Shown here: piece by piece, positions 1 to 62,317 of the stretch
Numbering within the stretch: the first letter of the stretch is position 1
How the letters are laid out: every line of letters begins with the position of its first letter
Origin: Candidatus Limnocylindrales bacterium
GTDB taxonomy: Bacteria; Chloroflexota; Limnocylindria; Limnocylindrales; CSP1-4
Reading direction: 5' to 3'
Length of the DNA stretch: 62,317 nucleotides
Assembly (NCBI GenBank): GCA_046707905.1
Contig: JBKKDM010000212.1
Span: 1-62,317, forward strand
The notes under the pieces: generated by a model
Databases searched by the model: none
What the model saw: the letters and a program-made list of their open reading frames with translations, nothing else
Told to the model about the DNA's origin: nothing
Made by a program: the position numbers and the translations under genes

Positions 1-156
1 GCCTTGATCTGGTCACCAATACCGGGGGTCGAGAGCGTCAATCGGGATCCTCCACTGCGCTCCGGGGTGGTCGTTCGAGGCCCCCGGAATCCTGCCAAGG
101 ATCGGCAGGACGTGTCAGGCACAGCGCCGTCAGCGTCTGGCGGTTGACGCAAGTCG

Positions 157-168
157 TTGACTGGTCAA
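157..168. promoter_or_regulatory. Palindromic operator-like site upstream of pirin
   Basis: TTGAC-TG-GTCAA inverted repeat 10 bp before the pirin ATG (179); a TTGACG -35-like hexamer lies at 144. Confidence 0.4.
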
Positions 169-178
169 TCATTTGCGC

Positions 179-1236
179 ATGCCCGCAATCACCGTGCCCG
201 ACATCACCGTCCTGCCCCGAATTGCCGAGCCCGATCCGGCCGTCGCCCGGCAGCGACCCGTGCGCTCGATCACCAGCGCTCCCTCGGGCTTCGAGGGCGA
301 GGGCTTCCCGGTGCGGCGCGCCTTTCACGGCGTCGACCTCGCCGAGTTGGACCCGTTCGTGCATCTCGACCAGATGGGCGAGGTCGAGTACGCACCGGGC
401 GAGCCGAAGGGCACGCCATGGCACCCGCATCGGGGTTTCGAGACGGTCACGTACATGATCGACGGCGTGTTCGAGCACAACGACTCGAACGGCGGCGGCG
501 GCACGATCACCAACGGCGACACCCAGTGGATGACCGCCGGTGCCGGGTTCCTGCACATCGAGAAGCCGCCGGCATGGCTCGTCGCGAGCGGCGGGCTGTT
601 CCATGGATTCCAGCTGTGGGTCAATCTGCCCGCGGCGCAGAAGTGGTCGGCGCCCCGCTACCAGGACATCCGCGCCAACCAGGTTGCGCTGGCGACGACG
701 CCCGATGGCGGTGGGCTCGTTCGCGTGATCGCCGGGGAGCTCGCGGGTGCCGGCGGTGTGGCCCTTGCTGGACCCGGCTCGACGTACACGCCGATGACGC
801 TGGTCCACGCGACGCTGAGCCCGGGTGCCCGCCTCTCGCTCCCGTGGCGGTCCGACTACAACGCCCTTGTCTACGTCATGAATGGCGTTGGGACCGCGGG
901 CGCGGCCGCGCCGCTGCGAACCGGAACGTCGCGGGCCGCGGGCGCCGCGGCGGGGTCGGAGCCGCAGCCGATCCGGACCGGGCAGCTGGCCGTCTTCGGG
1001 CCCGGTGCGGCGTTGACGTGTCCGCGCTCGACGCGCGGCAGCAGGAGTCACGATCCCCCAACCTCGACGTCCTCATCCTCGGTGGACGCCCGATCCGGGA
1101 GCCGGTCGCCTGGATGGGCCCCTTCGTGATGAACACCCGCGAGGAGGTCGTGCAGGCGGTCCGCGACTACCAGGCCGGCCGCCTGGGCTCCGTGCCCGCA
1201 ATCCACGGCGCCCCGACCACCCTCCAGGAGGGCTAG
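179..1236 (+). CDS. Pirin family protein, frameshifted near 1018
   Basis: N-part (frame of ORF 173..1129) has DPFVHLDQM, PWHPHRGFETVTY, QWMTAGAG, GFQLWVNLP; the C-terminal pirin motif GRPIREPVAWMGPFVMNT is in the frame of ORF 157..1236. Confidence 0.85.
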
Positions 1237-2903
1237 CGACTCTTCGCGCTCAATTCTCGGAGGCGGCGCATCACGTCGTTGCCACCGCGCCCAAAGTAGT
1301 CGTGCAGCGCCATGTACTCGGCGAACAGGTCGTCGTACACCGCGAGTGCCACGGGCTCGGGGTGGAAGGTCCTGGCATGCGGCCGGACCATCGCGGCGGC
1401 GGCATCGCCGATCGTCTCGTAGCCGCCGGACGCCGCCCCAGCGGCGACTGCGCCGTACATCGCCGCGCCGAGCGCGGGCGCCTGCGCCGATGCGGCCACG
1501 TGGAAGTCGCGGCCGGTGATGTCCGCCGACAGCTGCATGAGGAGCGAGTTGCGCTCCGGCAGGCCTCCGCACGCCACGACGCGGTCGACCGCGACCCCGG
1601 CTGCCGAGAGCGACTCGACGATCGCGCGCGTCCCGAAGGCCGTCGCCTCCAGGAGCGCGCGGTAGATGTCATGCGGCCGGGTCGCCAACGTGGCGCCGAC
1701 GAGCAGCCCGCTGAGCTCGACGTCGACGAGGATGGATCGATTGCCATTCCACCAGTCGAGGGCGAGGAGCCCTGACTCGCCGGGCCGAAGCGCCGCCGCC
1801 GCGCGCTCGAGGACGACGTGCACGCTTCTGCCTTCCCGCCTCGCCTGCTCATGGACCTCCGGCGGCAACAGCTGCCGGGCCTGCCACGCGAAGATGTCGC
1901 CGACGGCCGACTGCCCGGCCTCGTAGCCGAAGTAGCCGGGGATGATCCCGTCCTCGACGACGCCGCACATCCCCTCCGCGTAGGCAAGTCGCGTGTCCAG
2001 CACCATGTGGCACGTGCTCGTGCCCATGACCGCGACCATCGTGCCCGGGCTGGTCACGCCGACCGCCGGCACGGAGACGTGGGCGTCCACGTTCGCGATC
2101 GCCACCGGCGTTCCTGGCCGCAGGCCGGTCCAGCCCGCGGCCGCTGAGCTGAGGCCGCCGGCCCGCTCGCCGATCGGCCGGACATCGCGGGACATCTTCG
2201 CGTCAATGACCGATGCCAGCTCGGGGTGGAGCGCTCCGAAGTACTCGGGGCCGGGGAAGCCATCCGCCTTCGACCACAGGGCCTTGTAGCCGGCGGTGCA
2301 GGAGTTGCGCGTCTCCTGGCCGGTGAGCTGCCAGACGATCCAGTCGGTGGCCTCGATCAGCCGGTCGGCGGCGCGATAGACGGACGGCGCCTCGTCGAGG
2401 ATCTGGAGGCTCTTGGAGAAGAACCACTCCGACGAGATTCGGCCGCCGTAGCGAGGCAGCCATGATTCGCCGATCGCCGCCGCCGTCGCGTTGATCCGAT
2501 CGGCCTCGGGCTGGGCCGCGTGGTGCTTCCAGAGCTTCACCCAGGCGTGGGGCTCGCGGCGGAGCTCCGGCAGCCGGCACAGCGGTGTTCCGTCGGCCGT
2601 GGTGGGCAGCATCGTGCACGACGTGAAGTCGATGCCGATTCCGACGACGTCGACCGCGTCGACCCCACTTTCGGAGAGCAGTCGCGGCACCGTCGATTGG
2701 ATGGTCGCCACGTAGTCCTCTGGATCCTGGAGGGCCCAGTCCGGCTCGAGGACGATGTCGTCGTCCGGCGCCGGCAACCGGACGTCGATGACGCCGTTGG
2801 CGTACTCGTGGATCGCCGTCGCGATCTCCCGGCCGGTCCTGACCTCGACCAGCACCGCTCGGCCCGATTCCGTCCCGAAGTCGATCCCGACGGCGTACTT
2901 CAT
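1233..2903 (-). CDS. araB: L-ribulokinase
   Basis: MKYAVGIDFGTESGRA, GIDFTSCT, KLWKHHAAQ, DWWNGNRS motifs; ATG overlaps the araD stop. Confidence 0.93.
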   Translation of the reverse strand: MKYAVGIDFGTESGRAVLVEVRTGREIATAIHEYANGVIDVRLPAPDDDIVLEPDWALQDPEDYVATIQSTVPRLLSESGVDAVDVVGIGIDFTSCTMLPTTADGTPLCRLPELRREPHAWVKLWKHHAAQPEADRINATAAAIGESWLPRYGGRISSEWFFSKSLQILDEAPSVYRAADRLIEATDWIVWQLTGQETRNSCTAGYKALWSKADGFPGPEYFGALHPELASVIDAKMSRDVRPIGERAGGLSSAAAGWTGLRPGTPVAIANVDAHVSVPAVGVTSPGTMVAVMGTSTCHMVLDTRLAYAEGMCGVVEDGIIPGYFGYEAGQSAVGDIFAWQARQLLPPEVHEQARREGRSVHVVLERAAAALRPGESGLLALDWWNGNRSILVDVELSGLLVGATLATRPHDIYRALLEATAFGTRAIVESLSAAGVAVDRVVACGGLPERNSLLMQLSADITGRDFHVAASAQAPALGAAMYGAVAAGAASGGYETIGDAAAAMVRPHARTFHPEPVALAVYDDLFAEYMALHDYFGRGGNDVMRRLRELSAKSR

Positions 2904-3625
2904 CGCTTGCCGCTCGGCCACCCGGGCTGCCCGTAGTAAGCGGCAGCGCCGTGCTTCCGGTCGAAATGCCGTCGGAGGAGCTCGTCCGGGATCACCGACG
3001 TCGACGGGTCGATGACGAGCGTCCGGAACGCCACGGTCGCGATTTCCTCGAGGAGGATCGCGTTCTCGACCGCCGCGGCAGGTGCGTTGGCCCACGCGAA
3101 CGGGCCGTGCGATCGCACGAGGACGCCCGGCGAGTCCGTCGCCGTGCGTCCGGCCACCTGTAGCGTCTCCACGATCACCGCCCCGGTCTCCCATTCGTAC
3201 TCGCCGTCGACCTCGGCAGGCGTGAGCTCGCGGCTCACCGGGACAGGGCCGCGGAAGGTGTCCGCGTGCGTCGTCCCGAGCGCCGGGATCGGATGACCCG
3301 CCTGCGCCCACGCCGCGGCCGACGTCGAATGGGTGTGCACGACGCCGCCGACCTCCGGGAAGTCCCGATACAGGTGCCGGTGGGTTGGCGTGTCCGACGA
3401 CGGCCGGAGGCCGTTTGGGTCGACGACCCGGCCGTCATCGAGCGCGACCAGGACGATATCGGCTGGCCTGACATCCCCACAGCGCATGCCGCTTGGCTTG
3501 ATCGCGAGGATGCCGGCATCGCGGTCGACGCCGGAAACGTTGCCGAACGACAGCACCACGAGGCCCGCGCGCGCGACGGCCACGTTCGCTTCGGCGACCA
3601 GCTCGCGGAGGTCGTCCACGCTCAT
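2900..3625 (-). CDS. araD: L-ribulose-5-phosphate 4-epimerase
   Basis: GNVS, IKPSG, PSSDTPTH, VVHTHS, HGPF and RKHG..AYYGQ class II aldolase/epimerase motifs. Confidence 0.92.
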   Translation of the reverse strand: MSVDDLRELVAEANVAVARAGLVVLSFGNVSGVDRDAGILAIKPSGMRCGDVRPADIVLVALDDGRVVDPNGLRPSSDTPTHRHLYRDFPEVGGVVHTHSTSAAAWAQAGHPIPALGTTHADTFRGPVPVSRELTPAEVDGEYEWETGAVIVETLQVAGRTATDSPGVLVRSHGPFAWANAPAAAVENAILLEEIATVAFRTLVIDPSTSVIPDELLRRHFDRKHGAAAYYGQPGWPSGKR

Positions 3626-5526
3626 GAGCCGACCTCCGGGATCCAGACGCGCATCCCGCCCACGACCCGGTTGGCCCACAGGTGATAGGGGATCGCTGGG
3701 AGGTCGAGCGGGCGGCCGTCCGCCGTGGACGCCGCGACAGACAGCCCGACGGTGTCGCCGCGGAGGTCATCACGGGCCTTCGGCGTCGCCGTGGCGTCGC
3801 GCGCGATCCGGACATCCTCGAGCTCCACGTCCGTAGTTAGGTCGGCGGTCTCGACCGCGTACACGATCGGACCCCGCTCGATGGCTAGGCAGCCGCGGAC
3901 GGCGTCGACGCGCGGATCCGGCGTGGTCAGCCGGACCGGCATCTCGAGCGCCAGGGTCACCATGTCGTTCGGCCGCCAGTCGCGCCGGACGGCGATGGAC
4001 CCGGCGCCCGTCGTCGCATCGGCGAGCAGCCGCCCGCGGGCGTCGCGCAGGACCGCGGCCTTGCACCAGCCCGGAACGCGCAGCGACAGCTCCCACGGCT
4101 CGTCAGGCGTCCCCACGACGGTCACCTCAACGCCGCCGGACCACGGGTAGCGCGTCGCGACCCGCAGGTGGACGTCACCGGCCACGATGTCCGCGCTCGC
4201 GTACTGGTGGACTTGGATTCCGCGATCGTCCCCTGTCGCGAGCAGTTGGGACCACGAGCCGATGAAGCGCATCAGGTTCGGCGGGCAGCAGGCGCACGCG
4301 TACCACGGCGCGCGCGCGCCCGGTGACCGCTCGTCCGGCCCCGCTTCGGCCCAGGAGCGGTGCGTCCGGCGCTGCAACGGGTTGACGTAGAAGAACGCCC
4401 TCCCATCCAGCGACAGCGACGCGAGCACGCCGTTGTAGGCCGTTCGCTCGATGAGATCGGCGCACGCTGGATCGCCTGTCGCCAGCAGGAGGCGCCACGC
4501 CAGCATCACTGACGCGATGGCGGCGCACGTCTCGGCGTAGGCCCGGTCGGGTGGCAGCTCGTACGGGTCACCGAAGGCCTCGTCCTTGTGCCGGCTCCCG
4601 ACGGCCCCGGTCAGGTATGTCCGCGTCGCGACCATGTCCCGCCACCGGCCGTGCACGACTTCGAGCAGTGCCGTGTCGCCCAGCTCCACAGCGGCGTCGA
4701 CCGCCCCACAGTCGAGGTACAGCTGACGCACCGCGTGACCCGCGACCTCGGGCGCTCCGCGCACCGGCAGATGATCCTGCCAGTACGCCCGGCCGTACCG
4801 GCCCGCGCCGAGCGTGCCGGAGCCGCGCCGGTCGATGAAGGTTTGAGCCAGGTCGAGGTGACGTCGGTTTCCTGTGACCCGGTACAGCTCCACGAGGGCC
4901 ATCTCGATCTGCGGGTGGCCGTCGATCGCCTCGCGCCCGCCGTGGCCCAGCTCGGCCTCGACCGAGGCGATGGCGCGTTCCGCGACCGCGAGGAGCCGGC
5001 CGTCCCCGACCGCACGCTGCCAGGCGATCGCCGCCTGCACCAGGTGGCCGATGCAGTAGAGCTCGTGACCCCACGCAAGGTCAGCGTATTCCGTGCCGGG
5101 AGCGAGAACCTGCACGAACGTATTGAGGTAGCCGTCCGGCCGCTGGGCCGCTGCGACCAGCCCGATTGCCTCGTCGGCCATCGCGGCGAGCTGCCGATCA
5201 CCTGTGCGCCCGATCTCCCAGGCGACGCCCTCGAGCCACTTGTAGACGTCCGAGTCCAGGAACGGAAAGGGCTTGTCGAACATGATCCCGAGCGCGCGAT
5301 AGCCCTCTCGCGCGGCGGACGCCGCCAGCGAGAAGTTGTGGAGCGTGCCGGCCGCCTTGAGCTGCTCGTGGCCGGCCGGGATGGTCTGCGCGCCGTTCAT
5401 CGCCACGCGATCCGCCCAGAAGCCGGCGGCGAGCGTGACCTGCGTGGCGCTCAGCGGCCGCAGCTTTCCGATGGCGTCGTCGGTCGGCACGACCGCGGCG
5501 ACGACCGCGGCCCTGGGATCCAGCAT
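3622..5526 (-). CDS. GH127 beta-L-arabinofuranosidase (HypBA1-like)
   Basis: DSDVYKWLEG, HELYCIGH, GHAVRQLY, YAETCAAI, CACCPPN motifs. Confidence 0.9.
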   Translation of the reverse strand: MLDPRAAVVAAVVPTDDAIGKLRPLSATQVTLAAGFWADRVAMNGAQTIPAGHEQLKAAGTLHNFSLAASAAREGYRALGIMFDKPFPFLDSDVYKWLEGVAWEIGRTGDRQLAAMADEAIGLVAAAQRPDGYLNTFVQVLAPGTEYADLAWGHELYCIGHLVQAAIAWQRAVGDGRLLAVAERAIASVEAELGHGGREAIDGHPQIEMALVELYRVTGNRRHLDLAQTFIDRRGSGTLGAGRYGRAYWQDHLPVRGAPEVAGHAVRQLYLDCGAVDAAVELGDTALLEVVHGRWRDMVATRTYLTGAVGSRHKDEAFGDPYELPPDRAYAETCAAIASVMLAWRLLLATGDPACADLIERTAYNGVLASLSLDGRAFFYVNPLQRRTHRSWAEAGPDERSPGARAPWYACACCPPNLMRFIGSWSQLLATGDDRGIQVHQYASADIVAGDVHLRVATRYPWSGGVEVTVVGTPDEPWELSLRVPGWCKAAVLRDARGRLLADATTGAGSIAVRRDWRPNDMVTLALEMPVRLTTPDPRVDAVRGCLAIERGPIVYAVETADLTTDVELEDVRIARDATATPKARDDLRGDTVGLSVAASTADGRPLDLPAIPYHLWANRVVGGMRVWIPEVGS

Positions 5527-5528
5527 CC

Positions 5529-7073
5529 CTAGGGGCCGCGGTTCAGGAAGTAGTAGGCCTGGTTCCAGCGCAACTCGCGCTTGAACGCGGCCGGCGTCGT
5601 CGCACCATCGATGCTGACGAGCTCGACGTCGGCGATGTCCGCGAAGTCGGTGATGACCTCCGCGTCAAGGCTCGTGGTCAGCGCCGTGTGATGCGGTCCG
5701 CCGGCCATGAGCCAGGCCTCCGCCGCCGTGGCGAGGCTCGGTCGGGGCCGCCAGACGGCGCGTGCGACGGGCAGGTTCGGGAGTGGCGCGTCGGCCACCA
5801 CGACGTCCACCTCGCTCGCGATCATCCGAAACCGGTCGCCGAGGTCGGCGAGCCCGACGATCATCCCGGGACCGGGTGACGCTTCGAACACGAGCCGCAC
5901 GGGATCGGAGCGACCCCCGATCGACAGCGGGTGGATCTCGCACGACGGCCGCTCCGCAGTGAGTGAGGGGCAGACCTCCAGCATGTGGGCGCCGAGGACC
6001 TCGGGGACGGGATCGCCCAGGTGGTATGTGTAATCCTCCATGAACGAGGTCCCGCCGGGCAGGCCGGCGCCCATGAACTTCAGGATCCGGACCAGCGCGG
6101 CTGCCTTCCAGTCGCCCTCGGCGCCGAAGCCGTAGCCCTCCGCCATCAGCCGCTGGACCCCAATCCCCGGCAGTTGCTCCAGGGCGCCGAGGTCCTCGAA
6201 CGTGTCGGTGAACGCGCCGAACCCACCGTCCTCGAGGAAGCCCCGAAGCGCGGCCTCGATTCGCGCTGCTGCTCGCAGCTCCGCGTGCCGTTCGCCGCCG
6301 ACCCGAAGCGCCGGCCCGACGTCGTAGCTGTCGTCATAGTCGGTCACGAGGCTGTCCACGTCGGCATCGCGCACCGCCGCGACGCGGTCCGCGAGCTCCG
6401 CGATGCCGTAGCCGTTGACCGAGAAGCCGAGCCGCGCCTGTGCTTCGACCTTGTCACCCTCGGTCACGGCGACCTGGCGCATGTTGTCGCCGAAGCGCGC
6501 CACCTTGAGCCGGTGCGCCTCGAGCCACCCCGCGGCGGCGCGGGACCAGGCCCCGATCCGCGCCCCGACCACCGGGTCGCCCCAGTGCCCCACCACGGTC
6601 TTGCGGCCCCGGCGGAGGCGCGTCTGGATGAACGCGAACTCGCGGTCTCCGTGGGCCGCTTGGTTCAGGTTCATGAAGTCCATGTCGATGTCCGACCAAG
6701 GGAGGTCGCGGTTGTACTGGGTGTGGAGGTGCAGGAGCGGCTTGCGCAGCTCGGTGACGCCCCGGATCCACATTTTGGCCGGCGAGAAGGTGTGCATCCA
6801 CGCGATGACGCCCGCGCAGCGCGGGTCGGTTTCGGCCTCGCGCAGCACGGCGGCGATCGCCTCGGGTGTCGTGACGACGGGCTTGGCAACGATTCGCACG
6901 GGGATGGTGTCGGCCTCGTCGAGCGCCCGGGCGATCTGTCGAGCGTTCTCGTCGACCTGCCGGAGGACGTCCTCGCCATACAGGTGCTGACTGCCGGTCA
7001 CGAACCAGGCCTCGAGATCGGAGATGGCGCCGCTCATCGCCGAGCCGACGCCGGCCGTCGGGTGCACTGCCAT
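5529..7073 (-). CDS. araA: L-arabinose isomerase (alternative start 7037)
   Basis: [48 protein letters not shown]. Confidence 0.95.
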
Positions 7074-7074
7074 G

Positions 7075-7899
7075 TCAGCCCTTCACCGCGCCGGACATGA
7101 AGCCTCGCATGTAGTACCGCTGCAGGAGTATGAACAGGATGATGCAGGGGAGCGTCATGACGACCACCCCCGCCTCCGTGGCCCCATAGTCGATCACACC
7201 CATCGTCTGCTGCCGCAGGACGGCGATCGCCAGCGGCAACGGTGACAGGCTCGGGTCGCTGATGAGGATCAACGGCGCAAAGAAGTCGTTCCAGGCCGCG
7301 AGGAACGCGAAAAGCCCCACGGTGATCAGGCCGGGCAGCACGGCCGGAAGCAGGATCCTCCGCAGCACCTGGAACGTGCCCGCGCCGTCGACGAGCGCCG
7401 ATTCCTCCAGCTCGCGAGGCACGGCCTCGAACGAGATCCGCATCATGAAAGTCGCGAACGGCAGCTGGTACATCGCCAGGACCAGGCTGAGGCCGACCAG
7501 CGTGTTGTCGAGGTTCAGCTGGCGGAGCAGCACGAACAACGGGATGAGCAGCGTCGCGGACGGGACCATCAGGATGGCGAGCGTGACCAGGAAGAGCAGG
7601 TTCTTGCCCGGGAACTGGAAGCGGGCGAAGGCGTACCCGCCAAGGATCGAGACGGACAGGGTGAACAGGACCGTCAGCGACGCGATGACGAGGCTGTTCC
7701 AGAAGTAGGTCGGCAGGCCCTCCTGGAACTCGAACAGCCGCTCGTAGTTGCCGAGGCCGTAACCCATGGCCTGCGCGGAGCCAGCCTGCGCGCTGAACGA
7801 CGCGATCGTGGCCCAACCGAGCGGGAACAGGAAGATGATCACGAGTCCGCCCGTCAGCACGTAGTAGGGCGTGCGCGCGAACACCGAGCTGTGCCTCAT
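7075..7899 (-). CDS. Carbohydrate ABC transporter permease (MalG-like)
   Basis: Multiple TM helices; EAA loop [12 protein letters not shown]. Confidence 0.92.
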
Positions 7900-7906
7900 C
7901 GGACGC

Positions 7907-8839
7907 TCACGCTGCCGCCGTCCCGCGTCGAAGCAGCCGGAACCAGAAGAGGTTGACGAGCATCAGCCCGCCCAGCAGGACGAGCGAGATGGCGGCCGCG
8001 GTGCCGAGATTCTGGCGCACGAAGGCTTGCTGGTAGATCAGCTGCACGATCGTCACGGTGGAGTTGTCCGGCCCGCCCTTGGTCAGGAGATAGAAGTGGT
8101 CGAAGGCCAGGAGTGACCCGGTGACGCACAGGATCAGCGCGAGGGCGAGCGACGGGCGCAGCAACGGCAGCGTGATGTGCCGGAACGTCTGCATCCGTCC
8201 GGCGCCGTCGATCGAGCCGGCCTCGTAGAGCTCGGTCGGAATCGCCTGCAGGCCGACGAGCAGGATCAGCATGTACAGGCCGACGAACTTCCAGATGATC
8301 ATGAGGACGGTCGAGACGAAGGCGTTCTCGTGGGTCGCGAAGAACAGGATCGGGTCGTCGGCGAGGCCGATGCCCTGGAGGAGCGGGTTCACCGGTCCGA
8401 TGCTGTCGGAGTAGAAGCCCCAAAACAGGAGCGACGCCGCCGCGAGGCCCACTGCTAGCGGGATGAGGAACACGGTGCGGAGTAAGCCGACCCAGCGACT
8501 CGACTCCTGGACTAGCAGTGCGAGCGCAAGTCCGAGGCCGATGAGGACGACGGTCACGATGACCGTGTAGCGGAGGGTGAACTCGACCGCCGGCCAGAAC
8601 AGCGGGTTGTTGTTGAGCGCGCCGTAGTTCTGCGGGAAGTTGATGCCCTTGTCGCCGCCGAGGAGCTTCCAGTCGCTCGCGGACATCTGGCCGACCAGCA
8701 ACAGCGGCCCGATGAAGAACAGGAGCACGAAGATGAGCGTCGGCAGGGCGTAGGCCATGCCGGCGAGACGCCGCCGCCGGCCCCACGCGCTGGTCCGCAG
8801 GCCGAACCCCCGAGCGGCGAGCCGCGACGTCACGCTCAT
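7907..8839 (-). CDS. Carbohydrate ABC transporter permease (MalF-like)
   Basis: TM helices; LQAIPTELYEAGSIDGAG; LTKGGP. Confidence 0.92.
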   Translation of the reverse strand: MSVTSRLAARGFGLRTSAWGRRRRLAGMAYALPTLIFVLLFFIGPLLLVGQMSASDWKLLGGDKGINFPQNYGALNNNPLFWPAVEFTLRYTVIVTVVLIGLGLALALLVQESSRWVGLLRTVFLIPLAVGLAAASLLFWGFYSDSIGPVNPLLQGIGLADDPILFFATHENAFVSTVLMIIWKFVGLYMLILLVGLQAIPTELYEAGSIDGAGRMQTFRHITLPLLRPSLALALILCVTGSLLAFDHFYLLTKGGPDNSTVTIVQLIYQQAFVRQNLGTAAAISLVLLGGLMLVNLFWFRLLRRGTAAA

Positions 8840-8941
8840 GCCTGTGGGTGGTCCTCGCTCAGCCGAGTAGGCGGGCACGGTGCGGGCCAGAGGAGAGCCC
8901 GCACCGTGCGCCGTTCAGGTCGCGGTCGATCGTGGGCCCTG

Positions 8942-10312
8942 CTAGTTGCCCTGCAGGACCGAAGTGATGCTCGCGTTGAGCTCGTCGATCTTCGCGTCGT
9001 CGGCGTCGTCGAAGACGGCCGCACGGAAGAGCTGGATCCACGGGCTCTGCGGGTCGTTGAAGGCGGCGTTGAAGTGCAGCGCGAACGGCGTCTTGCCCAC
9101 GCCGGCGACCTCGTTGAAGAGGACGAGTCGTGGGTCCGCCGAGCTGTACTCGTTGTCGGCGAGGTCAGTCCTGGCAACAACATTTCCGGCCTTCGCCACG
9201 ACCTCCACCTGGTTGTGGTCGCCGAGCATCCAGGTGATGAAGTTCCACGCCTGCTCGACGTTCTTGCTGTCCTTCGACAGCCCGATGCTGTCGCCGCCGA
9301 CAAAGGTCGATTCACCCTTCGTCGTCCCGGCGATCGCCGTGATACCGAGGTTGTCCAACGACATGCCCTCGGTCTCCTGGAGGCTGGCCGGCATCGGCAT
9401 GATGCCCACCTTGCCCGCGGGGAACGGCTGGGTCCACGTCGGGCCTGCTTCCTGGACGGACTCGGGGTTGATCACGCCCTCGTCCCACAGCGCGCCGAAG
9501 GTCCGGTAGATCTCCTTGGCGGTGTCCGTGTTGAGCGTCGCCTCGGTGCCTTCGGCGTTCATAACGTCGCCACCCTCGGCCCAGATGATCGGCCACCAGG
9601 TGAAGACGTTGCAGCCGCCGCAGTTCCCACCGAAGTAGGTCCCGTACGTGCCGTCGATGTCGAGCGCCTGGACGGCGCGCGCGGCAGTCGCGAACTCGGC
9701 GAGCGTCGCGGGCGGATCCTCGGGATCGAGGTTCGCCTGTCGGAAGAGGTCCTTGTTGTACATCCACACCGACAGGTCGATGATGAACGGCAGGCCGTAC
9801 TTCTTGCCCTCCCACGACGAGGCAACGATGTGCGCTTGGCCGACGTTGTCGATCCCGGTCAGGCCGTCGATGCGATCGGTGATGTCGAGGAACAGGCCCT
9901 GTGACGTCCAGTTCGGCATGAACACGACGTCGGCCGAGAAGAGGTCGGGCAGCTCGTTGGCGGTGGCCGCGTTGCCCACGACCCCGACGTACTCGTCGGT
10001 CGGGACGAGGCGCAGCTCGATCTTGTTCTGGTGGCTTGCGTTGTAGGCATCGACCTGCGACTGGACGCGGGTCTCCGTCGCAGCGCGGCTCCACATCGTG
10101 ATGGTCGTGCCGTCGTCGACACCCTGCTCGGGGATGGCGCCCGCCGATGTCGCCTGCGGGCTTGCGGCGCCGCTGGCGCCCGGTGTCGCCGCAGTCGACG
10201 GCGCGCCCGTCGTCGCTCCGGACGTCGCACCGGGCGACGCCCCGGGCGAGCATGCCGCGACGAGCAGGACCCCAGTGATCGCGTAGGCAGGCAACCTGAG
10301 CCGGTTCAACAT
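8942..10312 (-). CDS. Sugar ABC transporter substrate-binding lipoprotein
   Basis: Lipobox LVAAC, Ala/Thr linker, family-1 SBP motifs (LPDLF, YNKDLFRQA). Confidence 0.9.
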   Translation of the reverse strand: MLNRLRLPAYAITGVLLVAACSPGASPGATSGATTGAPSTAATPGASGAASPQATSAGAIPEQGVDDGTTITMWSRAATETRVQSQVDAYNASHQNKIELRLVPTDEYVGVVGNAATANELPDLFSADVVFMPNWTSQGLFLDITDRIDGLTGIDNVGQAHIVASSWEGKKYGLPFIIDLSVWMYNKDLFRQANLDPEDPPATLAEFATAARAVQALDIDGTYGTYFGGNCGGCNVFTWWPIIWAEGGDVMNAEGTEATLNTDTAKEIYRTFGALWDEGVINPESVQEAGPTWTQPFPAGKVGIMPMPASLQETEGMSLDNLGITAIAGTTKGESTFVGGDSIGLSKDSKNVEQAWNFITWMLGDHNQVEVVAKAGNVVARTDLADNEYSSADPRLVLFNEVAGVGKTPFALHFNAAFNDPQSPWIQLFRAAVFDDADDAKIDELNASITSVLQGN

Positions 10313-10392
10313 CCGCGCTCCTCCTCATGACGGACGGTCCGGGCGCAGCTTCCGTAGACGGGTTGGCTGCCCGGCGCGTCGGCTAGACTAGC

Positions 10393-10425
10393 GCACGCAA
10401 TCGAGTGTGTGCAATCGTTTGCGCA
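10393..10425. promoter_or_regulatory. Two overlapping LacI-type operators between the divergent ABC operon and LLM gene
   Basis: GCACGCAATCGAGTGTGTGC (10393-10412) and TGTGCAATCGTTTGCGCA (10408-10425): imperfect palindromes with central CG, typical of LacI/GalR sites. Confidence 0.65.
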
Positions 10426-10473
10426 AACTTCGTAGGGTGTTGGAACGGTCCAGACATACAGGAGAACGTCCAG

Positions 10474-11424
10474 ATGGGCGATGTGAGGCTCGGTGTCAAC
10501 TTGTGGAGCCAGGCCAGCGACTGGCCGGCGTTCCTCGCCGCTGGGCGCCGCGCGGAGGAGCTTGGCTATGACCACCTCTGGACGTGGGACCACATCTACG
10601 CGATCTTCGGCGACCGCTACCAGCCGATCTTCGAGGGGTACGCGGCGCTGGCGGCACTCGCCCAGGCGACGGAGCGGATCCGGCTGGGCCTGTTCGTCGG
10701 CGCGAACACCTTTCGCAATCCGGGCCTCGTGGCGAAGGCCGTCGTCACCATCGACCACATCAGCAACGGTCGCGCGATCCTCGGCATCGGCGGCGCCTGG
10801 TTTGAGGACGAGCACACCGCCTTCGGCATCGACTTCGGGACCGGCTTCGGCCAGCGGCTCGACTGGCTCGCCGAGGCCACGGCGGCCATCCGGACCCTGA
10901 TCGACGGCGGCGAGGTCACCAGCCCGCCCAGCGGCCGCTACGAGTTCGATCGGCTGCGGATCAACCCGCTCCCACTCCAGGCCCGGCTCCCGATCATGAT
11001 CGGCGGTGCCGGCGAAAAGAAGACGCTGCGGATCGTCGCCCAGCACGCCGACATCTGGAACGTCTTCGGGACGCCTGAGACCGTGGCGCACAAGGACACG
11101 ATCCTGCGGGAGCACTGCGCAGCTGTTGGCCGAGATTCCGCGGAGATCGAACGGACGCTGGGCTGCAAGCCAACGATCAGGCGCTCCGAGGCCGAGGCAA
11201 AGCGCGTCTATCTTGGGCTGCTGGAGGCGAACAAGACTCCGGTCTCGCGGATGGACGGCGACGTTTCCGTCTGGACCGGCACGCCCGAGCAGATTGCGGA
11301 GACGATTCGCGGCTACCGGGCAGTCGGATTCGACACCTTCGTGGCCGAGCTGGCGGCGCCATACGACCTCGAGACCATGGAGCTCCTGATCAACGAGGTG
11401 AAGCCCATGGTCGAGGCCGGCTGA
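10474..11424 (+). CDS. LLM-class (luciferase-like), probably F420-dependent oxidoreductase
   Basis: GYDHLWTWDH, FRNPGLVAKAVVTIDHISNGRAILGIG, IMIGGAGEKKTLRIVAQHADIWN. Confidence 0.88.
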   Translation: MGDVRLGVNLWSQASDWPAFLAAGRRAEELGYDHLWTWDHIYAIFGDRYQPIFEGYAALAALAQATERIRLGLFVGANTFRNPGLVAKAVVTIDHISNGRAILGIGGAWFEDEHTAFGIDFGTGFGQRLDWLAEATAAIRTLIDGGEVTSPPSGRYEFDRLRINPLPLQARLPIMIGGAGEKKTLRIVAQHADIWNVFGTPETVAHKDTILREHCAAVGRDSAEIERTLGCKPTIRRSEAEAKRVYLGLLEANKTPVSRMDGDVSVWTGTPEQIAETIRGYRAVGFDTFVAELAAPYDLETMELLINEVKPMVEAG

Positions 11425-11434
11425 CCGGGACGAC

Positions 11435-12265
11435 CTAGGGCTGGTCGTCCATCCAAGAATGCGCAGGCTCATAACCCAGCAGGGCCCGGGCGCGATCGAT
11501 CGACAGCAACGTCTCGCGGCCGGCGAGCGGCCGGCGGAGTGGGACGGCCGGGAACACCTCGGCCAAGAGGTCGGCGCTGGGGCGGGCCATGCAGGTATCG
11601 GCGGCCGCGATGATCGCGACCTCCGCACCCTGGACGGCGGCCTCGAGGCTCCGGCGCACGGCGGCCGCGACGTCCCGGGCATCGACATAGCCCCAGAGGT
11701 TCCATTTCCGAACCGTCGCATCGTCCTGCCACGACCCGAACCGAGCGTAGTCGCCGGGCTCCATAATGTTCGAGATCCGAAGCCCGACGAAGGGGATCCC
11801 GGAGCGACGCGCGGCCTGCTCCGCAATGGTTTCGCCAACGAGCTTCGACAGCGCATAGGCAGTCTCCGCACGCGGCGGATGCGACTCGTCGATGGGCGCG
11901 AATGCCGGCGGCTCGTCGAACGGCAGGCCGAGCACCGTCTCGCTCGAGGCCCAGACCACCCGCGAGACGTGGCGGTCCACCGCGGCGGCGAAGACGTTGT
12001 AGGTCGAGAGCGTGTTGTTCCGGAAGGTCTCGGCGGCGGGGCGGATGTCCGGGGCAGGGATGGCCGCCAGGTGCACGACGGCATCGGCCCCAGCGAGCAC
12101 CTCGAGGCATTGGCCGGGGTCCGTCAGGTCGGCGACAACGCATTGGCCGTGGGGACTGCCGTCGTGGGTGACGTCCACGTTGAGGACCGCGTGCCCAGCC
12201 TCGCGAAGCGAGCGGAGCACCCACCGCCCGGCCTTTCCGCTGCCACCTGTGACGACGACCCGCAC
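11435..12265 (-). CDS. NAD(P)-dependent epimerase/dehydratase (extended SDR)
   Basis: VVTGGSGKAG, VVHLAA, YALSK. Confidence 0.88.
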   Translation of the reverse strand: MRVVVTGGSGKAGRWVLRSLREAGHAVLNVDVTHDGSPHGQCVVADLTDPGQCLEVLAGADAVVHLAAIPAPDIRPAAETFRNNTLSTYNVFAAAVDRHVSRVVWASSETVLGLPFDEPPAFAPIDESHPPRAETAYALSKLVGETIAEQAARRSGIPFVGLRISNIMEPGDYARFGSWQDDATVRKWNLWGYVDARDVAAAVRRSLEAAVQGAEVAIIAAADTCMARPSADLLAEVFPAVPLRRPLAGRETLLSIDRARALLGYEPAHSWMDDQP

Positions 12266-12284
12266 TCGCTGCTCACTCCTAGGT

Positions 12285-12300
12285 TATGCAATCGTATGAC
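12285..12300. promoter_or_regulatory. Third candidate LacI operator between epimerase and LacI genes
   Basis: TATGCAATCGTATGAC shares TGCAATCGT with the 10408 site. Confidence 0.5.
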
Positions 12301-12324
12301 CGCATCGAATGCTACGCTCCGCCG

Positions 12325-13449
12325 ATGGGAGTGGGGGAGCCGTCGGACAAGCGTGCCCGCGAGACGCACGGCTCGGGCACCGGAGTCGACGTGGCCGCAG
12401 AGGCGCCCGTCGGCGCCCGCCCACGCTTGGTGCCGACGATGCGCGACATCGCACAGCTCGCTGGCGTCTCGCAGAGCACGGTCTCGCGGGTCCTCAACGA
12501 CGTCCCGACGCGCGTGCCCATCGCGCCGGAGACCCGGGAGCGCGTCACGCGCGCCGCGCGAACCGTCGGGTACCGCCCGAACCCGCTCGCTCGCGGCCTC
12601 CGAGGCGCGCCGACGATGCTCCTCGGCGCCGTCGTCCGCGACATTACCGACCCGTTCTTCGCCGGGGCGATCGAAGCGCTGTCGACGGCGACCATGAGCC
12701 ACGGCTACAACCTGGTCCTCGGCCATGCCCGCGGTCGGGCGGACGACGCGGTGGCCCTGACCGCGGTCCTAGAGACGCGGCACTGCGACGCGATCGTGCT
12801 GCTCGGCGATCTCCAGGATCAGCCCCGCCTGCTGGCCGATCTGGCCGACCTCGTCGCCCCGATCGTTGGGCTGTGGCAGGGCTCGAGCCCCCTGGGCGTG
12901 CCGACCGTCGATGTCGATAACCAGGCCGGCGTGCGCGCCGGCATGGACCACCTGGTCGAGCTGGGCCACCGGCGCATTGGGTTCATGGGCGGCCGGCCGC
13001 TCGGCGACATTCGCGAGCGCCAGGCGGCCTACATCGACGTCATGCGGGAGCGGTTCGGCGGGGTGCCCGAGGGCTACATTCAGCCCGCCCCGAACACGCC
13101 CGGTGGGGGCGAGACCGCAATGCGTGCGCTCCTTGGGCTGCATCCACGACCGACTGCTGTCGTGACCTCGACGGATACGCTGGCGGTTGGGGCGCTCCAC
13201 GCCGCCTACCTCGATGGCGTAGCCGTTCCGGCCGACCTCTCGGTCGTCGGCTTCGACGACATTCTCCTGGCGAGTCACACCGTGCCGGCGCTGACCACGC
13301 TCCGAATGCCGACCGCCGACATCGTCAACCACGGCGTTCGCCTGGCCCTCGAGATGGCCCGCGAGCCGGCCGCGGGCCGCAGGGCCAGCGTCACCGTCTT
13401 CCAGCCGTCCCTGATCGTCCGCCACTCGACTGCGTCGGCTCCCGCCTGA
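12325..13449 (+). CDS. LacI family transcriptional regulator (start uncertain)
   Basis: TMRDIAQLAGVSQSTVSRVLN HTH; YRPNPLARGL hinge; LSVVGFDD. Confidence 0.93.
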   Translation: MGVGEPSDKRARETHGSGTGVDVAAEAPVGARPRLVPTMRDIAQLAGVSQSTVSRVLNDVPTRVPIAPETRERVTRAARTVGYRPNPLARGLRGAPTMLLGAVVRDITDPFFAGAIEALSTATMSHGYNLVLGHARGRADDAVALTAVLETRHCDAIVLLGDLQDQPRLLADLADLVAPIVGLWQGSSPLGVPTVDVDNQAGVRAGMDHLVELGHRRIGFMGGRPLGDIRERQAAYIDVMRERFGGVPEGYIQPAPNTPGGGETAMRALLGLHPRPTAVVTSTDTLAVGALHAAYLDGVAVPADLSVVGFDDILLASHTVPALTTLRMPTADIVNHGVRLALEMAREPAAGRRASVTVFQPSLIVRHSTASAPA

Positions 13450-13506
13450 TCGGATGGGGCGGCCGATGCCGCGCCGGGTCGCGCCAGCGCGGGCGGACGA
13501 CCGCCC

Positions 13507-14148
13507 TCAGGCGCGGGTCTTCACCGAGACGGGGGCTGGGCTTGGGAGGGTGGACGGCGCCGAATAGCCGTTCTCGGCGATCTCCGCGGCGCGGGCCTCG
13601 TACACGTCGGTGACCGGTGCGGTTCGGGCGCGGAGGCCGTCGACCACCCGGTTGTACATGGAGAAGCCCGCCGCGATCAGCACCGCGAGCTGGACATCGC
13701 CGTCCGTCGCCCCGGCATCCAGCGCGGCCTGGACGTCGGCCGACGTCAGCGCCAGCGGGTCGCGCCCGACCGTCCGCGCGATCTGCAGCAGGCCCTGCAT
13801 CTTCGGATCGAAGCCATCCGACGAGCCCTGCTTGACAGCGTCGAGCAGCGGCGCAAGCGCCGTGTCGCCCTGGCGTTCCATGAGCGCGGTCGCGAACGCG
13901 CTGTGCGAGTCCATGCAGAAGAAGCAGTCGTTCGCGGCTGAGACGGCGGTCGCCAGCGTCTCGCGCTGATCGCGCCGGATCGTCGCGCCGGGGAAGTCGT
14001 TGACGAGGAGCTCGTCGGCGAGGCCCCGCAGATGCACGCCGAGACCGGGCGTCAGTCGCATCGCCGCCCCGATTCCCGGGACGTCCGGAAGCCCGCCGAC
14101 GATCGGCGACTGCTGTGCACGGAGCGCCCGTTCCTCGTCTCGCGCCAT
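13507..14148 (-). CDS. AhpD/carboxymuconolactone decarboxylase-like peroxidase
   Basis: RETLATAVSAANDCFFCMDSH (CxxC..H) in the C-terminal part of ORF 13507..15834; MYNRVVDGL. Confidence 0.8.
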   Translation of the reverse strand: MARDEERALRAQQSPIVGGLPDVPGIGAAMRLTPGLGVHLRGLADELLVNDFPGATIRRDQRETLATAVSAANDCFFCMDSHSAFATALMERQGDTALAPLLDAVKQGSSDGFDPKMQGLLQIARTVGRDPLALTSADVQAALDAGATDGDVQLAVLIAAGFSMYNRVVDGLRARTAPVTDVYEARAAEIAENGYSAPSTLPSPAPVSVKTRA

Positions 14149-14190
14149 CGTCTCGTTGGCCTCCTGCCCGCCAGTATGATGCCGATCCGC

Positions 14191-15780
14191 ATGACTGCCA
14201 GGACGCTGACGATCGGCCGCGCCAGCTACCCCTTGGTGCTGCCGAGCATCCGGGATCCGCGCCTCCACGTCGCGATGGTCGTCCTCACGGTCCATGCCCT
14301 CGGCCAGGTCGGGCTGCACTTCTGGGTCAGCGTGCCGCAGATCGTCGCGGCGATCGGCACGTGCTTCGTCCTCGAGGTGGCGATCACGTTCCGCCAGACG
14401 CGCCAGTTCGTCTGGCCCGCGAGCGCGATGCTCACCGGCAGCGCCGTCGCCCTCATCATGCGAGTCGTCGGGACGGCGCCGGACGACCACTGGACGACCT
14501 TCGGCGTCGAGGTTTTTGCGGTCGTGGCGGGGCTCTCGCTCCTGTCGAAATACGTGATCCGGTATCGCGGCTCCCACATCTTCAACCCGGCCAACATCGG
14601 GCTGGTCACGGCGTTCCTGGTGCTCGGAACGACCCGCGTGGAGCCGCTCGACTTCTGGTGGGCGCCGCTCAACGTGCCGATGCTCCTGGCCTACGCCGTG
14701 ATCATCGTGGGCGGGCTCCTGATCACCCGGCGCCTGCACCTGCTGCTGCTCGCGGCGACGTTCTGGGTGACGCTCGCGATCGGCCTCGGGACCCTCGCCG
14801 CGTCGTCGCACTGCATCACGACCCGCTGGTCGTTCGCGCCGGTGTGCGGGTTCGACTTCTGGAGGGTCATCGTGACCTCGCCCGAGGTGCTCATCTTCCT
14901 GTTCTTCATGATCACGGACCCCAAGACCGTCCCGGCCGGTCGCGTCGCCCGCGTGGCGTTCGGGGGCCTGGTTGCGATCACGAGCACGCTCCTGATGGCG
15001 CCGCAGACCGACGAGTTCGGCTCGAAGGTCGGGCTGCTGGCGGGCCTGGTCGTCGTCTGCGCCGCGCGACCCTTCATCGAGCGCCTGCTGCCCGCACCGA
15101 AGTCGGAGGAGGACCGGCTGCGGGGGTTCGCCGCTCGCCTCGCGAGCCTCGGCAATCCGGCGCCGGGCGTGGCGCGCCGAGCCCTTGCGACTGGCCTCGC
15201 CGCCGCCGCGGTCCTCGCCGTCGGGACCGGCATTGTGCTTGCCGGGACGCCCGCGCGCGAGCCGGTGGCATTCGGATCCGCAGAGGTCCTGAATCGCGTC
15301 CCGCTCCAGGTCGACCCGTCGACGATCCCGCCGGTGGTCGTCGGCCAGGACGTCGCGGACTACGACCACGAGTTGGCCGGGCCCGAGATCCAGCGGATCG
15401 TGGTGACGCTGGCCCAGAACCTCGAGCTGGAGAACCAGGCGCTCCTGCGCCGCGATCCGGCGATCCTCCAGGCGGTCGACCACGGCGATCGACTCGTCGA
15501 GATGCAGGCCCGGCTCGACGCGGCGGCCGCGTCCGGCTCGACCCAGATCGTCCACTACCAGTTCGAGAGCGTGGCGGTGTCGCTGCTGGTGCCGTTCGGC
15601 GTCCAGACCGGACCCAGCCTCGGCATGGCGGTCACCGGGACGGCGATCCACGAGACCTATGACGCGGTCGGCACGCTCCAATCGCGGGCGTCGGCGCCGT
15701 TCTCCGACGTCTTCGCGGTCCGGCGGGCGACCGGCGACCGCTGGCTCAACGTGGCGATGAACCCGGCGATGGCGCCGTGA
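14191..15780 (+). CDS. RnfD/NqrB-like (UnbU-like) integral membrane protein with C-terminal soluble domain
   Basis: ~10 TM segments; SKYVIRYRGSHIFNPANIGL and FFMITDPKT motifs of the NqrB/RnfD family. Confidence 0.7.
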   Translation: MTARTLTIGRASYPLVLPSIRDPRLHVAMVVLTVHALGQVGLHFWVSVPQIVAAIGTCFVLEVAITFRQTRQFVWPASAMLTGSAVALIMRVVGTAPDDHWTTFGVEVFAVVAGLSLLSKYVIRYRGSHIFNPANIGLVTAFLVLGTTRVEPLDFWWAPLNVPMLLAYAVIIVGGLLITRRLHLLLLAATFWVTLAIGLGTLAASSHCITTRWSFAPVCGFDFWRVIVTSPEVLIFLFFMITDPKTVPAGRVARVAFGGLVAITSTLLMAPQTDEFGSKVGLLAGLVVVCAARPFIERLLPAPKSEEDRLRGFAARLASLGNPAPGVARRALATGLAAAAVLAVGTGIVLAGTPAREPVAFGSAEVLNRVPLQVDPSTIPPVVVGQDVADYDHELAGPEIQRIVVTLAQNLELENQALLRRDPAILQAVDHGDRLVEMQARLDAAAASGSTQIVHYQFESVAVSLLVPFGVQTGPSLGMAVTGTAIHETYDAVGTLQSRASAPFSDVFAVRRATGDRWLNVAMNPAMAP

Positions 15781-15851
15781 CCGAGCGGTTCTGGGTCTGC
15801 GAACAGCTGCAGCTTGCTGAACGGCCTGCGCCAACTCGTATCCTCATCGGC

Positions 15852-16793
15852 ATGACCCTCATCGACGCCAACCAGATCCCCGAGCACATCGAACACCGCA
15901 TCGACCTGCCGGACGGCCGCACCCTCGCGGCCGCCGAATGGGGCGACCCGAACGGCCTGCCCTTCATCTCGATCCACGGCACGCCCGGCGGCCGGATCGG
16001 CTGGTGGCAGGATCCCGACATCTACCGGCGCTTCGGGCTCCGCCGCATCACGTTCGACCGGTCCGGGTACGGCGAGTCCTCACGACACGCCGACCGCCAG
16101 GTCATCGACGAGCTCCCCGACATCGAGCACCTTGCGAACGCCCTCGGGATCGATCGGTTCGTCGTCGCCGGTGGGTCCGGCGGGGGACCGCTGACGTTGG
16201 CCTGCGCCGCCCGGCTCCCGAACCGCGTGATCCGCGCCCACGCCTCGGTCTCGGTGGCGCCGTTCGACGCGGAAGGCCTGGACTGGATGGCCGGCATGAC
16301 CGAGGGCAATGTCAAGGAGTTCGGTGCCGCGCTCGAGGGCGAGCAGGCAGCTCGGACGCTCGTCGAATCGCTGCGGCAGACGGCCCTCGAGCGGTTCGCG
16401 GCCGATCGGATCGACTGGATGGGCGACGACTACGACCTGTCCGAGGCCGACCGCGAGCAGATGCTGAAGCATCTCGTGCGGGTCCGGGCCCACGTGGCCA
16501 ATGGGATTGCGCCGAGCGCCGACGGCTGGGTCGACGATCTGCTGATGTTCGTGCAGCCGTGGGGCTTCGATGTCGCCGACATCCGCGTCCCGGTGCTGCT
16601 CACGTTCGGCCGTACCGATGTGCTCGTTCCCGCGGCGCACGGCGACTGGCTCGCCGCCCACGTGCCCGGCGTCACCGTCTGGGCCGACGACGATGCCGGC
16701 CACCTGGCGACCGACGACCAGATCGAGCGCGATTTCGCGTGGTTGACCGGGCGTGCGGCGTCTCCCGAGGGGTCGCCCGCAATCGTGGCCTAG
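15852..16793 (+). CDS. Alpha/beta fold hydrolase
   Basis: HGTPG, FDRSGYGES, nucleophile GGSGG, D..VP, AGH. Confidence 0.88.
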   Translation: MTLIDANQIPEHIEHRIDLPDGRTLAAAEWGDPNGLPFISIHGTPGGRIGWWQDPDIYRRFGLRRITFDRSGYGESSRHADRQVIDELPDIEHLANALGIDRFVVAGGSGGGPLTLACAARLPNRVIRAHASVSVAPFDAEGLDWMAGMTEGNVKEFGAALEGEQAARTLVESLRQTALERFAADRIDWMGDDYDLSEADREQMLKHLVRVRAHVANGIAPSADGWVDDLLMFVQPWGFDVADIRVPVLLTFGRTDVLVPAAHGDWLAAHVPGVTVWADDDAGHLATDDQIERDFAWLTGRAASPEGSPAIVA

Positions 16794-16862
16794 CGCCTCC
16801 GGGACGGGAACCGTCCGCCGACTTCGCGGCGGCGACCGGTCGCCGGATACTCCCGAGGGGTA

Positions 16863-16935
16863 TTGACAAAACCCTTGTCAAGAGGGCGGTTTGGGGCGTA
16901 GAATAGCCTCCAACGGCTTGTCAAGACTTGACAGG
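16863..16935 (+). promoter_or_regulatory. dnaG-rpoD promoter embedded in two inverted-repeat boxes
   Basis: TTGACAA-N5-TTGTCAA (16863-16881); TTGTCA-N18-TAGAAT (-10 at 16899-16904); CTTGTCAAG-A-CTTGACAGG (16917-16935). Confidence 0.6.
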
Positions 16936-16944
16936 CCGACAGTC

Positions 16945-18974
16945 ATGTCCGGGAGGCAGCGAAGACGGCAGGCGCGGTCCAGGCAGAGATCAAGAGCCGG
17001 CTGAACATCGTCGACGTGGTCGGCGAGACGGTGCAGCTGAGGAAGGCGGGCACGACCTTCAAGGGTCTGTGCCCCTTCCATGGCGAGAAGACGCCGTCGT
17101 TCACGGTCACCCCGAACCGCGACTCCTGGAAGTGCTTCGGCTGCGGTCTCGGGGGCGACGTGTTCTCGTTCGTCATGCAGCGTGACGGCGTGGCCTTTCC
17201 CGAGGCCCTGCGGGTTCTCGCCTCGAAGGCCGGGGTCGAGATCGACGAGCGGACGAAGCGCGAGGACGCGTATCGGGCACGGCTGCGTGACGTCCTCGAG
17301 ATGGCGATCGCGTTCTACCACCAGATCCTGACCTCCACCTCGCACGGCAAGCCGGCGCTGGACTACCTCCACGGCCGGGGCTTCACGGACGCCACCATCG
17401 AATCGGCCCAGCTGGGCTGGGCGCCGGACAGCTGGGACGTGATGAGCCGCCGACTCGTCGAAAAGCGCGGGGTCAAGCCCGAGGAGCTGGTCGAGGCCGG
17501 GATCGCGTCACCGGCGCGGTCGCACTCGCGCGGCGTCGGCGTCATCGACAAGTTCCGCGGGCGCGTGCTGTGGCCGATCCGCGACCAGAACGGTGCCGCG
17601 ACTGGCATGGGCGGCCGAATCCTCGGCGCGGAAGGGGAGGGCGGCCGCGACACCGGCCCGAAGTACCTCAACACGCCCGGTGGCCCGCTCTTCGACAAGA
17701 GCCGCTCGCTGTACCTGATCGACAAGGCCAAGTCCGCGATGCGAAAGACCGAGCAGGCCGTGATCGTCGAGGGCTACACCGACGCGCTCATGGCCCACCA
17801 GGCGGGCTTCGACAACGTCGTCGCGTCGCTCGGGACCGCGCTCACGCCGGGCCAGGTCGCGCTGCTGACGCGCTATGCGAAGCGGATCGCGCTGGCCTAC
17901 GACGTCGACTCGGCCGGCCAGAAGGCCGGGACGTTCGGGGCCCAGGCCCTCCAGTCGCTGATCGGCCAGCTCGCGGCGACCGAGAGCGGAATCGAGCTCG
18001 ACGAGGTCCGCGTCGTCCGGCTGCCGGATGGCAAGGACCCAGACGAGGTCCTGCGCGAGACGCCGGATCGCTGGCGCGAGGAGGTCCGGACCGCGCAGCC
18101 GATCGTCGAATACCTCGTGGACACCTACGCCAAGGCCTACGACCTCAAGACGCCCGGCGGCAAGGCCCGCTTCGTCGATGCGCTGATGCCGACGATCCGG
18201 GCCGTGCCCAACCCGGTGATGCGCGATGCCTACCTGCAGCTGGTCCACCGGGCCTCGGGCGTGGAGGAGCGGGTCCTGCTCGAAGTGCTCCGCGGCGCCC
18301 GTCTGGGGGGAGCGTCGGGTCTCGCCCCCGGGTCCGGCCCGGCCGGCGGCGCCCGCGTCGCCGGGACCGCGTCGGACAGCACGTCGCGCTTCAACGCCGA
18401 GGCGATCGTGGGTGCCGCCGACTCCCTGCCCGTGAGCGAGATCCTCCGCGGCGTCCTCCCCCAGGAGGCCGAGTTCCTGCGGCTGCTGCTTCTGGTGCCC
18501 GAGATCCAGCTCCGGGTCGTCGACTCGATCGGCCCGGACCAGCTCCCCAACACCGTCGCACGCGAGCTGTTCCGCGCTGTCGTGCTCGCTCGCGAGCCGG
18601 ACGACCAGGGCGTGCATCCGCCGTTCAGCCTGACGGCCCTCGTCACCTCCCTCGATCCCGAGACGGCGTCCCTGGCCCAGGCGGTCATCGCTCGCCGCGA
18701 CCCGAACCCGCGCGAGCTGTCGGAGGCGGAGCTCGCCTACGAGCTCGACCGCCTCACCATCGACCTCGAGGAGCGTTCGCTCGACGAACGCGCCGACTAC
18801 ATCAACTCGGCCATTGCCGAGGCCGAGCAGGCCCGGTCTGATGACGCCGAGGTTCGCGAATCGATCGACCAGCTGCTGCGCGAGAGCCAGGCGCTCAACG
18901 ACCAGCGCAAGTCGCTCCATCGCCGTCGCGACCAGACCCGCCTGCTCGCGCGCCCGACACCGGTGCGCGCATGA
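16945..18974 (+). CDS. dnaG: DNA primase; ATG at 16945 is out of frame with the body (probable indel near 16950)
   Basis: CPFHGEKTPSF..CFGC Zn finger, KYLNTP, VEGYTD, TOPRIM YDVD, KDPDE; the conserved EIKSRLNIVDVV lies upstream of the annotated GTG 17016 in the same frame. Confidence 0.95.
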
Positions 18975-19027
18975 CGGCCATTTTCACCCACGACCCAGGC
19001 ACCACCAGCAGCACCCGGAGGTAACCG

Positions 19028-20776
<1,749 letters not shown>

Positions 20777-20909
20777 ACCGGGGAGCAGCCCCGGCCGGGC
20801 TTGGAACGGCCCGCGGCAACCGCCGGGGGCCTTCTGATTCGGCGGCGCGGGGAGGGCCCGCGGTCCCGCGGCCCTGGGCGCCGTAGTCGTTGCGCATTGG
20901 TCCGGCTGT

Positions 20910-21091
20910 CCGCCGAATCGTTCATGGGAGTTTCGATAGCGCCGTCGCAGCAGGTTGCAACTCACCCCACCGGCGTTGTCGTGCATGGGGCGTTCGATAG
21001 CGCCGCTGAAGGCCCCTCCATCTGCCCCGATCGCGTCCGGATGCGGCCATCGGTGCGATCCGCCGGCGGGATCGTGCATCCCACGAACGAC
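20910..21091. repeat. Cluster of three 21-bp pseudo-palindromic boxes (RTCGT-N11-WCGAY)
   Basis: 20918-20944 and 20979-21005 are 23/27 identical direct repeats; 21071-21091 is a third related box. Confidence 0.7.
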
Positions 21092-21120
21092 TGCCCGAGG
21101 ATCAACGACCCGCTCGTCGC

Positions 21121-21783
21121 CTAGAGCAGCACGACCGCATTCCCCGGAGCTTCGACGTGGTGCAACCTGGCCAATGCGGGACGGGCGTCGACCGGAAAGG
21201 CGTCCCGGAAGACGCCCGCCCTGATCAGGTCCCTGTGATGGCGCGAATCGTTCAGCACGAGGACGACGCCACCATCCACGGCGCCGTCGCGCTGCTTCAG
21301 CGCGAGACGCCGGATCAGTGCCTGTGCGTCGCGAACGTTCGTCTCGGCCTCGACGCCGGCTCGCCAGCTCCGCCCGGTGAGCACTGCGTCCCAGGCGCGC
21401 AGGTCGGGTCGGTCCGTGGCCACCTCGTCGACGACAGCCACCTCGACCTGCCAGCCGATCCCACCCCCGAGCCGCCCGCGGAACCTGGCAAGCAGAGCCT
21501 GCTGTCCGCCGTCGCGCAGCGGCTGCCCGCCGGGAAAGGTTCGCGCGGCAAGCTCGAGCCCGACCAGGGCCGCCAACCGAGCGAGCAGGACCAATGAAAC
21601 GCTCTGAACGCGACCATGGCAAATGCGCGCGACCTGTTGGCCGCTGCGGCCCACGGCACGACCGAGCGCTGCACAGCTCAGACCCCGGTCGACCCGCGCC
21701 TCATCGATCTGTCGACAGGTCGCGTTCAGCAGAAGTCGCCCTCGGTCCCAGCCGACATCGAGCGGACGCCGCCGAACAGGCAT
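21121..21783 (-). CDS. XRE-type HTH fused to a putative PD-(D/E)XK-like domain
   Basis: C-terminal third of ORF 21121..22998: ARVDRGLSCAALGRAVGRSGQQVARICHG (XRE HTH), then WQVEV..LRAWDAVL..GVEAETNVRD..VVLVL. Confidence 0.65.
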   Translation of the reverse strand: MPVRRRPLDVGWDRGRLLLNATCRQIDEARVDRGLSCAALGRAVGRSGQQVARICHGRVQSVSLVLLARLAALVGLELAARTFPGGQPLRDGGQQALLARFRGRLGGGIGWQVEVAVVDEVATDRPDLRAWDAVLTGRSWRAGVEAETNVRDAQALIRRLALKQRDGAVDGGVVLVLNDSRHHRDLIRAGVFRDAFPVDARPALARLHHVEAPGNAVVLL

Positions 21784-21893
21784 CGGCGGATTGTCGTGTC
21801 GACCGCTTATCCGTCGATAGCGCGAAGGGGCCCTCGGTATTGCGGAGATGGCCCCTCCAGCGCGTGTACTGGCGCAAGAGACCCACGAATCCA

Positions 21894-21920
21894 AACGGGC
21901 GGCCCGGTGGGCCGCCCGTT
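21894..21920 (-). terminator. Intrinsic terminator-like hairpin after the VOC gene
   Basis: AACGGGCGGCCC-GGT-GGGCCGCCCGTT perfect 12-bp stem. Confidence 0.65.
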
Positions 21921-21938
21921 GTTGGTTCGATGCGACGC

Positions 21939-22298
21939 CTACATCGAGCCCTGGCTGAGGCCGATGACGTGGCCCTCGGGGTCCGCGACCATCGCGAGCC
22001 AGGTCTCGGGGGCCGGGCTGAACTTCGGCGCCACGACCTGGCCGCCCAGCTCGCCGACGCGCGCCAGGGTGGCGTCGAGATCGTCGACGCTGACGTAGAA
22101 CGTGACCCAGCCGGCGCCGCCATCGGGAGCCGGGCCGGTCCCGAGCACGATGCCCGAGTCCTCGTGGTCGGTCATCGCGTAGCCGCCCGGCAGATCCGTG
22201 TTCTGCTCCCACCCGAAGAGCTGGCTGTAGTACTGCTGCAGCGCGGGGCCATCCTTCCCGACGACCTCGGCGTGCACGATCCGGTTGCCCATGTCCAT
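21939..22298 (-). CDS. VOC/glyoxalase family protein
   Basis: IVHAEVVGKD..YYSQLFGW, FYVSVDDLDATL, ADPEGHVIGL. Confidence 0.88.
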   Translation of the reverse strand: MDMGNRIVHAEVVGKDGPALQQYYSQLFGWEQNTDLPGGYAMTDHEDSGIVLGTGPAPDGGAGWVTFYVSVDDLDATLARVGELGGQVVAPKFSPAPETWLAMVADPEGHVIGLSQGSM

Positions 22299-22406
22299 CG
22301 ACCCCCATGTCGGCGGTCGATCGACCGCTCGCTATGGGTACGACGAACGCCCACGGCCGGAATCGACAGCTGCCGGGCGTCGACCCGTCGGCGGACAGTC
22401 CCGCCG

Positions 22407-22998
22407 CTACAGCTCCCGCCGCACGACGACCCGCTGGTTCGAGTCGCTCGGATCGGAGGCTCGATCCGCGACGACGCGGAAGCCGACCTGCTCGAACATT
22501 GGCAGCGTGCCGGTGAAGGCCGCGTTCGGATGAATCGGCGCGCCCGCGGGCCGGCGCACGGGGTAGGCCTCTAGCATCGGCGCCCCGCTCGCGGGCGTAG
22601 TCGATCGCCCCGTCAAGCAGTGCCTTCGCCACGCCACGACCACGGGCAGCCTTCGACACGGCGAAGCAGACGATCGACCAGACGGGTCGGTCATCGATCT
22701 TCGGGATCACCTTCGAGTAGACGACTTTCTCGAACGTTTCCCGCGGTCCCAGGCTGATCCAGCCGACGGCGCGCTCCGGATCGAGCTCCTGGTCGAACGC
22801 GACGAGCCCGGGGGGCTCTTCGGATTCAGCTTGCGCCCGGAGCCGAGCCTGGAGCTCCGGCACCTTCGCGCCCGACATGTCCTTGGTCCGCATCCGCCAA
22901 AACTGGCACCAGCACCAGCGCGGATCGCCGCCCTCGCGGAACAGCGCCGCCAGCGCGTCCCAGGTGTTCGGCGTCAGCGGCCGGACGTCGACCGTCAC
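22407..22998 (-). CDS. GNAT acetyltransferase, frameshifted near 22580
   Basis: CWCQFWR, WSIVCFAVSKAARGRGVAKALL in one frame; LEAYP..FTGTLPMFEQVGF in the frame of ORF 22407..22694. Confidence 0.8.
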
Positions 22999-23038
22999 GG
23001 GCGAAGTCGCGGAGTCGGGCGCAAGAGCAGCGCGACCT

Positions 23039-23488
23039 TCACGCCGACGGGGCGGACCCCGGGATCCCGTACTTCCAGCGACGCTGGAGGACGACGCACT
23101 CGTCGTCCGGGACGCTGACCGACATGTGGACGTGGACGATCCGCCAGCCGGGCGCCTCGCGCCGAAGGACCGCGCTCAGGCGCATCTCGACCTTCGAGCC
23201 ATCGGCGAACAGCCAGGTGGGCTGATCGGCGAAGAAGCCCATGTCGCCGTCCGCGTAGGCCACGGGACTCGCGCCCGCTTGGAGGCCCTCGCCGGGCACC
23301 TGGGTGCCGCTCCGCAGCGCGTCCTGGTCGTCGACCCACTCCCCGGCCGAGCCGATGAAGACGAGGCCGGGATCGCGCGAGATCAGGTCGTTGGCAGCGT
23401 CCGCCTCGCCGTCGAGCTGGCGGCGGTAGAACTCGAGCATCGTGTCGCGGATCTCCGTCGACGGCGCCATCGGCGTGCTGACCGTCAT
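23039..23488 (-). CDS. NTF2/SnoaL-like protein
   Basis: LVFIGSAGEW..MRLSAVLRREAPGWRIVHVHMS. Confidence 0.8.
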   Translation of the reverse strand: MTVSTPMAPSTEIRDTMLEFYRRQLDGEADAANDLISRDPGLVFIGSAGEWVDDQDALRSGTQVPGEGLQAGASPVAYADGDMGFFADQPTWLFADGSKVEMRLSAVLRREAPGWRIVHVHMSVSVPDDECVVLQRRWKYGIPGSAPSA

Positions 23489-24489
23489 CGGGGCTCCTCC
23501 GCGGTGGCTGCGGGCGCGTCGCCGGGGTCGAGCGGATCGCCGGGGTTGAGCTCGTCGCCTGGCTCGGGCGTGTCGCGCGGCCCCGGAGGGTCGCCCGGCT
23601 CGGCGCCGGTCGCGACCGGCTCCCCGGAACGGCTCCAGTCCGAATACGAGCCGACGTACAGGATCGGGTCGGGGAGGCCCGCGACGCGCATCGCGAGCGA
23701 GTGGTGGGCCGCCGACGTCCCGCTTCCGCACGACACGACGACGTCGCGCTGGTCGCCGCCGTCGTCGGGCACGATCTGGAGCTCCCGGAACCGGGCTCGA
23801 AGGGCGCCCGGACCGAGCATCCGGCCGTTGAGGTCGAGGTTGGTGTCGAACGGGGCGCTGATCGCCGTAGGGATGTGGCCCGCCACCGGGTCGACCGGCT
23901 CGACCTCGCCGCGGTAGCGGGCGGCCGCCCGCGCGTCCAGGAGCGTCACGCTCCCGAGCCGGTCGCGCAGTTCCTCCCGCTCGATCACGCCATGCCACTC
24001 GTCCTGGAGCGTCAGGGACGCTGGGCTGCCGGGCGGCGTGGGGACGTCGTCGGAGAGCGCGTTCCCGGCTTCGGACCAGGCTTTGATGCCGCCGTCCAGG
24101 ACGCCGACCCACTCGCCCTCGATGTCCCGGCGACCGAAGCCCAGGTTGTCGAGCATCCACCACAGTCGTGACGCGACCCAGCCGCCGACGTCGTCATAGC
24201 CCACCACGACGGAGCCATCGCCGATTCCCGCGGCCGCCATCCGGGCGCGAAACGCCTCCGGGGATGGGAGCGGGTGGCGGCCCGGCGCGCCGTAGCCCTC
24301 GAGGTCGGCGAGGTCCTCGTCGAGGTCGAAGAAGATGGCGCCGGGGAGATGTCCTTCGAGGTACGCGGCGTGCCCGGCGCCCGGCTTCCCCAGGTACCAC
24401 CGCACGTCGACGATCACCGGGCGCTCGCCGGCCTCCAGCCACTGCGCGAGCCGCTCGACCGAGAGCAGTGGCGTCCGCTCGACATCCAT
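23485..24489 (-). CDS. Tandem-rhodanese sulfurtransferase (SseA-like)
   Basis: GHLPGA, GRHPLP, LLDARAAARYRG, GHIPTA, active-site CGSGT, YVGSYSDW. Confidence 0.9.
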   Translation of the reverse strand: MDVERTPLLSVERLAQWLEAGERPVIVDVRWYLGKPGAGHAAYLEGHLPGAIFFDLDEDLADLEGYGAPGRHPLPSPEAFRARMAAAGIGDGSVVVGYDDVGGWVASRLWWMLDNLGFGRRDIEGEWVGVLDGGIKAWSEAGNALSDDVPTPPGSPASLTLQDEWHGVIEREELRDRLGSVTLLDARAAARYRGEVEPVDPVAGHIPTAISAPFDTNLDLNGRMLGPGALRARFRELQIVPDDGGDQRDVVVSCGSGTSAAHHSLAMRVAGLPDPILYVGSYSDWSRSGEPVATGAEPGDPPGPRDTPEPGDELNPGDPLDPGDAPAATAEEPR

Positions 24490-24584
24490 CGACCGGAGGC
24501 TACCCTGCCGGCCACGGTGCTGCATTCCCGAACCCCTGCGCGCCGTCCGCGGAACCCGGTGCATCGTGCCGGCGTCTCGCGGCC

Positions 24585-25379
24585 GTGCCACGTATCCACC
24601 CCCTTGCCGCCCTGGCCGTCCTCGCGCTGGCGCTCGCGGCGCAGACGGGATGCTCGCCCGCGGCCCCACAGCTCACCGACCACGACTACCTGTCCGTTGG
24701 CGTCACCGAGGGCGGCGCGGCGAAGGCCCTCGTCAATGGGACGCGCATCCGTATCAACTTCGGTCCCGCTGAAGGCAACGACCGGGACGACGCTGCCCTC
24801 GTCGCGACTGCCGGTTGCAACTCGATCGCCGGGACCTATCGGATCGATGGTGGCCGCCTCGTCTTCGACAGTGCCGGCATGACCGAAATGGGCTGCGATG
24901 CAGAGCGGCACGCGCAGGACGATTGGCTCGCGGCGTTCCTCGCCTCGAAGCCGGCGATCCGGCTTGCCGGCAACGACCTGACGCTCGAGGGCAGCTCGAC
25001 GGTCATTCGACTCCTCGACCGCGAGGTTGCCGAGCCCGACCTGAACATCGTGGGGCCAACGTGGACCGTCGAGTCGATCGTCGCCGGCGACGCCGTTTCG
25101 AGCCTCCCGGAGGGCGCCAGCGCGACCATTGTCTTCAAGGCGGACGGCTCGTTCGAGCTGGACGCGGGCTGCAATCGCGGCGGCGGCACCTGGAAGCTCG
25201 ACGGTGGCGGGATCGCATTCTCCGGCGTGATGCTCACGAAGATGGCGTGCACCGGTGCGGGGGCCCAGCTCGAGGGCGCGGTCCTGACGGTGATCGATGA
25301 GGGCTCGGTCCGGGCGTGGATCGAAGCGAACGTGTTGACGCTGTCGCGCGAGGGGAGCGGCCTGCAGCTCCGGGGCTAG
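24585..25379 (+). CDS. Lipoprotein with two META (HslJ-like) domains
   Basis: Signal ending QTGC; two GCN...MT(E/K)M(G/A)C repeats. Confidence 0.8.
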   Translation: MPRIHPLAALAVLALALAAQTGCSPAAPQLTDHDYLSVGVTEGGAAKALVNGTRIRINFGPAEGNDRDDAALVATAGCNSIAGTYRIDGGRLVFDSAGMTEMGCDAERHAQDDWLAAFLASKPAIRLAGNDLTLEGSSTVIRLLDREVAEPDLNIVGPTWTVESIVAGDAVSSLPEGASATIVFKADGSFELDAGCNRGGGTWKLDGGGIAFSGVMLTKMACTGAGAQLEGAVLTVIDEGSVRAWIEANVLTLSREGSGLQLRG

Positions 25380-25432
25380 CCCTCTGGTAATCTTCCGCGC
25401 GGCGTGGTCCCGGCTGGTCGGCGACCTTCCGC

Positions 25433-25507
25433 TCCGGCGTAGCTCAGTGGTAGAGCGAGCGGCTGTTAACCGCCAGGTCGTAGGTTCGAATCCTACCGCC
25501 GGAGCCA
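25433..25507 (+). tRNA. tRNA-Asn (GTT)
   Basis: TCCGGCG/CGCCGGA acceptor stem, AGCTCAGTGGTAGAGC D-arm, CT-GTT-AA anticodon loop, GTTCGAATC T-loop, encoded CCA. Confidence 0.97.
25473..25507 (+). repeat. attL (3' end of tRNA-Asn)
   Basis: CCAGGTCGTAGGTTCGAATCCTACCGCCGGAGCCA, identical to 35513-35547. Confidence 0.95.
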
Positions 25508-25639
25508 ATCCTCTCTAGGCTGAACTCTCTAAGTTCGGAACGCCCCTGTGTACATCATCTGGGTCCCATCCTAGCTTTAGCACGACGCTCCAGAGTTCAA
25601 CTAACAGCGAGCGTGCAAGGGCAGAGGGGTAGGGGCGAG

Positions 25640-26662
25640 ATGATCGAGATTCAGCCGATCGAAAGACGCAGGCGCAACCTGTCTCACAGTGAGATAGGTC
25701 TCGATGCCAAGGCGAGCCGACGGCGAGCCCCGACGACCTACACCCCCGATGCGCTCCCGGCGCTGCGCGACAGCTTCGCGCTCCACCTCCACGCGACCCG
25801 CGCGCCCAAGACGGGCTCGATCTACGTCGGGAGCCTCGACGGCTTCATCGCCTATCTCCTGGCGAACGGGATGCCGATGACCGCTGGCGGGGTCCGACGA
25901 GAGCACGTCGAGTCGTACCTCGCCGCGTGCCGGGATCGCGGGCTTGCCCCGTCGACCGTCAGTCTCGAATACCGCTCCCTTCAGGCGTTCTTCCGCTGGC
26001 TGATCGAGGAGGACGAGATCGACCGGAGCCCGACCGAGAAGATGCGCGCCCCGAAGGTTCCCGACTCGCCGGTCCCGGTCGTGTCGCACGAGGCCATGCG
26101 CAAGCTCCTCCGCGTTACCGAGGGGAGGGACTTCACGAGCCGTCGCGACCACGGCGTCCTCCGATTGCTCTACGACTCGGGCATCCGAGCGGGCGAGCTA
26201 CTCGGCCTCTCGCTCGCCGATGTCGAGCTACGAGCGCGCCTGGCCTACGTCACCGGGAAGGGCGGTCATACGCGCGCGGTCAAGTTCGGCGCGACGACGG
26301 CGGTCGCGCTCGATCGCTACCTCCGGCTCCGGCGAGGCCATCGCTACGCCGACAATGACGCGTTCTGGCTCGGGCAGCGGGGTCGGTTCGAGTACCACGC
26401 GATGGCGGTCATGCTCGCGAAGCGCTCCGCCGCCGCGGGACTGCCCCGCGTCCATGCCCACCAGTTCCGTCACTCGTTCGCCCACGAGTATCTCGCCGGG
26501 GGCGGCCAGGAGGGGGACCTGATGCGTCTCGCGGGCTGGCGCAGCCCGCTCATGCTCCGTCGCTACGGGGCGAGCGCCGCCGTCGAGCGCGCCCACGCCG
26601 CCTACACGAGCCCCGGCGACCGTCTCGCCGCCAGCAATGGCTCTGGGCGAGGACGTGCTTAG
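25640..26662 (+). CDS. Tyrosine recombinase/integrase
   Basis: SAM-like N-domain; catalytic R (SGIRAGE), K (GKGG), HQFRH, LAGW, Y (LRRY). Confidence 0.93.
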   Translation: MIEIQPIERRRRNLSHSEIGLDAKASRRRAPTTYTPDALPALRDSFALHLHATRAPKTGSIYVGSLDGFIAYLLANGMPMTAGGVRREHVESYLAACRDRGLAPSTVSLEYRSLQAFFRWLIEEDEIDRSPTEKMRAPKVPDSPVPVVSHEAMRKLLRVTEGRDFTSRRDHGVLRLLYDSGIRAGELLGLSLADVELRARLAYVTGKGGHTRAVKFGATTAVALDRYLRLRRGHRYADNDAFWLGQRGRFEYHAMAVMLAKRSAAAGLPRVHAHQFRHSFAHEYLAGGGQEGDLMRLAGWRSPLMLRRYGASAAVERAHAAYTSPGDRLAASNGSGRGRA

Positions 26663-26815
26663 GGTGGGGCGCACGCACGACGTGCTAGCACCTTAGAGTT
26701 GGACGATCAAGCGCGCCGAGTGAGAGACGTCGCGCCAATAGGTCACTAGCCCCGTCTCGGGACGAGAGACGAGAAGGGGCCCAACAGCGGCCACGAGCCG
26801 CGGAAGGGTCCGCAG

Positions 26816-27151
26816 ATGGCGTCTCTCACCCCCGCCCAGCGAGTGGTTCGCGCTCGCGCCGCCGCGTTCGCCCAGCACGCGCAGGGCCGTACGAATACCG
26901 GACCGGCGACGGTCGCCCAGATCGTGCGATTCGAGCGCCAGGTCGACCCCGACGGCACCTTGGCCCCCGACGAGCGTGCGCGTCGCGCGAGGCTCGCGCA
27001 GCGAGCTCACATGACCCTCCTCGCTCTGCGCTCTAGTCGCGCTCGCCTCGCAAGGCGTGTACGCGAGGAGGAGGCCAGCTTCGTCACGGAGACGACCGAG
27101 GCCCGACAGGAGGCCCGACGTGACAGCGTCGACCCTCAGCGCTCACGCTAG
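26816..27151 (+). CDS. Small basic hypothetical protein typical of integrated elements
   Basis: RFERQVDPDGTL.PDERARRA..A..AHM..LAL.S.RAR pattern, recalled from actinobacterial-type mobile elements (unverified). Confidence 0.65.
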   Translation: MASLTPAQRVVRARAAAFAQHAQGRTNTGPATVAQIVRFERQVDPDGTLAPDERARRARLAQRAHMTLLALRSSRARLARRVREEEASFVTETTEARQEARRDSVDPQRSR

Positions 27152-27221
27152 CGACCCACCCGTCGGATACCGGCCTAGTCGGGTCGTTCGCTCCTCCCCG
27201 CGTGTCGCGCCCACGTCGTGA
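27120..27221 (+). CDS. Putative 33-aa small ORF
   Basis: AGGAGG RBS 6 nt before GTG; TGA overlaps the next GTG (GTGA). Confidence 0.4.
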   Translation: MTASTLSAHASDPPVGYRPSRVVRSSPRVAPTS

Positions 27222-28090
27222 CCAGTCGACGGGCGCGCATCGCGATGCTCGGGCGGATGATCGAACGACGGCGATCGCGCCTCCAGCGTGAGCGGATCGA
27301 CCCGAGCCTGCCGCGTGTAGACGAGGCCGAGGCGCTCTTCGCCGACGGGCTCGCGAGCTGGCACGCGAGACGCGGCCAGCGAGGGTTTCCGAAGCGTCTC
27401 GAGGACCCGGACGAATTCGCCTATCGGCAAGCAAGCGCGGAGATCGTCCAGCGATTCGATAACGCTGGGTGGCGCGGCTCGGGCCGCCAGCTCGGTTACC
27501 GAACGTTCGCTGAGTACGACGCGGTCGTCGAGGCAGGGCGCGACGGCGACGTCGCAGGCGATGATGGATATCCGCTAGCCGAACGGGTCACGGCCGACGA
27601 CCAGCCGTGGGACGAGGATCACGTCCCTTACGAGTTCTGGGACCCGGACGCGTCGACGATCCGCGAGCAGGATCGCTGGCAGGAGTACGCGCAGCGCATC
27701 GATCGAGAGCAGGGTCGAGCGTCTCGGATGATGGATGACGCGCTTCGCACAACCGTCTTCGAGGAGCACCTTCAGGCCGTCCTCGACCCAGACGACTTCG
27801 AGACGTGGCGGCTGCGTCGGGAGGTATCCCTCAAGGCGCTCGCCGCCATCCGCGGCGTCTCCGTGACGGCTGTCTTCTACCGCGAGGAGCAGGTGGTCCA
27901 GCGCGCTCGCGTGGAGTGGAAGGCTGTCAATCCGGACGTCCCAATCCCGCCGATCCTGTTGCGGCGACCGCGCCACGACAGCCGACAGGCCGCCCGCAAC
28001 TTAAATAGCGAACGACTGTACCTAGGGAATAGAGGGACCTCGTTTCGGTCCCGCCAATCCGTCCAACGACCGGAGCCCGATCGCGGGTAG
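27218..28090 (+). CDS. Hypothetical protein with C-terminal sigma-70 region-4-like HTH
   Basis: LDPDDFETWRLRREVSLKALAAIRGVSVTAVFYREEQVVQRAR resembles an r4 HTH. Confidence 0.55.
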   Translation: MTSRRARIAMLGRMIERRRSRLQRERIDPSLPRVDEAEALFADGLASWHARRGQRGFPKRLEDPDEFAYRQASAEIVQRFDNAGWRGSGRQLGYRTFAEYDAVVEAGRDGDVAGDDGYPLAERVTADDQPWDEDHVPYEFWDPDASTIREQDRWQEYAQRIDREQGRASRMMDDALRTTVFEEHLQAVLDPDDFETWRLRREVSLKALAAIRGVSVTAVFYREEQVVQRARVEWKAVNPDVPIPPILLRRPRHDSRQAARNLNSERLYLGNRGTSFRSRQSVQRPEPDRG

Positions 28091-28123
28091 CCGGTCGTTT
28101 GCCCTTATCCGGGAGACGCCGAG

Positions 28124-28330
28124 TTGGTACGAACCCTCGATCGCCCGTCGCGTCGGAACCAGGACCCGGCGCTCGACCACCTGAGGCGCGCGACCGCGCA
28201 GTTGAAGGCGGCGCGCTCGTCCGCGGAGACATGGCCCGAGTGCCCTGCCGGTCTCGTCGCCGACATCTACGTGATGGAGCTGGCGGCCCTCGAGTTGCTT
28301 ATCCGCGTGCAGCGCGATCCACCGCGATGA
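28124..28330 (+). CDS. Small hypothetical protein
   Basis: GGGAG RBS before TTG; stop overlaps the next ATG (ATGA). Confidence 0.55.
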   Translation: MVRTLDRPSRRNQDPALDHLRRATAQLKAARSSAETWPECPAGLVADIYVMELAALELLIRVQRDPPR

Positions 28331-28980
28331 GTGTCCGCGAGGCCAAAGGTCGGCTCCTGTCGCGGGAGTACATGGCCGACCGAGAGTTCATGACCGAGTA
28401 CGACGCTGCCGAGCGGGAGTGGTACCTGCTCACGGCCCTGTTCGCGGACGACGCCGGGTTCCTACCCTGGGACCCGCCCGACAACGCCGCGAACCTCTAC
28501 CGCTACGAGGTCCCGAGCGAGCGTGAGGAGCGCGTCGCAGGCTACGTCGCGCACTTCACCGCGACGGGCAGGTTCATCGACCTCGGCTGCGGTCACGCGC
28601 TCATGCCGCGTGGGCCCGCCAAGCGGCCCCGAGGCCATCGCCGCGAGTTCGCTGTCAAGGAAGAGCACTCGCAATGCATTGGGAATGCTCTCGAAACCGC
28701 TGGAGAGCTTTCGGCCTCCTATCCAGTCCAATCCAGTCCGGTCAATTCCAGTCCAGTCGAGATAGGCGTATCTCGAAACATTCGCGCGCGCGAGTCCTCG
28801 ACCCGAGGCGCTCCCGGCCCTGAGAACCCTGTAGGGAAGGAACGAGCGAACGGCGGGTTCGCCGAGTTCGCCCTCGAGGCCGGCGGGTTCGTCGCGGAGC
28901 TAGCGAGGGCCTCGCCAGGCATGGCTCTTCACGCCTCGCTCGACGCACGGGCTGCCGACGCGCCTGAGGATGCCTCGTGA
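28327..28980 (+). CDS. Putative phage-type replication initiator
   Basis: RLLSREYMAD..AAEREWYLLTALFADDAG resembles the N-terminus of phage replisome organisers (..ADD.G..); internal pentamer repeats encode YPVQSSPVNSSPV. Confidence 0.6.
   Translation: MSVREAKGRLLSREYMADREFMTEYDAAEREWYLLTALFADDAGFLPWDPPDNAANLYRYEVPSEREERVAGYVAHFTATGRFIDLGCGHALMPRGPAKRPRGHRREFAVKEEHSQCIGNALETAGELSASYPVQSSPVNSSPVEIGVSRNIRARESSTRGAPGPENPVGKERANGGFAEFALEAGGFVAELARASPGMALHASLDARAADAPEDAS
28721..28760 (+). repeat. Eight tandem 5-bp repeats (consensus RTCCA) within the rep gene
   Basis: ATCCA GTCCA ATCCA GTCCG GTCAA TTCCA GTCCA GTCGA. Confidence 0.8.
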
Positions 28981-29411
28981 CCCGTCTCTTCTGGGCGGCG
29001 TCTCGGGACGGGATCGCCCACGGCGCTCGCCCTGGATACGCCCGAACCCTCTGCGGCGAGAAGACGCAGGACCCGCGGTGGGCCTGGCCCGCGGAGTCAC
29101 GCTGCCCTCGGTGCGTCGCGATCGACGTCCGGCCGACCGTTCGCTCGGTGGTCGGGGGCCGCGCCAATGCAAGCGGTAGCGATACGACGGGTCACGCTCA
29201 TCGGCCGGCCGCGTCGCTACCAGCCGGTCGGGAGGCGTCGGGTTCGGCGCTTCCCGACATCGGCACGCCCCCGCAGGGCTCGGGTTCGAGCCCACGCGGG
29301 ACCCCAGCGTTCGACCCGTCCGTCGTTCGACGTGACGCGGTTCTCTCCTTGCCGGCCGATCGTGGGCCGCGGACGGGCGAACGCTCCATCACCGGGAGGA
29401 GCAGAACGTGA
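28977..29411 (+). CDS. Hypothetical protein with N-terminal H-C-CxxC zinc-finger-like motif
   Basis: IAHG..TLCG..RCPRC; GTGA overlaps on both sides. Confidence 0.55.
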   Translation: MTRLFWAASRDGIAHGARPGYARTLCGEKTQDPRWAWPAESRCPRCVAIDVRPTVRSVVGGRANASGSDTTGHAHRPAASLPAGREASGSALPDIGTPPQGSGSSPRGTPAFDPSVVRRDAVLSLPADRGPRTGERSITGRSRT

Positions 29412-29998
29412 TCGACGAGGAGATCGAACAGGCACGACTGTCAGGTCGCGTCGCGAACTTCCAGCCCGGAGCCATGGCGGCGATCGAGGCGCCGAAGACG
29501 CCCGATAGCTCCAGGGAGGAGAGAGTCGCCGACGTCGAGACGCCGCCTTCAGGCGAGGTACCCGAACGCCTCCAGCGGGCGCGGACTCGACGCCTGGCAT
29601 GGCGCGCGGCGCTCGGGGCCCTGCGAGGGAGGGGCGACGCTGACATCGCGGAGGTCCATGCCGCTGTCGCGACTGGCGACACCGAGAGGATCGTCCTGGC
29701 GACGATCCGGCATGCGATCGGTGCGCTCCTTGACTCAGAGCTCGGGAGACCATCGACGGCGTTCCACGAGATCAGCGTCTCGATCGAAACCGAGCTTCAG
29801 GCCGCCGCGTATGCGGACCCACACGCGACGCTCGCAGGCCTCGAAGGCGACGACGGACTCGACGTTGCTCTGATCCGCGAGTACGCGACGGCGGCGCTGA
29901 CGCCCGACCCGCATCGATTCCACGGCGTGACCGGGCAGCTGCTGCGGCCGGACGCACCGTCTCTCAGCCTGCTGCGAACCATGCAGCCGCGCCGATGA
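29408..29998 (+). CDS. Hypothetical helical protein
   Basis: GGAGGA RBS; translationally coupled on both sides. Confidence 0.65.
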   Translation: MIDEEIEQARLSGRVANFQPGAMAAIEAPKTPDSSREERVADVETPPSGEVPERLQRARTRRLAWRAALGALRGRGDADIAEVHAAVATGDTERIVLATIRHAIGALLDSELGRPSTAFHEISVSIETELQAAAYADPHATLAGLEGDDGLDVALIREYATAALTPDPHRFHGVTGQLLRPDAPSLSLLRTMQPRR

Positions 29999-30246
29999 AG
30001 GCCCGCGTGCTCCCGCCCATCGACCCGCTTACCGGCCAGCATCCTGTTCCGCCCGATCGAGCCTTCATCCGGTGCACCTGCGGTGGTCCTGCATGGCGGA
30101 TCGCCGAGGGCGTCGACGAGTGGGAGTGCGCCGCGCCCGTTGGTCCGCACGGACCCCACGCCCCGCGCCAGGTAGCGGATGCGACAGGGATGCCGCAGAT
30201 CGCCTACGGGCCCTTCCGACTCCGGGACGTCGGCCCGCGGTCGTGA
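29995..30246 (+). CDS. Small Cys/His (Zn-ribbon-like) protein
   Basis: RCTCGG..WECAA..H; ATGA and GTGA overlaps. Confidence 0.5.
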   Translation: MKARVLPPIDPLTGQHPVPPDRAFIRCTCGGPAWRIAEGVDEWECAAPVGPHGPHAPRQVADATGMPQIAYGPFRLRDVGPRS

Positions 30247-30644
30247 TCCGCGTCGTCGGCGTCCTCCGCGCGAACAGCGCGACCGAGATCATGGGCATCC
30301 TCACCAACTTCCGGCCAGACGAGGTCCCTGTACTCGACCGCCACTGGGGCCGCGCTATCGGATGGGTCCGATCGCTGACTGCCGACCGATCTGACATCTG
30401 GTTCCTGGCCCTGCTCGACGACGACGCGGCAGCGCGGCTGCCCTCGGCCATATCGTCCGAGATGGCTGCCCTCGGCGTGCCGATCAGACCCGATGAACCC
30501 GGGCTCGTGCTGCCGTTCGCGCTCCCGACGCGATATCGGGGCTCGCTCGGCCCTGGCTACACCCTCGAAGCCGTCGCTCTCATCGGCGACGGCCGTCCCG
30601 CCGCGCCCGGGTCCGAAGCGTGGCTGATGGACGACGCGCGCTGA
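30243..30644 (+). CDS. Putative phage prohead (Mu-like/HK97-type) maturation protease domain
   Basis: NF..VPVLDRH..AIGWV..L..IW..ISSE..GYTLEAVAL..RPA matches the His/Ser motif order of prohead proteases. Confidence 0.55.
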   Translation: MIRVVGVLRANSATEIMGILTNFRPDEVPVLDRHWGRAIGWVRSLTADRSDIWFLALLDDDAAARLPSAISSEMAALGVPIRPDEPGLVLPFALPTRYRGSLGPGYTLEAVALIGDGRPAAPGSEAWLMDDAR

Positions 30645-30897
30645 TCATCGCCCGAGCGCGTCTCTGGGCGAGACATTCTGGCTCGTACGGTGGCGGTAGA
30701 ACTGAGCGAGCGCACAGCAAAGCGTGGGATCGCGTAGATCATCGATCTCCAGCTCAGCGCGGCCTAGGCGGCCGCCTCGCCACGAAGGCCACGACCGGAG
30801 CAACCGCCCCTTTGTTCCTCGTCCGACCCCCAGGGACCCCGCTCGCGGCCATTAACCCACACAAGGCCTACGTCTGAACCGGAGGCGCTGAAAGTCG

Positions 30898-31155
30898 ATG
30901 CCTAAACCGTCGCCTGCAGACATCCCGGACGCGGAGTGGTACCCGCCATGGCACGCTCGTATCCGCAAGTCGCGCTCGAAGTCCCAGTCCGTCCAGAACC
31001 GTGTCCTGGCGAGGTTCTTCGCGGCCTGTCGTGCTCGAGACGCGGTCCTGCTAGCGCGTCGGGCCGAGGAGGAGCGAGCGCGCGAGCGCTCGGAGCGAGC
31101 GGCGTGGATGCGTCGCTACCGGGCTCGCAACAAGGAGCTACGCGCCGGGCAGTAG
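30898..31155 (+). CDS. Small basic hypothetical protein
   Basis: GGAGG RBS; Arg-rich helical C-terminus (AAWMRRYRARNK). Confidence 0.55.
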   Translation: MPKPSPADIPDAEWYPPWHARIRKSRSKSQSVQNRVLARFFAACRARDAVLLARRAEEERARERSERAAWMRRYRARNKELRAGQ

Positions 31156-31167
31156 GCGCAACCTATC

Positions 31168-32142
31168 TCACTCTGAGACAGGTCCGTCGGCGACCTCTCC
31201 CCAGAGGTCATCCCACCCGCCGTCCCTCGACGACTCTGGCTCGCGCGACCATTCCGCCAGGCGCTCGCCGAGCTCTGGTCGGGCGGCGATCAGGGCCCGC
31301 ACGACGAGCTCCACGTTCGCCTCGTCCTGGTTGATCAGGGCGCGTGCGATCGCGCCCGGCAGGTTCCCATCCGCCTCGGGGTCGAACGTCAAGCCGATCT
31401 CGATCGTCTTCGGGTACGGCGGTCTTCCCGCCAGGCTCCGATCGATGCCCTCGATGATGGCGCGCTGGCTCGGCGACTTCACTAGCCGATACGCCGTCTC
31501 TGCGGAGATGACGCCCGCGTCGACGTCGGCAGCGAGAGCGGGAAACGCGTCGAGAGCCAAGGCTCTCTTCATGTTGCGGTGGCCTGTCGCTCTAGAGACG
31601 CCGTAACGGGCGAGGAGCTGATCAATCGTCAGACCGGTTCGATCGTTTCGCGCACCGGCCGCGAGGACGATCCCGTGTCGGTTGCAAGCTCGGATCAGCG
31701 CTCGACCCATCGCGAGTGGCCCGAGCTGTCGGCGATTGAAATTCCTTCGAAACGCTCGGTCGAACTTCCCCTCTTCGGTCAGGTCTAGAACCACTCGCGG
31801 GTAGTCTCCTTGGACCCTGCCCTCGGCGAGCAGCTCCCCCCAGATTTGCTTGCGGGAGTGGCCGTCGATGACGTTCCCGTGCTCGTCCTCCTCGACCGGG
31901 TTCTCTATGCCGTTGGCCGCGATGTCCTCCTTCAGGGACGCGTATAGCGCCGGGGGCAGCGGTTCGAAGACCTGATAGGGGCCGTCCCCGGGCCGGTGTC
32001 GCGGGCTGCCCGCTTCGAGCAGGCGGAGGGCCTCCTCGCTGCGACGGGGCACGAGGCGACGAACCTTGCCGTTCGATCGCACCCTTCGATCCGGCAGCTT
32101 CAGCGTCTGGTCGTTTAGCGTCTGTTCGTCTCGGCCCGCCAT
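31168..32142 (-). CDS. ParB/Srx N-terminal-domain protein with HTH (start uncertain)
   Basis: PLPPALYASLKEDIAANGIENPVEEDEHGNVIDGHSR, NFNRRQL, HTH-like TIDQLLARYGVSRAT. Confidence 0.8.
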   Translation of the reverse strand: MAGRDEQTLNDQTLKLPDRRVRSNGKVRRLVPRRSEEALRLLEAGSPRHRPGDGPYQVFEPLPPALYASLKEDIAANGIENPVEEDEHGNVIDGHSRKQIWGELLAEGRVQGDYPRVVLDLTEEGKFDRAFRRNFNRRQLGPLAMGRALIRACNRHGIVLAAGARNDRTGLTIDQLLARYGVSRATGHRNMKRALALDAFPALAADVDAGVISAETAYRLVKSPSQRAIIEGIDRSLAGRPPYPKTIEIGLTFDPEADGNLPGAIARALINQDEANVELVVRALIAARPELGERLAEWSREPESSRDGGWDDLWGEVADGPVSE

Positions 32143-32187
32143 GGTCACCGAGAATGTTATTCGGGTACCGGCCGCTACCATTCTCCG

Positions 32188-32820
32188 ATGCTCGACGTGA
32201 TCCCCCAGCTGGTCGCGAACGACGGTCGGCGCGGCCTCCTGGCTGCGATCGCGCATCCCGATCGATTCGCGATCGAGCCGAAGATTGACGGTGTTCGCGG
32301 GCTGATCGTCTTCCGCCCGGATGGCGTAATCGAGACCCGGAACCGCCGTGGCGTCGTCCGCGACTGGCAGCGGCACCGACCCTTCGCTGCGGGCCTCCGG
32401 CGGCTTGGTCAGCGGCTCCCGATCCTCTGGGAAGGCACGGTCCTCGACTCCGAGCTAATCGCCGACCGGTTCGCCGGCACGATGGCAGCGCTACAGGGCT
32501 CGGCTCGGCACGGCGACGCCCTGCGCGTCCATGTGTTCGACGTGCCGTACCTCGCTGGCGTAGACCTTCGCGCGTTGTCATGGGAGGCGCGGCGGGAGCG
32601 GCTGGAACTGCTCGCTCAGGCGTTCGAGCCGCCCTACGAGCTGGTTCCTGTCCTGACACCAAATCCCGCCCTCGCAGACGCGATGGTCGATGGGCATCTC
32701 GAGGGGCTGGTCCTGAAGGAACGATCTGCGCGGTATCGCGACGGTTCGCGGGCTGGCTGGTCGAAAGTCAAGGACCCTAGCTGGTACCAGCGCGAGTCCT
32801 GGCGGTTCGCTCGCGGCTAG
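32188..32820 (+). CDS. ATP-dependent ligase adenylation (nucleotidyltransferase) domain without OB domain
   Basis: Motif I EPKIDGVR, III VLDSEL, IIIa VFDV, IV EGLVLK, V WSKVK; ORF ends 15 aa after motif V. Confidence 0.85.
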   Translation: MLDVIPQLVANDGRRGLLAAIAHPDRFAIEPKIDGVRGLIVFRPDGVIETRNRRGVVRDWQRHRPFAAGLRRLGQRLPILWEGTVLDSELIADRFAGTMAALQGSARHGDALRVHVFDVPYLAGVDLRALSWEARRERLELLAQAFEPPYELVPVLTPNPALADAMVDGHLEGLVLKERSARYRDGSRAGWSKVKDPSWYQRESWRFARG

Positions 32821-32850
32821 AAGGCCCTCGCGCACCGGTATCCTCGTCAC

Positions 32851-34407
32851 ATGGCCGAGGAAACGAACGCGCTCTACTACGGCGACAACCTCGACGTTCT
32901 GCGCCGCCACGTCGCTATCGAGTCCGTCGACCTCGTCTACCTCGACCCGCCGTTCAACTCGAACGCCGACTACAACGTCTTGTTCTCGGAGCATGGAGAG
33001 AAGTCGGCCGCCCAGATCGAGGCGTTCACCGACACGTGGGAGTGGAACACCGAAGCCCGGCTGACGTACGAAGAGGTAGTCGAGGCTGGCGGCAAGACGG
33101 CCGAGACGATGCGCGCCTTTCGCACCATGATCCCCGGCTCGGACATGCTGGCCTACCTGGCGATGATGGCGCCCCGGCTGATCGAGCTACATCGCGTCCT
33201 GAAGCCGACGGGCTCGCTGTACCTCCACTGCGACCCGACGGCGAGCCACTATCTGAAGCTGCTGATGGACGCGATATTCGGCGCTGAGAACTATCGAAAC
33301 GAGATCGTCTGGCACTACAACACCGGCGGCAAGGGCAAGAACACCTTCCTGCGAAAGCACGACACGATCCACTGGTACTCGAAGAGTGCCCAGTACACGT
33401 TCAACCGCGACGAAGTCGCGCTTCCCCGGACGCCTGGCACCGCGCATCTTCGGCACGGCGTGACCGAAGACGGGCGCGAGTACTACGAGGACTACTCGCC
33501 TCGGAAGAGCGGCAAGCAGTACCGGTGGTATCTCGACGAAGGCGTCACCCCCATGGACGTCTGGACCGACATCCAGGCGCTGAACCCCATGGCCAAGGAA
33601 CGTCTGGGCTACCCAACACAGAAGCCCGTCGCGCTGCTTGAGCGGATCATCGCGGCTTCCTCCAAGCCCGGCGATCTTGTCCTCGATCCGTTCTGTGGAT
33701 GCGGCACAACGATCGACGCGGCGCAGGCGCTCGGCCGGCGCTGGATCGGGATCGACGTCACTCACCTGTCAATCGGGCTCATCAAGCACAGGCTCGTGGA
33801 CCGCTTCGGACCCGAGATCGGGGAGACCTATCGAACCGTCGGGGAGCCGACCACCACCGATGACGCTCGCGTTCTCGCCAAGGACGACCCGTTCCAGTTC
33901 CAAGCTTGGGCTCTCGGCCTAGCTGGCGCGCGGCAGCCAGGGAGCGACAGGAGGGGCGGCGACAAGGGGATCGACGGCGTCCTCTATTTCCACGACGCTG
34001 AGAGCGGACCGACGCGGCGCATTGTGTTCAGCGTGAAGGCGGGAAAGCTCAATCCTGGATACGTTCGAGACCTTCGCGGCGTGCTCGAACGCGAGGCCGC
34101 CGAGATAGGCGTTCTCCTTTCGTTCGAAGAACCGACTTCCGGAATGAGAGCGGAGGCGGCCGACGCCGGCTTCTTCCTCAGCGGAGCCGGTGACGGCCGT
34201 CTGAAGGAGAACCCGTGGGGACGGAAGTACCCACGATTGCAGCTCCTCACCGTCGGCGAGCTGCTCGACGGTAGGACGGTGGAGTACCCGCACACGGCTG
34301 GGGCGAACGTGACCTTCCGCCGAGCGCCTCGTGCAAGAGGCTCCTCGGCCGAGCAGACCGCGCTGTTCCTCGGCGACCCGTCGAGCGAGGAGAGCTTTCG
34401 AGAATGA
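32851..34407 (+). CDS. Beta-class N4/N6 DNA methyltransferase fused to a C-terminal Mrr-like endonuclease domain
   Basis: LYYGDNL, motif IV DPPF, YPTQKP, motif I DPFCGCGTT; C-terminal DKGIDG..SVKAG..VRDLRG. Confidence 0.88.
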   Translation: MAEETNALYYGDNLDVLRRHVAIESVDLVYLDPPFNSNADYNVLFSEHGEKSAAQIEAFTDTWEWNTEARLTYEEVVEAGGKTAETMRAFRTMIPGSDMLAYLAMMAPRLIELHRVLKPTGSLYLHCDPTASHYLKLLMDAIFGAENYRNEIVWHYNTGGKGKNTFLRKHDTIHWYSKSAQYTFNRDEVALPRTPGTAHLRHGVTEDGREYYEDYSPRKSGKQYRWYLDEGVTPMDVWTDIQALNPMAKERLGYPTQKPVALLERIIAASSKPGDLVLDPFCGCGTTIDAAQALGRRWIGIDVTHLSIGLIKHRLVDRFGPEIGETYRTVGEPTTTDDARVLAKDDPFQFQAWALGLAGARQPGSDRRGGDKGIDGVLYFHDAESGPTRRIVFSVKAGKLNPGYVRDLRGVLEREAAEIGVLLSFEEPTSGMRAEAADAGFFLSGAGDGRLKENPWGRKYPRLQLLTVGELLDGRTVEYPHTAGANVTFRRAPRARGSSAEQTALFLGDPSSEESFRE

Positions 34408-34799
34408 CGGATCGCGAGGCGGCGTGGGACGCCGTCCACGAGGCGCTGCCCGCCCGCTGGACCGTGGGCCAGGCCTCGACGAGTGATCCGCTTACACGCA
34501 CGTGGAGCGTGACAGCGCGAGGCCCGCACCCTGGTCGCGGCAAGGCTCCGCAGACCGTCACCGGGACAGGCGAGGATGAGGTAGCCGCGCTGCGCGACCT
34601 GGACGACCAGCTTCGTGGCCGCGCTGATGCGGGGCTCGGGATGGTCGAGCGACGCAGGCGGCTCCGGCTCGCCTACGTCGACGGCGCCGAGGAATGGTCG
34701 CGGGAGAACATCGGCCGCAGCCTGACAGTCGAGGAGCTAGAGGGTGTACTCCGTCGGTACCCCGGGCCGGTAGCGCCCTCAGCCGATCAACACTCCTAG
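34404..34799 (+). CDS. Hypothetical protein coupled to the MTase
   Basis: ATGA overlap with the MTase stop; WSVTA..VTGTGEDEVAALRDL is weakly HicB/dsRBD-like. Confidence 0.65.
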   Translation: MTDREAAWDAVHEALPARWTVGQASTSDPLTRTWSVTARGPHPGRGKAPQTVTGTGEDEVAALRDLDDQLRGRADAGLGMVERRRRLRLAYVDGAEEWSRENIGRSLTVEELEGVLRRYPGPVAPSADQHS

Positions 34800-35357
34800 G
34801 GCCTGAAAGGCAAGTCCGAGAAGAACAAGGCCGAGGCCCGTCGCGGCCGTACGGAGACCGCCGATCGCAATGCGGGCCCCCTGGCGATCGAGGCGCCGCA
34901 CAGCCTCGTCGACCTTCTCCTCGACCGCCGTAAGGCCGCGCCGCAAGTCCGAGTCGACTGCGCTTCGTCGGTGCATCTCGTCGGCGATCTGCGATGTGAG
35001 TTCTCGGGTGCGACGATCGAGTTCCGCAAGCGCCGCCGCCGTATCGAGAGACGGGTCAAGCGGGGCTGCACCAACGATGCCCTCGGCGGAGAAGGTGGCG
35101 GTGGCCTGGATCGAGCCGCTGCCGCTGACCGTGATCCCGACGGTCGGCGGATACCCCCGCACGCGACGTAGGAAGTTCCCAGCTTCGCCGACGGCCCGTC
35201 GGGCGCGAGCCCTCGCCGCGGTTACGAGCGCGGCGTCGCCGAAGAGGTTCTCCTCGGTGAACTCGTGCCACGTTCTGAGGAGGCCATAACCCGTCACGAT
35301 GATCCCAACGAACTCGACGGCCATGCCCGCGAGGGACCACCAGTTTCCTGCCGTCAT
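34779..35357 (-). CDS. Hypothetical membrane protein (N- and C-terminal TM, central coiled coil)
   Basis: Hydrophobic termini; heptad-like LAELDRRTRELTSQI..VEEKVDEAVRRLD. Confidence 0.65.
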   Translation of the reverse strand: MTAGNWWSLAGMAVEFVGIIVTGYGLLRTWHEFTEENLFGDAALVTAARARARRAVGEAGNFLRRVRGYPPTVGITVSGSGSIQATATFSAEGIVGAAPLDPSLDTAAALAELDRRTRELTSQIADEMHRRSAVDSDLRRGLTAVEEKVDEAVRRLDRQGARIAIGGLRTAATGLGLVLLGLAFQALGVLIG

Positions 35358-35512
35358 CGATCTTCGCAGCCTTCCGTGCGGTTGCTACCGCCGCCCATTG
35401 TCGGGCGGAGCCCTTACTCGCACGGTGCCGGTTAGGGCTCTAACTGTCTAACTAATAGTGCTCGATTCGTGCCGGGTCCTACGTTCGGAAGCACGCCGTT
35501 CTGCGGGCTACT

Positions 35513-35547
35513 CCAGGTCGTAGGTTCGAATCCTACCGCCGGAGCCA
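35513..35547 (+). repeat. attR (duplicated tRNA-Asn 3' end)
   Basis: Exact 35-bp copy of 25473-25507. Confidence 0.95.
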
Positions 35548-35548
35548 T

Positions 35549-36187
35549 TCACCTCCTGTGTTCGGATGGCCGAAACGGCTCATGCTCGTGCGCGAGCCAG
35601 ACCAGGTCGGGGTCGAGCGCGAGGACCAGCGTTCGGCCCTCGGTTGGCGGCTCGTCGAACTCGCCGTGCCAGACCGCCACGTCGCCGCCGATGACGATCG
35701 GCCGCGCGCCAGTCTCGACGACCACCACCTGGGTGCCGGGTGTATGGCCCGGCGCCGGGACGAGCCGTACACCGGGCAGCAGCTCCAGCTCGCCGTCGAC
35801 CGGCACGTACTGAACGCCCGGGGCGTCGACCCATTCGCGAATGGTGTAGCCGTCTTCGCCGCGCGCATCGTCAAGCTCCCGGCGCTGGACGTAGATCGGC
35901 TTCCCGGCGAACAGGTGGTTGCCCCCGCAGTGATCACCGTGGAGGTGGGTGTTGACGACGATGTCGATGCCGGCGACGTCGAAGTCCGGTTGCTCGCTAA
36001 CCGGGATCAGGGTCGGGTTCATGTCGGCCAACAATAGGTGCAGCTCCGTCAAGCCGGTGTCGACGACGACGCGCCCAACGGGGTGATCGATGACGTGCAC
36101 GTAGATCGGCATCAGCTCGCCCTCGACGTGCAGGTCGGCAACGCGGACCGGCGCGACGGTGATCGGGGCGGGGACGTTCACGGTCAT
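35549..36187 (-). CDS. MBL-fold hydrolase (N-acyl homoserine lactonase-like)
   Basis: VVDTG, THLHGDHCGG, PGHTPG, GGD. Confidence 0.85.
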   Translation of the reverse strand: MTVNVPAPITVAPVRVADLHVEGELMPIYVHVIDHPVGRVVVDTGLTELHLLLADMNPTLIPVSEQPDFDVAGIDIVVNTHLHGDHCGGNHLFAGKPIYVQRRELDDARGEDGYTIREWVDAPGVQYVPVDGELELLPGVRLVPAPGHTPGTQVVVVETGARPIVIGGDVAVWHGEFDEPPTEGRTLVLALDPDLVWLAHEHEPFRPSEHRR

Positions 36188-36312
36188 CTCCTGGGCGCGC
36201 GCATGCGCGAGCGGAAGGCCGCATCGATCCTAGGCAATGCGGACGTCGGCAGGGCGATTCGTCCTCGATCGGCACCGCGCGCGGCCGGGAGCCTGGGCTA
36301 GGATCGCCGTGG

Positions 36313-36678
36313 ATGCCACCTGATTCCCGGGTCGACGACTACCTTGCGAAGCTCCCCGCGGAGCAGCAGGAGCTCCTCGGCGCCCTTCGTCGCCGCGTTG
36401 GCGAGCTCGTCCCCGAGGCTGTCGAGACCATCAGCTACGGCATGCCCGCGTTCAAGATCGGCGGGCGCTTCTTCCTCTCGTACGCCGGATGGAAGAAGCA
36501 CTGCTCGATCTACCCCATCGATGACGGCATGCTGGCTCGACACGCGGACGCGGTCCGCGGGTATGGCCACACCAAAGGCGCGCTCCATTTCACCGCTGCG
36601 CAGCCACTGCCGGATGCCCTACTCCAGGACCTCGTTCGGCAGCGCGCGGCAGAGGCTCGCACCCGAGACGGGTACTGA
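36313..36678 (+). CDS. DUF1801/YdhG-like protein
   Basis: VDDYLA..ETISYGMPAF..KKHCSIYP..TKGALHF. Confidence 0.85.
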   Translation: MPPDSRVDDYLAKLPAEQQELLGALRRRVGELVPEAVETISYGMPAFKIGGRFFLSYAGWKKHCSIYPIDDGMLARHADAVRGYGHTKGALHFTAAQPLPDALLQDLVRQRAAEARTRDGY

Positions 36679-36730
36679 ATACGGCGAAAGTCGGGGTTGA
36701 AGGGGCCCGGACGGTGCCTATGCTGCAGCC

Positions 36731-37333
36731 ATGACCGGGGGGTCGTGGGACGACGTTTACCAGAGCGGGAACGCGCCGTGGGACATCGGGCGCCCGCAGC
36801 AGGCGATCCTGCGCGTCGCAGAGGCCGGCGGCCTCCAGGAACCCGTCCTCGACAGCGGCTGCGGCTCCGGCGAGCACGCTCTGATGGCCGCCCAGATGGG
36901 CTTCGAGGCCACGGGCGTCGACATCTCTCGAACCGCGATCGAGCACGCGAGGGCGAAGGCTCGCGCCCGCGGGCTGTCCGTGGACTTCCTGGTTGGTGAC
37001 GTCCTTGCGCTCTCGGAGGTCGATCGCATCCAGCCGCCGTTCCAGACGGTCATCGACATGGGCTGCTTCCACACCTTCGCCAACGCCGACCGGCCGGTCT
37101 ACGCGGCCAGCCTCGCCTCCGTGACGGCGCCCGGCGGCGTGCTCCACCTGCTGTGCTTCTCCGAGCACACGCCGGGGACGGACGGGCCCCGCCGCGTGAC
37201 CCAGGCCGAGCTGCGCCAGGCCTTCTCGCGCGATTGGACCGTCGACACCATCGACTCGGAGATCCTCGCCGTCAACACCCACTGGACCGGCGCCCAACCG
37301 AACGCCTGGCTCGCCCGGCTCACCCGTCGCTGA
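36731..37333 (+). CDS. Class I SAM-dependent methyltransferase
   Basis: PWDIGRPQ, VLDSGCGSGE, GVDIS, DMGCFH. Confidence 0.88.
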   Translation: MTGGSWDDVYQSGNAPWDIGRPQQAILRVAEAGGLQEPVLDSGCGSGEHALMAAQMGFEATGVDISRTAIEHARAKARARGLSVDFLVGDVLALSEVDRIQPPFQTVIDMGCFHTFANADRPVYAASLASVTAPGGVLHLLCFSEHTPGTDGPRRVTQAELRQAFSRDWTVDTIDSEILAVNTHWTGAQPNAWLARLTRR

Positions 37334-37392
37334 GCGGCGGCACCAACCCGCCCAGTCACGAGCCCGACACGTGATTCGGGCATGATCTGCCC

Positions 37393-37827
37393 ATGACAAC
37401 GACCGATCTCGAGGCTCGCCTGCGCGAGCTCACCCCGCTCCAGTACGACGTGACCCAGAAGGGCCAGACGGAGCGCGCCTTCACGGGCGTGTACTGGGAC
37501 AACCACGACGAGGGCACGTACCGCTGCGTCGTCTGCCGGACGCCACTGTTCGATTCCGGGACGAAGTTCGAATCCGGCTCGGGCTGGCCGAGCTTCTACG
37601 ACGTGATCGAGTCCGGGCGCGTCGCGACCAAGGAGGACAACGCCCTCGGGATGCGCCGGATCGAGGCGGTCTGCGCGACCTGCGGAGCGCACCTCGGGCA
37701 CATCTTCCCCGACGGCCCTCGCCCGACTGGCCTGCGGTTCTGCATGAACTCCGCGTCACTGGAGTTCGCGCCGCGCGACGACACCTCCGAGGCTGTCCGA
37801 GGGGCTGCCGCGGAGGGCTCGACGTAG
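37393..37827 (+). CDS. msrB: Peptide-methionine (R)-S-oxide reductase
   Basis: TERAFTG, two Cxx[23 protein letters not shown]. Confidence 0.95.
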
Positions 37828-37881
37828 GCCTGACCGCCGATCGATCGGCGCGGCCCGCGGGCGCGCCTGCCGATCACGGGG

Positions 37882-39120
37882 CTAGAACCAGGTCGAGCAC
37901 CATGGGGGATCGGCGGTCAGGAGCAGGCTGTCGGCCTCGTTCATCGCGCCTGGTCGGTGCTCCACGTACGGCAGCGTCCGGCTCGCGTCGATCAGCCGGG
38001 TGCCACCGAGTGACGCCGACGACAGGGCGCGGACGTCGATCGTGAGGTCGGCTTTCGCGTCCGTTCGCTCGCAGGCCGCGACGCCACCCCGGACCGCCAG
38101 CCGGTAGCGGCCCTCCGCCGGACCCGGCGCGCCGTCGAGGTCATCGACGACCTCGAGAACCAGCTCGCCATCGTGGTCGTAGCCGCGCTCGCCGAGCACC
38201 CGGGCCACGTCGAGCATCCGGACCCAGAGGAAGTCGGTCAGGCCGCCGACCTGGACCGACCTCGGATCGCCGACGTGCCACTTCAACGGCTCCATCGATC
38301 GGCGGACCTCGGCCTTGATCGTCGCCGTCAGGTCCATCTGCACCAGGTGCCGCCACAGGTCGAGCTCGGCCTGGAGGGTCACGCCGCGCAGCTCGTCGAG
38401 CAGCATCACGTGCTCCGGCGCCATGTCCTGCCAGTTCTCCTCGCCGTGGAACCGGGCAAATCCATCCGGCTCCCCGGCGGCGTCTCGGTGGACCGCGATC
38501 TGGCCCCGCCACCTCGGGCGACCGGGGATCTCCTCGAGCCCGAGGTCGAAGGTCCAGCGCAGCTCCGGCCGGCCGATCTCGCCCGGCTGGCTGGCCGCGC
38601 AGCGGTCATACAGCGCGGGCAGGATCTCGCGGGCCTGTTTGGCGTTCATCAGCTCGATCGACCCGACGGGCTCGACCTGGATCCTGGCCGCGCGCACGCG
38701 GACCGTCCAGGTGGCCTGCCAGGTCGCCGGCCCGTAGCCGAATCGGCCGTAGATTGGCCACTCCGATGCGATCAGTACGCAGACGGCGTCGCCTCGGGCG
38801 GACGCGCGGGCAATGTCGTCGTTGGCCATCTGGCGGAGCGTGCCCCGCCGGCGATGGGTCGGCTTGACGCTCACCGAGGTGACGGCGTTGGCCGGCACGC
38901 GCGCGCCACCGGGGAGGGTCAGCTGGGTCGGAAAGGTCCGGAACGTGCCCACGATCGTGTCGCCATCGAAGGCGGCGATGGTCCGCTCGAAGTCGATGGT
39001 CGCGCGGCGCGCCTCGGCCTGGGCGGCCGGATCGGCCGCCCAGATGTAGAAGGCGCTGGCGAACGCGGCGAACCACGCCTCGAGCTCATCGGGTCGGATC
39101 GGTCGAAGGGTTTGCGGCAT
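37882..39120 (-). CDS. Eis-like GNAT acetyltransferase with SCP2-like C-terminus
   Basis: VSVKPTHRRRG, LIASEWPIYGRFGYG, C-terminal PWCSTWF. Confidence 0.88.
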   Translation of the reverse strand: MPQTLRPIRPDELEAWFAAFASAFYIWAADPAAQAEARRATIDFERTIAAFDGDTIVGTFRTFPTQLTLPGGARVPANAVTSVSVKPTHRRRGTLRQMANDDIARASARGDAVCVLIASEWPIYGRFGYGPATWQATWTVRVRAARIQVEPVGSIELMNAKQAREILPALYDRCAASQPGEIGRPELRWTFDLGLEEIPGRPRWRGQIAVHRDAAGEPDGFARFHGEENWQDMAPEHVMLLDELRGVTLQAELDLWRHLVQMDLTATIKAEVRRSMEPLKWHVGDPRSVQVGGLTDFLWVRMLDVARVLGERGYDHDGELVLEVVDDLDGAPGPAEGRYRLAVRGGVAACERTDAKADLTIDVRALSSASLGGTRLIDASRTLPYVEHRPGAMNEADSLLLTADPPWCSTWF

Positions 39121-39176
39121 GGGCCGGACGATAGCCGCTCCGCCCGATGCGGCGCCTTGTAGCGGACCTGTTGGTG

Positions 39177-39192
39177 TGTAATCATGTAATCA
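39177..39192 (+). promoter_or_regulatory. Tandem direct repeat TGTAATCA x2, candidate operator
   Basis: Perfect AT-rich 8-bp tandem repeat 31 bp before the ATG at 39224. Confidence 0.5.
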
Positions 39193-39223
39193 CGCTTGCA
39201 ACAGGACCTTGAGGAGACACACG

Positions 39224-39754
39224 ATGGGCGAGAAGACGATGGACGAGCTGCGCGGGTGGTTTGCCGGCCGGATCCCCGACGACTGGTTCACGGGCGCGCC
39301 AGAGGTGACCGTCGACCGCGAGGAGATCCTCGTCGTCGGCGAGATCCCGGACGTCAAGGTCGCAAAGGGGGCCGCCGACGCCGAGGCGGCCGCGGCGCGG
39401 GAGTCGCGGGTCGAAGCCTTTCGGGAGGACACCCGGCGCCAGCGGATGGACATCGCGGAGGACGCGCAGCGACGCTTCCGGCGCAACGTGTCGTGGGGTG
39501 CGAAGGTCGGCGGCGAGACCCAACTCTTCACCACAGCGGCCGTGCCGGTCATGACGAGGCTCCGAATGCGCGAGCGGGCCGTGCTCGACACGCTGGTCCA
39601 GGCCGGCGTCTCGCGCAGCCGGAGCGAGGCGCTGGCCTGGTGCGTCCGCCTGGTCGGCGACAACGAGAGCGCCTGGATCGAGAAGCTCCGAGGCGTGCTC
39701 GGGGCGGTCAAGGAAGCTCGCGGCGAGGGTCCCAGCCCCAGCCGCCAGAACTAG
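39224..39754 (+). CDS. Conserved hypothetical protein with RHH-like C-terminus
   Basis: GWFAGRIPDDWF, VDREEI; PVMTRLRMRERAVLDTLVQAGVSRSRSEALAWCV. Confidence 0.8.
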   Translation: MGEKTMDELRGWFAGRIPDDWFTGAPEVTVDREEILVVGEIPDVKVAKGAADAEAAAARESRVEAFREDTRRQRMDIAEDAQRRFRRNVSWGAKVGGETQLFTTAAVPVMTRLRMRERAVLDTLVQAGVSRSRSEALAWCVRLVGDNESAWIEKLRGVLGAVKEARGEGPSPSRQN

Positions 39755-39778
39755 CCGCCAGAGCCAGCCGCCAGAACC
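39740..39778 (+). repeat. 13-bp tandem repeat x3
   Basis: AGCCGCCAGAACT AGCCGCCAGAGCC AGCCGCCAGAACC spanning the stop codon. Confidence 0.7.
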
Positions 39779-39887
39779 AGCGCCGGGGCTGGCCCGACGC
39801 ACCCCCGGCGCCCCATCATGGCGTCGTGGGGCAGGGGACCGCGAGCTCTGCGCGCAAGGAATCGCCGACTCGGCCCGTAGGAAGGCC

Positions 39888-40502
39888 GTGATCGAGAGCG
39901 CCCGTGACCGGGCCGCCGACCAGGCCTACCGGGACCACGCCAACGATGTCTACCGCGTGGCCTACGGGATACTCCGCGATCCCGACGAGGCGCTCGACGC
40001 GACGCATGACACGTTCGCGCGCGCGTGGGAGCGCTGGGACCAGTACGACAGCCAGCGGCCGCTCAAGGGGTGGCTCCACGGGATCGTGGTCCACCTGGCT
40101 CTCGACCAGCTCCGCCGCCGGCGCGTCCGGCGGCTGGCCCTGCCGCACCTCGGCCGGTCGCCGGTCGGCACGCTCGCCACGTCCACCGGGCCAGATCAGG
40201 CGGAGGACATCGCCCGCCGCGAGCTCGTCGACCGAGCGCTCGACGGCCTCCGGCCGCAGGTTCGGGCGACGCTGGTCCTGCGCCACTACTACGGGTACGA
40301 CTACGCCCAGATCGCCTCGATGCTGGGGATGACCAGCGGCACCGTCGGTTCGACCTTGTCGCGGGCCCATGCCGCGATCCGCGCCCGCCTCGAGGCCGAG
40401 GGCGCCGCGGCGCCCGAGCGGGACGATCCCGCCGCCCATCACTCGATCCGAACCCTCGGCGCGCGCGCCGACGCCTCCGAGCCACCCGAGGTGCTGCCAT
40501 GA
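39888..40502 (+). CDS. ECF RNA polymerase sigma factor
   Basis: DVYRVAYGILRDPDEALDATHDTF (r2); LRHYYGYDYAQIASMLGMTSGTVGSTLSRA (r4). Confidence 0.9.
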   Translation: MIESARDRAADQAYRDHANDVYRVAYGILRDPDEALDATHDTFARAWERWDQYDSQRPLKGWLHGIVVHLALDQLRRRRVRRLALPHLGRSPVGTLATSTGPDQAEDIARRELVDRALDGLRPQVRATLVLRHYYGYDYAQIASMLGMTSGTVGSTLSRAHAAIRARLEAEGAAAPERDDPAAHHSIRTLGARADASEPPEVLP

Positions 40503-42241
40503 CTCGCGACTTCCAGCGGCCCACCGGCCGCGACCCAATCGATGACGAAGCGATCGCGCGGCTCGTCCGCGACGTCGCCGGAGGCTGGTCGATGCCGCCG
40601 GTGCGACTCGACGCGCCCTCCTGGCGGGATCGGGTCCGCAGCCCGCGCGCCCGCTGGCTCGATTCGGTTCGCGGCTGGCTGGTCCGAGTCGGACAGGCGG
40701 CCACGGCGGCCGTCGTGCTGACCGTCGTCGGGGCGCTCGTCGCGGTGCTGCTCCTCCGGCCGCCCATGGAACCGGGCAGCAGCCCCGAGCCTTCCGATCG
40801 CGGCACCGGCCCACTGCCGACGAGCGCCGCGTTCACCCCGCTGCCCAAGTTCCATGTCGACGGCGATGTGCCCAACCCCGCCGAGGTCCTCGTCGAGCTG
40901 GAGCAGGGTGACTTCGCCGTCGTGGACCTTGCGACCGGTGCCCGCGGCCCGGTCCCGATCGGCGCCGACTTCGGAAGCGTCGTGCGCTGGCGATCGGATG
41001 GGACGCTGCTGTGCCTCTGCGTGAAGCTCGGCGCCGACGCCAACACCCGCCCGACCGAAGCCGTGATCACGATCGATCGCTTCGACGCGAGCGGCGCGCC
41101 GCTCTCCAGCGTCCCAGCGGTCACCCTGGTCGGCGACCCCGATCCCCGCGACGGCACGCTCCCGGAGCGGCCGCCACACGTGGCCTTCGACCTGCGGCTC
41201 AGCGAGGGCGGCCGGTTCGGGATCATCGGCTGGAGCGTGCGGAAGCACCCGGCCTGGCAAAACGGCATCACGATCGTGGACCTCGCGGATGGCCGCGAGG
41301 TCAGCCAGATCCGGCTCCCGGACGACACGACGGGCGAGAGCGACACGCGGCGGGTCGTGCTGGCACCGCGGCTGCTGGGCGGCGGCGAGGGATCCGTGGT
41401 GCTCGCGCGGGAGTGGTACTCGTGGTCGCCGCCGGACTCGGAGGGCGAGAACTTCCGCCAGGGCACTGATGTCTTCACTGCGAGCATGTCCGGAGGCGTG
41501 CTCTCGGATCCGGAGCCGCTCGGCACGGCGGCGGACTGTGGCGAGCGCGTCGTCCGCGCCGGCTCGACGCGTGACGGTGGCTTGTGGCTCGTCTGTTCGC
41601 GCTCGAGCACGAATTCGATCGTCATCCGTCGCTTAGACGCCGCCGGAATGCTGGCCGGGGACACCACGCTGACGGCCCCGATCGGCGTCGATGGCGACCT
41701 GGTCGCCCTCAGCCCTGATGGCGAGACGCTCTTTGCGTGGCAGCCCGTCTCGGCGACGCTCGCACGCATCGACCTGGCGACGGGGGAGATGCGCCAGGGC
41801 AGCGCCTCCGGGACGGCAGCCCGGCCGTCGGGTGCGCTGACGGCGCTGGGCGACTGGCTTGCTCCGGCCGCGACGGCGAAAAGCTTCCTGCAGTCGGGAG
41901 TCGTCGTCTCGCCGGACGGCACGCGGGTCTACGCGGCAGGATTGGACGGTGTCGACGTCGATGCCGTGTCCGGCTCGTCGGGCATTCATGTGTTCGATGC
42001 GGCCACCCTGACGAGCCTTGGACGTTGGGAGCCGACCGCGGACTTCATCTCCCTCGCGGTCAGCAACGACGGGCGGTTCGTTTACGCCGCGGGGCTCGCT
42101 CGGTTCGATGCGAGCGGGCGGGAGCGGCCATCGCAGCAGGCCTCGATCACGGTCTTCGCGGCGGCCGATGGCGAGGTCCAGGTGATCGCGGGCAACCTCG
42201 GCTTCGACTTCCTGACGTTCGCGACGCCGATTCTCGACTGA
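40499..42241 (+). CDS. Putative anti-sigma membrane protein with extracytoplasmic beta-propeller
   Basis: ATGA overlap with the ECF gene; single TM; SPDG-type blade repeats. Confidence 0.7.
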   Translation: MTRDFQRPTGRDPIDDEAIARLVRDVAGGWSMPPVRLDAPSWRDRVRSPRARWLDSVRGWLVRVGQAATAAVVLTVVGALVAVLLLRPPMEPGSSPEPSDRGTGPLPTSAAFTPLPKFHVDGDVPNPAEVLVELEQGDFAVVDLATGARGPVPIGADFGSVVRWRSDGTLLCLCVKLGADANTRPTEAVITIDRFDASGAPLSSVPAVTLVGDPDPRDGTLPERPPHVAFDLRLSEGGRFGIIGWSVRKHPAWQNGITIVDLADGREVSQIRLPDDTTGESDTRRVVLAPRLLGGGEGSVVLAREWYSWSPPDSEGENFRQGTDVFTASMSGGVLSDPEPLGTAADCGERVVRAGSTRDGGLWLVCSRSSTNSIVIRRLDAAGMLAGDTTLTAPIGVDGDLVALSPDGETLFAWQPVSATLARIDLATGEMRQGSASGTAARPSGALTALGDWLAPAATAKSFLQSGVVVSPDGTRVYAAGLDGVDVDAVSGSSGIHVFDAATLTSLGRWEPTADFISLAVSNDGRFVYAAGLARFDASGRERPSQQASITVFAAADGEVQVIAGNLGFDFLTFATPILD

Positions 42242-42244
42242 GGC

Positions 42245-42838
42245 CTACGTCCCGCAGGCCTCGTTCCAGCGCTCGATGACGGCCGTATCGCGCTCCCACC
42301 CGAGCACCGACACCGTCGCGGTCGAGAGGGCGTAGAGCCGGCCCTCCGTCGGCGGCTCGCCGAGCCAGCGGGCGGCCAGCACGCGAAGCACGTGTCCGTG
42401 CGCAAAGACAAGGACGTCGCCATCGGCCGCCCGGACCCGCTCGATGACCCGGTCCACGCGCGCGGCCACCTGGGCCGCGGTCTCGCCGTCGCGTGGGCCG
42501 TCGCGCCAGACCGTCCAGCCGGGCCGGTCGACGCGGATCTCGGCGGTCGTCCGGCCCTCGTCGGCGCCGTAGTGCCACTCGAGCAGGTCGTCGTCGGTCT
42601 CGACCTCGCCCGCGAAGCCCGCGAGGCGGGCCGTCTCGAGGGCCCGCGAGAGAGGGCTCGACAGCACCAGGCCGAAGTCGTGGCCATCGAGCTTCCGAGC
42701 GACGCTGCGGGCCTGGGCGCGGCCGGCGTCGGTCAGCTGGAGGTCGGTTCGACCCGTGTGCCGCCCGAGCCGCGACCATTCCGTCTCGCCGTGCCGGACC
42801 AGCCAAAGCTCGGGCCGCGGGTCGTCGTCAGGGTCCAT
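42245..42838 (-). CDS. Histidine phosphatase family protein
   Basis: LVRHGETEWS, SSPLSRA, FAHGH. Confidence 0.92.
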   Translation of the reverse strand: MDPDDDPRPELWLVRHGETEWSRLGRHTGRTDLQLTDAGRAQARSVARKLDGHDFGLVLSSPLSRALETARLAGFAGEVETDDDLLEWHYGADEGRTTAEIRVDRPGWTVWRDGPRDGETAAQVAARVDRVIERVRAADGDVLVFAHGHVLRVLAARWLGEPPTEGRLYALSTATVSVLGWERDTAVIERWNEACGT

Positions 42839-42888
42839 GTGTGCATGGTCGCCGATCCGGGCATCGCCGGCCGCGTCGGCGCGTTGAC

Positions 42889-43452
42889 ATGGCCGCTAGC
42901 GTGGCGCCAATGCTCGGCGACGCTCGAACCCGTCGAATGGTCTGGCTCGCGACAGGCGCGGCCTGGGCCGTGAGCGCGCTCCTCGCGCTCGCGCAGCCGT
43001 CCCTGACGCAGCTCGCCAGCGTGCCGGGAATCGCGGCGCTCGCATACTCCGCGGCCTGGCTCCTGTTCGCCTGCAGCATCCTCCTGGTGAGCCGGCTCGC
43101 GGATGCGCGACGCACCCACGTCCTCGGCGGGGCGATCGCCGTTGCGGCGGCGATCACGGGTGTCGCCAATCTGGTCGTGAACGTGCTCAACGTCCAGGGC
43201 CTCGCGGAGTGGTATCTCTACGGCATCCTCGTGGCGACGGTCCTGCTCGTGCCGTTCTCGTACCTCTTCGCGCGCGAGCGCCTGCTCCGCCTGGTGGCGT
43301 TCTCGCTGGGATTGTTCCTGGGGATCGGGTTCGCGCCGCCGGTGCTCACCGGTGTGGTGGTGTTCTTCCTGTTCGGCGCGCTGGCACTCCGGACCGAGTG
43401 GTTCGAATCGCGCTCCGCGGCGCCCACGCCGGAGCCTGTCGGCCAGCTCTAG
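42889..43452 (+). CDS. Hypothetical membrane protein
   Basis: ~6 hydrophobic segments in the C-terminal part of ORF 42493..43452. Confidence 0.65.
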   Translation: MAASVAPMLGDARTRRMVWLATGAAWAVSALLALAQPSLTQLASVPGIAALAYSAAWLLFACSILLVSRLADARRTHVLGGAIAVAAAITGVANLVVNVLNVQGLAEWYLYGILVATVLLVPFSYLFARERLLRLVAFSLGLFLGIGFAPPVLTGVVVFFLFGALALRTEWFESRSAAPTPEPVGQL

Positions 43453-43953
43453 TCGACGTCCCAGTCGGCGAGCTCGACGCCGCAGTGCCGGCATTGGAAG
43501 AGGTAGGCGGTGGGCGGGCCGTCCCGCGACAGGTCCTGCACATTGCCGCCCATGTCCTGCCGGAGCAGCTCCAGCGCCGCCGGATCGCCGAGCAGCTCGT
43601 CGTAGCCCACGGGGCCGAGGAACATCGCCGCATCGTCGCAGTGCGTGAGCCACTGCTCCTGCTGCCAGCCCGAATAGCCGGGCGTTCGCCTCGTGACCTC
43701 GTCGATGATGGCGGGATCAAGACCGTCCAACGGCGCTGGATCCGTGAACTCGGCATCGAACCGGGCCGCGAACGACCCATCGGCGATGCATCGGGGACAC
43801 GGCGGTTCCGGCTCCTCGTCCGCGTAGATCGGTCCGCTGTAGACGTACTGGCGGTCGAGCCCGCAATACGGGCATCGACCCGGCTCGACGATGAATGCCG
43901 CTGCCGACCGGATCCGGGTGATATCGGAACCTCGGCAACCCCCGATCGATCAC
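43449..43953 (-). CDS. CbrC (UPF0167) family protein, frameshifted near 43897
   Basis: LPRFRYHPDP N-terminus in one frame; CPYC..YSGPIY..CPRCIADG..RTPGYSGWQQEQWLTHC..YLFQCRHC in another. Confidence 0.8.
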
Positions 43954-43965
43954 GGCTGGTCCCGC

Positions 43966-44565
43966 CTACCGGGGCAGGGGATTGGGGCCGGTCGCCGTGA
44001 CCAGGCGCTGCGGGACCCAGCCCTCCACGTGGTGGAACCCGGCGTTGAAGGGACCTTCGAAGACCTCCACCGAGGCCTGCAGCGAGAGTCGGTAGAACTT
44101 CACGTGCGTGAAGTCCTCCATCAGGATGTAGACCGGGTCGGGCGTGCTGTCCGGACCCTGGAACTGCTGGCCAGTCAGGACGGGCTTGTGGCGCTCCACG
44201 AACGCGTCGAAGGTGTCTTCGCCGACCACGACGCCGAGGTGCTCCAGGCCCATCTTGTAGACGCGCTGGTGGACCGGGGCGATGAGCTCGATCATCGGGA
44301 CCACCTTGCCGTCGAGGACCTCGAGCGGCTCGGTCGGAAGGATCAGGGAGATCGGCCGGCCGTTCCAGACGTTCTCGCGATTGGCCACTGCGTGACGCTC
44401 CAGGAGCGTGCGCACGTGCACGTACTCGTCCCACTCGGGCACGCGGAAGGCGAGGTGGCTGAGCGAGTACGGTGCGATGTCGATGCCGCGCGCCAGCAGG
44501 CGGTCGCGCTGCTGGGCGGCGAACCCTCGGTAGTCACCGATGATGTCCTCGATCGGGTCAGTCAT
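43966..44565 (-). CDS. YecM-like VOC family protein
   Basis: HLAFRV, ENVWNGRPI, IELIAP, GLEHLGVV. Confidence 0.75.
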   Translation of the reverse strand: MTDPIEDIIGDYRGFAAQQRDRLLARGIDIAPYSLSHLAFRVPEWDEYVHVRTLLERHAVANRENVWNGRPISLILPTEPLEVLDGKVVPMIELIAPVHQRVYKMGLEHLGVVVGEDTFDAFVERHKPVLTGQQFQGPDSTPDPVYILMEDFTHVKFYRLSLQASVEVFEGPFNAGFHHVEGWVPQRLVTATGPNPLPR

Positions 44566-44605
44566 CGCATCACCTCGCACGGGCAGGCCGCGCTGCCGTC
44601 TGCGC

Positions 44606-45289
44606 TCAGGATGCCTGATCGATGTACTGCAGCGGGATCACCGCGAACCCGTCGGGCAGCCGGACGCCGGTGGCGTGGTTCGGGCAGTAGCCGTTGGGGA
44701 CCTTGTCGAGGTACTGCTGGTGGTAGTCCTCGGCGAAGTAGAACGTCGGCGCAGGCGGGCCCGTGATCTCGGTCGCGATCGGGCCGTAACCCGAGGCGCT
44801 GAGGATCTCCTGGTACATCGCCTTCGAGGCCTCGGCCGCCCGGCGCTGCGCCTCGTCCTGGACGAAGATCGCCGAGCGGTACTGGGTCCCGACGTCGTTG
44901 CCCTGGCGCATCGACTGCGTCGGGTCGTGGCTCTCCCAGAAGACCTTCAGGAGCTTCTCGTAGGAGGTCTTCGAGGGGTCGAAGACCACGCGGACCGCCT
45001 CGGCGTGCCCGGTCTTGCCGGTGCAGGCCTCCTTGTACGTGGGGTTGGGCGTGTATCCGCCCTGGTAGCCGACGGCCGTCGTCCAGACGCCGGGCTGCTC
45101 CCAGAACGTCTTCTCCTCGCCCCAGAAGCAGCCGAGGGCGAACTCGGCGACCTGGAAGCCGTCCGGGTAGGGGCCGGCGATCGGTGTCCCGAGGATCGTG
45201 TGCGGGCGCGGTTCGAGGATCGGCGTGGCGCGCCCGGGAAGGGCGTCGGTGGGGGAGGGCAGCTTATCTGGGCGGCCGAAGGAGAACAT
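44606..45289 (-). CDS. msrA: Peptide-methionine (S)-S-oxide reductase
   Basis: [39 protein letters not shown]. Confidence 0.95.
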
Positions 45290-45356
45290 GCGGAGATCGC
45301 TCCTGGTTTCGAGTGGATGGCCGCAGTCTACGTCCAGACGATGACGGACTGATGTC

Positions 45357-45863
45357 TCAGCGCCGCAGCGACCCCACCACGAGCGCCCCGCCAAGCAGCA
45401 GCAGGACCACTGGCCACAGGACGTCCGAGTCGATCTGGGGGATGAAGCGCTGGAGCAGGAACCAGGCGCCAAGCACCACCAGCACCAGTCCGAGGACCAC
45501 CGCCCCGCCACCGCGCTCCCGTCGCTCGACGCCCGCCCGATAGCCCCAGGCCGGTCCTGCCGCCCCGGTTGTCGCGGTCGGGCCGCCCGAGGCGCCCGAC
45601 GCTGCGCCCGAGGACGCATCGGGCGCAGCGGCCCCGGAGCTCGCCTGGCCGCCGGAGGCCGTCGATGACGCCCAGCCCGCCGGCGCCTCGGGGATCACGA
45701 TCGCGGCGACGATGTAGACGAGGATTCCCGCACCGCCCACGATCGCCAGCAGCGCCCACACGATCCGGACGATCGAGGGGTCGATGTCCAGGAAGCGCGC
45801 CATCCCGCCGGCGACCCCGAAGAGCATCCGGTCCTCGCGCGACCGATACAGCCGGTCACGCAT
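45357..45863 (-). CDS. PspC domain protein with C-terminal LiaI/LiaF-like TM
   Basis: [35 protein letters not shown]. Confidence 0.88.
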
Positions 45864-46833
45864 CGCAGGTGCCGTCCTGGTCGAGGCGGAAGGACCCGGC
45901 GTTCGCGCTGACCCGGAGGTCGAGATACGGCGACGACGTGTTCAGGCCCGGGCTCTCCCAGGTGTTCGAGTCGACCTTGGTCAGGCCTGCGGCATCGAGG
46001 TCGTTCGAGCCGAGCGCCCCGCCCCAGGCCACCCGCATCGGCGCCCCCGGCGCCATGCAGATGGTCAGGCTGCCGGCATTCAGCGAGAGGTTTGCCGACC
46101 GACCGCCGTGCGGGAGCGCGATCGTCGCGCTGCCGGCGTTCAGGGTGGCGTTGACGTCGCCGAGCGCGCTCGTGCGGGTCAGCTCGAGGAGCGCGGATCC
46201 GGCGTTGACCGTGAGGTTGACCGACTGGAGGTTCCCGGCCGGCGCGATCGAGCCCTCGCCGGCATTGACCGTGATGCCGAGCTCGAGCTGCGGGTCGGTC
46301 GGGACCGAGACCGTCCAGTCGGTGCGGCCGGCGCTGGCGAAGAACGAGCCGCGGCTGCCGGCCTCGATGTCCACCGCGTCGCCTTCGATGTCGATCTCGG
46401 GCGCTTCGCCGTCGAACTCCGTTCCGGAGATGGACCATGCCGATCCGGACGTCGGTTGGACCGTCAGGCTGCCGCAGCTGAGCTCGATGGTCAGGCGACC
46501 CGGGCTCGCGATCGTCCCCGACTGGGTCGCGAACGCCGTGCCAGGCCCTTGACCGCCACAGCCAGTGGAGACGGGGGCGCCGGCGAAGCCCGAAGCGAGC
46601 AGCCCGCCGCCCATGATCCCGAAGACGACCGCCGAGATCCCGCCGCCGACCCAATCGATCGGGCTGCCGCGGAGGAGCAGGCCGATGCCCCAGCCGATCA
46701 GGAGGAGCGGCCACAGCGTCGGCCAGCGACCGACGAGCTCCGGGTCGAGGGCGCCCGCGCGCGTCGCGAGCGGGATCGCTCCGACGAGGATGAAGAACAG
46801 GCCCCAGCCGAGGAGCCGTCGATCGACGCGCAT
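45856..46833 (-). CDS. LiaF-like TM region plus adhesin/toast-rack-like beta domain
   Basis: WGLFFILVG..WPLLLIGWG, followed by repeated xNAGS beta repeats. Confidence 0.7.
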   Translation of the reverse strand: MRVDRRLLGWGLFFILVGAIPLATRAGALDPELVGRWPTLWPLLLIGWGIGLLLRGSPIDWVGGGISAVVFGIMGGGLLASGFAGAPVSTGCGGQGPGTAFATQSGTIASPGRLTIELSCGSLTVQPTSGSAWSISGTEFDGEAPEIDIEGDAVDIEAGSRGSFFASAGRTDWTVSVPTDPQLELGITVNAGEGSIAPAGNLQSVNLTVNAGSALLELTRTSALGDVNATLNAGSATIALPHGGRSANLSLNAGSLTICMAPGAPMRVAWGGALGSNDLDAAGLTKVDSNTWESPGLNTSSPYLDLRVSANAGSFRLDQDGTCDA

Positions 46834-46919
46834 CGTTCCTCCGGTTCGCCACCGTGCGGCGCCCACGATAGCCCTCACCTGTGGACCCGGGGTGGTAGTC
46901 TCGCGCCCGGAGTGAGGGG

Positions 46920-47903
46920 ATGAGCCAGACGATCGGCCGGGCCATCGGCGCGAGCGAGCCGCTCGTGGCGCCGGACGCGACGCGTCCCGAGCAGCCCCAG
47001 TGGCCTGTCACGCCGCCCAGCCCGGCTGCTGGACCCCGACACCACACCGACCGGGAGGCGGCGACGCGGCTGCTCCCGCGCGGCGACCTCGGCAGGTTCC
47101 AGCGCTGGTTCCGGAACTGGTTTTCGAGGACGGTCTCGAAGCTGATCATGAAGGGCTGGTTCCGGATCACGGTCGTCCATCCGGAGCGGTTCCTCGACGA
47201 GCCCTGCGTCTATGCCTTCAACCACCTCAGCTGGATGGACCCGATGCTCCTGCTGGCGACGTTCCCGAAGGCGCCCCGGCTGTACTTCTACGGCCCCAAG
47301 CAGGAGAACCTCAAGGAGGGCCGTCGCAACCGGTTCATGTGGTGGACCGGCGTGCCCGTGCCGTTCAGCCCGCTCAAGGACGACCTCATCACGTCCGTCC
47401 GCTACGTCCAGGCCGTGTTCGACTCCGGCGGCTCGCTGGCGATCGCGCCCGAGGGCTCCATCCACGTCCACGAGGGCGACCTCCTGCCATTCGAGGATGG
47501 GGCGGCGTACCTCGCGCTTCGCGCCGGAGTCCCGATCGTCCCGGTTGCGATCACCGGGATCTCTGCGGCGATCTTCCGGGGCCGGATCCTGGTCCGGCTC
47601 GGGGAGCCGATCGACGTCGAAGGGCGGCCGTCGAAGCGCAACATCGACCATTACTCGGCGGTCGCGTGGCACGCGATCAAGGCGATGGTCGCGGGCGACC
47701 GCGACCTGTCGCCACCGAGCCGGTTCGAGGGCTGGCTGACGGACCTCTTCAACGACTGGGGCGAGGGTGGGCGAGCCGCGGCCGAGCATCGCCGCGGCCC
47801 CCATCCGGCGGACGTGCCGATCCCGCCGCTGGCATCGATCGTTGCCGACTCGGCCGCGCTGTCCCCGGAACCTGGCGTCGAGGTCATCGCTGCCGCTCGC
47901 TGA
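46920..47903 (+). CDS. Lysophospholipid acyltransferase (PlsC-like)
   Basis: NHLSWMD, IAPEG, PIVPVAI. Confidence 0.88.
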   Translation: MSQTIGRAIGASEPLVAPDATRPEQPQWPVTPPSPAAGPRHHTDREAATRLLPRGDLGRFQRWFRNWFSRTVSKLIMKGWFRITVVHPERFLDEPCVYAFNHLSWMDPMLLLATFPKAPRLYFYGPKQENLKEGRRNRFMWWTGVPVPFSPLKDDLITSVRYVQAVFDSGGSLAIAPEGSIHVHEGDLLPFEDGAAYLALRAGVPIVPVAITGISAAIFRGRILVRLGEPIDVEGRPSKRNIDHYSAVAWHAIKAMVAGDRDLSPPSRFEGWLTDLFNDWGEGGRAAAEHRRGPHPADVPIPPLASIVADSAALSPEPGVEVIAAAR

Positions 47904-47944
47904 GGGCGACGTTCCCCGAGAGCTGTCTGGCATACTCGGCCCCG

Positions 47945-48310
47945 ATGAGCGGCACCGGCCTGTCGGCCAATCCGAAGGAGTACCGCGAGCGGCTCGCCGA
48001 CCAACCGGACGACCAGATCGACCGCTGGGTCTCGGAGCTCATGCGAGACGTCGTGAAGCGCCGGGGGATCGTGAAGGTCGTCAACGACTTCCGATCGGCG
48101 GCGAAGCTCACCGAGGCTGAATTCGAACGGGCGTTCGCTTTCGGTGGCGGTGCGCCACGGACCTTGGGGCGCGACGCCAATGGTCGCCTGATCGTCCCGA
48201 CCGTCAGCCTGTGGGTCCTGGTCCCGGGCGTGCGGGCGCTCGTCGGGGACAGCCGCGGGCGCCTGATCGAGTATCTCGTCTCGAACTTCGACGAGCTCGT
48301 GTACGTCTGA
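47945..48310 (+). CDS. Hypothetical protein
   Basis: Protein-like composition in the C-terminal part of ORF 47000..48310 (MSGTGLSANPKEY...). Confidence 0.7.
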   Translation: MSGTGLSANPKEYRERLADQPDDQIDRWVSELMRDVVKRRGIVKVVNDFRSAAKLTEAEFERAFAFGGGAPRTLGRDANGRLIVPTVSLWVLVPGVRALVGDSRGRLIEYLVSNFDELVYV

Positions 48311-48341
48311 GCCCGGCCGGCTCCGTCATCTCGCCGGGGCG

Positions 48342-49217
48342 GTGCGCCTTGGCCACCCATTCCCCTCGCTCCTCGTCGCCACCGCGACGCTGGCCATCGC
48401 GACCCTCGCGGGAGCGCCGGCGCTCGTCGGGGCGCGGCTGTGGCTCGCGATGCTTTCCATCCAGGTATCGATCGGGGCGCTGAACGACTGGGTGGATCGC
48501 GAGCGAGACGCGGGGGAGAAGCCGGCCAAGCCGATCCCTGCCGGAATGGTCTCGCCGGGCTTCGCACTGGCCGTCGCCGGCGCCGCTGGCTTCGTGGGCG
48601 TCGTCCTGTCCGGGCTGTCGGGACTTGGAGCCGGGGTGGCCGGCGCCGTGGCGCTGGGGCTCGGGGCGACGTACGACCTGCGCCTCTCCCGGACGACCTG
48701 GTCGTGGCTGCCCCTGGCGCTGGCGCTGCCGGTCGTCCCGATCCACGCCTGGCTCGGGGCCACAGGCTCCGTCCCGCCCGGGTTGCTGGCCCTCATCCCG
48801 GCAGGCCTGGGAGCGGGTGCCGCCCTCGCCCTGGCGAACGGCCTCGTCGACCTCGAGCGGGATGCCCGGACCGAGCGACGCGGGGCCGTGGTCGCCCTTG
48901 GACCGAGGCGGGCCTGGCTGGCGCATGCGGTGCTCCTCGGTGTGGTCGCGGCGTTCGCCGTTCTCGTGGCACCAGCGGTGCCGGCTGGTGGGGGAGCGCC
49001 GACCGGGAGCCCTTCGCTCATCCCGCTGGAGGTCCTGCGGGGCCTCCGGACGTGGGCCGTGCTCGCCGGCGTCACCGCCCTTGCGCTCGGGGCCGTGGCG
49101 CTCCGGGCAGTCCGTCCGGCGGTCCGGGAGCGAGGCTGGGAGCTCGAGGCCGTGGGGGTCGCTGGGATCGGCCTCGGGTGGCTCGCCGGAACGGCGGCCT
49201 CGGTCGCCGGGGCCTGA
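48342..49217 (+). CDS. UbiA prenyltransferase family protein
   Basis: NDWVDRERD..KPIPAG; NGLVDLERD; multiple TM. Confidence 0.82.
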   Translation: MRLGHPFPSLLVATATLAIATLAGAPALVGARLWLAMLSIQVSIGALNDWVDRERDAGEKPAKPIPAGMVSPGFALAVAGAAGFVGVVLSGLSGLGAGVAGAVALGLGATYDLRLSRTTWSWLPLALALPVVPIHAWLGATGSVPPGLLALIPAGLGAGAALALANGLVDLERDARTERRGAVVALGPRRAWLAHAVLLGVVAAFAVLVAPAVPAGGGAPTGSPSLIPLEVLRGLRTWAVLAGVTALALGAVALRAVRPAVRERGWELEAVGVAGIGLGWLAGTAASVAGA

Positions 49218-49419
49218 ACGAAGACGCTCCGTGCGCGAAGTCCGCGGCCGACCTCGGCGCTTCGCGAGAACCGCGGCGCCTCGCGGGGGAGCCTCGCCGG
49301 CCCGTGGCGGGCGCGCACCGGACCAAGGTACGACCCGAAAGGGCCACTAACCAGGCGCCCGGCCGGTCGTTATGGTCGATGACGTTCTCATCTCTCACCA
49401 ACGAGGAGCCCAAGCCTTG

Positions 49420-50067
49420 ATGCACGCACTGATCGGTCACACCCGACACCTCCTGCTCGCGCTGACCGTGCTCGCCCTGTCCGCCGGACTCGCGTTTGCG
49501 TCCACGCCTCCCGCCGCCGGGCCGGGCCTCGCCAACGCCGCCTCCGACACCGGCAACGCAGTCGACGGCGACGAGATCCTCGGCGAAGACGACGAAGCCG
49601 GCGAAGACGAGGATTCCGACGAGGACGTCGACGAGGACGCCGACGAGGACGAGGACAGCGAAGTCGAGGACGAGGACAGCGAAGACGAGGACGAGGACAG
49701 CGAAGACGAGGACGAGGCTGCCGACGAGGGCGCAGGGGCCGACGGGGAGGGTGCCGGCGGCGAGCATTGCGCCACCGACCCGAGTGTCGCCACTGAGGAA
49801 GCGCTCGCACTGCTGAACCACGGCTCGCTCGCGTGCTGGGCGGCCCATCAGGCCGAGTGGCCAGAGTGGTTTTCCAACCACGGGGCGTTCGTTCGCTGCT
49901 GGGCCCACCATGGCAAGGCCGATGCCGCGTCGTGCACCGTGGATCCGAACGCCGAGACCGAGACCGAGGTCGCTCCGGCCGCGGCGACTGCCACCAAGGG
50001 CGCCCACGGCAAGGGCCAGGGCAAGGGTCACGGCAAGGCCAAGGGGAAGGCCAAGCACGGCGCCTAA
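49420..50067 (+). CDS. Secreted protein with Asp/Glu tract and Lys/Gly/His tail
   Basis: GAGGAG RBS, signal peptide (LAFA), D/E run, two NHG..C repeats, HGKGQGKGHGKAKGKAKHGA. Confidence 0.75.
   Translation: MHALIGHTRHLLLALTVLALSAGLAFASTPPAAGPGLANAASDTGNAVDGDEILGEDDEAGEDEDSDEDVDEDADEDEDSEVEDEDSEDEDEDSEDEDEAADEGAGADGEGAGGEHCATDPSVATEEALALLNHGSLACWAAHQAEWPEWFSNHGAFVRCWAHHGKADAASCTVDPNAETETEVAPAAATATKGAHGKGQGKGHGKAKGKAKHGA
49645..49717 (+). repeat. 21-bp coding tandem repeat x3.5
   Basis: GAGGACGAGGACAGCGAAG(T/A)C units (EDEDSE[V/D]). Confidence 0.85.
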
Positions 50068-50098
50068 CACGTACGCGATTCGCCGCCACCGCTGAATC

Positions 50099-50129
50099 GA
50101 AGAGCCCCGCCGCTCTGGCGGGGCTCTTC
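50099..50129. terminator. Probable bidirectional intrinsic terminator
   Basis: GAAGAGCCCCGCC-GCTCT-GGCGGGGCTCTTC 13-bp stem between convergent genes. Confidence 0.85.
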
Positions 50130-50155
50130 TCGTTTCCTCGGGCGGTGGGTCGGAG

Positions 50156-51175
50156 CTAGTTGCTCCCGTCGCTCCGGATCACCGCGATCGCGTTCTCCAG
50201 GCGGAGCTTGGCGATCATGAGGTACTTCGCAAGGTTGGCCCGGTCGACGGCCGCGATGCCGCCGACGACGTCCGGAGCGCGAAGGATGTCCATCAGGCCC
50301 TCGACCGCATCAGTCAGCTGCTGCTTGGCGGCGATGAGCGAGTCGTCCCGAAGGCTGGCCGCCGAGAGCTCGCGTCGTCGCCCGGTCCAGGCGGATTCGG
50401 CCTCGTCTGTCGTCTCGTCGCCACTGCGCTCGACGTCGTCGCCATCAGTGGGCTCCGATGGCGCAGACCGCGCGGGGCGGCCCTCGATCTTGTCCCGAAG
50501 CTTGATGAGCGTCAGCTCGCCTCTTGCGACCTGCGCCGCGAGCCGCTTGCGCTTCTTTGGGTCGGTGACCTTCATCAGTTCGTAGGCGTGCGACAGGGTG
50601 TCTTTGCGCAAGGACACCAGCTCCCGCACCTCTTCCGGGGCGTCGGCGAGGCGCATCCGATTCTCGAGATAGCCCTTGTCCTTGCCCAGCTTCTGCGCCA
50701 GGCGCCGGACGGAGTAGCCATGTTCGCGAACCATTCGGTCGTACATCGCCGCCTCGTCCAGTGGCGTGAGGTCTTCGCGCTGGAGGTTCTCGATGATGGA
50801 GATCTCGAGCGCCGTGTCGTCGTCGATTTCCTCGACGAGCGCCGGGATGGTCTCGAGGCCGGCCGCCTTGGAGGCCCGCCAGCGCCGCTCGCCGGCGATC
50901 AGCTGGAACTCGCCGCCGTCAAGCGGGCGGACGAGAATCGGCTGGAGGACGCCGTGCTCTCGGATCGAGGCCGCGAGCTCCTCCAACGTCGTCTCGTCGA
51001 AGACCACGCGGGGCTGCTCGGGGTTTGGCTGGATTTGATCGATCTCGAGATTCCTAACGCCGCCGCGCACCCGACCGTGGCGATCGTTCGAGAGCAGGCT
51101 GACGATGGCAGGGGAGAGCTCGCGCTCCTCGGACAGCCGCCGCGCCGCGGCGGCGCGGAAATCAGTTCTGGCCAA
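50156..51175 (-). CDS. parB: ParB/Spo0J partition protein (TTG start)
   Basis: [36 protein letters not shown]; GGAGG RBS. Confidence 0.92.
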
Positions 51176-51932
51176 GGTCGACAACCTCCCGCGCGAGCTC
51201 GCGGTATGTCCGAGCCGCGTCCGTGTTCGTGGCATAGGACGTGATCGGCCGCCCAACCAGCGGCGCCTCGCCGAGCTTGACCGTGTTCCGGATGATCGCG
51301 TTGAACACGTGGTGGTCCCCGACGACGCGAAGCTCGTCAAGCATGTCCTTCGCGAGGTTCGTGCGACCGTCGAAGAACGTCGGCAGCAGCCCCAGGATCT
51401 TCAAGCGGCGGTTCAGCTTGAGCCGGATGGTGTTGATCACCTTGACGAGGTTCGTCAGGCCCTTCATCGCGTAGTACTGCGTCTGGACCGGGATGATCAC
51501 GCCGTCCGCCGCCACCAGGCCGTTGACGGTGAGCAGACCGAGGTTCGGTGGGCAGTCGATCAGCGCGTAGTCGTAGCGCTTGCGCAGCTTGCCATCGAGC
51601 GAGTCGCGGAGGAGCGATTCCCGGCCGAGCATGGTGAACAGCTCGCCCTCGGTCGCCGCGAGGTCGATGTGCGCCGGCGCGCAGTCGATCCCTTCGGTCT
51701 CGGTCGCGCGGATGATCTCGTCGATCGTCGAGCGGCCGACGAGCACGTCCGCCATCGAGATCTCGACGGTGTTGAGATTGATGCCCAGGCCTGCCGTGAG
51801 GTTCGCCTGCGGGTCCATGTCGATGCACAGGATGCGCAGGCCGTCCTCGGCCAGCGCGCCCGCGAGATTGATTGCCGTCGTGGTCTTGCCGACCCCGCCC
51901 TTCTGATTGGCAATCGCGATCACATTCGTCAC
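51162..51932 (-). CDS. parA: ParA/Soj ATPase (GTG start)
   Basis: [10 protein letters not shown] deviant Walker A, DMDPQAN, IDCPPNL. Confidence 0.94.
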
Positions 51933-52059
51933 CGGGGCCTCACCTCGTTCCCTCGCGATGGCGCTGTCTGGGGGCACTCAACGGCGACAAACTGGCCGTG
52001 GCGCAGGCCCCGTCACCGCGTCGATCGTAGCGCAGCGAGGACCGTCCGGCGCCCTTGAC

Positions 52060-52101
52060 TTATCCACAGGATGACCGAGTTGTGCACCGAAGTGTGGATT
52101 A
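52060..52101. promoter_or_regulatory. DnaA-box cluster upstream of parA
   Basis: TTATCCACA (52060-68, perfect), TTGTGCACC (52080-88, degenerate), TGTGGATTA (52093-101, reverse, 1 mismatch). Confidence 0.7.
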
Positions 52102-52320
52102 GTCGGGTCTCCTGTTCCGGCCAGCGGGGCGGCGATTTCGACTGATTCGGGAGCTACGACCCGGCATCGCGGTCGATGGATAGAACGCGGCGGCGCACAT
52201 CTAGAATGCCGGGGGGCTGCCGAATCGTTGGTGTCTGTGCGCAAAGACGCATCGCCCCGGACGTCCCGCAGCGCCGCATCACACGCCATCCGCCAAATCG
52301 CATCCGTCGAGGAGCCTGCC

Positions 52321-53874
52321 GTGCCGACGAACGACGAACGCCTCCGTCGCCTGGACGAGCTGCGGGCCGAGTCGAAGCTCGGCGGTGGTGTGACCCGAAT
52401 CGAGCGCCAGCATGCGATGGGCAAGCTGACGGCGCGTGAGCGGCTTGACCTGCTGCTGGACCCGGAGTCGTTCGTCGAGCTGGACGCCTTCGTCACGTCG
52501 CGGACCAACGCCTTCGACGGCACCAGCGAGCGCTTCCTCGGCGACGGCGTGGTCACCGGCCACGGCATGGTGGACGGTCGGCTCGTCTTCGTCTTCAGCC
52601 AGGACTTCACGGTGTTCGGCGGCTCGCTGTCCGAGGCCTATGCCGAGAAGATCTGCAAGGTCATGGACCTCGCGATGAAGGTCGGCGCCCCGGTCATCGG
52701 CCTGAACGATTCCGGTGGCGCGCGCATCCAGGAAGGCGTCGTCTCGCTGGGCGGCTACGCGGACATCTTCCTGCGAAACGTCCTGGCGTCCGGCGTCATC
52801 CCCCAGATCTCCGTGGTCCTGGGGCCCTGCGCCGGGGGAGCGGTCTACTCGCCCGCGATGACGGACTTCACGATCATGGTCGAGGGCACGAGCTACATGT
52901 TCGTCACGGGCCCGAATGTCGTGAAGGCCGTGACGCACGAGGTCGTCGACAGCGAAGCGCTCGGCGGCGCGAGTGTTCACACGACGAAGAGCGGCGTCGC
53001 GCATCTCGCGGCCCACGACGAGGGCGAGGCGCTGGAGTCGGCCCGGCGCCTGCTGGCGCAGCTGCCACAGAACAACCTGGAGGCGCCGGCCGTTCTCGTC
53101 ACCTCCGACCCCGCAGACCGCATGGATGCCGCCCTCGACACCATCGTCCCCGACGATGCCAACCGGCCCTACGACATGCACGACGTCATCTCGCGCATCG
53201 TCGACGGCGGCAGCTTCCTCGAGATCCAACCGGGCTGGGCGGCGAACATCATCGTGGGCTTCGCGCGGTTTGCGGGTCGAAGCGTCGGGATCGTCGCGCA
53301 GCAGCCGTCGGTGCTGGCCGGTGCGCTGGACATCGATGCGTCCACCAAGGCCGCTCGATTCGTCCGGACCTGCGACTGCTTCAACGTCCCCCTGCTGACG
53401 CTCGTCGACGTCCCGGGCTTCCTGCCCGGGGTGGGTCAGGAGCACGGCGGAATCATCAAGCACGGCGCGAAGCTGCTCTATGCCTACTGCGAGGCGACGG
53501 TCCCGAAAGTGACGGTCATCACGCGCAAGGCCTACGGCGGGGCGTACGACGTCATGAGCAGCAAGCACATCCGCGGCGACATCAACTTCGCGTGGCCCAG
53601 CGCCGAGATTGCAGTCATGGGCGCGGAGGGCGCGGTCAACATCATCCATAAGGACGAGCTGGCGGCCGCGGACGACGCGGCGGCCGAACGTCGTCGGCTC
53701 GTCGCGGCCTACGAGACGGAGTTCGCGAATCCCTACATCGCCGCCGCCCGCGGCTACGTCGATGACGTCATCCGTCCCTCGGAGACGCGGCCCCGCGTCA
53801 TCCGGGCATTCGAGATGCTGGAGACCAAGCGCGACACCAACCCGCGAAAGAAGCATGGCAACATCCCGCTCTGA
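52321..53874 (+). CDS. pccB: Acyl-CoA (propionyl-CoA) carboxylase carboxyltransferase subunit
   Basis: [46 protein letters not shown]. Confidence 0.92.
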
Positions 53875-55546
53875 GGCGACGCCCGCGGCGGTCCCCGACC
53901 GCCCGTCTTTGCGCAAAGACGGGGGCACGCCACCGTTCCGTCGCCTCCTGATCGCCAACCGCGGTGAGATCGCGGTCCGGATCATCCGGGCCTGCCGGGA
54001 GCTCGGCATCGAGACCGTCGCGGTCTTCAGCGACGCCGACACGCAGGCGGCCCATGTCCGCCTCGCCGACGCCGCCGTCCGAGTCGGGCCATCCGCGCCG
54101 GCCGAGAGCTACCTCAGGATCGATGCCATCGTCGACGCTGCCATCGCCACGGGAGCAGAGGCGATCCATCCGGGCTATGGCTTCCTCGCCGAGCGAGCGG
54201 CGTTTGCCGCCGCGGTCGAGGCGGCCGGCCTGGTGTTCGTCGGTCCGTCCGCGGCGGTCATCGACGCCCTCGGCGACAAGCTCCATGCCCGGCGAACGGC
54301 CAGGGCCGTCGACGTCGAAGCCGTCCCAGGAACCTTGGATCCCGCCCCGATCGACCGGCCGGACCAGGTCGCGGAGATCGTCGCGGAGGCCGAGGCGATC
54401 GGCTTCCCCTTGCTGGTCAAGGCGGCTGCGGGCGGCGGCGGGCGGGGGATGCGGCGGGTCGAGTCAGCGGCGGGGCTGCCGGCCGCGCTGGCCGCGGGCT
54501 CGCATGAGGCGGCCTCGGCGTTCGGCGACGGCTCGGTCTACCTCGAGCGGGAGATCGCTCCGGCGCGGCACATCGAGGTCCAGCTCCTGGGCGACGCCGC
54601 GGGCCGGGTGGTCGCGATCGGCGAGCGTGACTGCTCCCTCCAGCGGCGTCACCAGAAGCTCGTCGAGGAGGCGCCCGCTCCCGGCCTGACCCGCGACGAA
54701 CGGGTCCACCTCCACGACCTCGCGGTCCGGGTCGCGACGGCCGCCGGCCTGCGGAACGCCGCAACCGCCGAGTTCCTCCGCGCGCCGGACGGCCGGTTCT
54801 ACTTCCTGGAGGTCAACACGCGCCTCCAGGTCGAGCACGGCGTGACCGAGCTCGTCTCGGGCCTGGACATCGTCCGCGAACAGCTCTTCCTGGCGGCCGG
54901 CCAGCCGCTTTCGGAGGCCGCCCTGCGCGCGGCGACCGAAGCCGCCGACCCTGCGAGCCACGCCCTCGAGGTCCGGATCTCCGCCGAGGATCCCGGCCGG
55001 GACTTCGCGCCCACCCCGGGTCGCGTGACCCGCTGGGTCATGCCCGGCGGTCCGGGCGTGCGGGTCGACACCGCCATCGAAGCCGGCGATCGCGTTCCCC
55101 CCGAGTACGACAACCTGATCGCGAAGGTCATGGTCCACGGGGGCGACCGGTCGGCTGCCATCGACCGCCTTCGTCGGGCGCTGGACGAGACCGAGATCGC
55201 CGGAATCCAGACGACCCTGCCGTTCCATCGGTTCGTCGCGCGCGACCCGACCTTCCGGTCGGCCGACCTGTCGACGGGCTGGGTCGGGGCCCGCTGGGAC
55301 GGGGCGGGGGAGCAGGCAGCCGCAGCACATCTGGCCCAGGGCGCGGCGGGCCTCGCGGGCCTGGCAGGGCTCGATGGCAGGCCAGCGAACGCCTACGCCG
55401 ACCTGCCTGCCGGCGGTGGCGTTACGGGCGGTGGCGTTACGGGCGGTGCTGGCGACGGCGCCCGAGGGACGGCCCCCGATCCCGCTCGGGATGGCGCCTG
55501 GCCCCGCCGAGGCATCCAGGATGCGGTCGACCGATGGCCTCGATGA
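53855..55546 (+). CDS. Biotin carboxylase subunit
   Basis: [47 protein letters not shown]. Confidence 0.93.
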
Positions 55547-56072
55547 ACCTTCGGGCAACGCTCCGCGGCGCCCTGGAGGACCTCGTCGAGCCACGGGTCG
55601 TCGCACCGGGCGGCGAGACCGGCTCGCTTGAGCCCGCGGGGGAGAGCCGGGCAACGCTCAGGGTCCCGGCGAGCGCCGACGGCCGCACGGCATCCCGGCA
55701 TCAGGTCCTCCTCGTGCCGCTCGATCATCCGGGGCGGACAACGGGCCGACTCATCGAGGTCGTGATCGACGGCTGGCGCTTCGAGGTCGAGGTAGAGTCG
55801 GAGCAGCGAGCTGCCTTGCGCGAGCGCGCCCGGCGCGACCGGGGCGACGCCGGGCACAGCGGCCCCGCCGAAGTGCATGCGATCATCCCGGGCGTGGTGG
55901 TGTCGGTCGCGGTCGCGCCGGGGGATGCCGTCGTCGCCGGCCAGCAGCTCCTCGTCGTCGAGGCGATGAAGATGCAGAACGAGCTCAAGGCGCCGCGAGC
56001 GGGGACCGTCGAGCGGGTCATGGTCGGCCAGCGCTCGACGATCGAGGTCGGCGACCTCCTGGTCGTGATCGA

Positions 56073-56076
<4 letters not shown>
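55534..56076 (+). CDS. Biotin carboxyl carrier protein
   Basis: EAMKMQNE biotinylation motif. Confidence 0.9.
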
Positions 56077-57731
<1,655 letters not shown>

Positions 57732-57753
57732 CGCGGGACGGGGAGGGAGCGAG

Positions 57754-58236
57754 ATGGCGACGCGGCGAGATGAGCGGCCCCCGGTCACGTTCACGCCGCC
57801 AGGCCGGATCCACCACGTCGCGGTCATCGTCAGGTCGATCGACGAGTCGCTCGCGCTGTACCGCGACCTGCTCCGGTTGCCGCTCGAGACGATCATGGAC
57901 ATCCCGCAGGACCGGGTTCGGATCGCGTTCCTGGGCGTCGGCGAATCCAAGATCGAGCTCGTCGAGCCGACCGACGACACGACGGGCGTCGCCCGATTCC
58001 TCGCCAACAAGGGCGAGGGCTTCCACCACGTCTGCTTCGAGGTCGAGGACCTTGCCTCGGAGCTCACTCGTCTCGGCATCGACGGCGTCGAGCTGATCGA
58101 CTCCGCGCCGCGCAAGGGCGCCGAGGGCCCGGTGGCGTTCCTCCACCCGCGCAGCTGCCACGGCGTGCTCGTCGAGCTCATCGAGGCACCCGGCGGGCCT
58201 GCATGGACGAGTTTGGGGTTCACGGTCGCGACGTGA
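57754..58236 (+). CDS. mce: Methylmalonyl-CoA epimerase
   Basis: IHHVAV, KIELVEP, GEGFHHVCFEV, FLHP..GVLVELIE; operon context. Confidence 0.9.
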   Translation: MATRRDERPPVTFTPPGRIHHVAVIVRSIDESLALYRDLLRLPLETIMDIPQDRVRIAFLGVGESKIELVEPTDDTTGVARFLANKGEGFHHVCFEVEDLASELTRLGIDGVELIDSAPRKGAEGPVAFLHPRSCHGVLVELIEAPGGPAWTSLGFTVAT

Positions 58237-58266
58237 GCGGGCAGCCGCCCGAACGGGGCTAGCCGG

Positions 58267-58737
58267 CTACAGCGACCAGGCGAGGATCACCGCGGGTGCG
58301 CGGTCTGCCTCACGGGCGAAGAGGACGATCTCGTGGGCAAACTTGCGGATCGAGGGTTTCTCCTCGCGCGGCAGCTCGCCGACCTCGTCCTCGAGCAGGT
58401 CGATCCACTTGCCGGTGACGGCGTCGAGGTCGCGGTCGTCGAGCATCGCGATCGCCGTGATCCAGCCGGCGTCGACCCGCTCGAGCGTTCGAGCGCCCGG
58501 GTCCGCGGGCCCCTCGAGCTCGGTCCGGGCCTCGAGGAAGTCCATCGGGTCATCGCGGCCGGTGACGACCCGCGCAGCCTGGCTGAAGAGGTCGAGCCAC
58601 GTCGGGTCGACGATGCCGCCGAACGTCAGGTGGGCCCGAAACCTGTCCCGATCGCCGAAGGCGGCGAGGTCGTCCGTCGCCACGACCAGCAGGATCTCGT
58701 CCTGATGGCCGGCGACGAGGTCCATGACGAGGCCCAT
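58267..58737 (-). CDS. Hypothetical protein
   Basis: Protein-like ORF co-oriented after the DinB gene. Confidence 0.7.
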   Translation of the reverse strand: MGLVMDLVAGHQDEILLVVATDDLAAFGDRDRFRAHLTFGGIVDPTWLDLFSQAARVVTGRDDPMDFLEARTELEGPADPGARTLERVDAGWITAIAMLDDRDLDAVTGKWIDLLEDEVGELPREEKPSIRKFAHEIVLFAREADRAPAVILAWSL

Positions 58738-58741
58738 GGCG

Positions 58742-59266
58742 CTACCCGGCCGCCGCGTCCACGGGCTGACTCGCGAGGCCTGGCAGGACCTCCTCCAGGT
58801 ACACGATCAGGTCCAGCTCACCCGGCGATCTCCCGGCCTGGGTCAGCAGGAGCGCGGCCTCGCTCCGGTGCTGGGTGCCGTGGTTCATCAGGTGCGTGAG
58901 CATCTGCCAGATGGCGATGCCCTCGTGCACGTAGGCCAGACCGCCGTCGGTCATCCCGCCGAGGAAGCCGTCCATCTCGACGAACTCGGTCTCCCACCAT
59001 GCGACCAGGGCCGTGGGGTTCGGCAGTGGCTCCTGCTCGGGCCTTGGGGTCGGGCCATCCTCCTCGCCCTCGTCCGCGATCCCCGTCCGCCAGCGTTGGT
59101 GAGCGCCCAGCATGTGGACGAGGATCGAGCCCAACCCGCGCTCGCCGACGACCCCCGTCGCGCCCCACAGCGACTCGTCGACGCCGTCGAGCACGCCCAG
59201 CACCTGGCGGGTGGCCCAGCGGTCGTACGCGAACAGGCCCCGGACGTCGGCGGTGGTCAGCGACAC
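58742..59266 (-). CDS. DinB family protein
   Basis: YDRWAT, ILVHM, HLMNHGTQHRSE. Confidence 0.85.
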   Translation of the reverse strand: MSLTTADVRGLFAYDRWATRQVLGVLDGVDESLWGATGVVGERGLGSILVHMLGAHQRWRTGIADEGEEDGPTPRPEQEPLPNPTALVAWWETEFVEMDGFLGGMTDGGLAYVHEGIAIWQMLTHLMNHGTQHRSEAALLLTQAGRSPGELDLIVYLEEVLPGLASQPVDAAAG

Positions 59267-59267
59267 G

Positions 59268-60152
59268 TCAGTCCCGGTAGCCGGCGTCGCGCAGGAGCTG
59301 CGGCAGCTCGGTCGGGGAGCCCGCGACCCGGAAGCCCGCCGCCTCGAGCGCTGCGACCTTGGAGGCCGCCGTCCCGGCGCCGCCCGAGATGATCGCCCCG
59401 GCATGGCCCATCCGCTTGCCTTCCGGCGCGGTCCGGCCCGCGATGAACGCGGCCTTCGGCACGGAGGCGAGGTTCGTCGCTGCCCAGGCCGCCGCCTCTT
59501 CCTCCGCGGCACCGCCGATCTCGCCGATCAGCACGATCGCGCCCGTGGCGTCGTCGGCGGCAAAGAGCTTGAGCACGTCGAGGAAGGTCGAGCCGATGAT
59601 CGGATCGCCCCCGATCCCGACGCACGTCGACTGGCCGATCCCGGCATCGCTCATGGCCTGGACCGCCTCGTAGGTGAGCGTGCCCGAGCGCGAAACGACG
59701 CCGACCGAGCCCTCGCGATGGATCGACCCCGGGATGATCCCGACCTTGGCCTCGCCAGGCGAGGTCGCTCCGGGGCAGTTGGGCCCGATCAGGCGCGCTC
59801 CCGCCGCGGCAACGGCCGCGACCACGGGAACCATGTCCAGCGCCGGGATGCCCTCCGTGATGCAGAAGATCGTCTCGATGCCGGCGGCGGCCGCCTCGAG
59901 GATCGCGTCTGGGGCGCCACCCGCCGGAACGAAGATGCAGGAGGCGTTCGCACCAGTCTCGCTGACCGATTCGGAGACGGTGTCGAAGACCGGAACCGAG
60001 TCATCCAGCGCCGTCTGACCGCCCTTGCCGGGCGTGACGCCCGCCACGACGGCCGTGCCGTAGGCCTGCATCGCCCGGGCGTGGAACTCGCCCTCCCGCC
60101 CCGTGATCCCCTGGACGACGAGCCGCGTCTCCTTGCCGACGAGGATGCTCAC
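59268..60152 (-). CDS. sucD: Succinate-CoA ligase alpha subunit
   Basis: [36 protein letters not shown]. Confidence 0.96.
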
Positions 60153-61327
60153 GCGGCGCGCGCCTTGCGGGCCGCGGCGACCGCCTTCTCGGCGGCTTCG
60201 TCCAGCGACGCCGCGGTCTCGAAGTGGGCCTCCTCGAGCAATCGCGCGGCCTCCTCGGCGTTCGTCCCGACGATCCTCACGACCATCGGCACGTCTCGCG
60301 TCTGGACCTTGCGGGCCTCGATCAGCCCGAGGGCCACCTCGTCGCCGCGGGTGATGCCGCCGAAGATGTTGACGAGGATCGCCTCGACCTTGGGCTCGGC
60401 CAGGATCAGGCGCATCGCGGCGGCAACGCGCTCGGCTTTCGCCCCGCCGCCGATGTCCAGGAAGTTGGCGGGCTCGCCGCCGGCGCGCTTGACGAGGTCC
60501 ATCGTGGTCATCGCGAGGCCGGCGCCGTTGACCATGCAGCCGATCGTGCCGTCGAGGTGGATGAAGCTGATGTCGTGGCGGCGTGCCTCGGCGTCCGCCG
60601 GGGCCTCCTCGTCCGGGTCGCGGAGGGCCTCGTGGTCCGGGTGCCGGAACAGCGCCGAGTCGTCCAGGGTGATCTTGGCGTCGAGGCAGACGAGCTGCTC
60701 CTCCGCACCGCCGACGCCGCCGCGGATCACGGCCAGCGGGTTGATCTCGACGAGGTCCGCGTCGTTGGCGAGCATCGTCCGCACGAGGCCCTTGGCGATC
60801 GCGACCGCCGCCTTGAGGTGCCCGCCCAGGCCCATCCGGAACGCCAGCTCGCGCGCCTGCCAGTCGCGCAACCCGAGCACGGGGTCGGCATGGACCCGGA
60901 CGATCGCGTCCGGGTTGTCCACGGCGACCTGCTCGATCTCGACGCCGCCCTCGGCGGAGCCCATCAGGAGGATCTGCCGGGCCGCCCGGTCCAGGACGGC
61001 GGCGAGGTAGTACTCCTTGACGATGTCCGCGGCGGGGGCCACCAGGACCTTGCGGACGGTGATGCCCTTGATCTGCATCCCGAGGATCGCGTCGGCGACG
61101 TGTTCGGCCTCGTCGTCGGAGGAGGCGAGCTTCACGCCGCCCGCTTTCCCTCGTCCGCCGACCAGCACCTGGGCCTTGATCACGACCTGCGAGGCGCGCC
61201 CGGCGCCGTGGAGCAGCCGCGAGGCAGCGGCACGCGCCTCGGTGGGGGAGCGGGCGACCTCCCACGGCGGCACCGGCAGGCCCTGCGCGAGCAGGAGCTT
61301 CTTGGCGTCGGCTTCCTGGATCTTCAT
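60149..61327 (-). CDS. sucC: Succinate-CoA ligase beta subunit
   Basis: [44 protein letters not shown]. Confidence 0.96.
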
Positions 61328-61457
61328 GGGATGGCGATGGTACGCGCCGAACCGGTGCCGGGCCGATTCCGGAACGACGCGGTTCGCCGGCTCGCCATAC
61401 CTGTCAGGCCTCACCACTTGGGTGACGGAATCGACCTCGACCTGACAGGAGCTGACC

Positions 61458-62312
61458 ATGCGTCGTTCGATCGTTCTCGCGCTCGTGTCCGGGTTGATCG
61501 CGGGTTGTGGCCAGGCCTCGGGCCCGGCGACCCTGGCCCCGACGCCATCGGCGGCGCCGCCCGCGCAATCGGCATCCCCAGCGACGCCCGGCCCCACCAA
61601 GCTGGTGATCGCGACCGAGACGATCGGTCCGGCGCCCGCCGGGTCCATCGTGTTCATGCGCCCGGGTCCCGATGGCCGGTTCCAGACCTGGACATCGTGC
61701 GTGGACCTGACCCGCGCCGTCCGCGTTCCGACCGCTCCGGGCCGCGAGGCTGGCTGGGCAACCTGGTCACCCGACGGGGCGCGGATCGCGTTCAACGCCA
61801 ACTTCGATGATCCCGACCTCGATGACGGATTCGAGATCTGGGACGTCTACACGATGGACCCCGACGGGGCGAACGTCGTTCGTCTCACGCACTCGCCCGG
61901 GCTCTACGGGGACCCGGCGTACTCACCCGACGGAACGCTGATCGCCTTCGACTCGACGGTGCCTGGCAGCGAAGGCGTGTACGTGATGAGCGCGCTTGAC
62001 GGCAGCGATCTGCGCAAGGTGACCGGCCTCCCCGACGGCGTCACGGTCGTCTATGCACCGCGCTTCTCGCCCGACGGGACCGAGCTCGTCTTCACGGGTG
62101 TCTTCGATGAGCGCTCCGGGGCGCTGTACGTGGTCGGCCTGGATGGGTCCGGACTGCGGCGGATCACTCCGGGGACCTTGTCGCCAGACAAGGCGGCGTG
62201 GTCCCCGACGCGCGGCGAGATCGCGTTCGATGCGAGCTCGGCGGCCTTTCCGTACCAGAGCCTGTGGACCGTCCACTCCGCCGGGACCGGGCTGACCCAC
62301 CTCATGGCCTGA
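61458..62312 (+). CDS. TolB-like PD40-repeat lipoprotein
   Basis: Lipobox LIAGC; WSPDG/YSPDG/FSPDG/WSP repeats; AGGAG RBS. Confidence 0.82.
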   Translation: MRRSIVLALVSGLIAGCGQASGPATLAPTPSAAPPAQSASPATPGPTKLVIATETIGPAPAGSIVFMRPGPDGRFQTWTSCVDLTRAVRVPTAPGREAGWATWSPDGARIAFNANFDDPDLDDGFEIWDVYTMDPDGANVVRLTHSPGLYGDPAYSPDGTLIAFDSTVPGSEGVYVMSALDGSDLRKVTGLPDGVTVVYAPRFSPDGTELVFTGVFDERSGALYVVGLDGSGLRRITPGTLSPDKAAWSPTRGEIAFDASSAAFPYQSLWTVHSAGTGLTHLMA

Positions 62313-62317
62313 GTCTT

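Follow-up and report, generated by a model that had tools for sequence, protein, structure and literature searches.

The 3' end of a tRNA-Asn gene in an uncultured soil Chloroflexota (Limnocylindrales) bacterium is occupied by about 10 kb of DNA that carries an integrase gene, and the question is what kind of element this is and by what means it could spread. We have analyzed it within a window of 62,317 nucleotides, i.e., the whole stretch of DNA under study. A previous sequence-only reading had proposed a satellite-like element, possibly of an undescribed family, in a poorly studied host lineage. The statement on the host was correct, since the housekeeping genes match best to MAGs assigned to 'Candidatus Limnocylindrales' or Chloroflexota, with at most 92% identity. 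As for the element, we consider it on balance probable that it is a compact, intact, non-autonomous integrative island of phage ancestry, inserted into tRNA-Asn by its own tyrosine integrase. For now, it can be regarded as an island of an ordinary kind, in which most genes are of unknown nature.

The target tRNA-Asn (GTT) gene (25433..25507, + strand) was identified by ARAGORN and by Rfam (tRNA, 71.1 bits). Its final 35 nt constitute the attL core (25473..25507), which is repeated exactly in the attR core (35513..35547), as reported previously. Both cores were found by a repeat search (family D5) and by comparing the flanks with those of the same-genus genome G005. The identity of the repeats drops directly beyond the 35-bp core (43 nt at 93%), and 10,005 bp lie between the cores. 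Since G005 carries the empty site, in which the left and right flanks join on one core copy with a 39-bp overlap, the element is a genuine insertion, bounded and intact. The large ORFs of the element have a GC3 of 0.78-0.85, whereas 37 ORFs from the rest of the window have a median of 0.89.

The int gene (25613..26662, + strand) adjoins attL and encodes a tyrosine integrase (PF00589, E = 6.2e-20, with SAM-like N-domains; phrog_1, E = 4.5e-33). Its likely start is the ATG at 25640, preceded by a GGGG/GAG-rich stretch. The canonical catalytic pattern of tyrosine integrases is R-K-H-R-H/W-Y, and the residues R192, K216, H283, R286, W309, and Y318 were located in the expected sequence contexts. 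This agrees with the intact R-K-H-R-W-Y set described before, all six residues having been placed against the general pattern and not against a reference alignment. The best phage matches are integrases of Mycobacterium phages (33% identity, 2e-34), and the matches to plasmid Xer-like proteins are weaker. The o111 gene (26816..27151, + strand) encodes a small basic protein without a family match in Pfam, PHROGs, or NCBIfam, whose homologues lie 3' of related integrases in G000 C126, G000 C78, G001:C16, and G022:C28. Together with the present locus (G000 C212), the int-o111 pair is thus conserved at five loci, and o111 is present in 7 of 61 genus genomes. We infer that o111 is a partner of the integrase, either as a recombination directionality factor or in another role, and the two genes would form an integration/excision module.

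The o290 gene (27218..28090, + strand) encodes a 290-aa putative DNA-binding protein that resembles a sigma factor according to an AF2 model and structure comparison. In the model, three helices form an N-terminal domain, which an acidic disordered insert of 57 residues (87-143) links to a C-terminal region-4-like helix-turn-helix (HTH); the pLDDT is 83-95 across the folded parts. In the structure comparison (VIA), it matches the ECF sigma factor SigL (6dv9_F) with Z 8.5 over 142 aligned residues and an rmsd of 16.4, and sigma region 4 chains with Z 7.6-8.1, rmsd 2.0-2.4, and 62-72 aligned residues; according to the tool, Z values of about 8 are commonplace among helical proteins. The top three matches in BFVD are phage sigma factors, with E values of only 6-8e-3, and neither comparison reaches a firm threshold. 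The hhalign comparison with 17 ECF sigma factors of the same genome placed the HTH in register with a probability of only 21%. There is no sigma match in Pfam or NCBIfam, and regions 2 and 4 are not recognisable by profile. Thus, o290 is predicted to fold like a two-domain sigma factor, an assignment that by sequence is weak. It would share the predicted two-domain layout and the region-4-like HTH with phage-encoded and ECF sigma factors; unlike them, it has no Pfam sigma domain and carries the acidic insert and a conserved RRPRHD tail. The family is small, as a search of 1.84 billion representatives recovered no more than 11 relatives. No match was found among isolated phages (INPHARED), and nothing in IMG/VR when the closest homologue, P0020, was scanned singly.

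The following six genes, all on the + strand, form a tightly packed chain: o68 (28124..28330), with a TTG start and no homologue elsewhere in the same genome; o217 (28327..28980); o144 (28977..29411), with a CxxC-type N-terminus and a low-complexity tail, whose coding status is the least certain in the chain (GC2 0.72); o196 (29408..29998), an acidic ORFan; o83 (29995..30246), a small Cys-rich ORF; and o133 (30243..30644), the final gene. Six ATGA/GTGA overlaps had been described here. Those at 28327, 28977, 29408, 29995, and 30243 are real, while position 28124 is the TTG start of o68, 33 nt past the previous stop. The protein o290 might steer the host RNA polymerase to this six-gene translationally coupled operon of the element. 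The cluster search for o196 recovered only the protein itself among 5.8 billion clustered proteins, and none in IMG/VR.

The o217 gene had been called rep-like. It encodes a winged-helix/zinc protein according to the AF2 model and an alignment of metagenome homologues (A1), and no ORF of the element matches a replication-initiator family in Pfam, PHROGs, or NCBIfam. A conserved winged-helix domain of 120 aa with invariant C88, H90, H114, and C117 is followed by a variable tail. The pLDDT is 83-90 over residues 1-100, and the structure matches are generic winged-helix proteins with Z of at most 6.3. Sequence searches of the PDB with profiles A1 and A2 gave only E > 0.5. There are 18 metagenome homologues at 48-77% identity, and the genomic context was seen for four of them (contigs L018-L021, one from IMG/VR and three others of short length); contig L022 carries a further relative. 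The IMG/VR contig is a 38.7-kb phage contig with RecE, HNH, and large terminase genes, and the o217 homologue lies in its early region. The o217 gene is therefore a phage-type early gene, and the occurrence of its family on a terminase-bearing phage contig supports the phage ancestry of the element. The coupled operon would thereby include a protein common to a phage early region, being the only one of the 15 element proteins with a counterpart on that contig. No match to o217 was found among isolated phages (INPHARED). Five homologues are on contigs of 7.2-12.4 kb, where relatives of the element may be found.

Past a small basic ORF, o85 (30898..31155, + strand), the right arm opens with a gene on the - strand (31168..32142) for a 324-aa protein that had been labeled ParB-like. 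In favor of the label, its three best sequence matches in the PDB are ParB family proteins (residues 49-151), with E values of only 0.055-0.13. Against it, Pfam ParBc is absent even at E <= 10, and all the matches are sub-threshold, including those to HTH domains; a PHROG of unknown function, phrog_21315, was matched at 1e-5. We keep the name ParB-like/HTH in this loose sense. The database copy has the 324-aa form, and no other homologue was found there, nor any in IMG/VR. A 402-aa version of the ORF (to 32376), which overlaps the ligase gene in antisense, was discarded as probably too long. Its first 67 residues seem to be conserved in G022 only because the ligase gene on the opposite strand is conserved, and they are not a real N-terminus. 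Since at least two ORFs of the element resemble DNA-binding proteins, the lack of a repressor, as read previously, cannot be asserted.

The lig gene (32188..32820, + strand), which does not appear in the sequence-only reading, encodes a 210-aa protein that contains only the nucleotidyltransferase domain of an ATP-dependent DNA ligase (PF01068, 5.4e-13, exceeding the cut-off; NHEJ ligase TIGR02779, 3.9e-18, below the cut-off). In the LigD ligase domain of M. tuberculosis (Rv0938, PDB 1vs0), which has 310 residues, the alignment is confined to residues 19-194; the two proteins share the nucleotidyltransferase domain, the KxDG lysine of motif I, and the subsequent motifs III, IIIa, IV, and V. Unlike LigD, the ORF stops 15 residues past motif V and has no OB-fold domain with motif VI. 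Judging from these motifs, the protein may self-adenylate, and a sealing activity is doubtful. The next gene (32851..34407, + strand) encodes an N6/N4 DNA methyltransferase (PF01555, 2.2e-47; PADLOC MTase_II, 3e-64), which bears out the methyltransferase cargo noted before, fused to a degenerate Mrr-type endonuclease-like domain (PF22722, inactive REase, 1.8e-6; PF04471, 9.8e-5). Genes 57% identical are found in G013 and G018. The PADLOC matches are restricted to methyltransferase models, and thus no known defence system is present. The o131 gene (34404..34799, + strand) encodes a small protein that accompanies ligase genes in other islands, its homologues adjoining ligase fragments on C126 and C164 and occurring also in G022:C35. 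The mem192 gene (34779..35357, - strand) encodes a predicted membrane protein with hydrophobic N- and C-termini, judged by eye, and has no family in Pfam, PHROGs, NCBIfam, or PADLOC. The right arm as a whole, i.e., the ParB-like/HTH protein, Lig, the orphan methyltransferase, o131, and the membrane protein, might be a DNA-transaction cargo protecting or maintaining the DNA of the element.

A 31-nt near-repeat (family D14) containing a 21-nt palindrome has two copies in the element and none elsewhere in the 3.3-Mb genome, with 0 expected by chance. Copy 1 (25670..25700) lies within the first ~20 codons of int, and copy 2 (31154..31184) spans the stop codons of the convergent o85 and ParB-like genes; the hairpin is perfect only on the + strand in copy 1 and only on the - strand in copy 2. 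Through the two palindromes, int and the ParB-like gene could be under a common regulation. This repeat is another feature absent from the sequence-only reading. Promoter, terminator, and inverted-repeat scans of the element gave nothing above shuffles, and the largest non-coding gap (253 bp, 30645..30897) contains no Rfam family and no promoter-like or terminator-like site. A 21-nt match of this gap to contig C36 was attributed to chance because it sits inside an ABC-permease gene.

The searches in Pfam, PHROGs, and NCBIfam agree with the earlier statement that capsid, portal, terminase, tail, relaxase, and FtsK genes are lacking: none of these virion and conjugation families was found in the 15 chosen ORFs. 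The other 49 ORFs of at least 60 aa in any frame have no match to any Pfam family, so that capsid, portal, terminase, relaxase, FtsK, and primase families are absent from all 64. The Walker A motif [AG]xxxxGK[ST] is absent from all six frames, and with it any P-loop NTPase. Therefore, the element cannot package its DNA, conjugate, or run a helicase alone, and without transfer machinery its spread is limited to vertical inheritance or to help provided in trans, for which a helper phage would be the most plausible candidate. Nevertheless, the uncharacterised ORFs could hide replication, packaging, or hijacking functions, because 6 of the 15 (o68, o144, o83, o133, o85, and mem192) were compared with the family libraries and the same genome only, and o196 and the ParB-like protein have no homologues.

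The proposal of a family was not supported, as no syntenic relatives were found in 24 same-genus genomes (DNA search), in 300 class genomes (o290), in 400 phylum genomes (o217 profile), or in a pattern scan of all species-representative genomes. Short DNA matches to same-genus genomes, at least four with lengths of 40-64 nt and E values between 5e-6 and 1e-4 (27320-27383 and 30222-30455), were read as GC-rich chance. Among public runs, a near-identical core region was found in a single one, which is probably the source sample, and neither a virome run nor a listed RNA run contains it. Excess coverage and attP/attB junctions had been suggested as checks, and they gave no direct sign of activity. 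In the assembled contigs of the single run with the element, the depth is 13.5 in the element vs 12.4-12.8 in the flanks, which is equivalent, and no attP/attB joint was found. The candidate joints listed for two other runs, with sides of 21-28 nt, belong to different organisms. The other contigs of the bin, among them phage contigs, have no exact match of at least 22 nt to the element, and thus a common cos or pac site is not seen.

These data have to be weighed against the idea of a true phage satellite, in which a helper would induce excision, the o290-driven operon would interfere with or exploit this helper, and the 10-kb DNA or its concatemers would be packaged in helper capsids. The size, the tRNA site, the intact att sites, the compact co-oriented operon, and the absence of virion genes of its own fit with this idea; in addition, one gene is common with a real phage, and the integrase is nearest to those of temperate actinophages. 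Possible helpers exist in the bin, with large terminases on C123 and C37 and HK97 capsids on C65, C91, and C78. The latter is a second small element of the same genome, which within 9 kb combines a related int-o111 module with genes for a primase-helicase and a major head protein; therefore, the genome seems to harbor satellite-like elements. Integrative elements packaged in virions and devoid of capsid genes have also been described by Eppley et al. (2022; PMC9618062). However, we found no primase/replicase, primase-helicase, Rep, AlpA, small terminase, scaffold, or capsid/size-redirecting family, and the lack of shared sequence in the bin, the chromosome-level depth without a junction, the single matching run, and the lack of syntenic relatives argue in the same direction. 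With no hallmark family, no stretch of at least 22 nt shared in the bin, and a flat depth, the satellite label could not be sustained, and we regard a satellite as rather unlikely. Still less likely is the bolder proposal of a founding member of a new kind of Chloroflexota satellite, with its own sigma factor to activate a six-gene hijack operon, no replication or packaging genes, transport in the capsids of an HK97-type phage of the host, and the 7-12-kb o217 contigs as relatives.

The element could otherwise be what is left of a prophage that lost its structural, lysis, and replication genes by an internal deletion, keeping the integrase, early/regulatory genes, and moron cargo between intact att sites. 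The phage-type integrase and the o217 homologue in a phage early region would be in agreement with this origin, and phages commonly carry sigma factors, methyltransferases, ParB-like proteins, and ligases as accessory genes, as indicated by the BFVD and PHROG matches. Nonetheless, none of the 64 ORFs contains a remnant of a structural, lysis, or packaging gene, frameshifts and truncations were not seen in any gene, the five overlaps are all preserved, and the related phage contig matches a single protein, which makes a remnant improbable. Finally, conjugal movement by means of an FtsK-like translocase of its own or a borrowed relaxase and oriT would make it an AICE-like or integrative mobilisable element. 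The pSAM2-type actinomycete elements (AICE) have a similar size and integrate into tRNA genes. Against such a lifestyle, the AICE genes RepSA, RepAM, prim-pol, Nudix, and FtsK/SpoIIIE gave no family match, no relaxase was found, no frame contains a Walker A motif, and the plasmid integrase matches are weaker than the phage ones, so that we consider it very improbable.

To our knowledge, the Limnocylindria are abundant in soil and freshwater and have no cultured phage-host system. If the element is only an island, it provides one more case of integrase-driven gene flux in this class, and two small protein families, o217 and o290, merit naming. If it depends on a helper, it would extend satellites to the Chloroflexota and add a hijack strategy based on an element-encoded sigma factor. 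In any case, the C78 element is the better lead on the satellite question.

Regarding known systems, the element resembles the PICI, cf-PICI, P4-like, and PLE satellites in its size of ~10 kb, the tyrosine integrase at an att site, the tRNA target, and the compact co-directional operons. The hallmark lists of satellites correspond to SatelliteFinder-type definitions, and none of the hallmarks of these four groups (primase-replicase, AlpA/Stl-type regulators, small terminase, and capsid or size redirection) is found in the element. A second comparison is with the tRNA-Gln island C126 of the same genome, whose integrase, o111, and o131 are 45, 47, and 69% identical to those of the element. Both have a ligase fragment, an insertion at a tRNA 3' end, and long direct repeats. 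However, none of the ten central ORFs of the element is common with C126, the middle of which holds ordinary cargo in place of the o290-o133 module: an ECF sigma factor recognised by sequence and, judged by eye, a long ORF next to it and a hydrolase-like ORF. The VEIMEs, some of which lack known replication genes, offer a further comparison (Eppley et al., 2022; PMC9618062). They were defined by concatemers in marine virus particles, for which the soil element offers no counterpart, and they have recurrent primase/helicase, AlpA, and small terminase genes, all of them absent in the element. Nevertheless, both are small, bear an integrase, lack capsid genes, and have many genes without database homologues, and some VEIME modules hold methyltransferases and plasmid-like partition genes.

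The only tRNA gene that ARAGORN detects in the window, a tRNA-Asn(GTT) gene at 25433-25507, ends in 35 nt (25473-25507) that are repeated exactly at 35513-35547, and beyond the repeat identity falls at once. The exact attL and attR proposed at this tRNA gene are thus borne out, and the two repeats enclose 10,005 bp. In G005, a genome of the same genus, the left flank and the tRNA directly abut the right flank, with a 39-bp overlap on one copy of the core. Since both flanks meet there on a single core copy, the element is an insertion and G005 holds a natural empty site in the genus. The ORF adjoining attL (int) encodes a tyrosine integrase (Pfam PF00589, 6e-20; PHROG integrase, 4.5e-33), whose residues R192, K216, H283, R286, W309 and Y318 follow the canonical catalytic pattern of these enzymes. 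All six are found in the sequence contexts expected for them, in agreement with the intact R-K-H-R-W-Y set. A tyrosine integrase has inserted the element into tRNA-Asn in a site-specific manner. The right flanks of the element genome and of G005 also differ, since about 70 bp at the empty site stand in for about 620 bp (window 35669-36290). The ORF to the right of attR (35549-36187, minus strand) looks metallo-beta-lactamase-like, judging its fold by eye, and mostly lacks a counterpart at the empty site of G005.

Fifteen ORFs of the element were accepted as genes by codon-position GC. Pfam recognized only three of them above its cut-off, i.e., the integrase, a ligase and a methyltransferase, and NCBIfam recognized the same three, every match falling under the equivalog cut-off. 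PHROGs contributed one extra family, of unknown function, for a ParB-like ORF. The remaining 49 ORFs of at least 60 aa, taken in all frames, gave no Pfam match. The absence of capsid, portal, terminase, tail, relaxase and FtsK genes reported in the sequence-only reading stands, since the family libraries revealed none among the 64 ORFs. Moreover, the Walker A motif is absent from every frame, and thus the element has no P-loop NTPase. It lacks autonomous transfer, packaging and helicase-driven replication.

The methyltransferase, which was also the sole PADLOC match, is fused according to Pfam to a degenerate Mrr-type domain, and the methyltransferase of the earlier description is real. The ligase (32188-32820; 210 aa), missed in that description, is an ATP-dependent enzyme that contains motifs I to V, lacks the OB domain and aligns with 1vs0 (LigD ligase domain, 310 residues) over residues 19-194. 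The ParB-like gene is located at 31168-32142 and probably encodes 324 aa, the form present in the protein database; its assignment to ParB is weak. Five of the six overlaps claimed to couple consecutive ORFs are present (28327, 28977, 29408, 29995 and 30243), whereas 28124 is a TTG start located 33 nt past the preceding stop.

The host is a soil Limnocylindrales (Chloroflexota) MAG, its housekeeping genes matching records of that group at up to 92% identity. Members of the integrase family, again with the partner o111, also occur on two other contigs of the same genome bin, C126 and C78, and in two further genomes of the genus. C126 carries an 11.2-kb tRNA-Gln island (2410-13633 of the reversed contig, about C126:58636-69859, reverse strand) with a 56-bp direct repeat at its bounds and ordinary cargo. 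This island has its integrase, o111, o131 and a fragment of the ligase in common with the element, but an ECF sigma factor, along with further cargo, occupies its middle part. The ligase, reduced to the nucleotidyltransferase domain, and o131 recur together at the ends of islands of the genus (C126, C164 and contig C35 of G022), the ligase of these pairs being mostly decayed by truncation or frameshift. In the element (32188-34799) the methyltransferase separates both genes.

Within the bin, paralogues were found only for int, o111, the ligase C-terminus, the methyltransferase and o131, and the ten central ORFs have none there. When 301 genomes of the class were searched with the o290 protein, the only match was the protein itself; a set of 1.84 billion representative proteins yielded 11 relatives at E<=1e-3, of which the closest shares 58% identity. 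One o290 homologue is carried by a contig of 39.9 kb. For o217 there are 18 metagenome relatives (48-77% identity) with a common 120-residue domain containing the invariant residues C88, H90, H114 and C117. Five of these relatives come from contigs of 7.2-12.4 kb. The o217 profile recovered only its own genome among 401 genomes of the phylum, and scanning every species-representative genome for its pattern yielded no confirmed case. Neither o196 nor the ParB-like protein had a relative in a search of 5.8 billion clusters. One o217 relative is encoded in the early region of a 38.7-kb IMG/VR contig (L018) that is clearly a phage, since it carries a RecE-like exonuclease, HNH endonucleases and a large terminase. 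Neither L018 nor four short metagenome contigs contain a counterpart of any element protein besides o217. In the L018 terminase (16853-18850), the terminase proper covers residues 180-641, and fused to it on the N-terminal side is an HNH endonuclease domain at residues 21-103. On another o217-bearing contig, of 3 kb (L021), a 464-aa ORF (57-1451) resembles by eye a large serine recombinase and lies about 600 nt upstream of the o217 homologue. Taken together, the element is a real and intact island of phage ancestry, made mostly of orphan genes, in an understudied phylum.

The predicted structure of o217 (pLDDT 83-90 for residues 1-100) is a generic winged helix. Foldseek retrieved nothing from the PDB at E<=1e-3, the Z scores from VIA did not exceed 6.3, a plasmid initiator N-domain being one match among many regulators, and the best BFVD match was an uncharacterised Gordonia phage protein (1.2e-3), a 'replisome organizer' appearing at 1.7e-2. 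From these matches, the Rep identity previously suggested for this gene does not follow. The o290 model (pLDDT 83-95 in its folded parts) contains an acidic disordered linker at residues 87-143. Its best VIA matches are sigma factors, among them the full-length ECF SigL at Z 8.5 and stand-alone region-4 domains, which score Z 7.6-8.1 and superpose over 62-72 residues with an rmsd of 2.0-2.4 A, and the top three in BFVD are phage sigma factors (E 6-8e-3). A profile comparison with the 17 ECF sigmas of the bin placed the helix-turn-helix in register at a probability of only 21%. These models suggest, with moderate confidence, that o290 is a divergent sigma-like factor.

Two copies of a 31-nt near-repeat, 27/31 identical and containing a 21-nt palindrome, are the only ones in the 3.3-Mb genome. 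Copy 1 (25670-25700) lies within the first codons of int and copy 2 (31154-31184) extends across the o85 stop codon and that of the ParB-like gene. Copy 1 folds into a perfect hairpin on the int sense strand alone and copy 2 on that of the ParB-like gene alone, so that one transcript would be antisense, at its 3' end, to the 5' codons of the second. This hints at a role at the RNA level or at an antisense pairing of both transcripts. In the most likely working of the element, Int and o111 would perform integration and excision, o290 would steer RNA polymerase to the operon of coupled genes o68-o133, DNA would be bound by o217 and the methyltransferase would shield the element DNA, while the ParB-like/HTH protein and the two palindrome copies might constitute a regulatory link.

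It had been proposed that the element belongs to a possibly undescribed family of satellites, a kind of element that exploits helper phages. We consider this unlikely and found nothing that speaks positively for it. A replication module is absent, as are genes for packaging or for a capsid. No family could be demonstrated, no syntenic relatives having appeared in the genomes searched with o290 (301 of the class) and o217 (401 of the phylum). The element core was found in one public run only, probably its source, where contig depth is 13.5 for the element vs 12.4-12.8 for the flanks. No attP/attB joint is present in that run's assembled contigs, which break at the att repeats, and this is weak evidence because contigs drop rare variants. 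The excess coverage and junctions proposed as a check for a satellite did not appear in the contigs of this run. The element shares no exact stretch of 22 nt or more with the other contigs of the bin. Much closer to a satellite in appearance, and a better candidate for one than the tRNA-Asn element, is a 9.0-kb element on C78 (11003-20005), at whose two ends 41 bp of the tRNA-Val 5' half are repeated. Its products comprise an integrase (32% identity with that of the tRNA-Asn element), a homologue of o111, a primase-helicase that matches PHROG primase families at 1e-15 to 1e-19, an HTH protein and a major head protein (PF05065, 1.9e-20), whose gene has a single in-frame TAG. This C78 element has the look of a cf-PICI-like satellite of a Chloroflexota genome that encodes its own capsid. 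Elsewhere in the bin, C123 and C37 carry genes for a large terminase, and HK97 capsid genes are also present on C65 and C91. Among the matches listed by a full-text search, judged by title and start of abstract, none described phage satellites of Chloroflexota.

The tRNA-Asn island differs from P4, PICI, cf-PICI and PLE satellites, which have a replication module and packaging or capsid genes, from AICEs, which have an FtsK-like translocase and Rep, and from defective prophages, which retain remnants of structural genes. VEIMEs are virion-packaged concatemers by definition (PMC9618062). The 11-kb mycobacterial EPIP satellites of a 2025 preprint carry genes for a small terminase, for head-tail connectors and for a tape measure protein (PMC12822802), none of which is found in the element. 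In its working and organisation the element is like a small integrative island or satellite, and it belongs to a known kind, the tRNA-targeting integrase islands.
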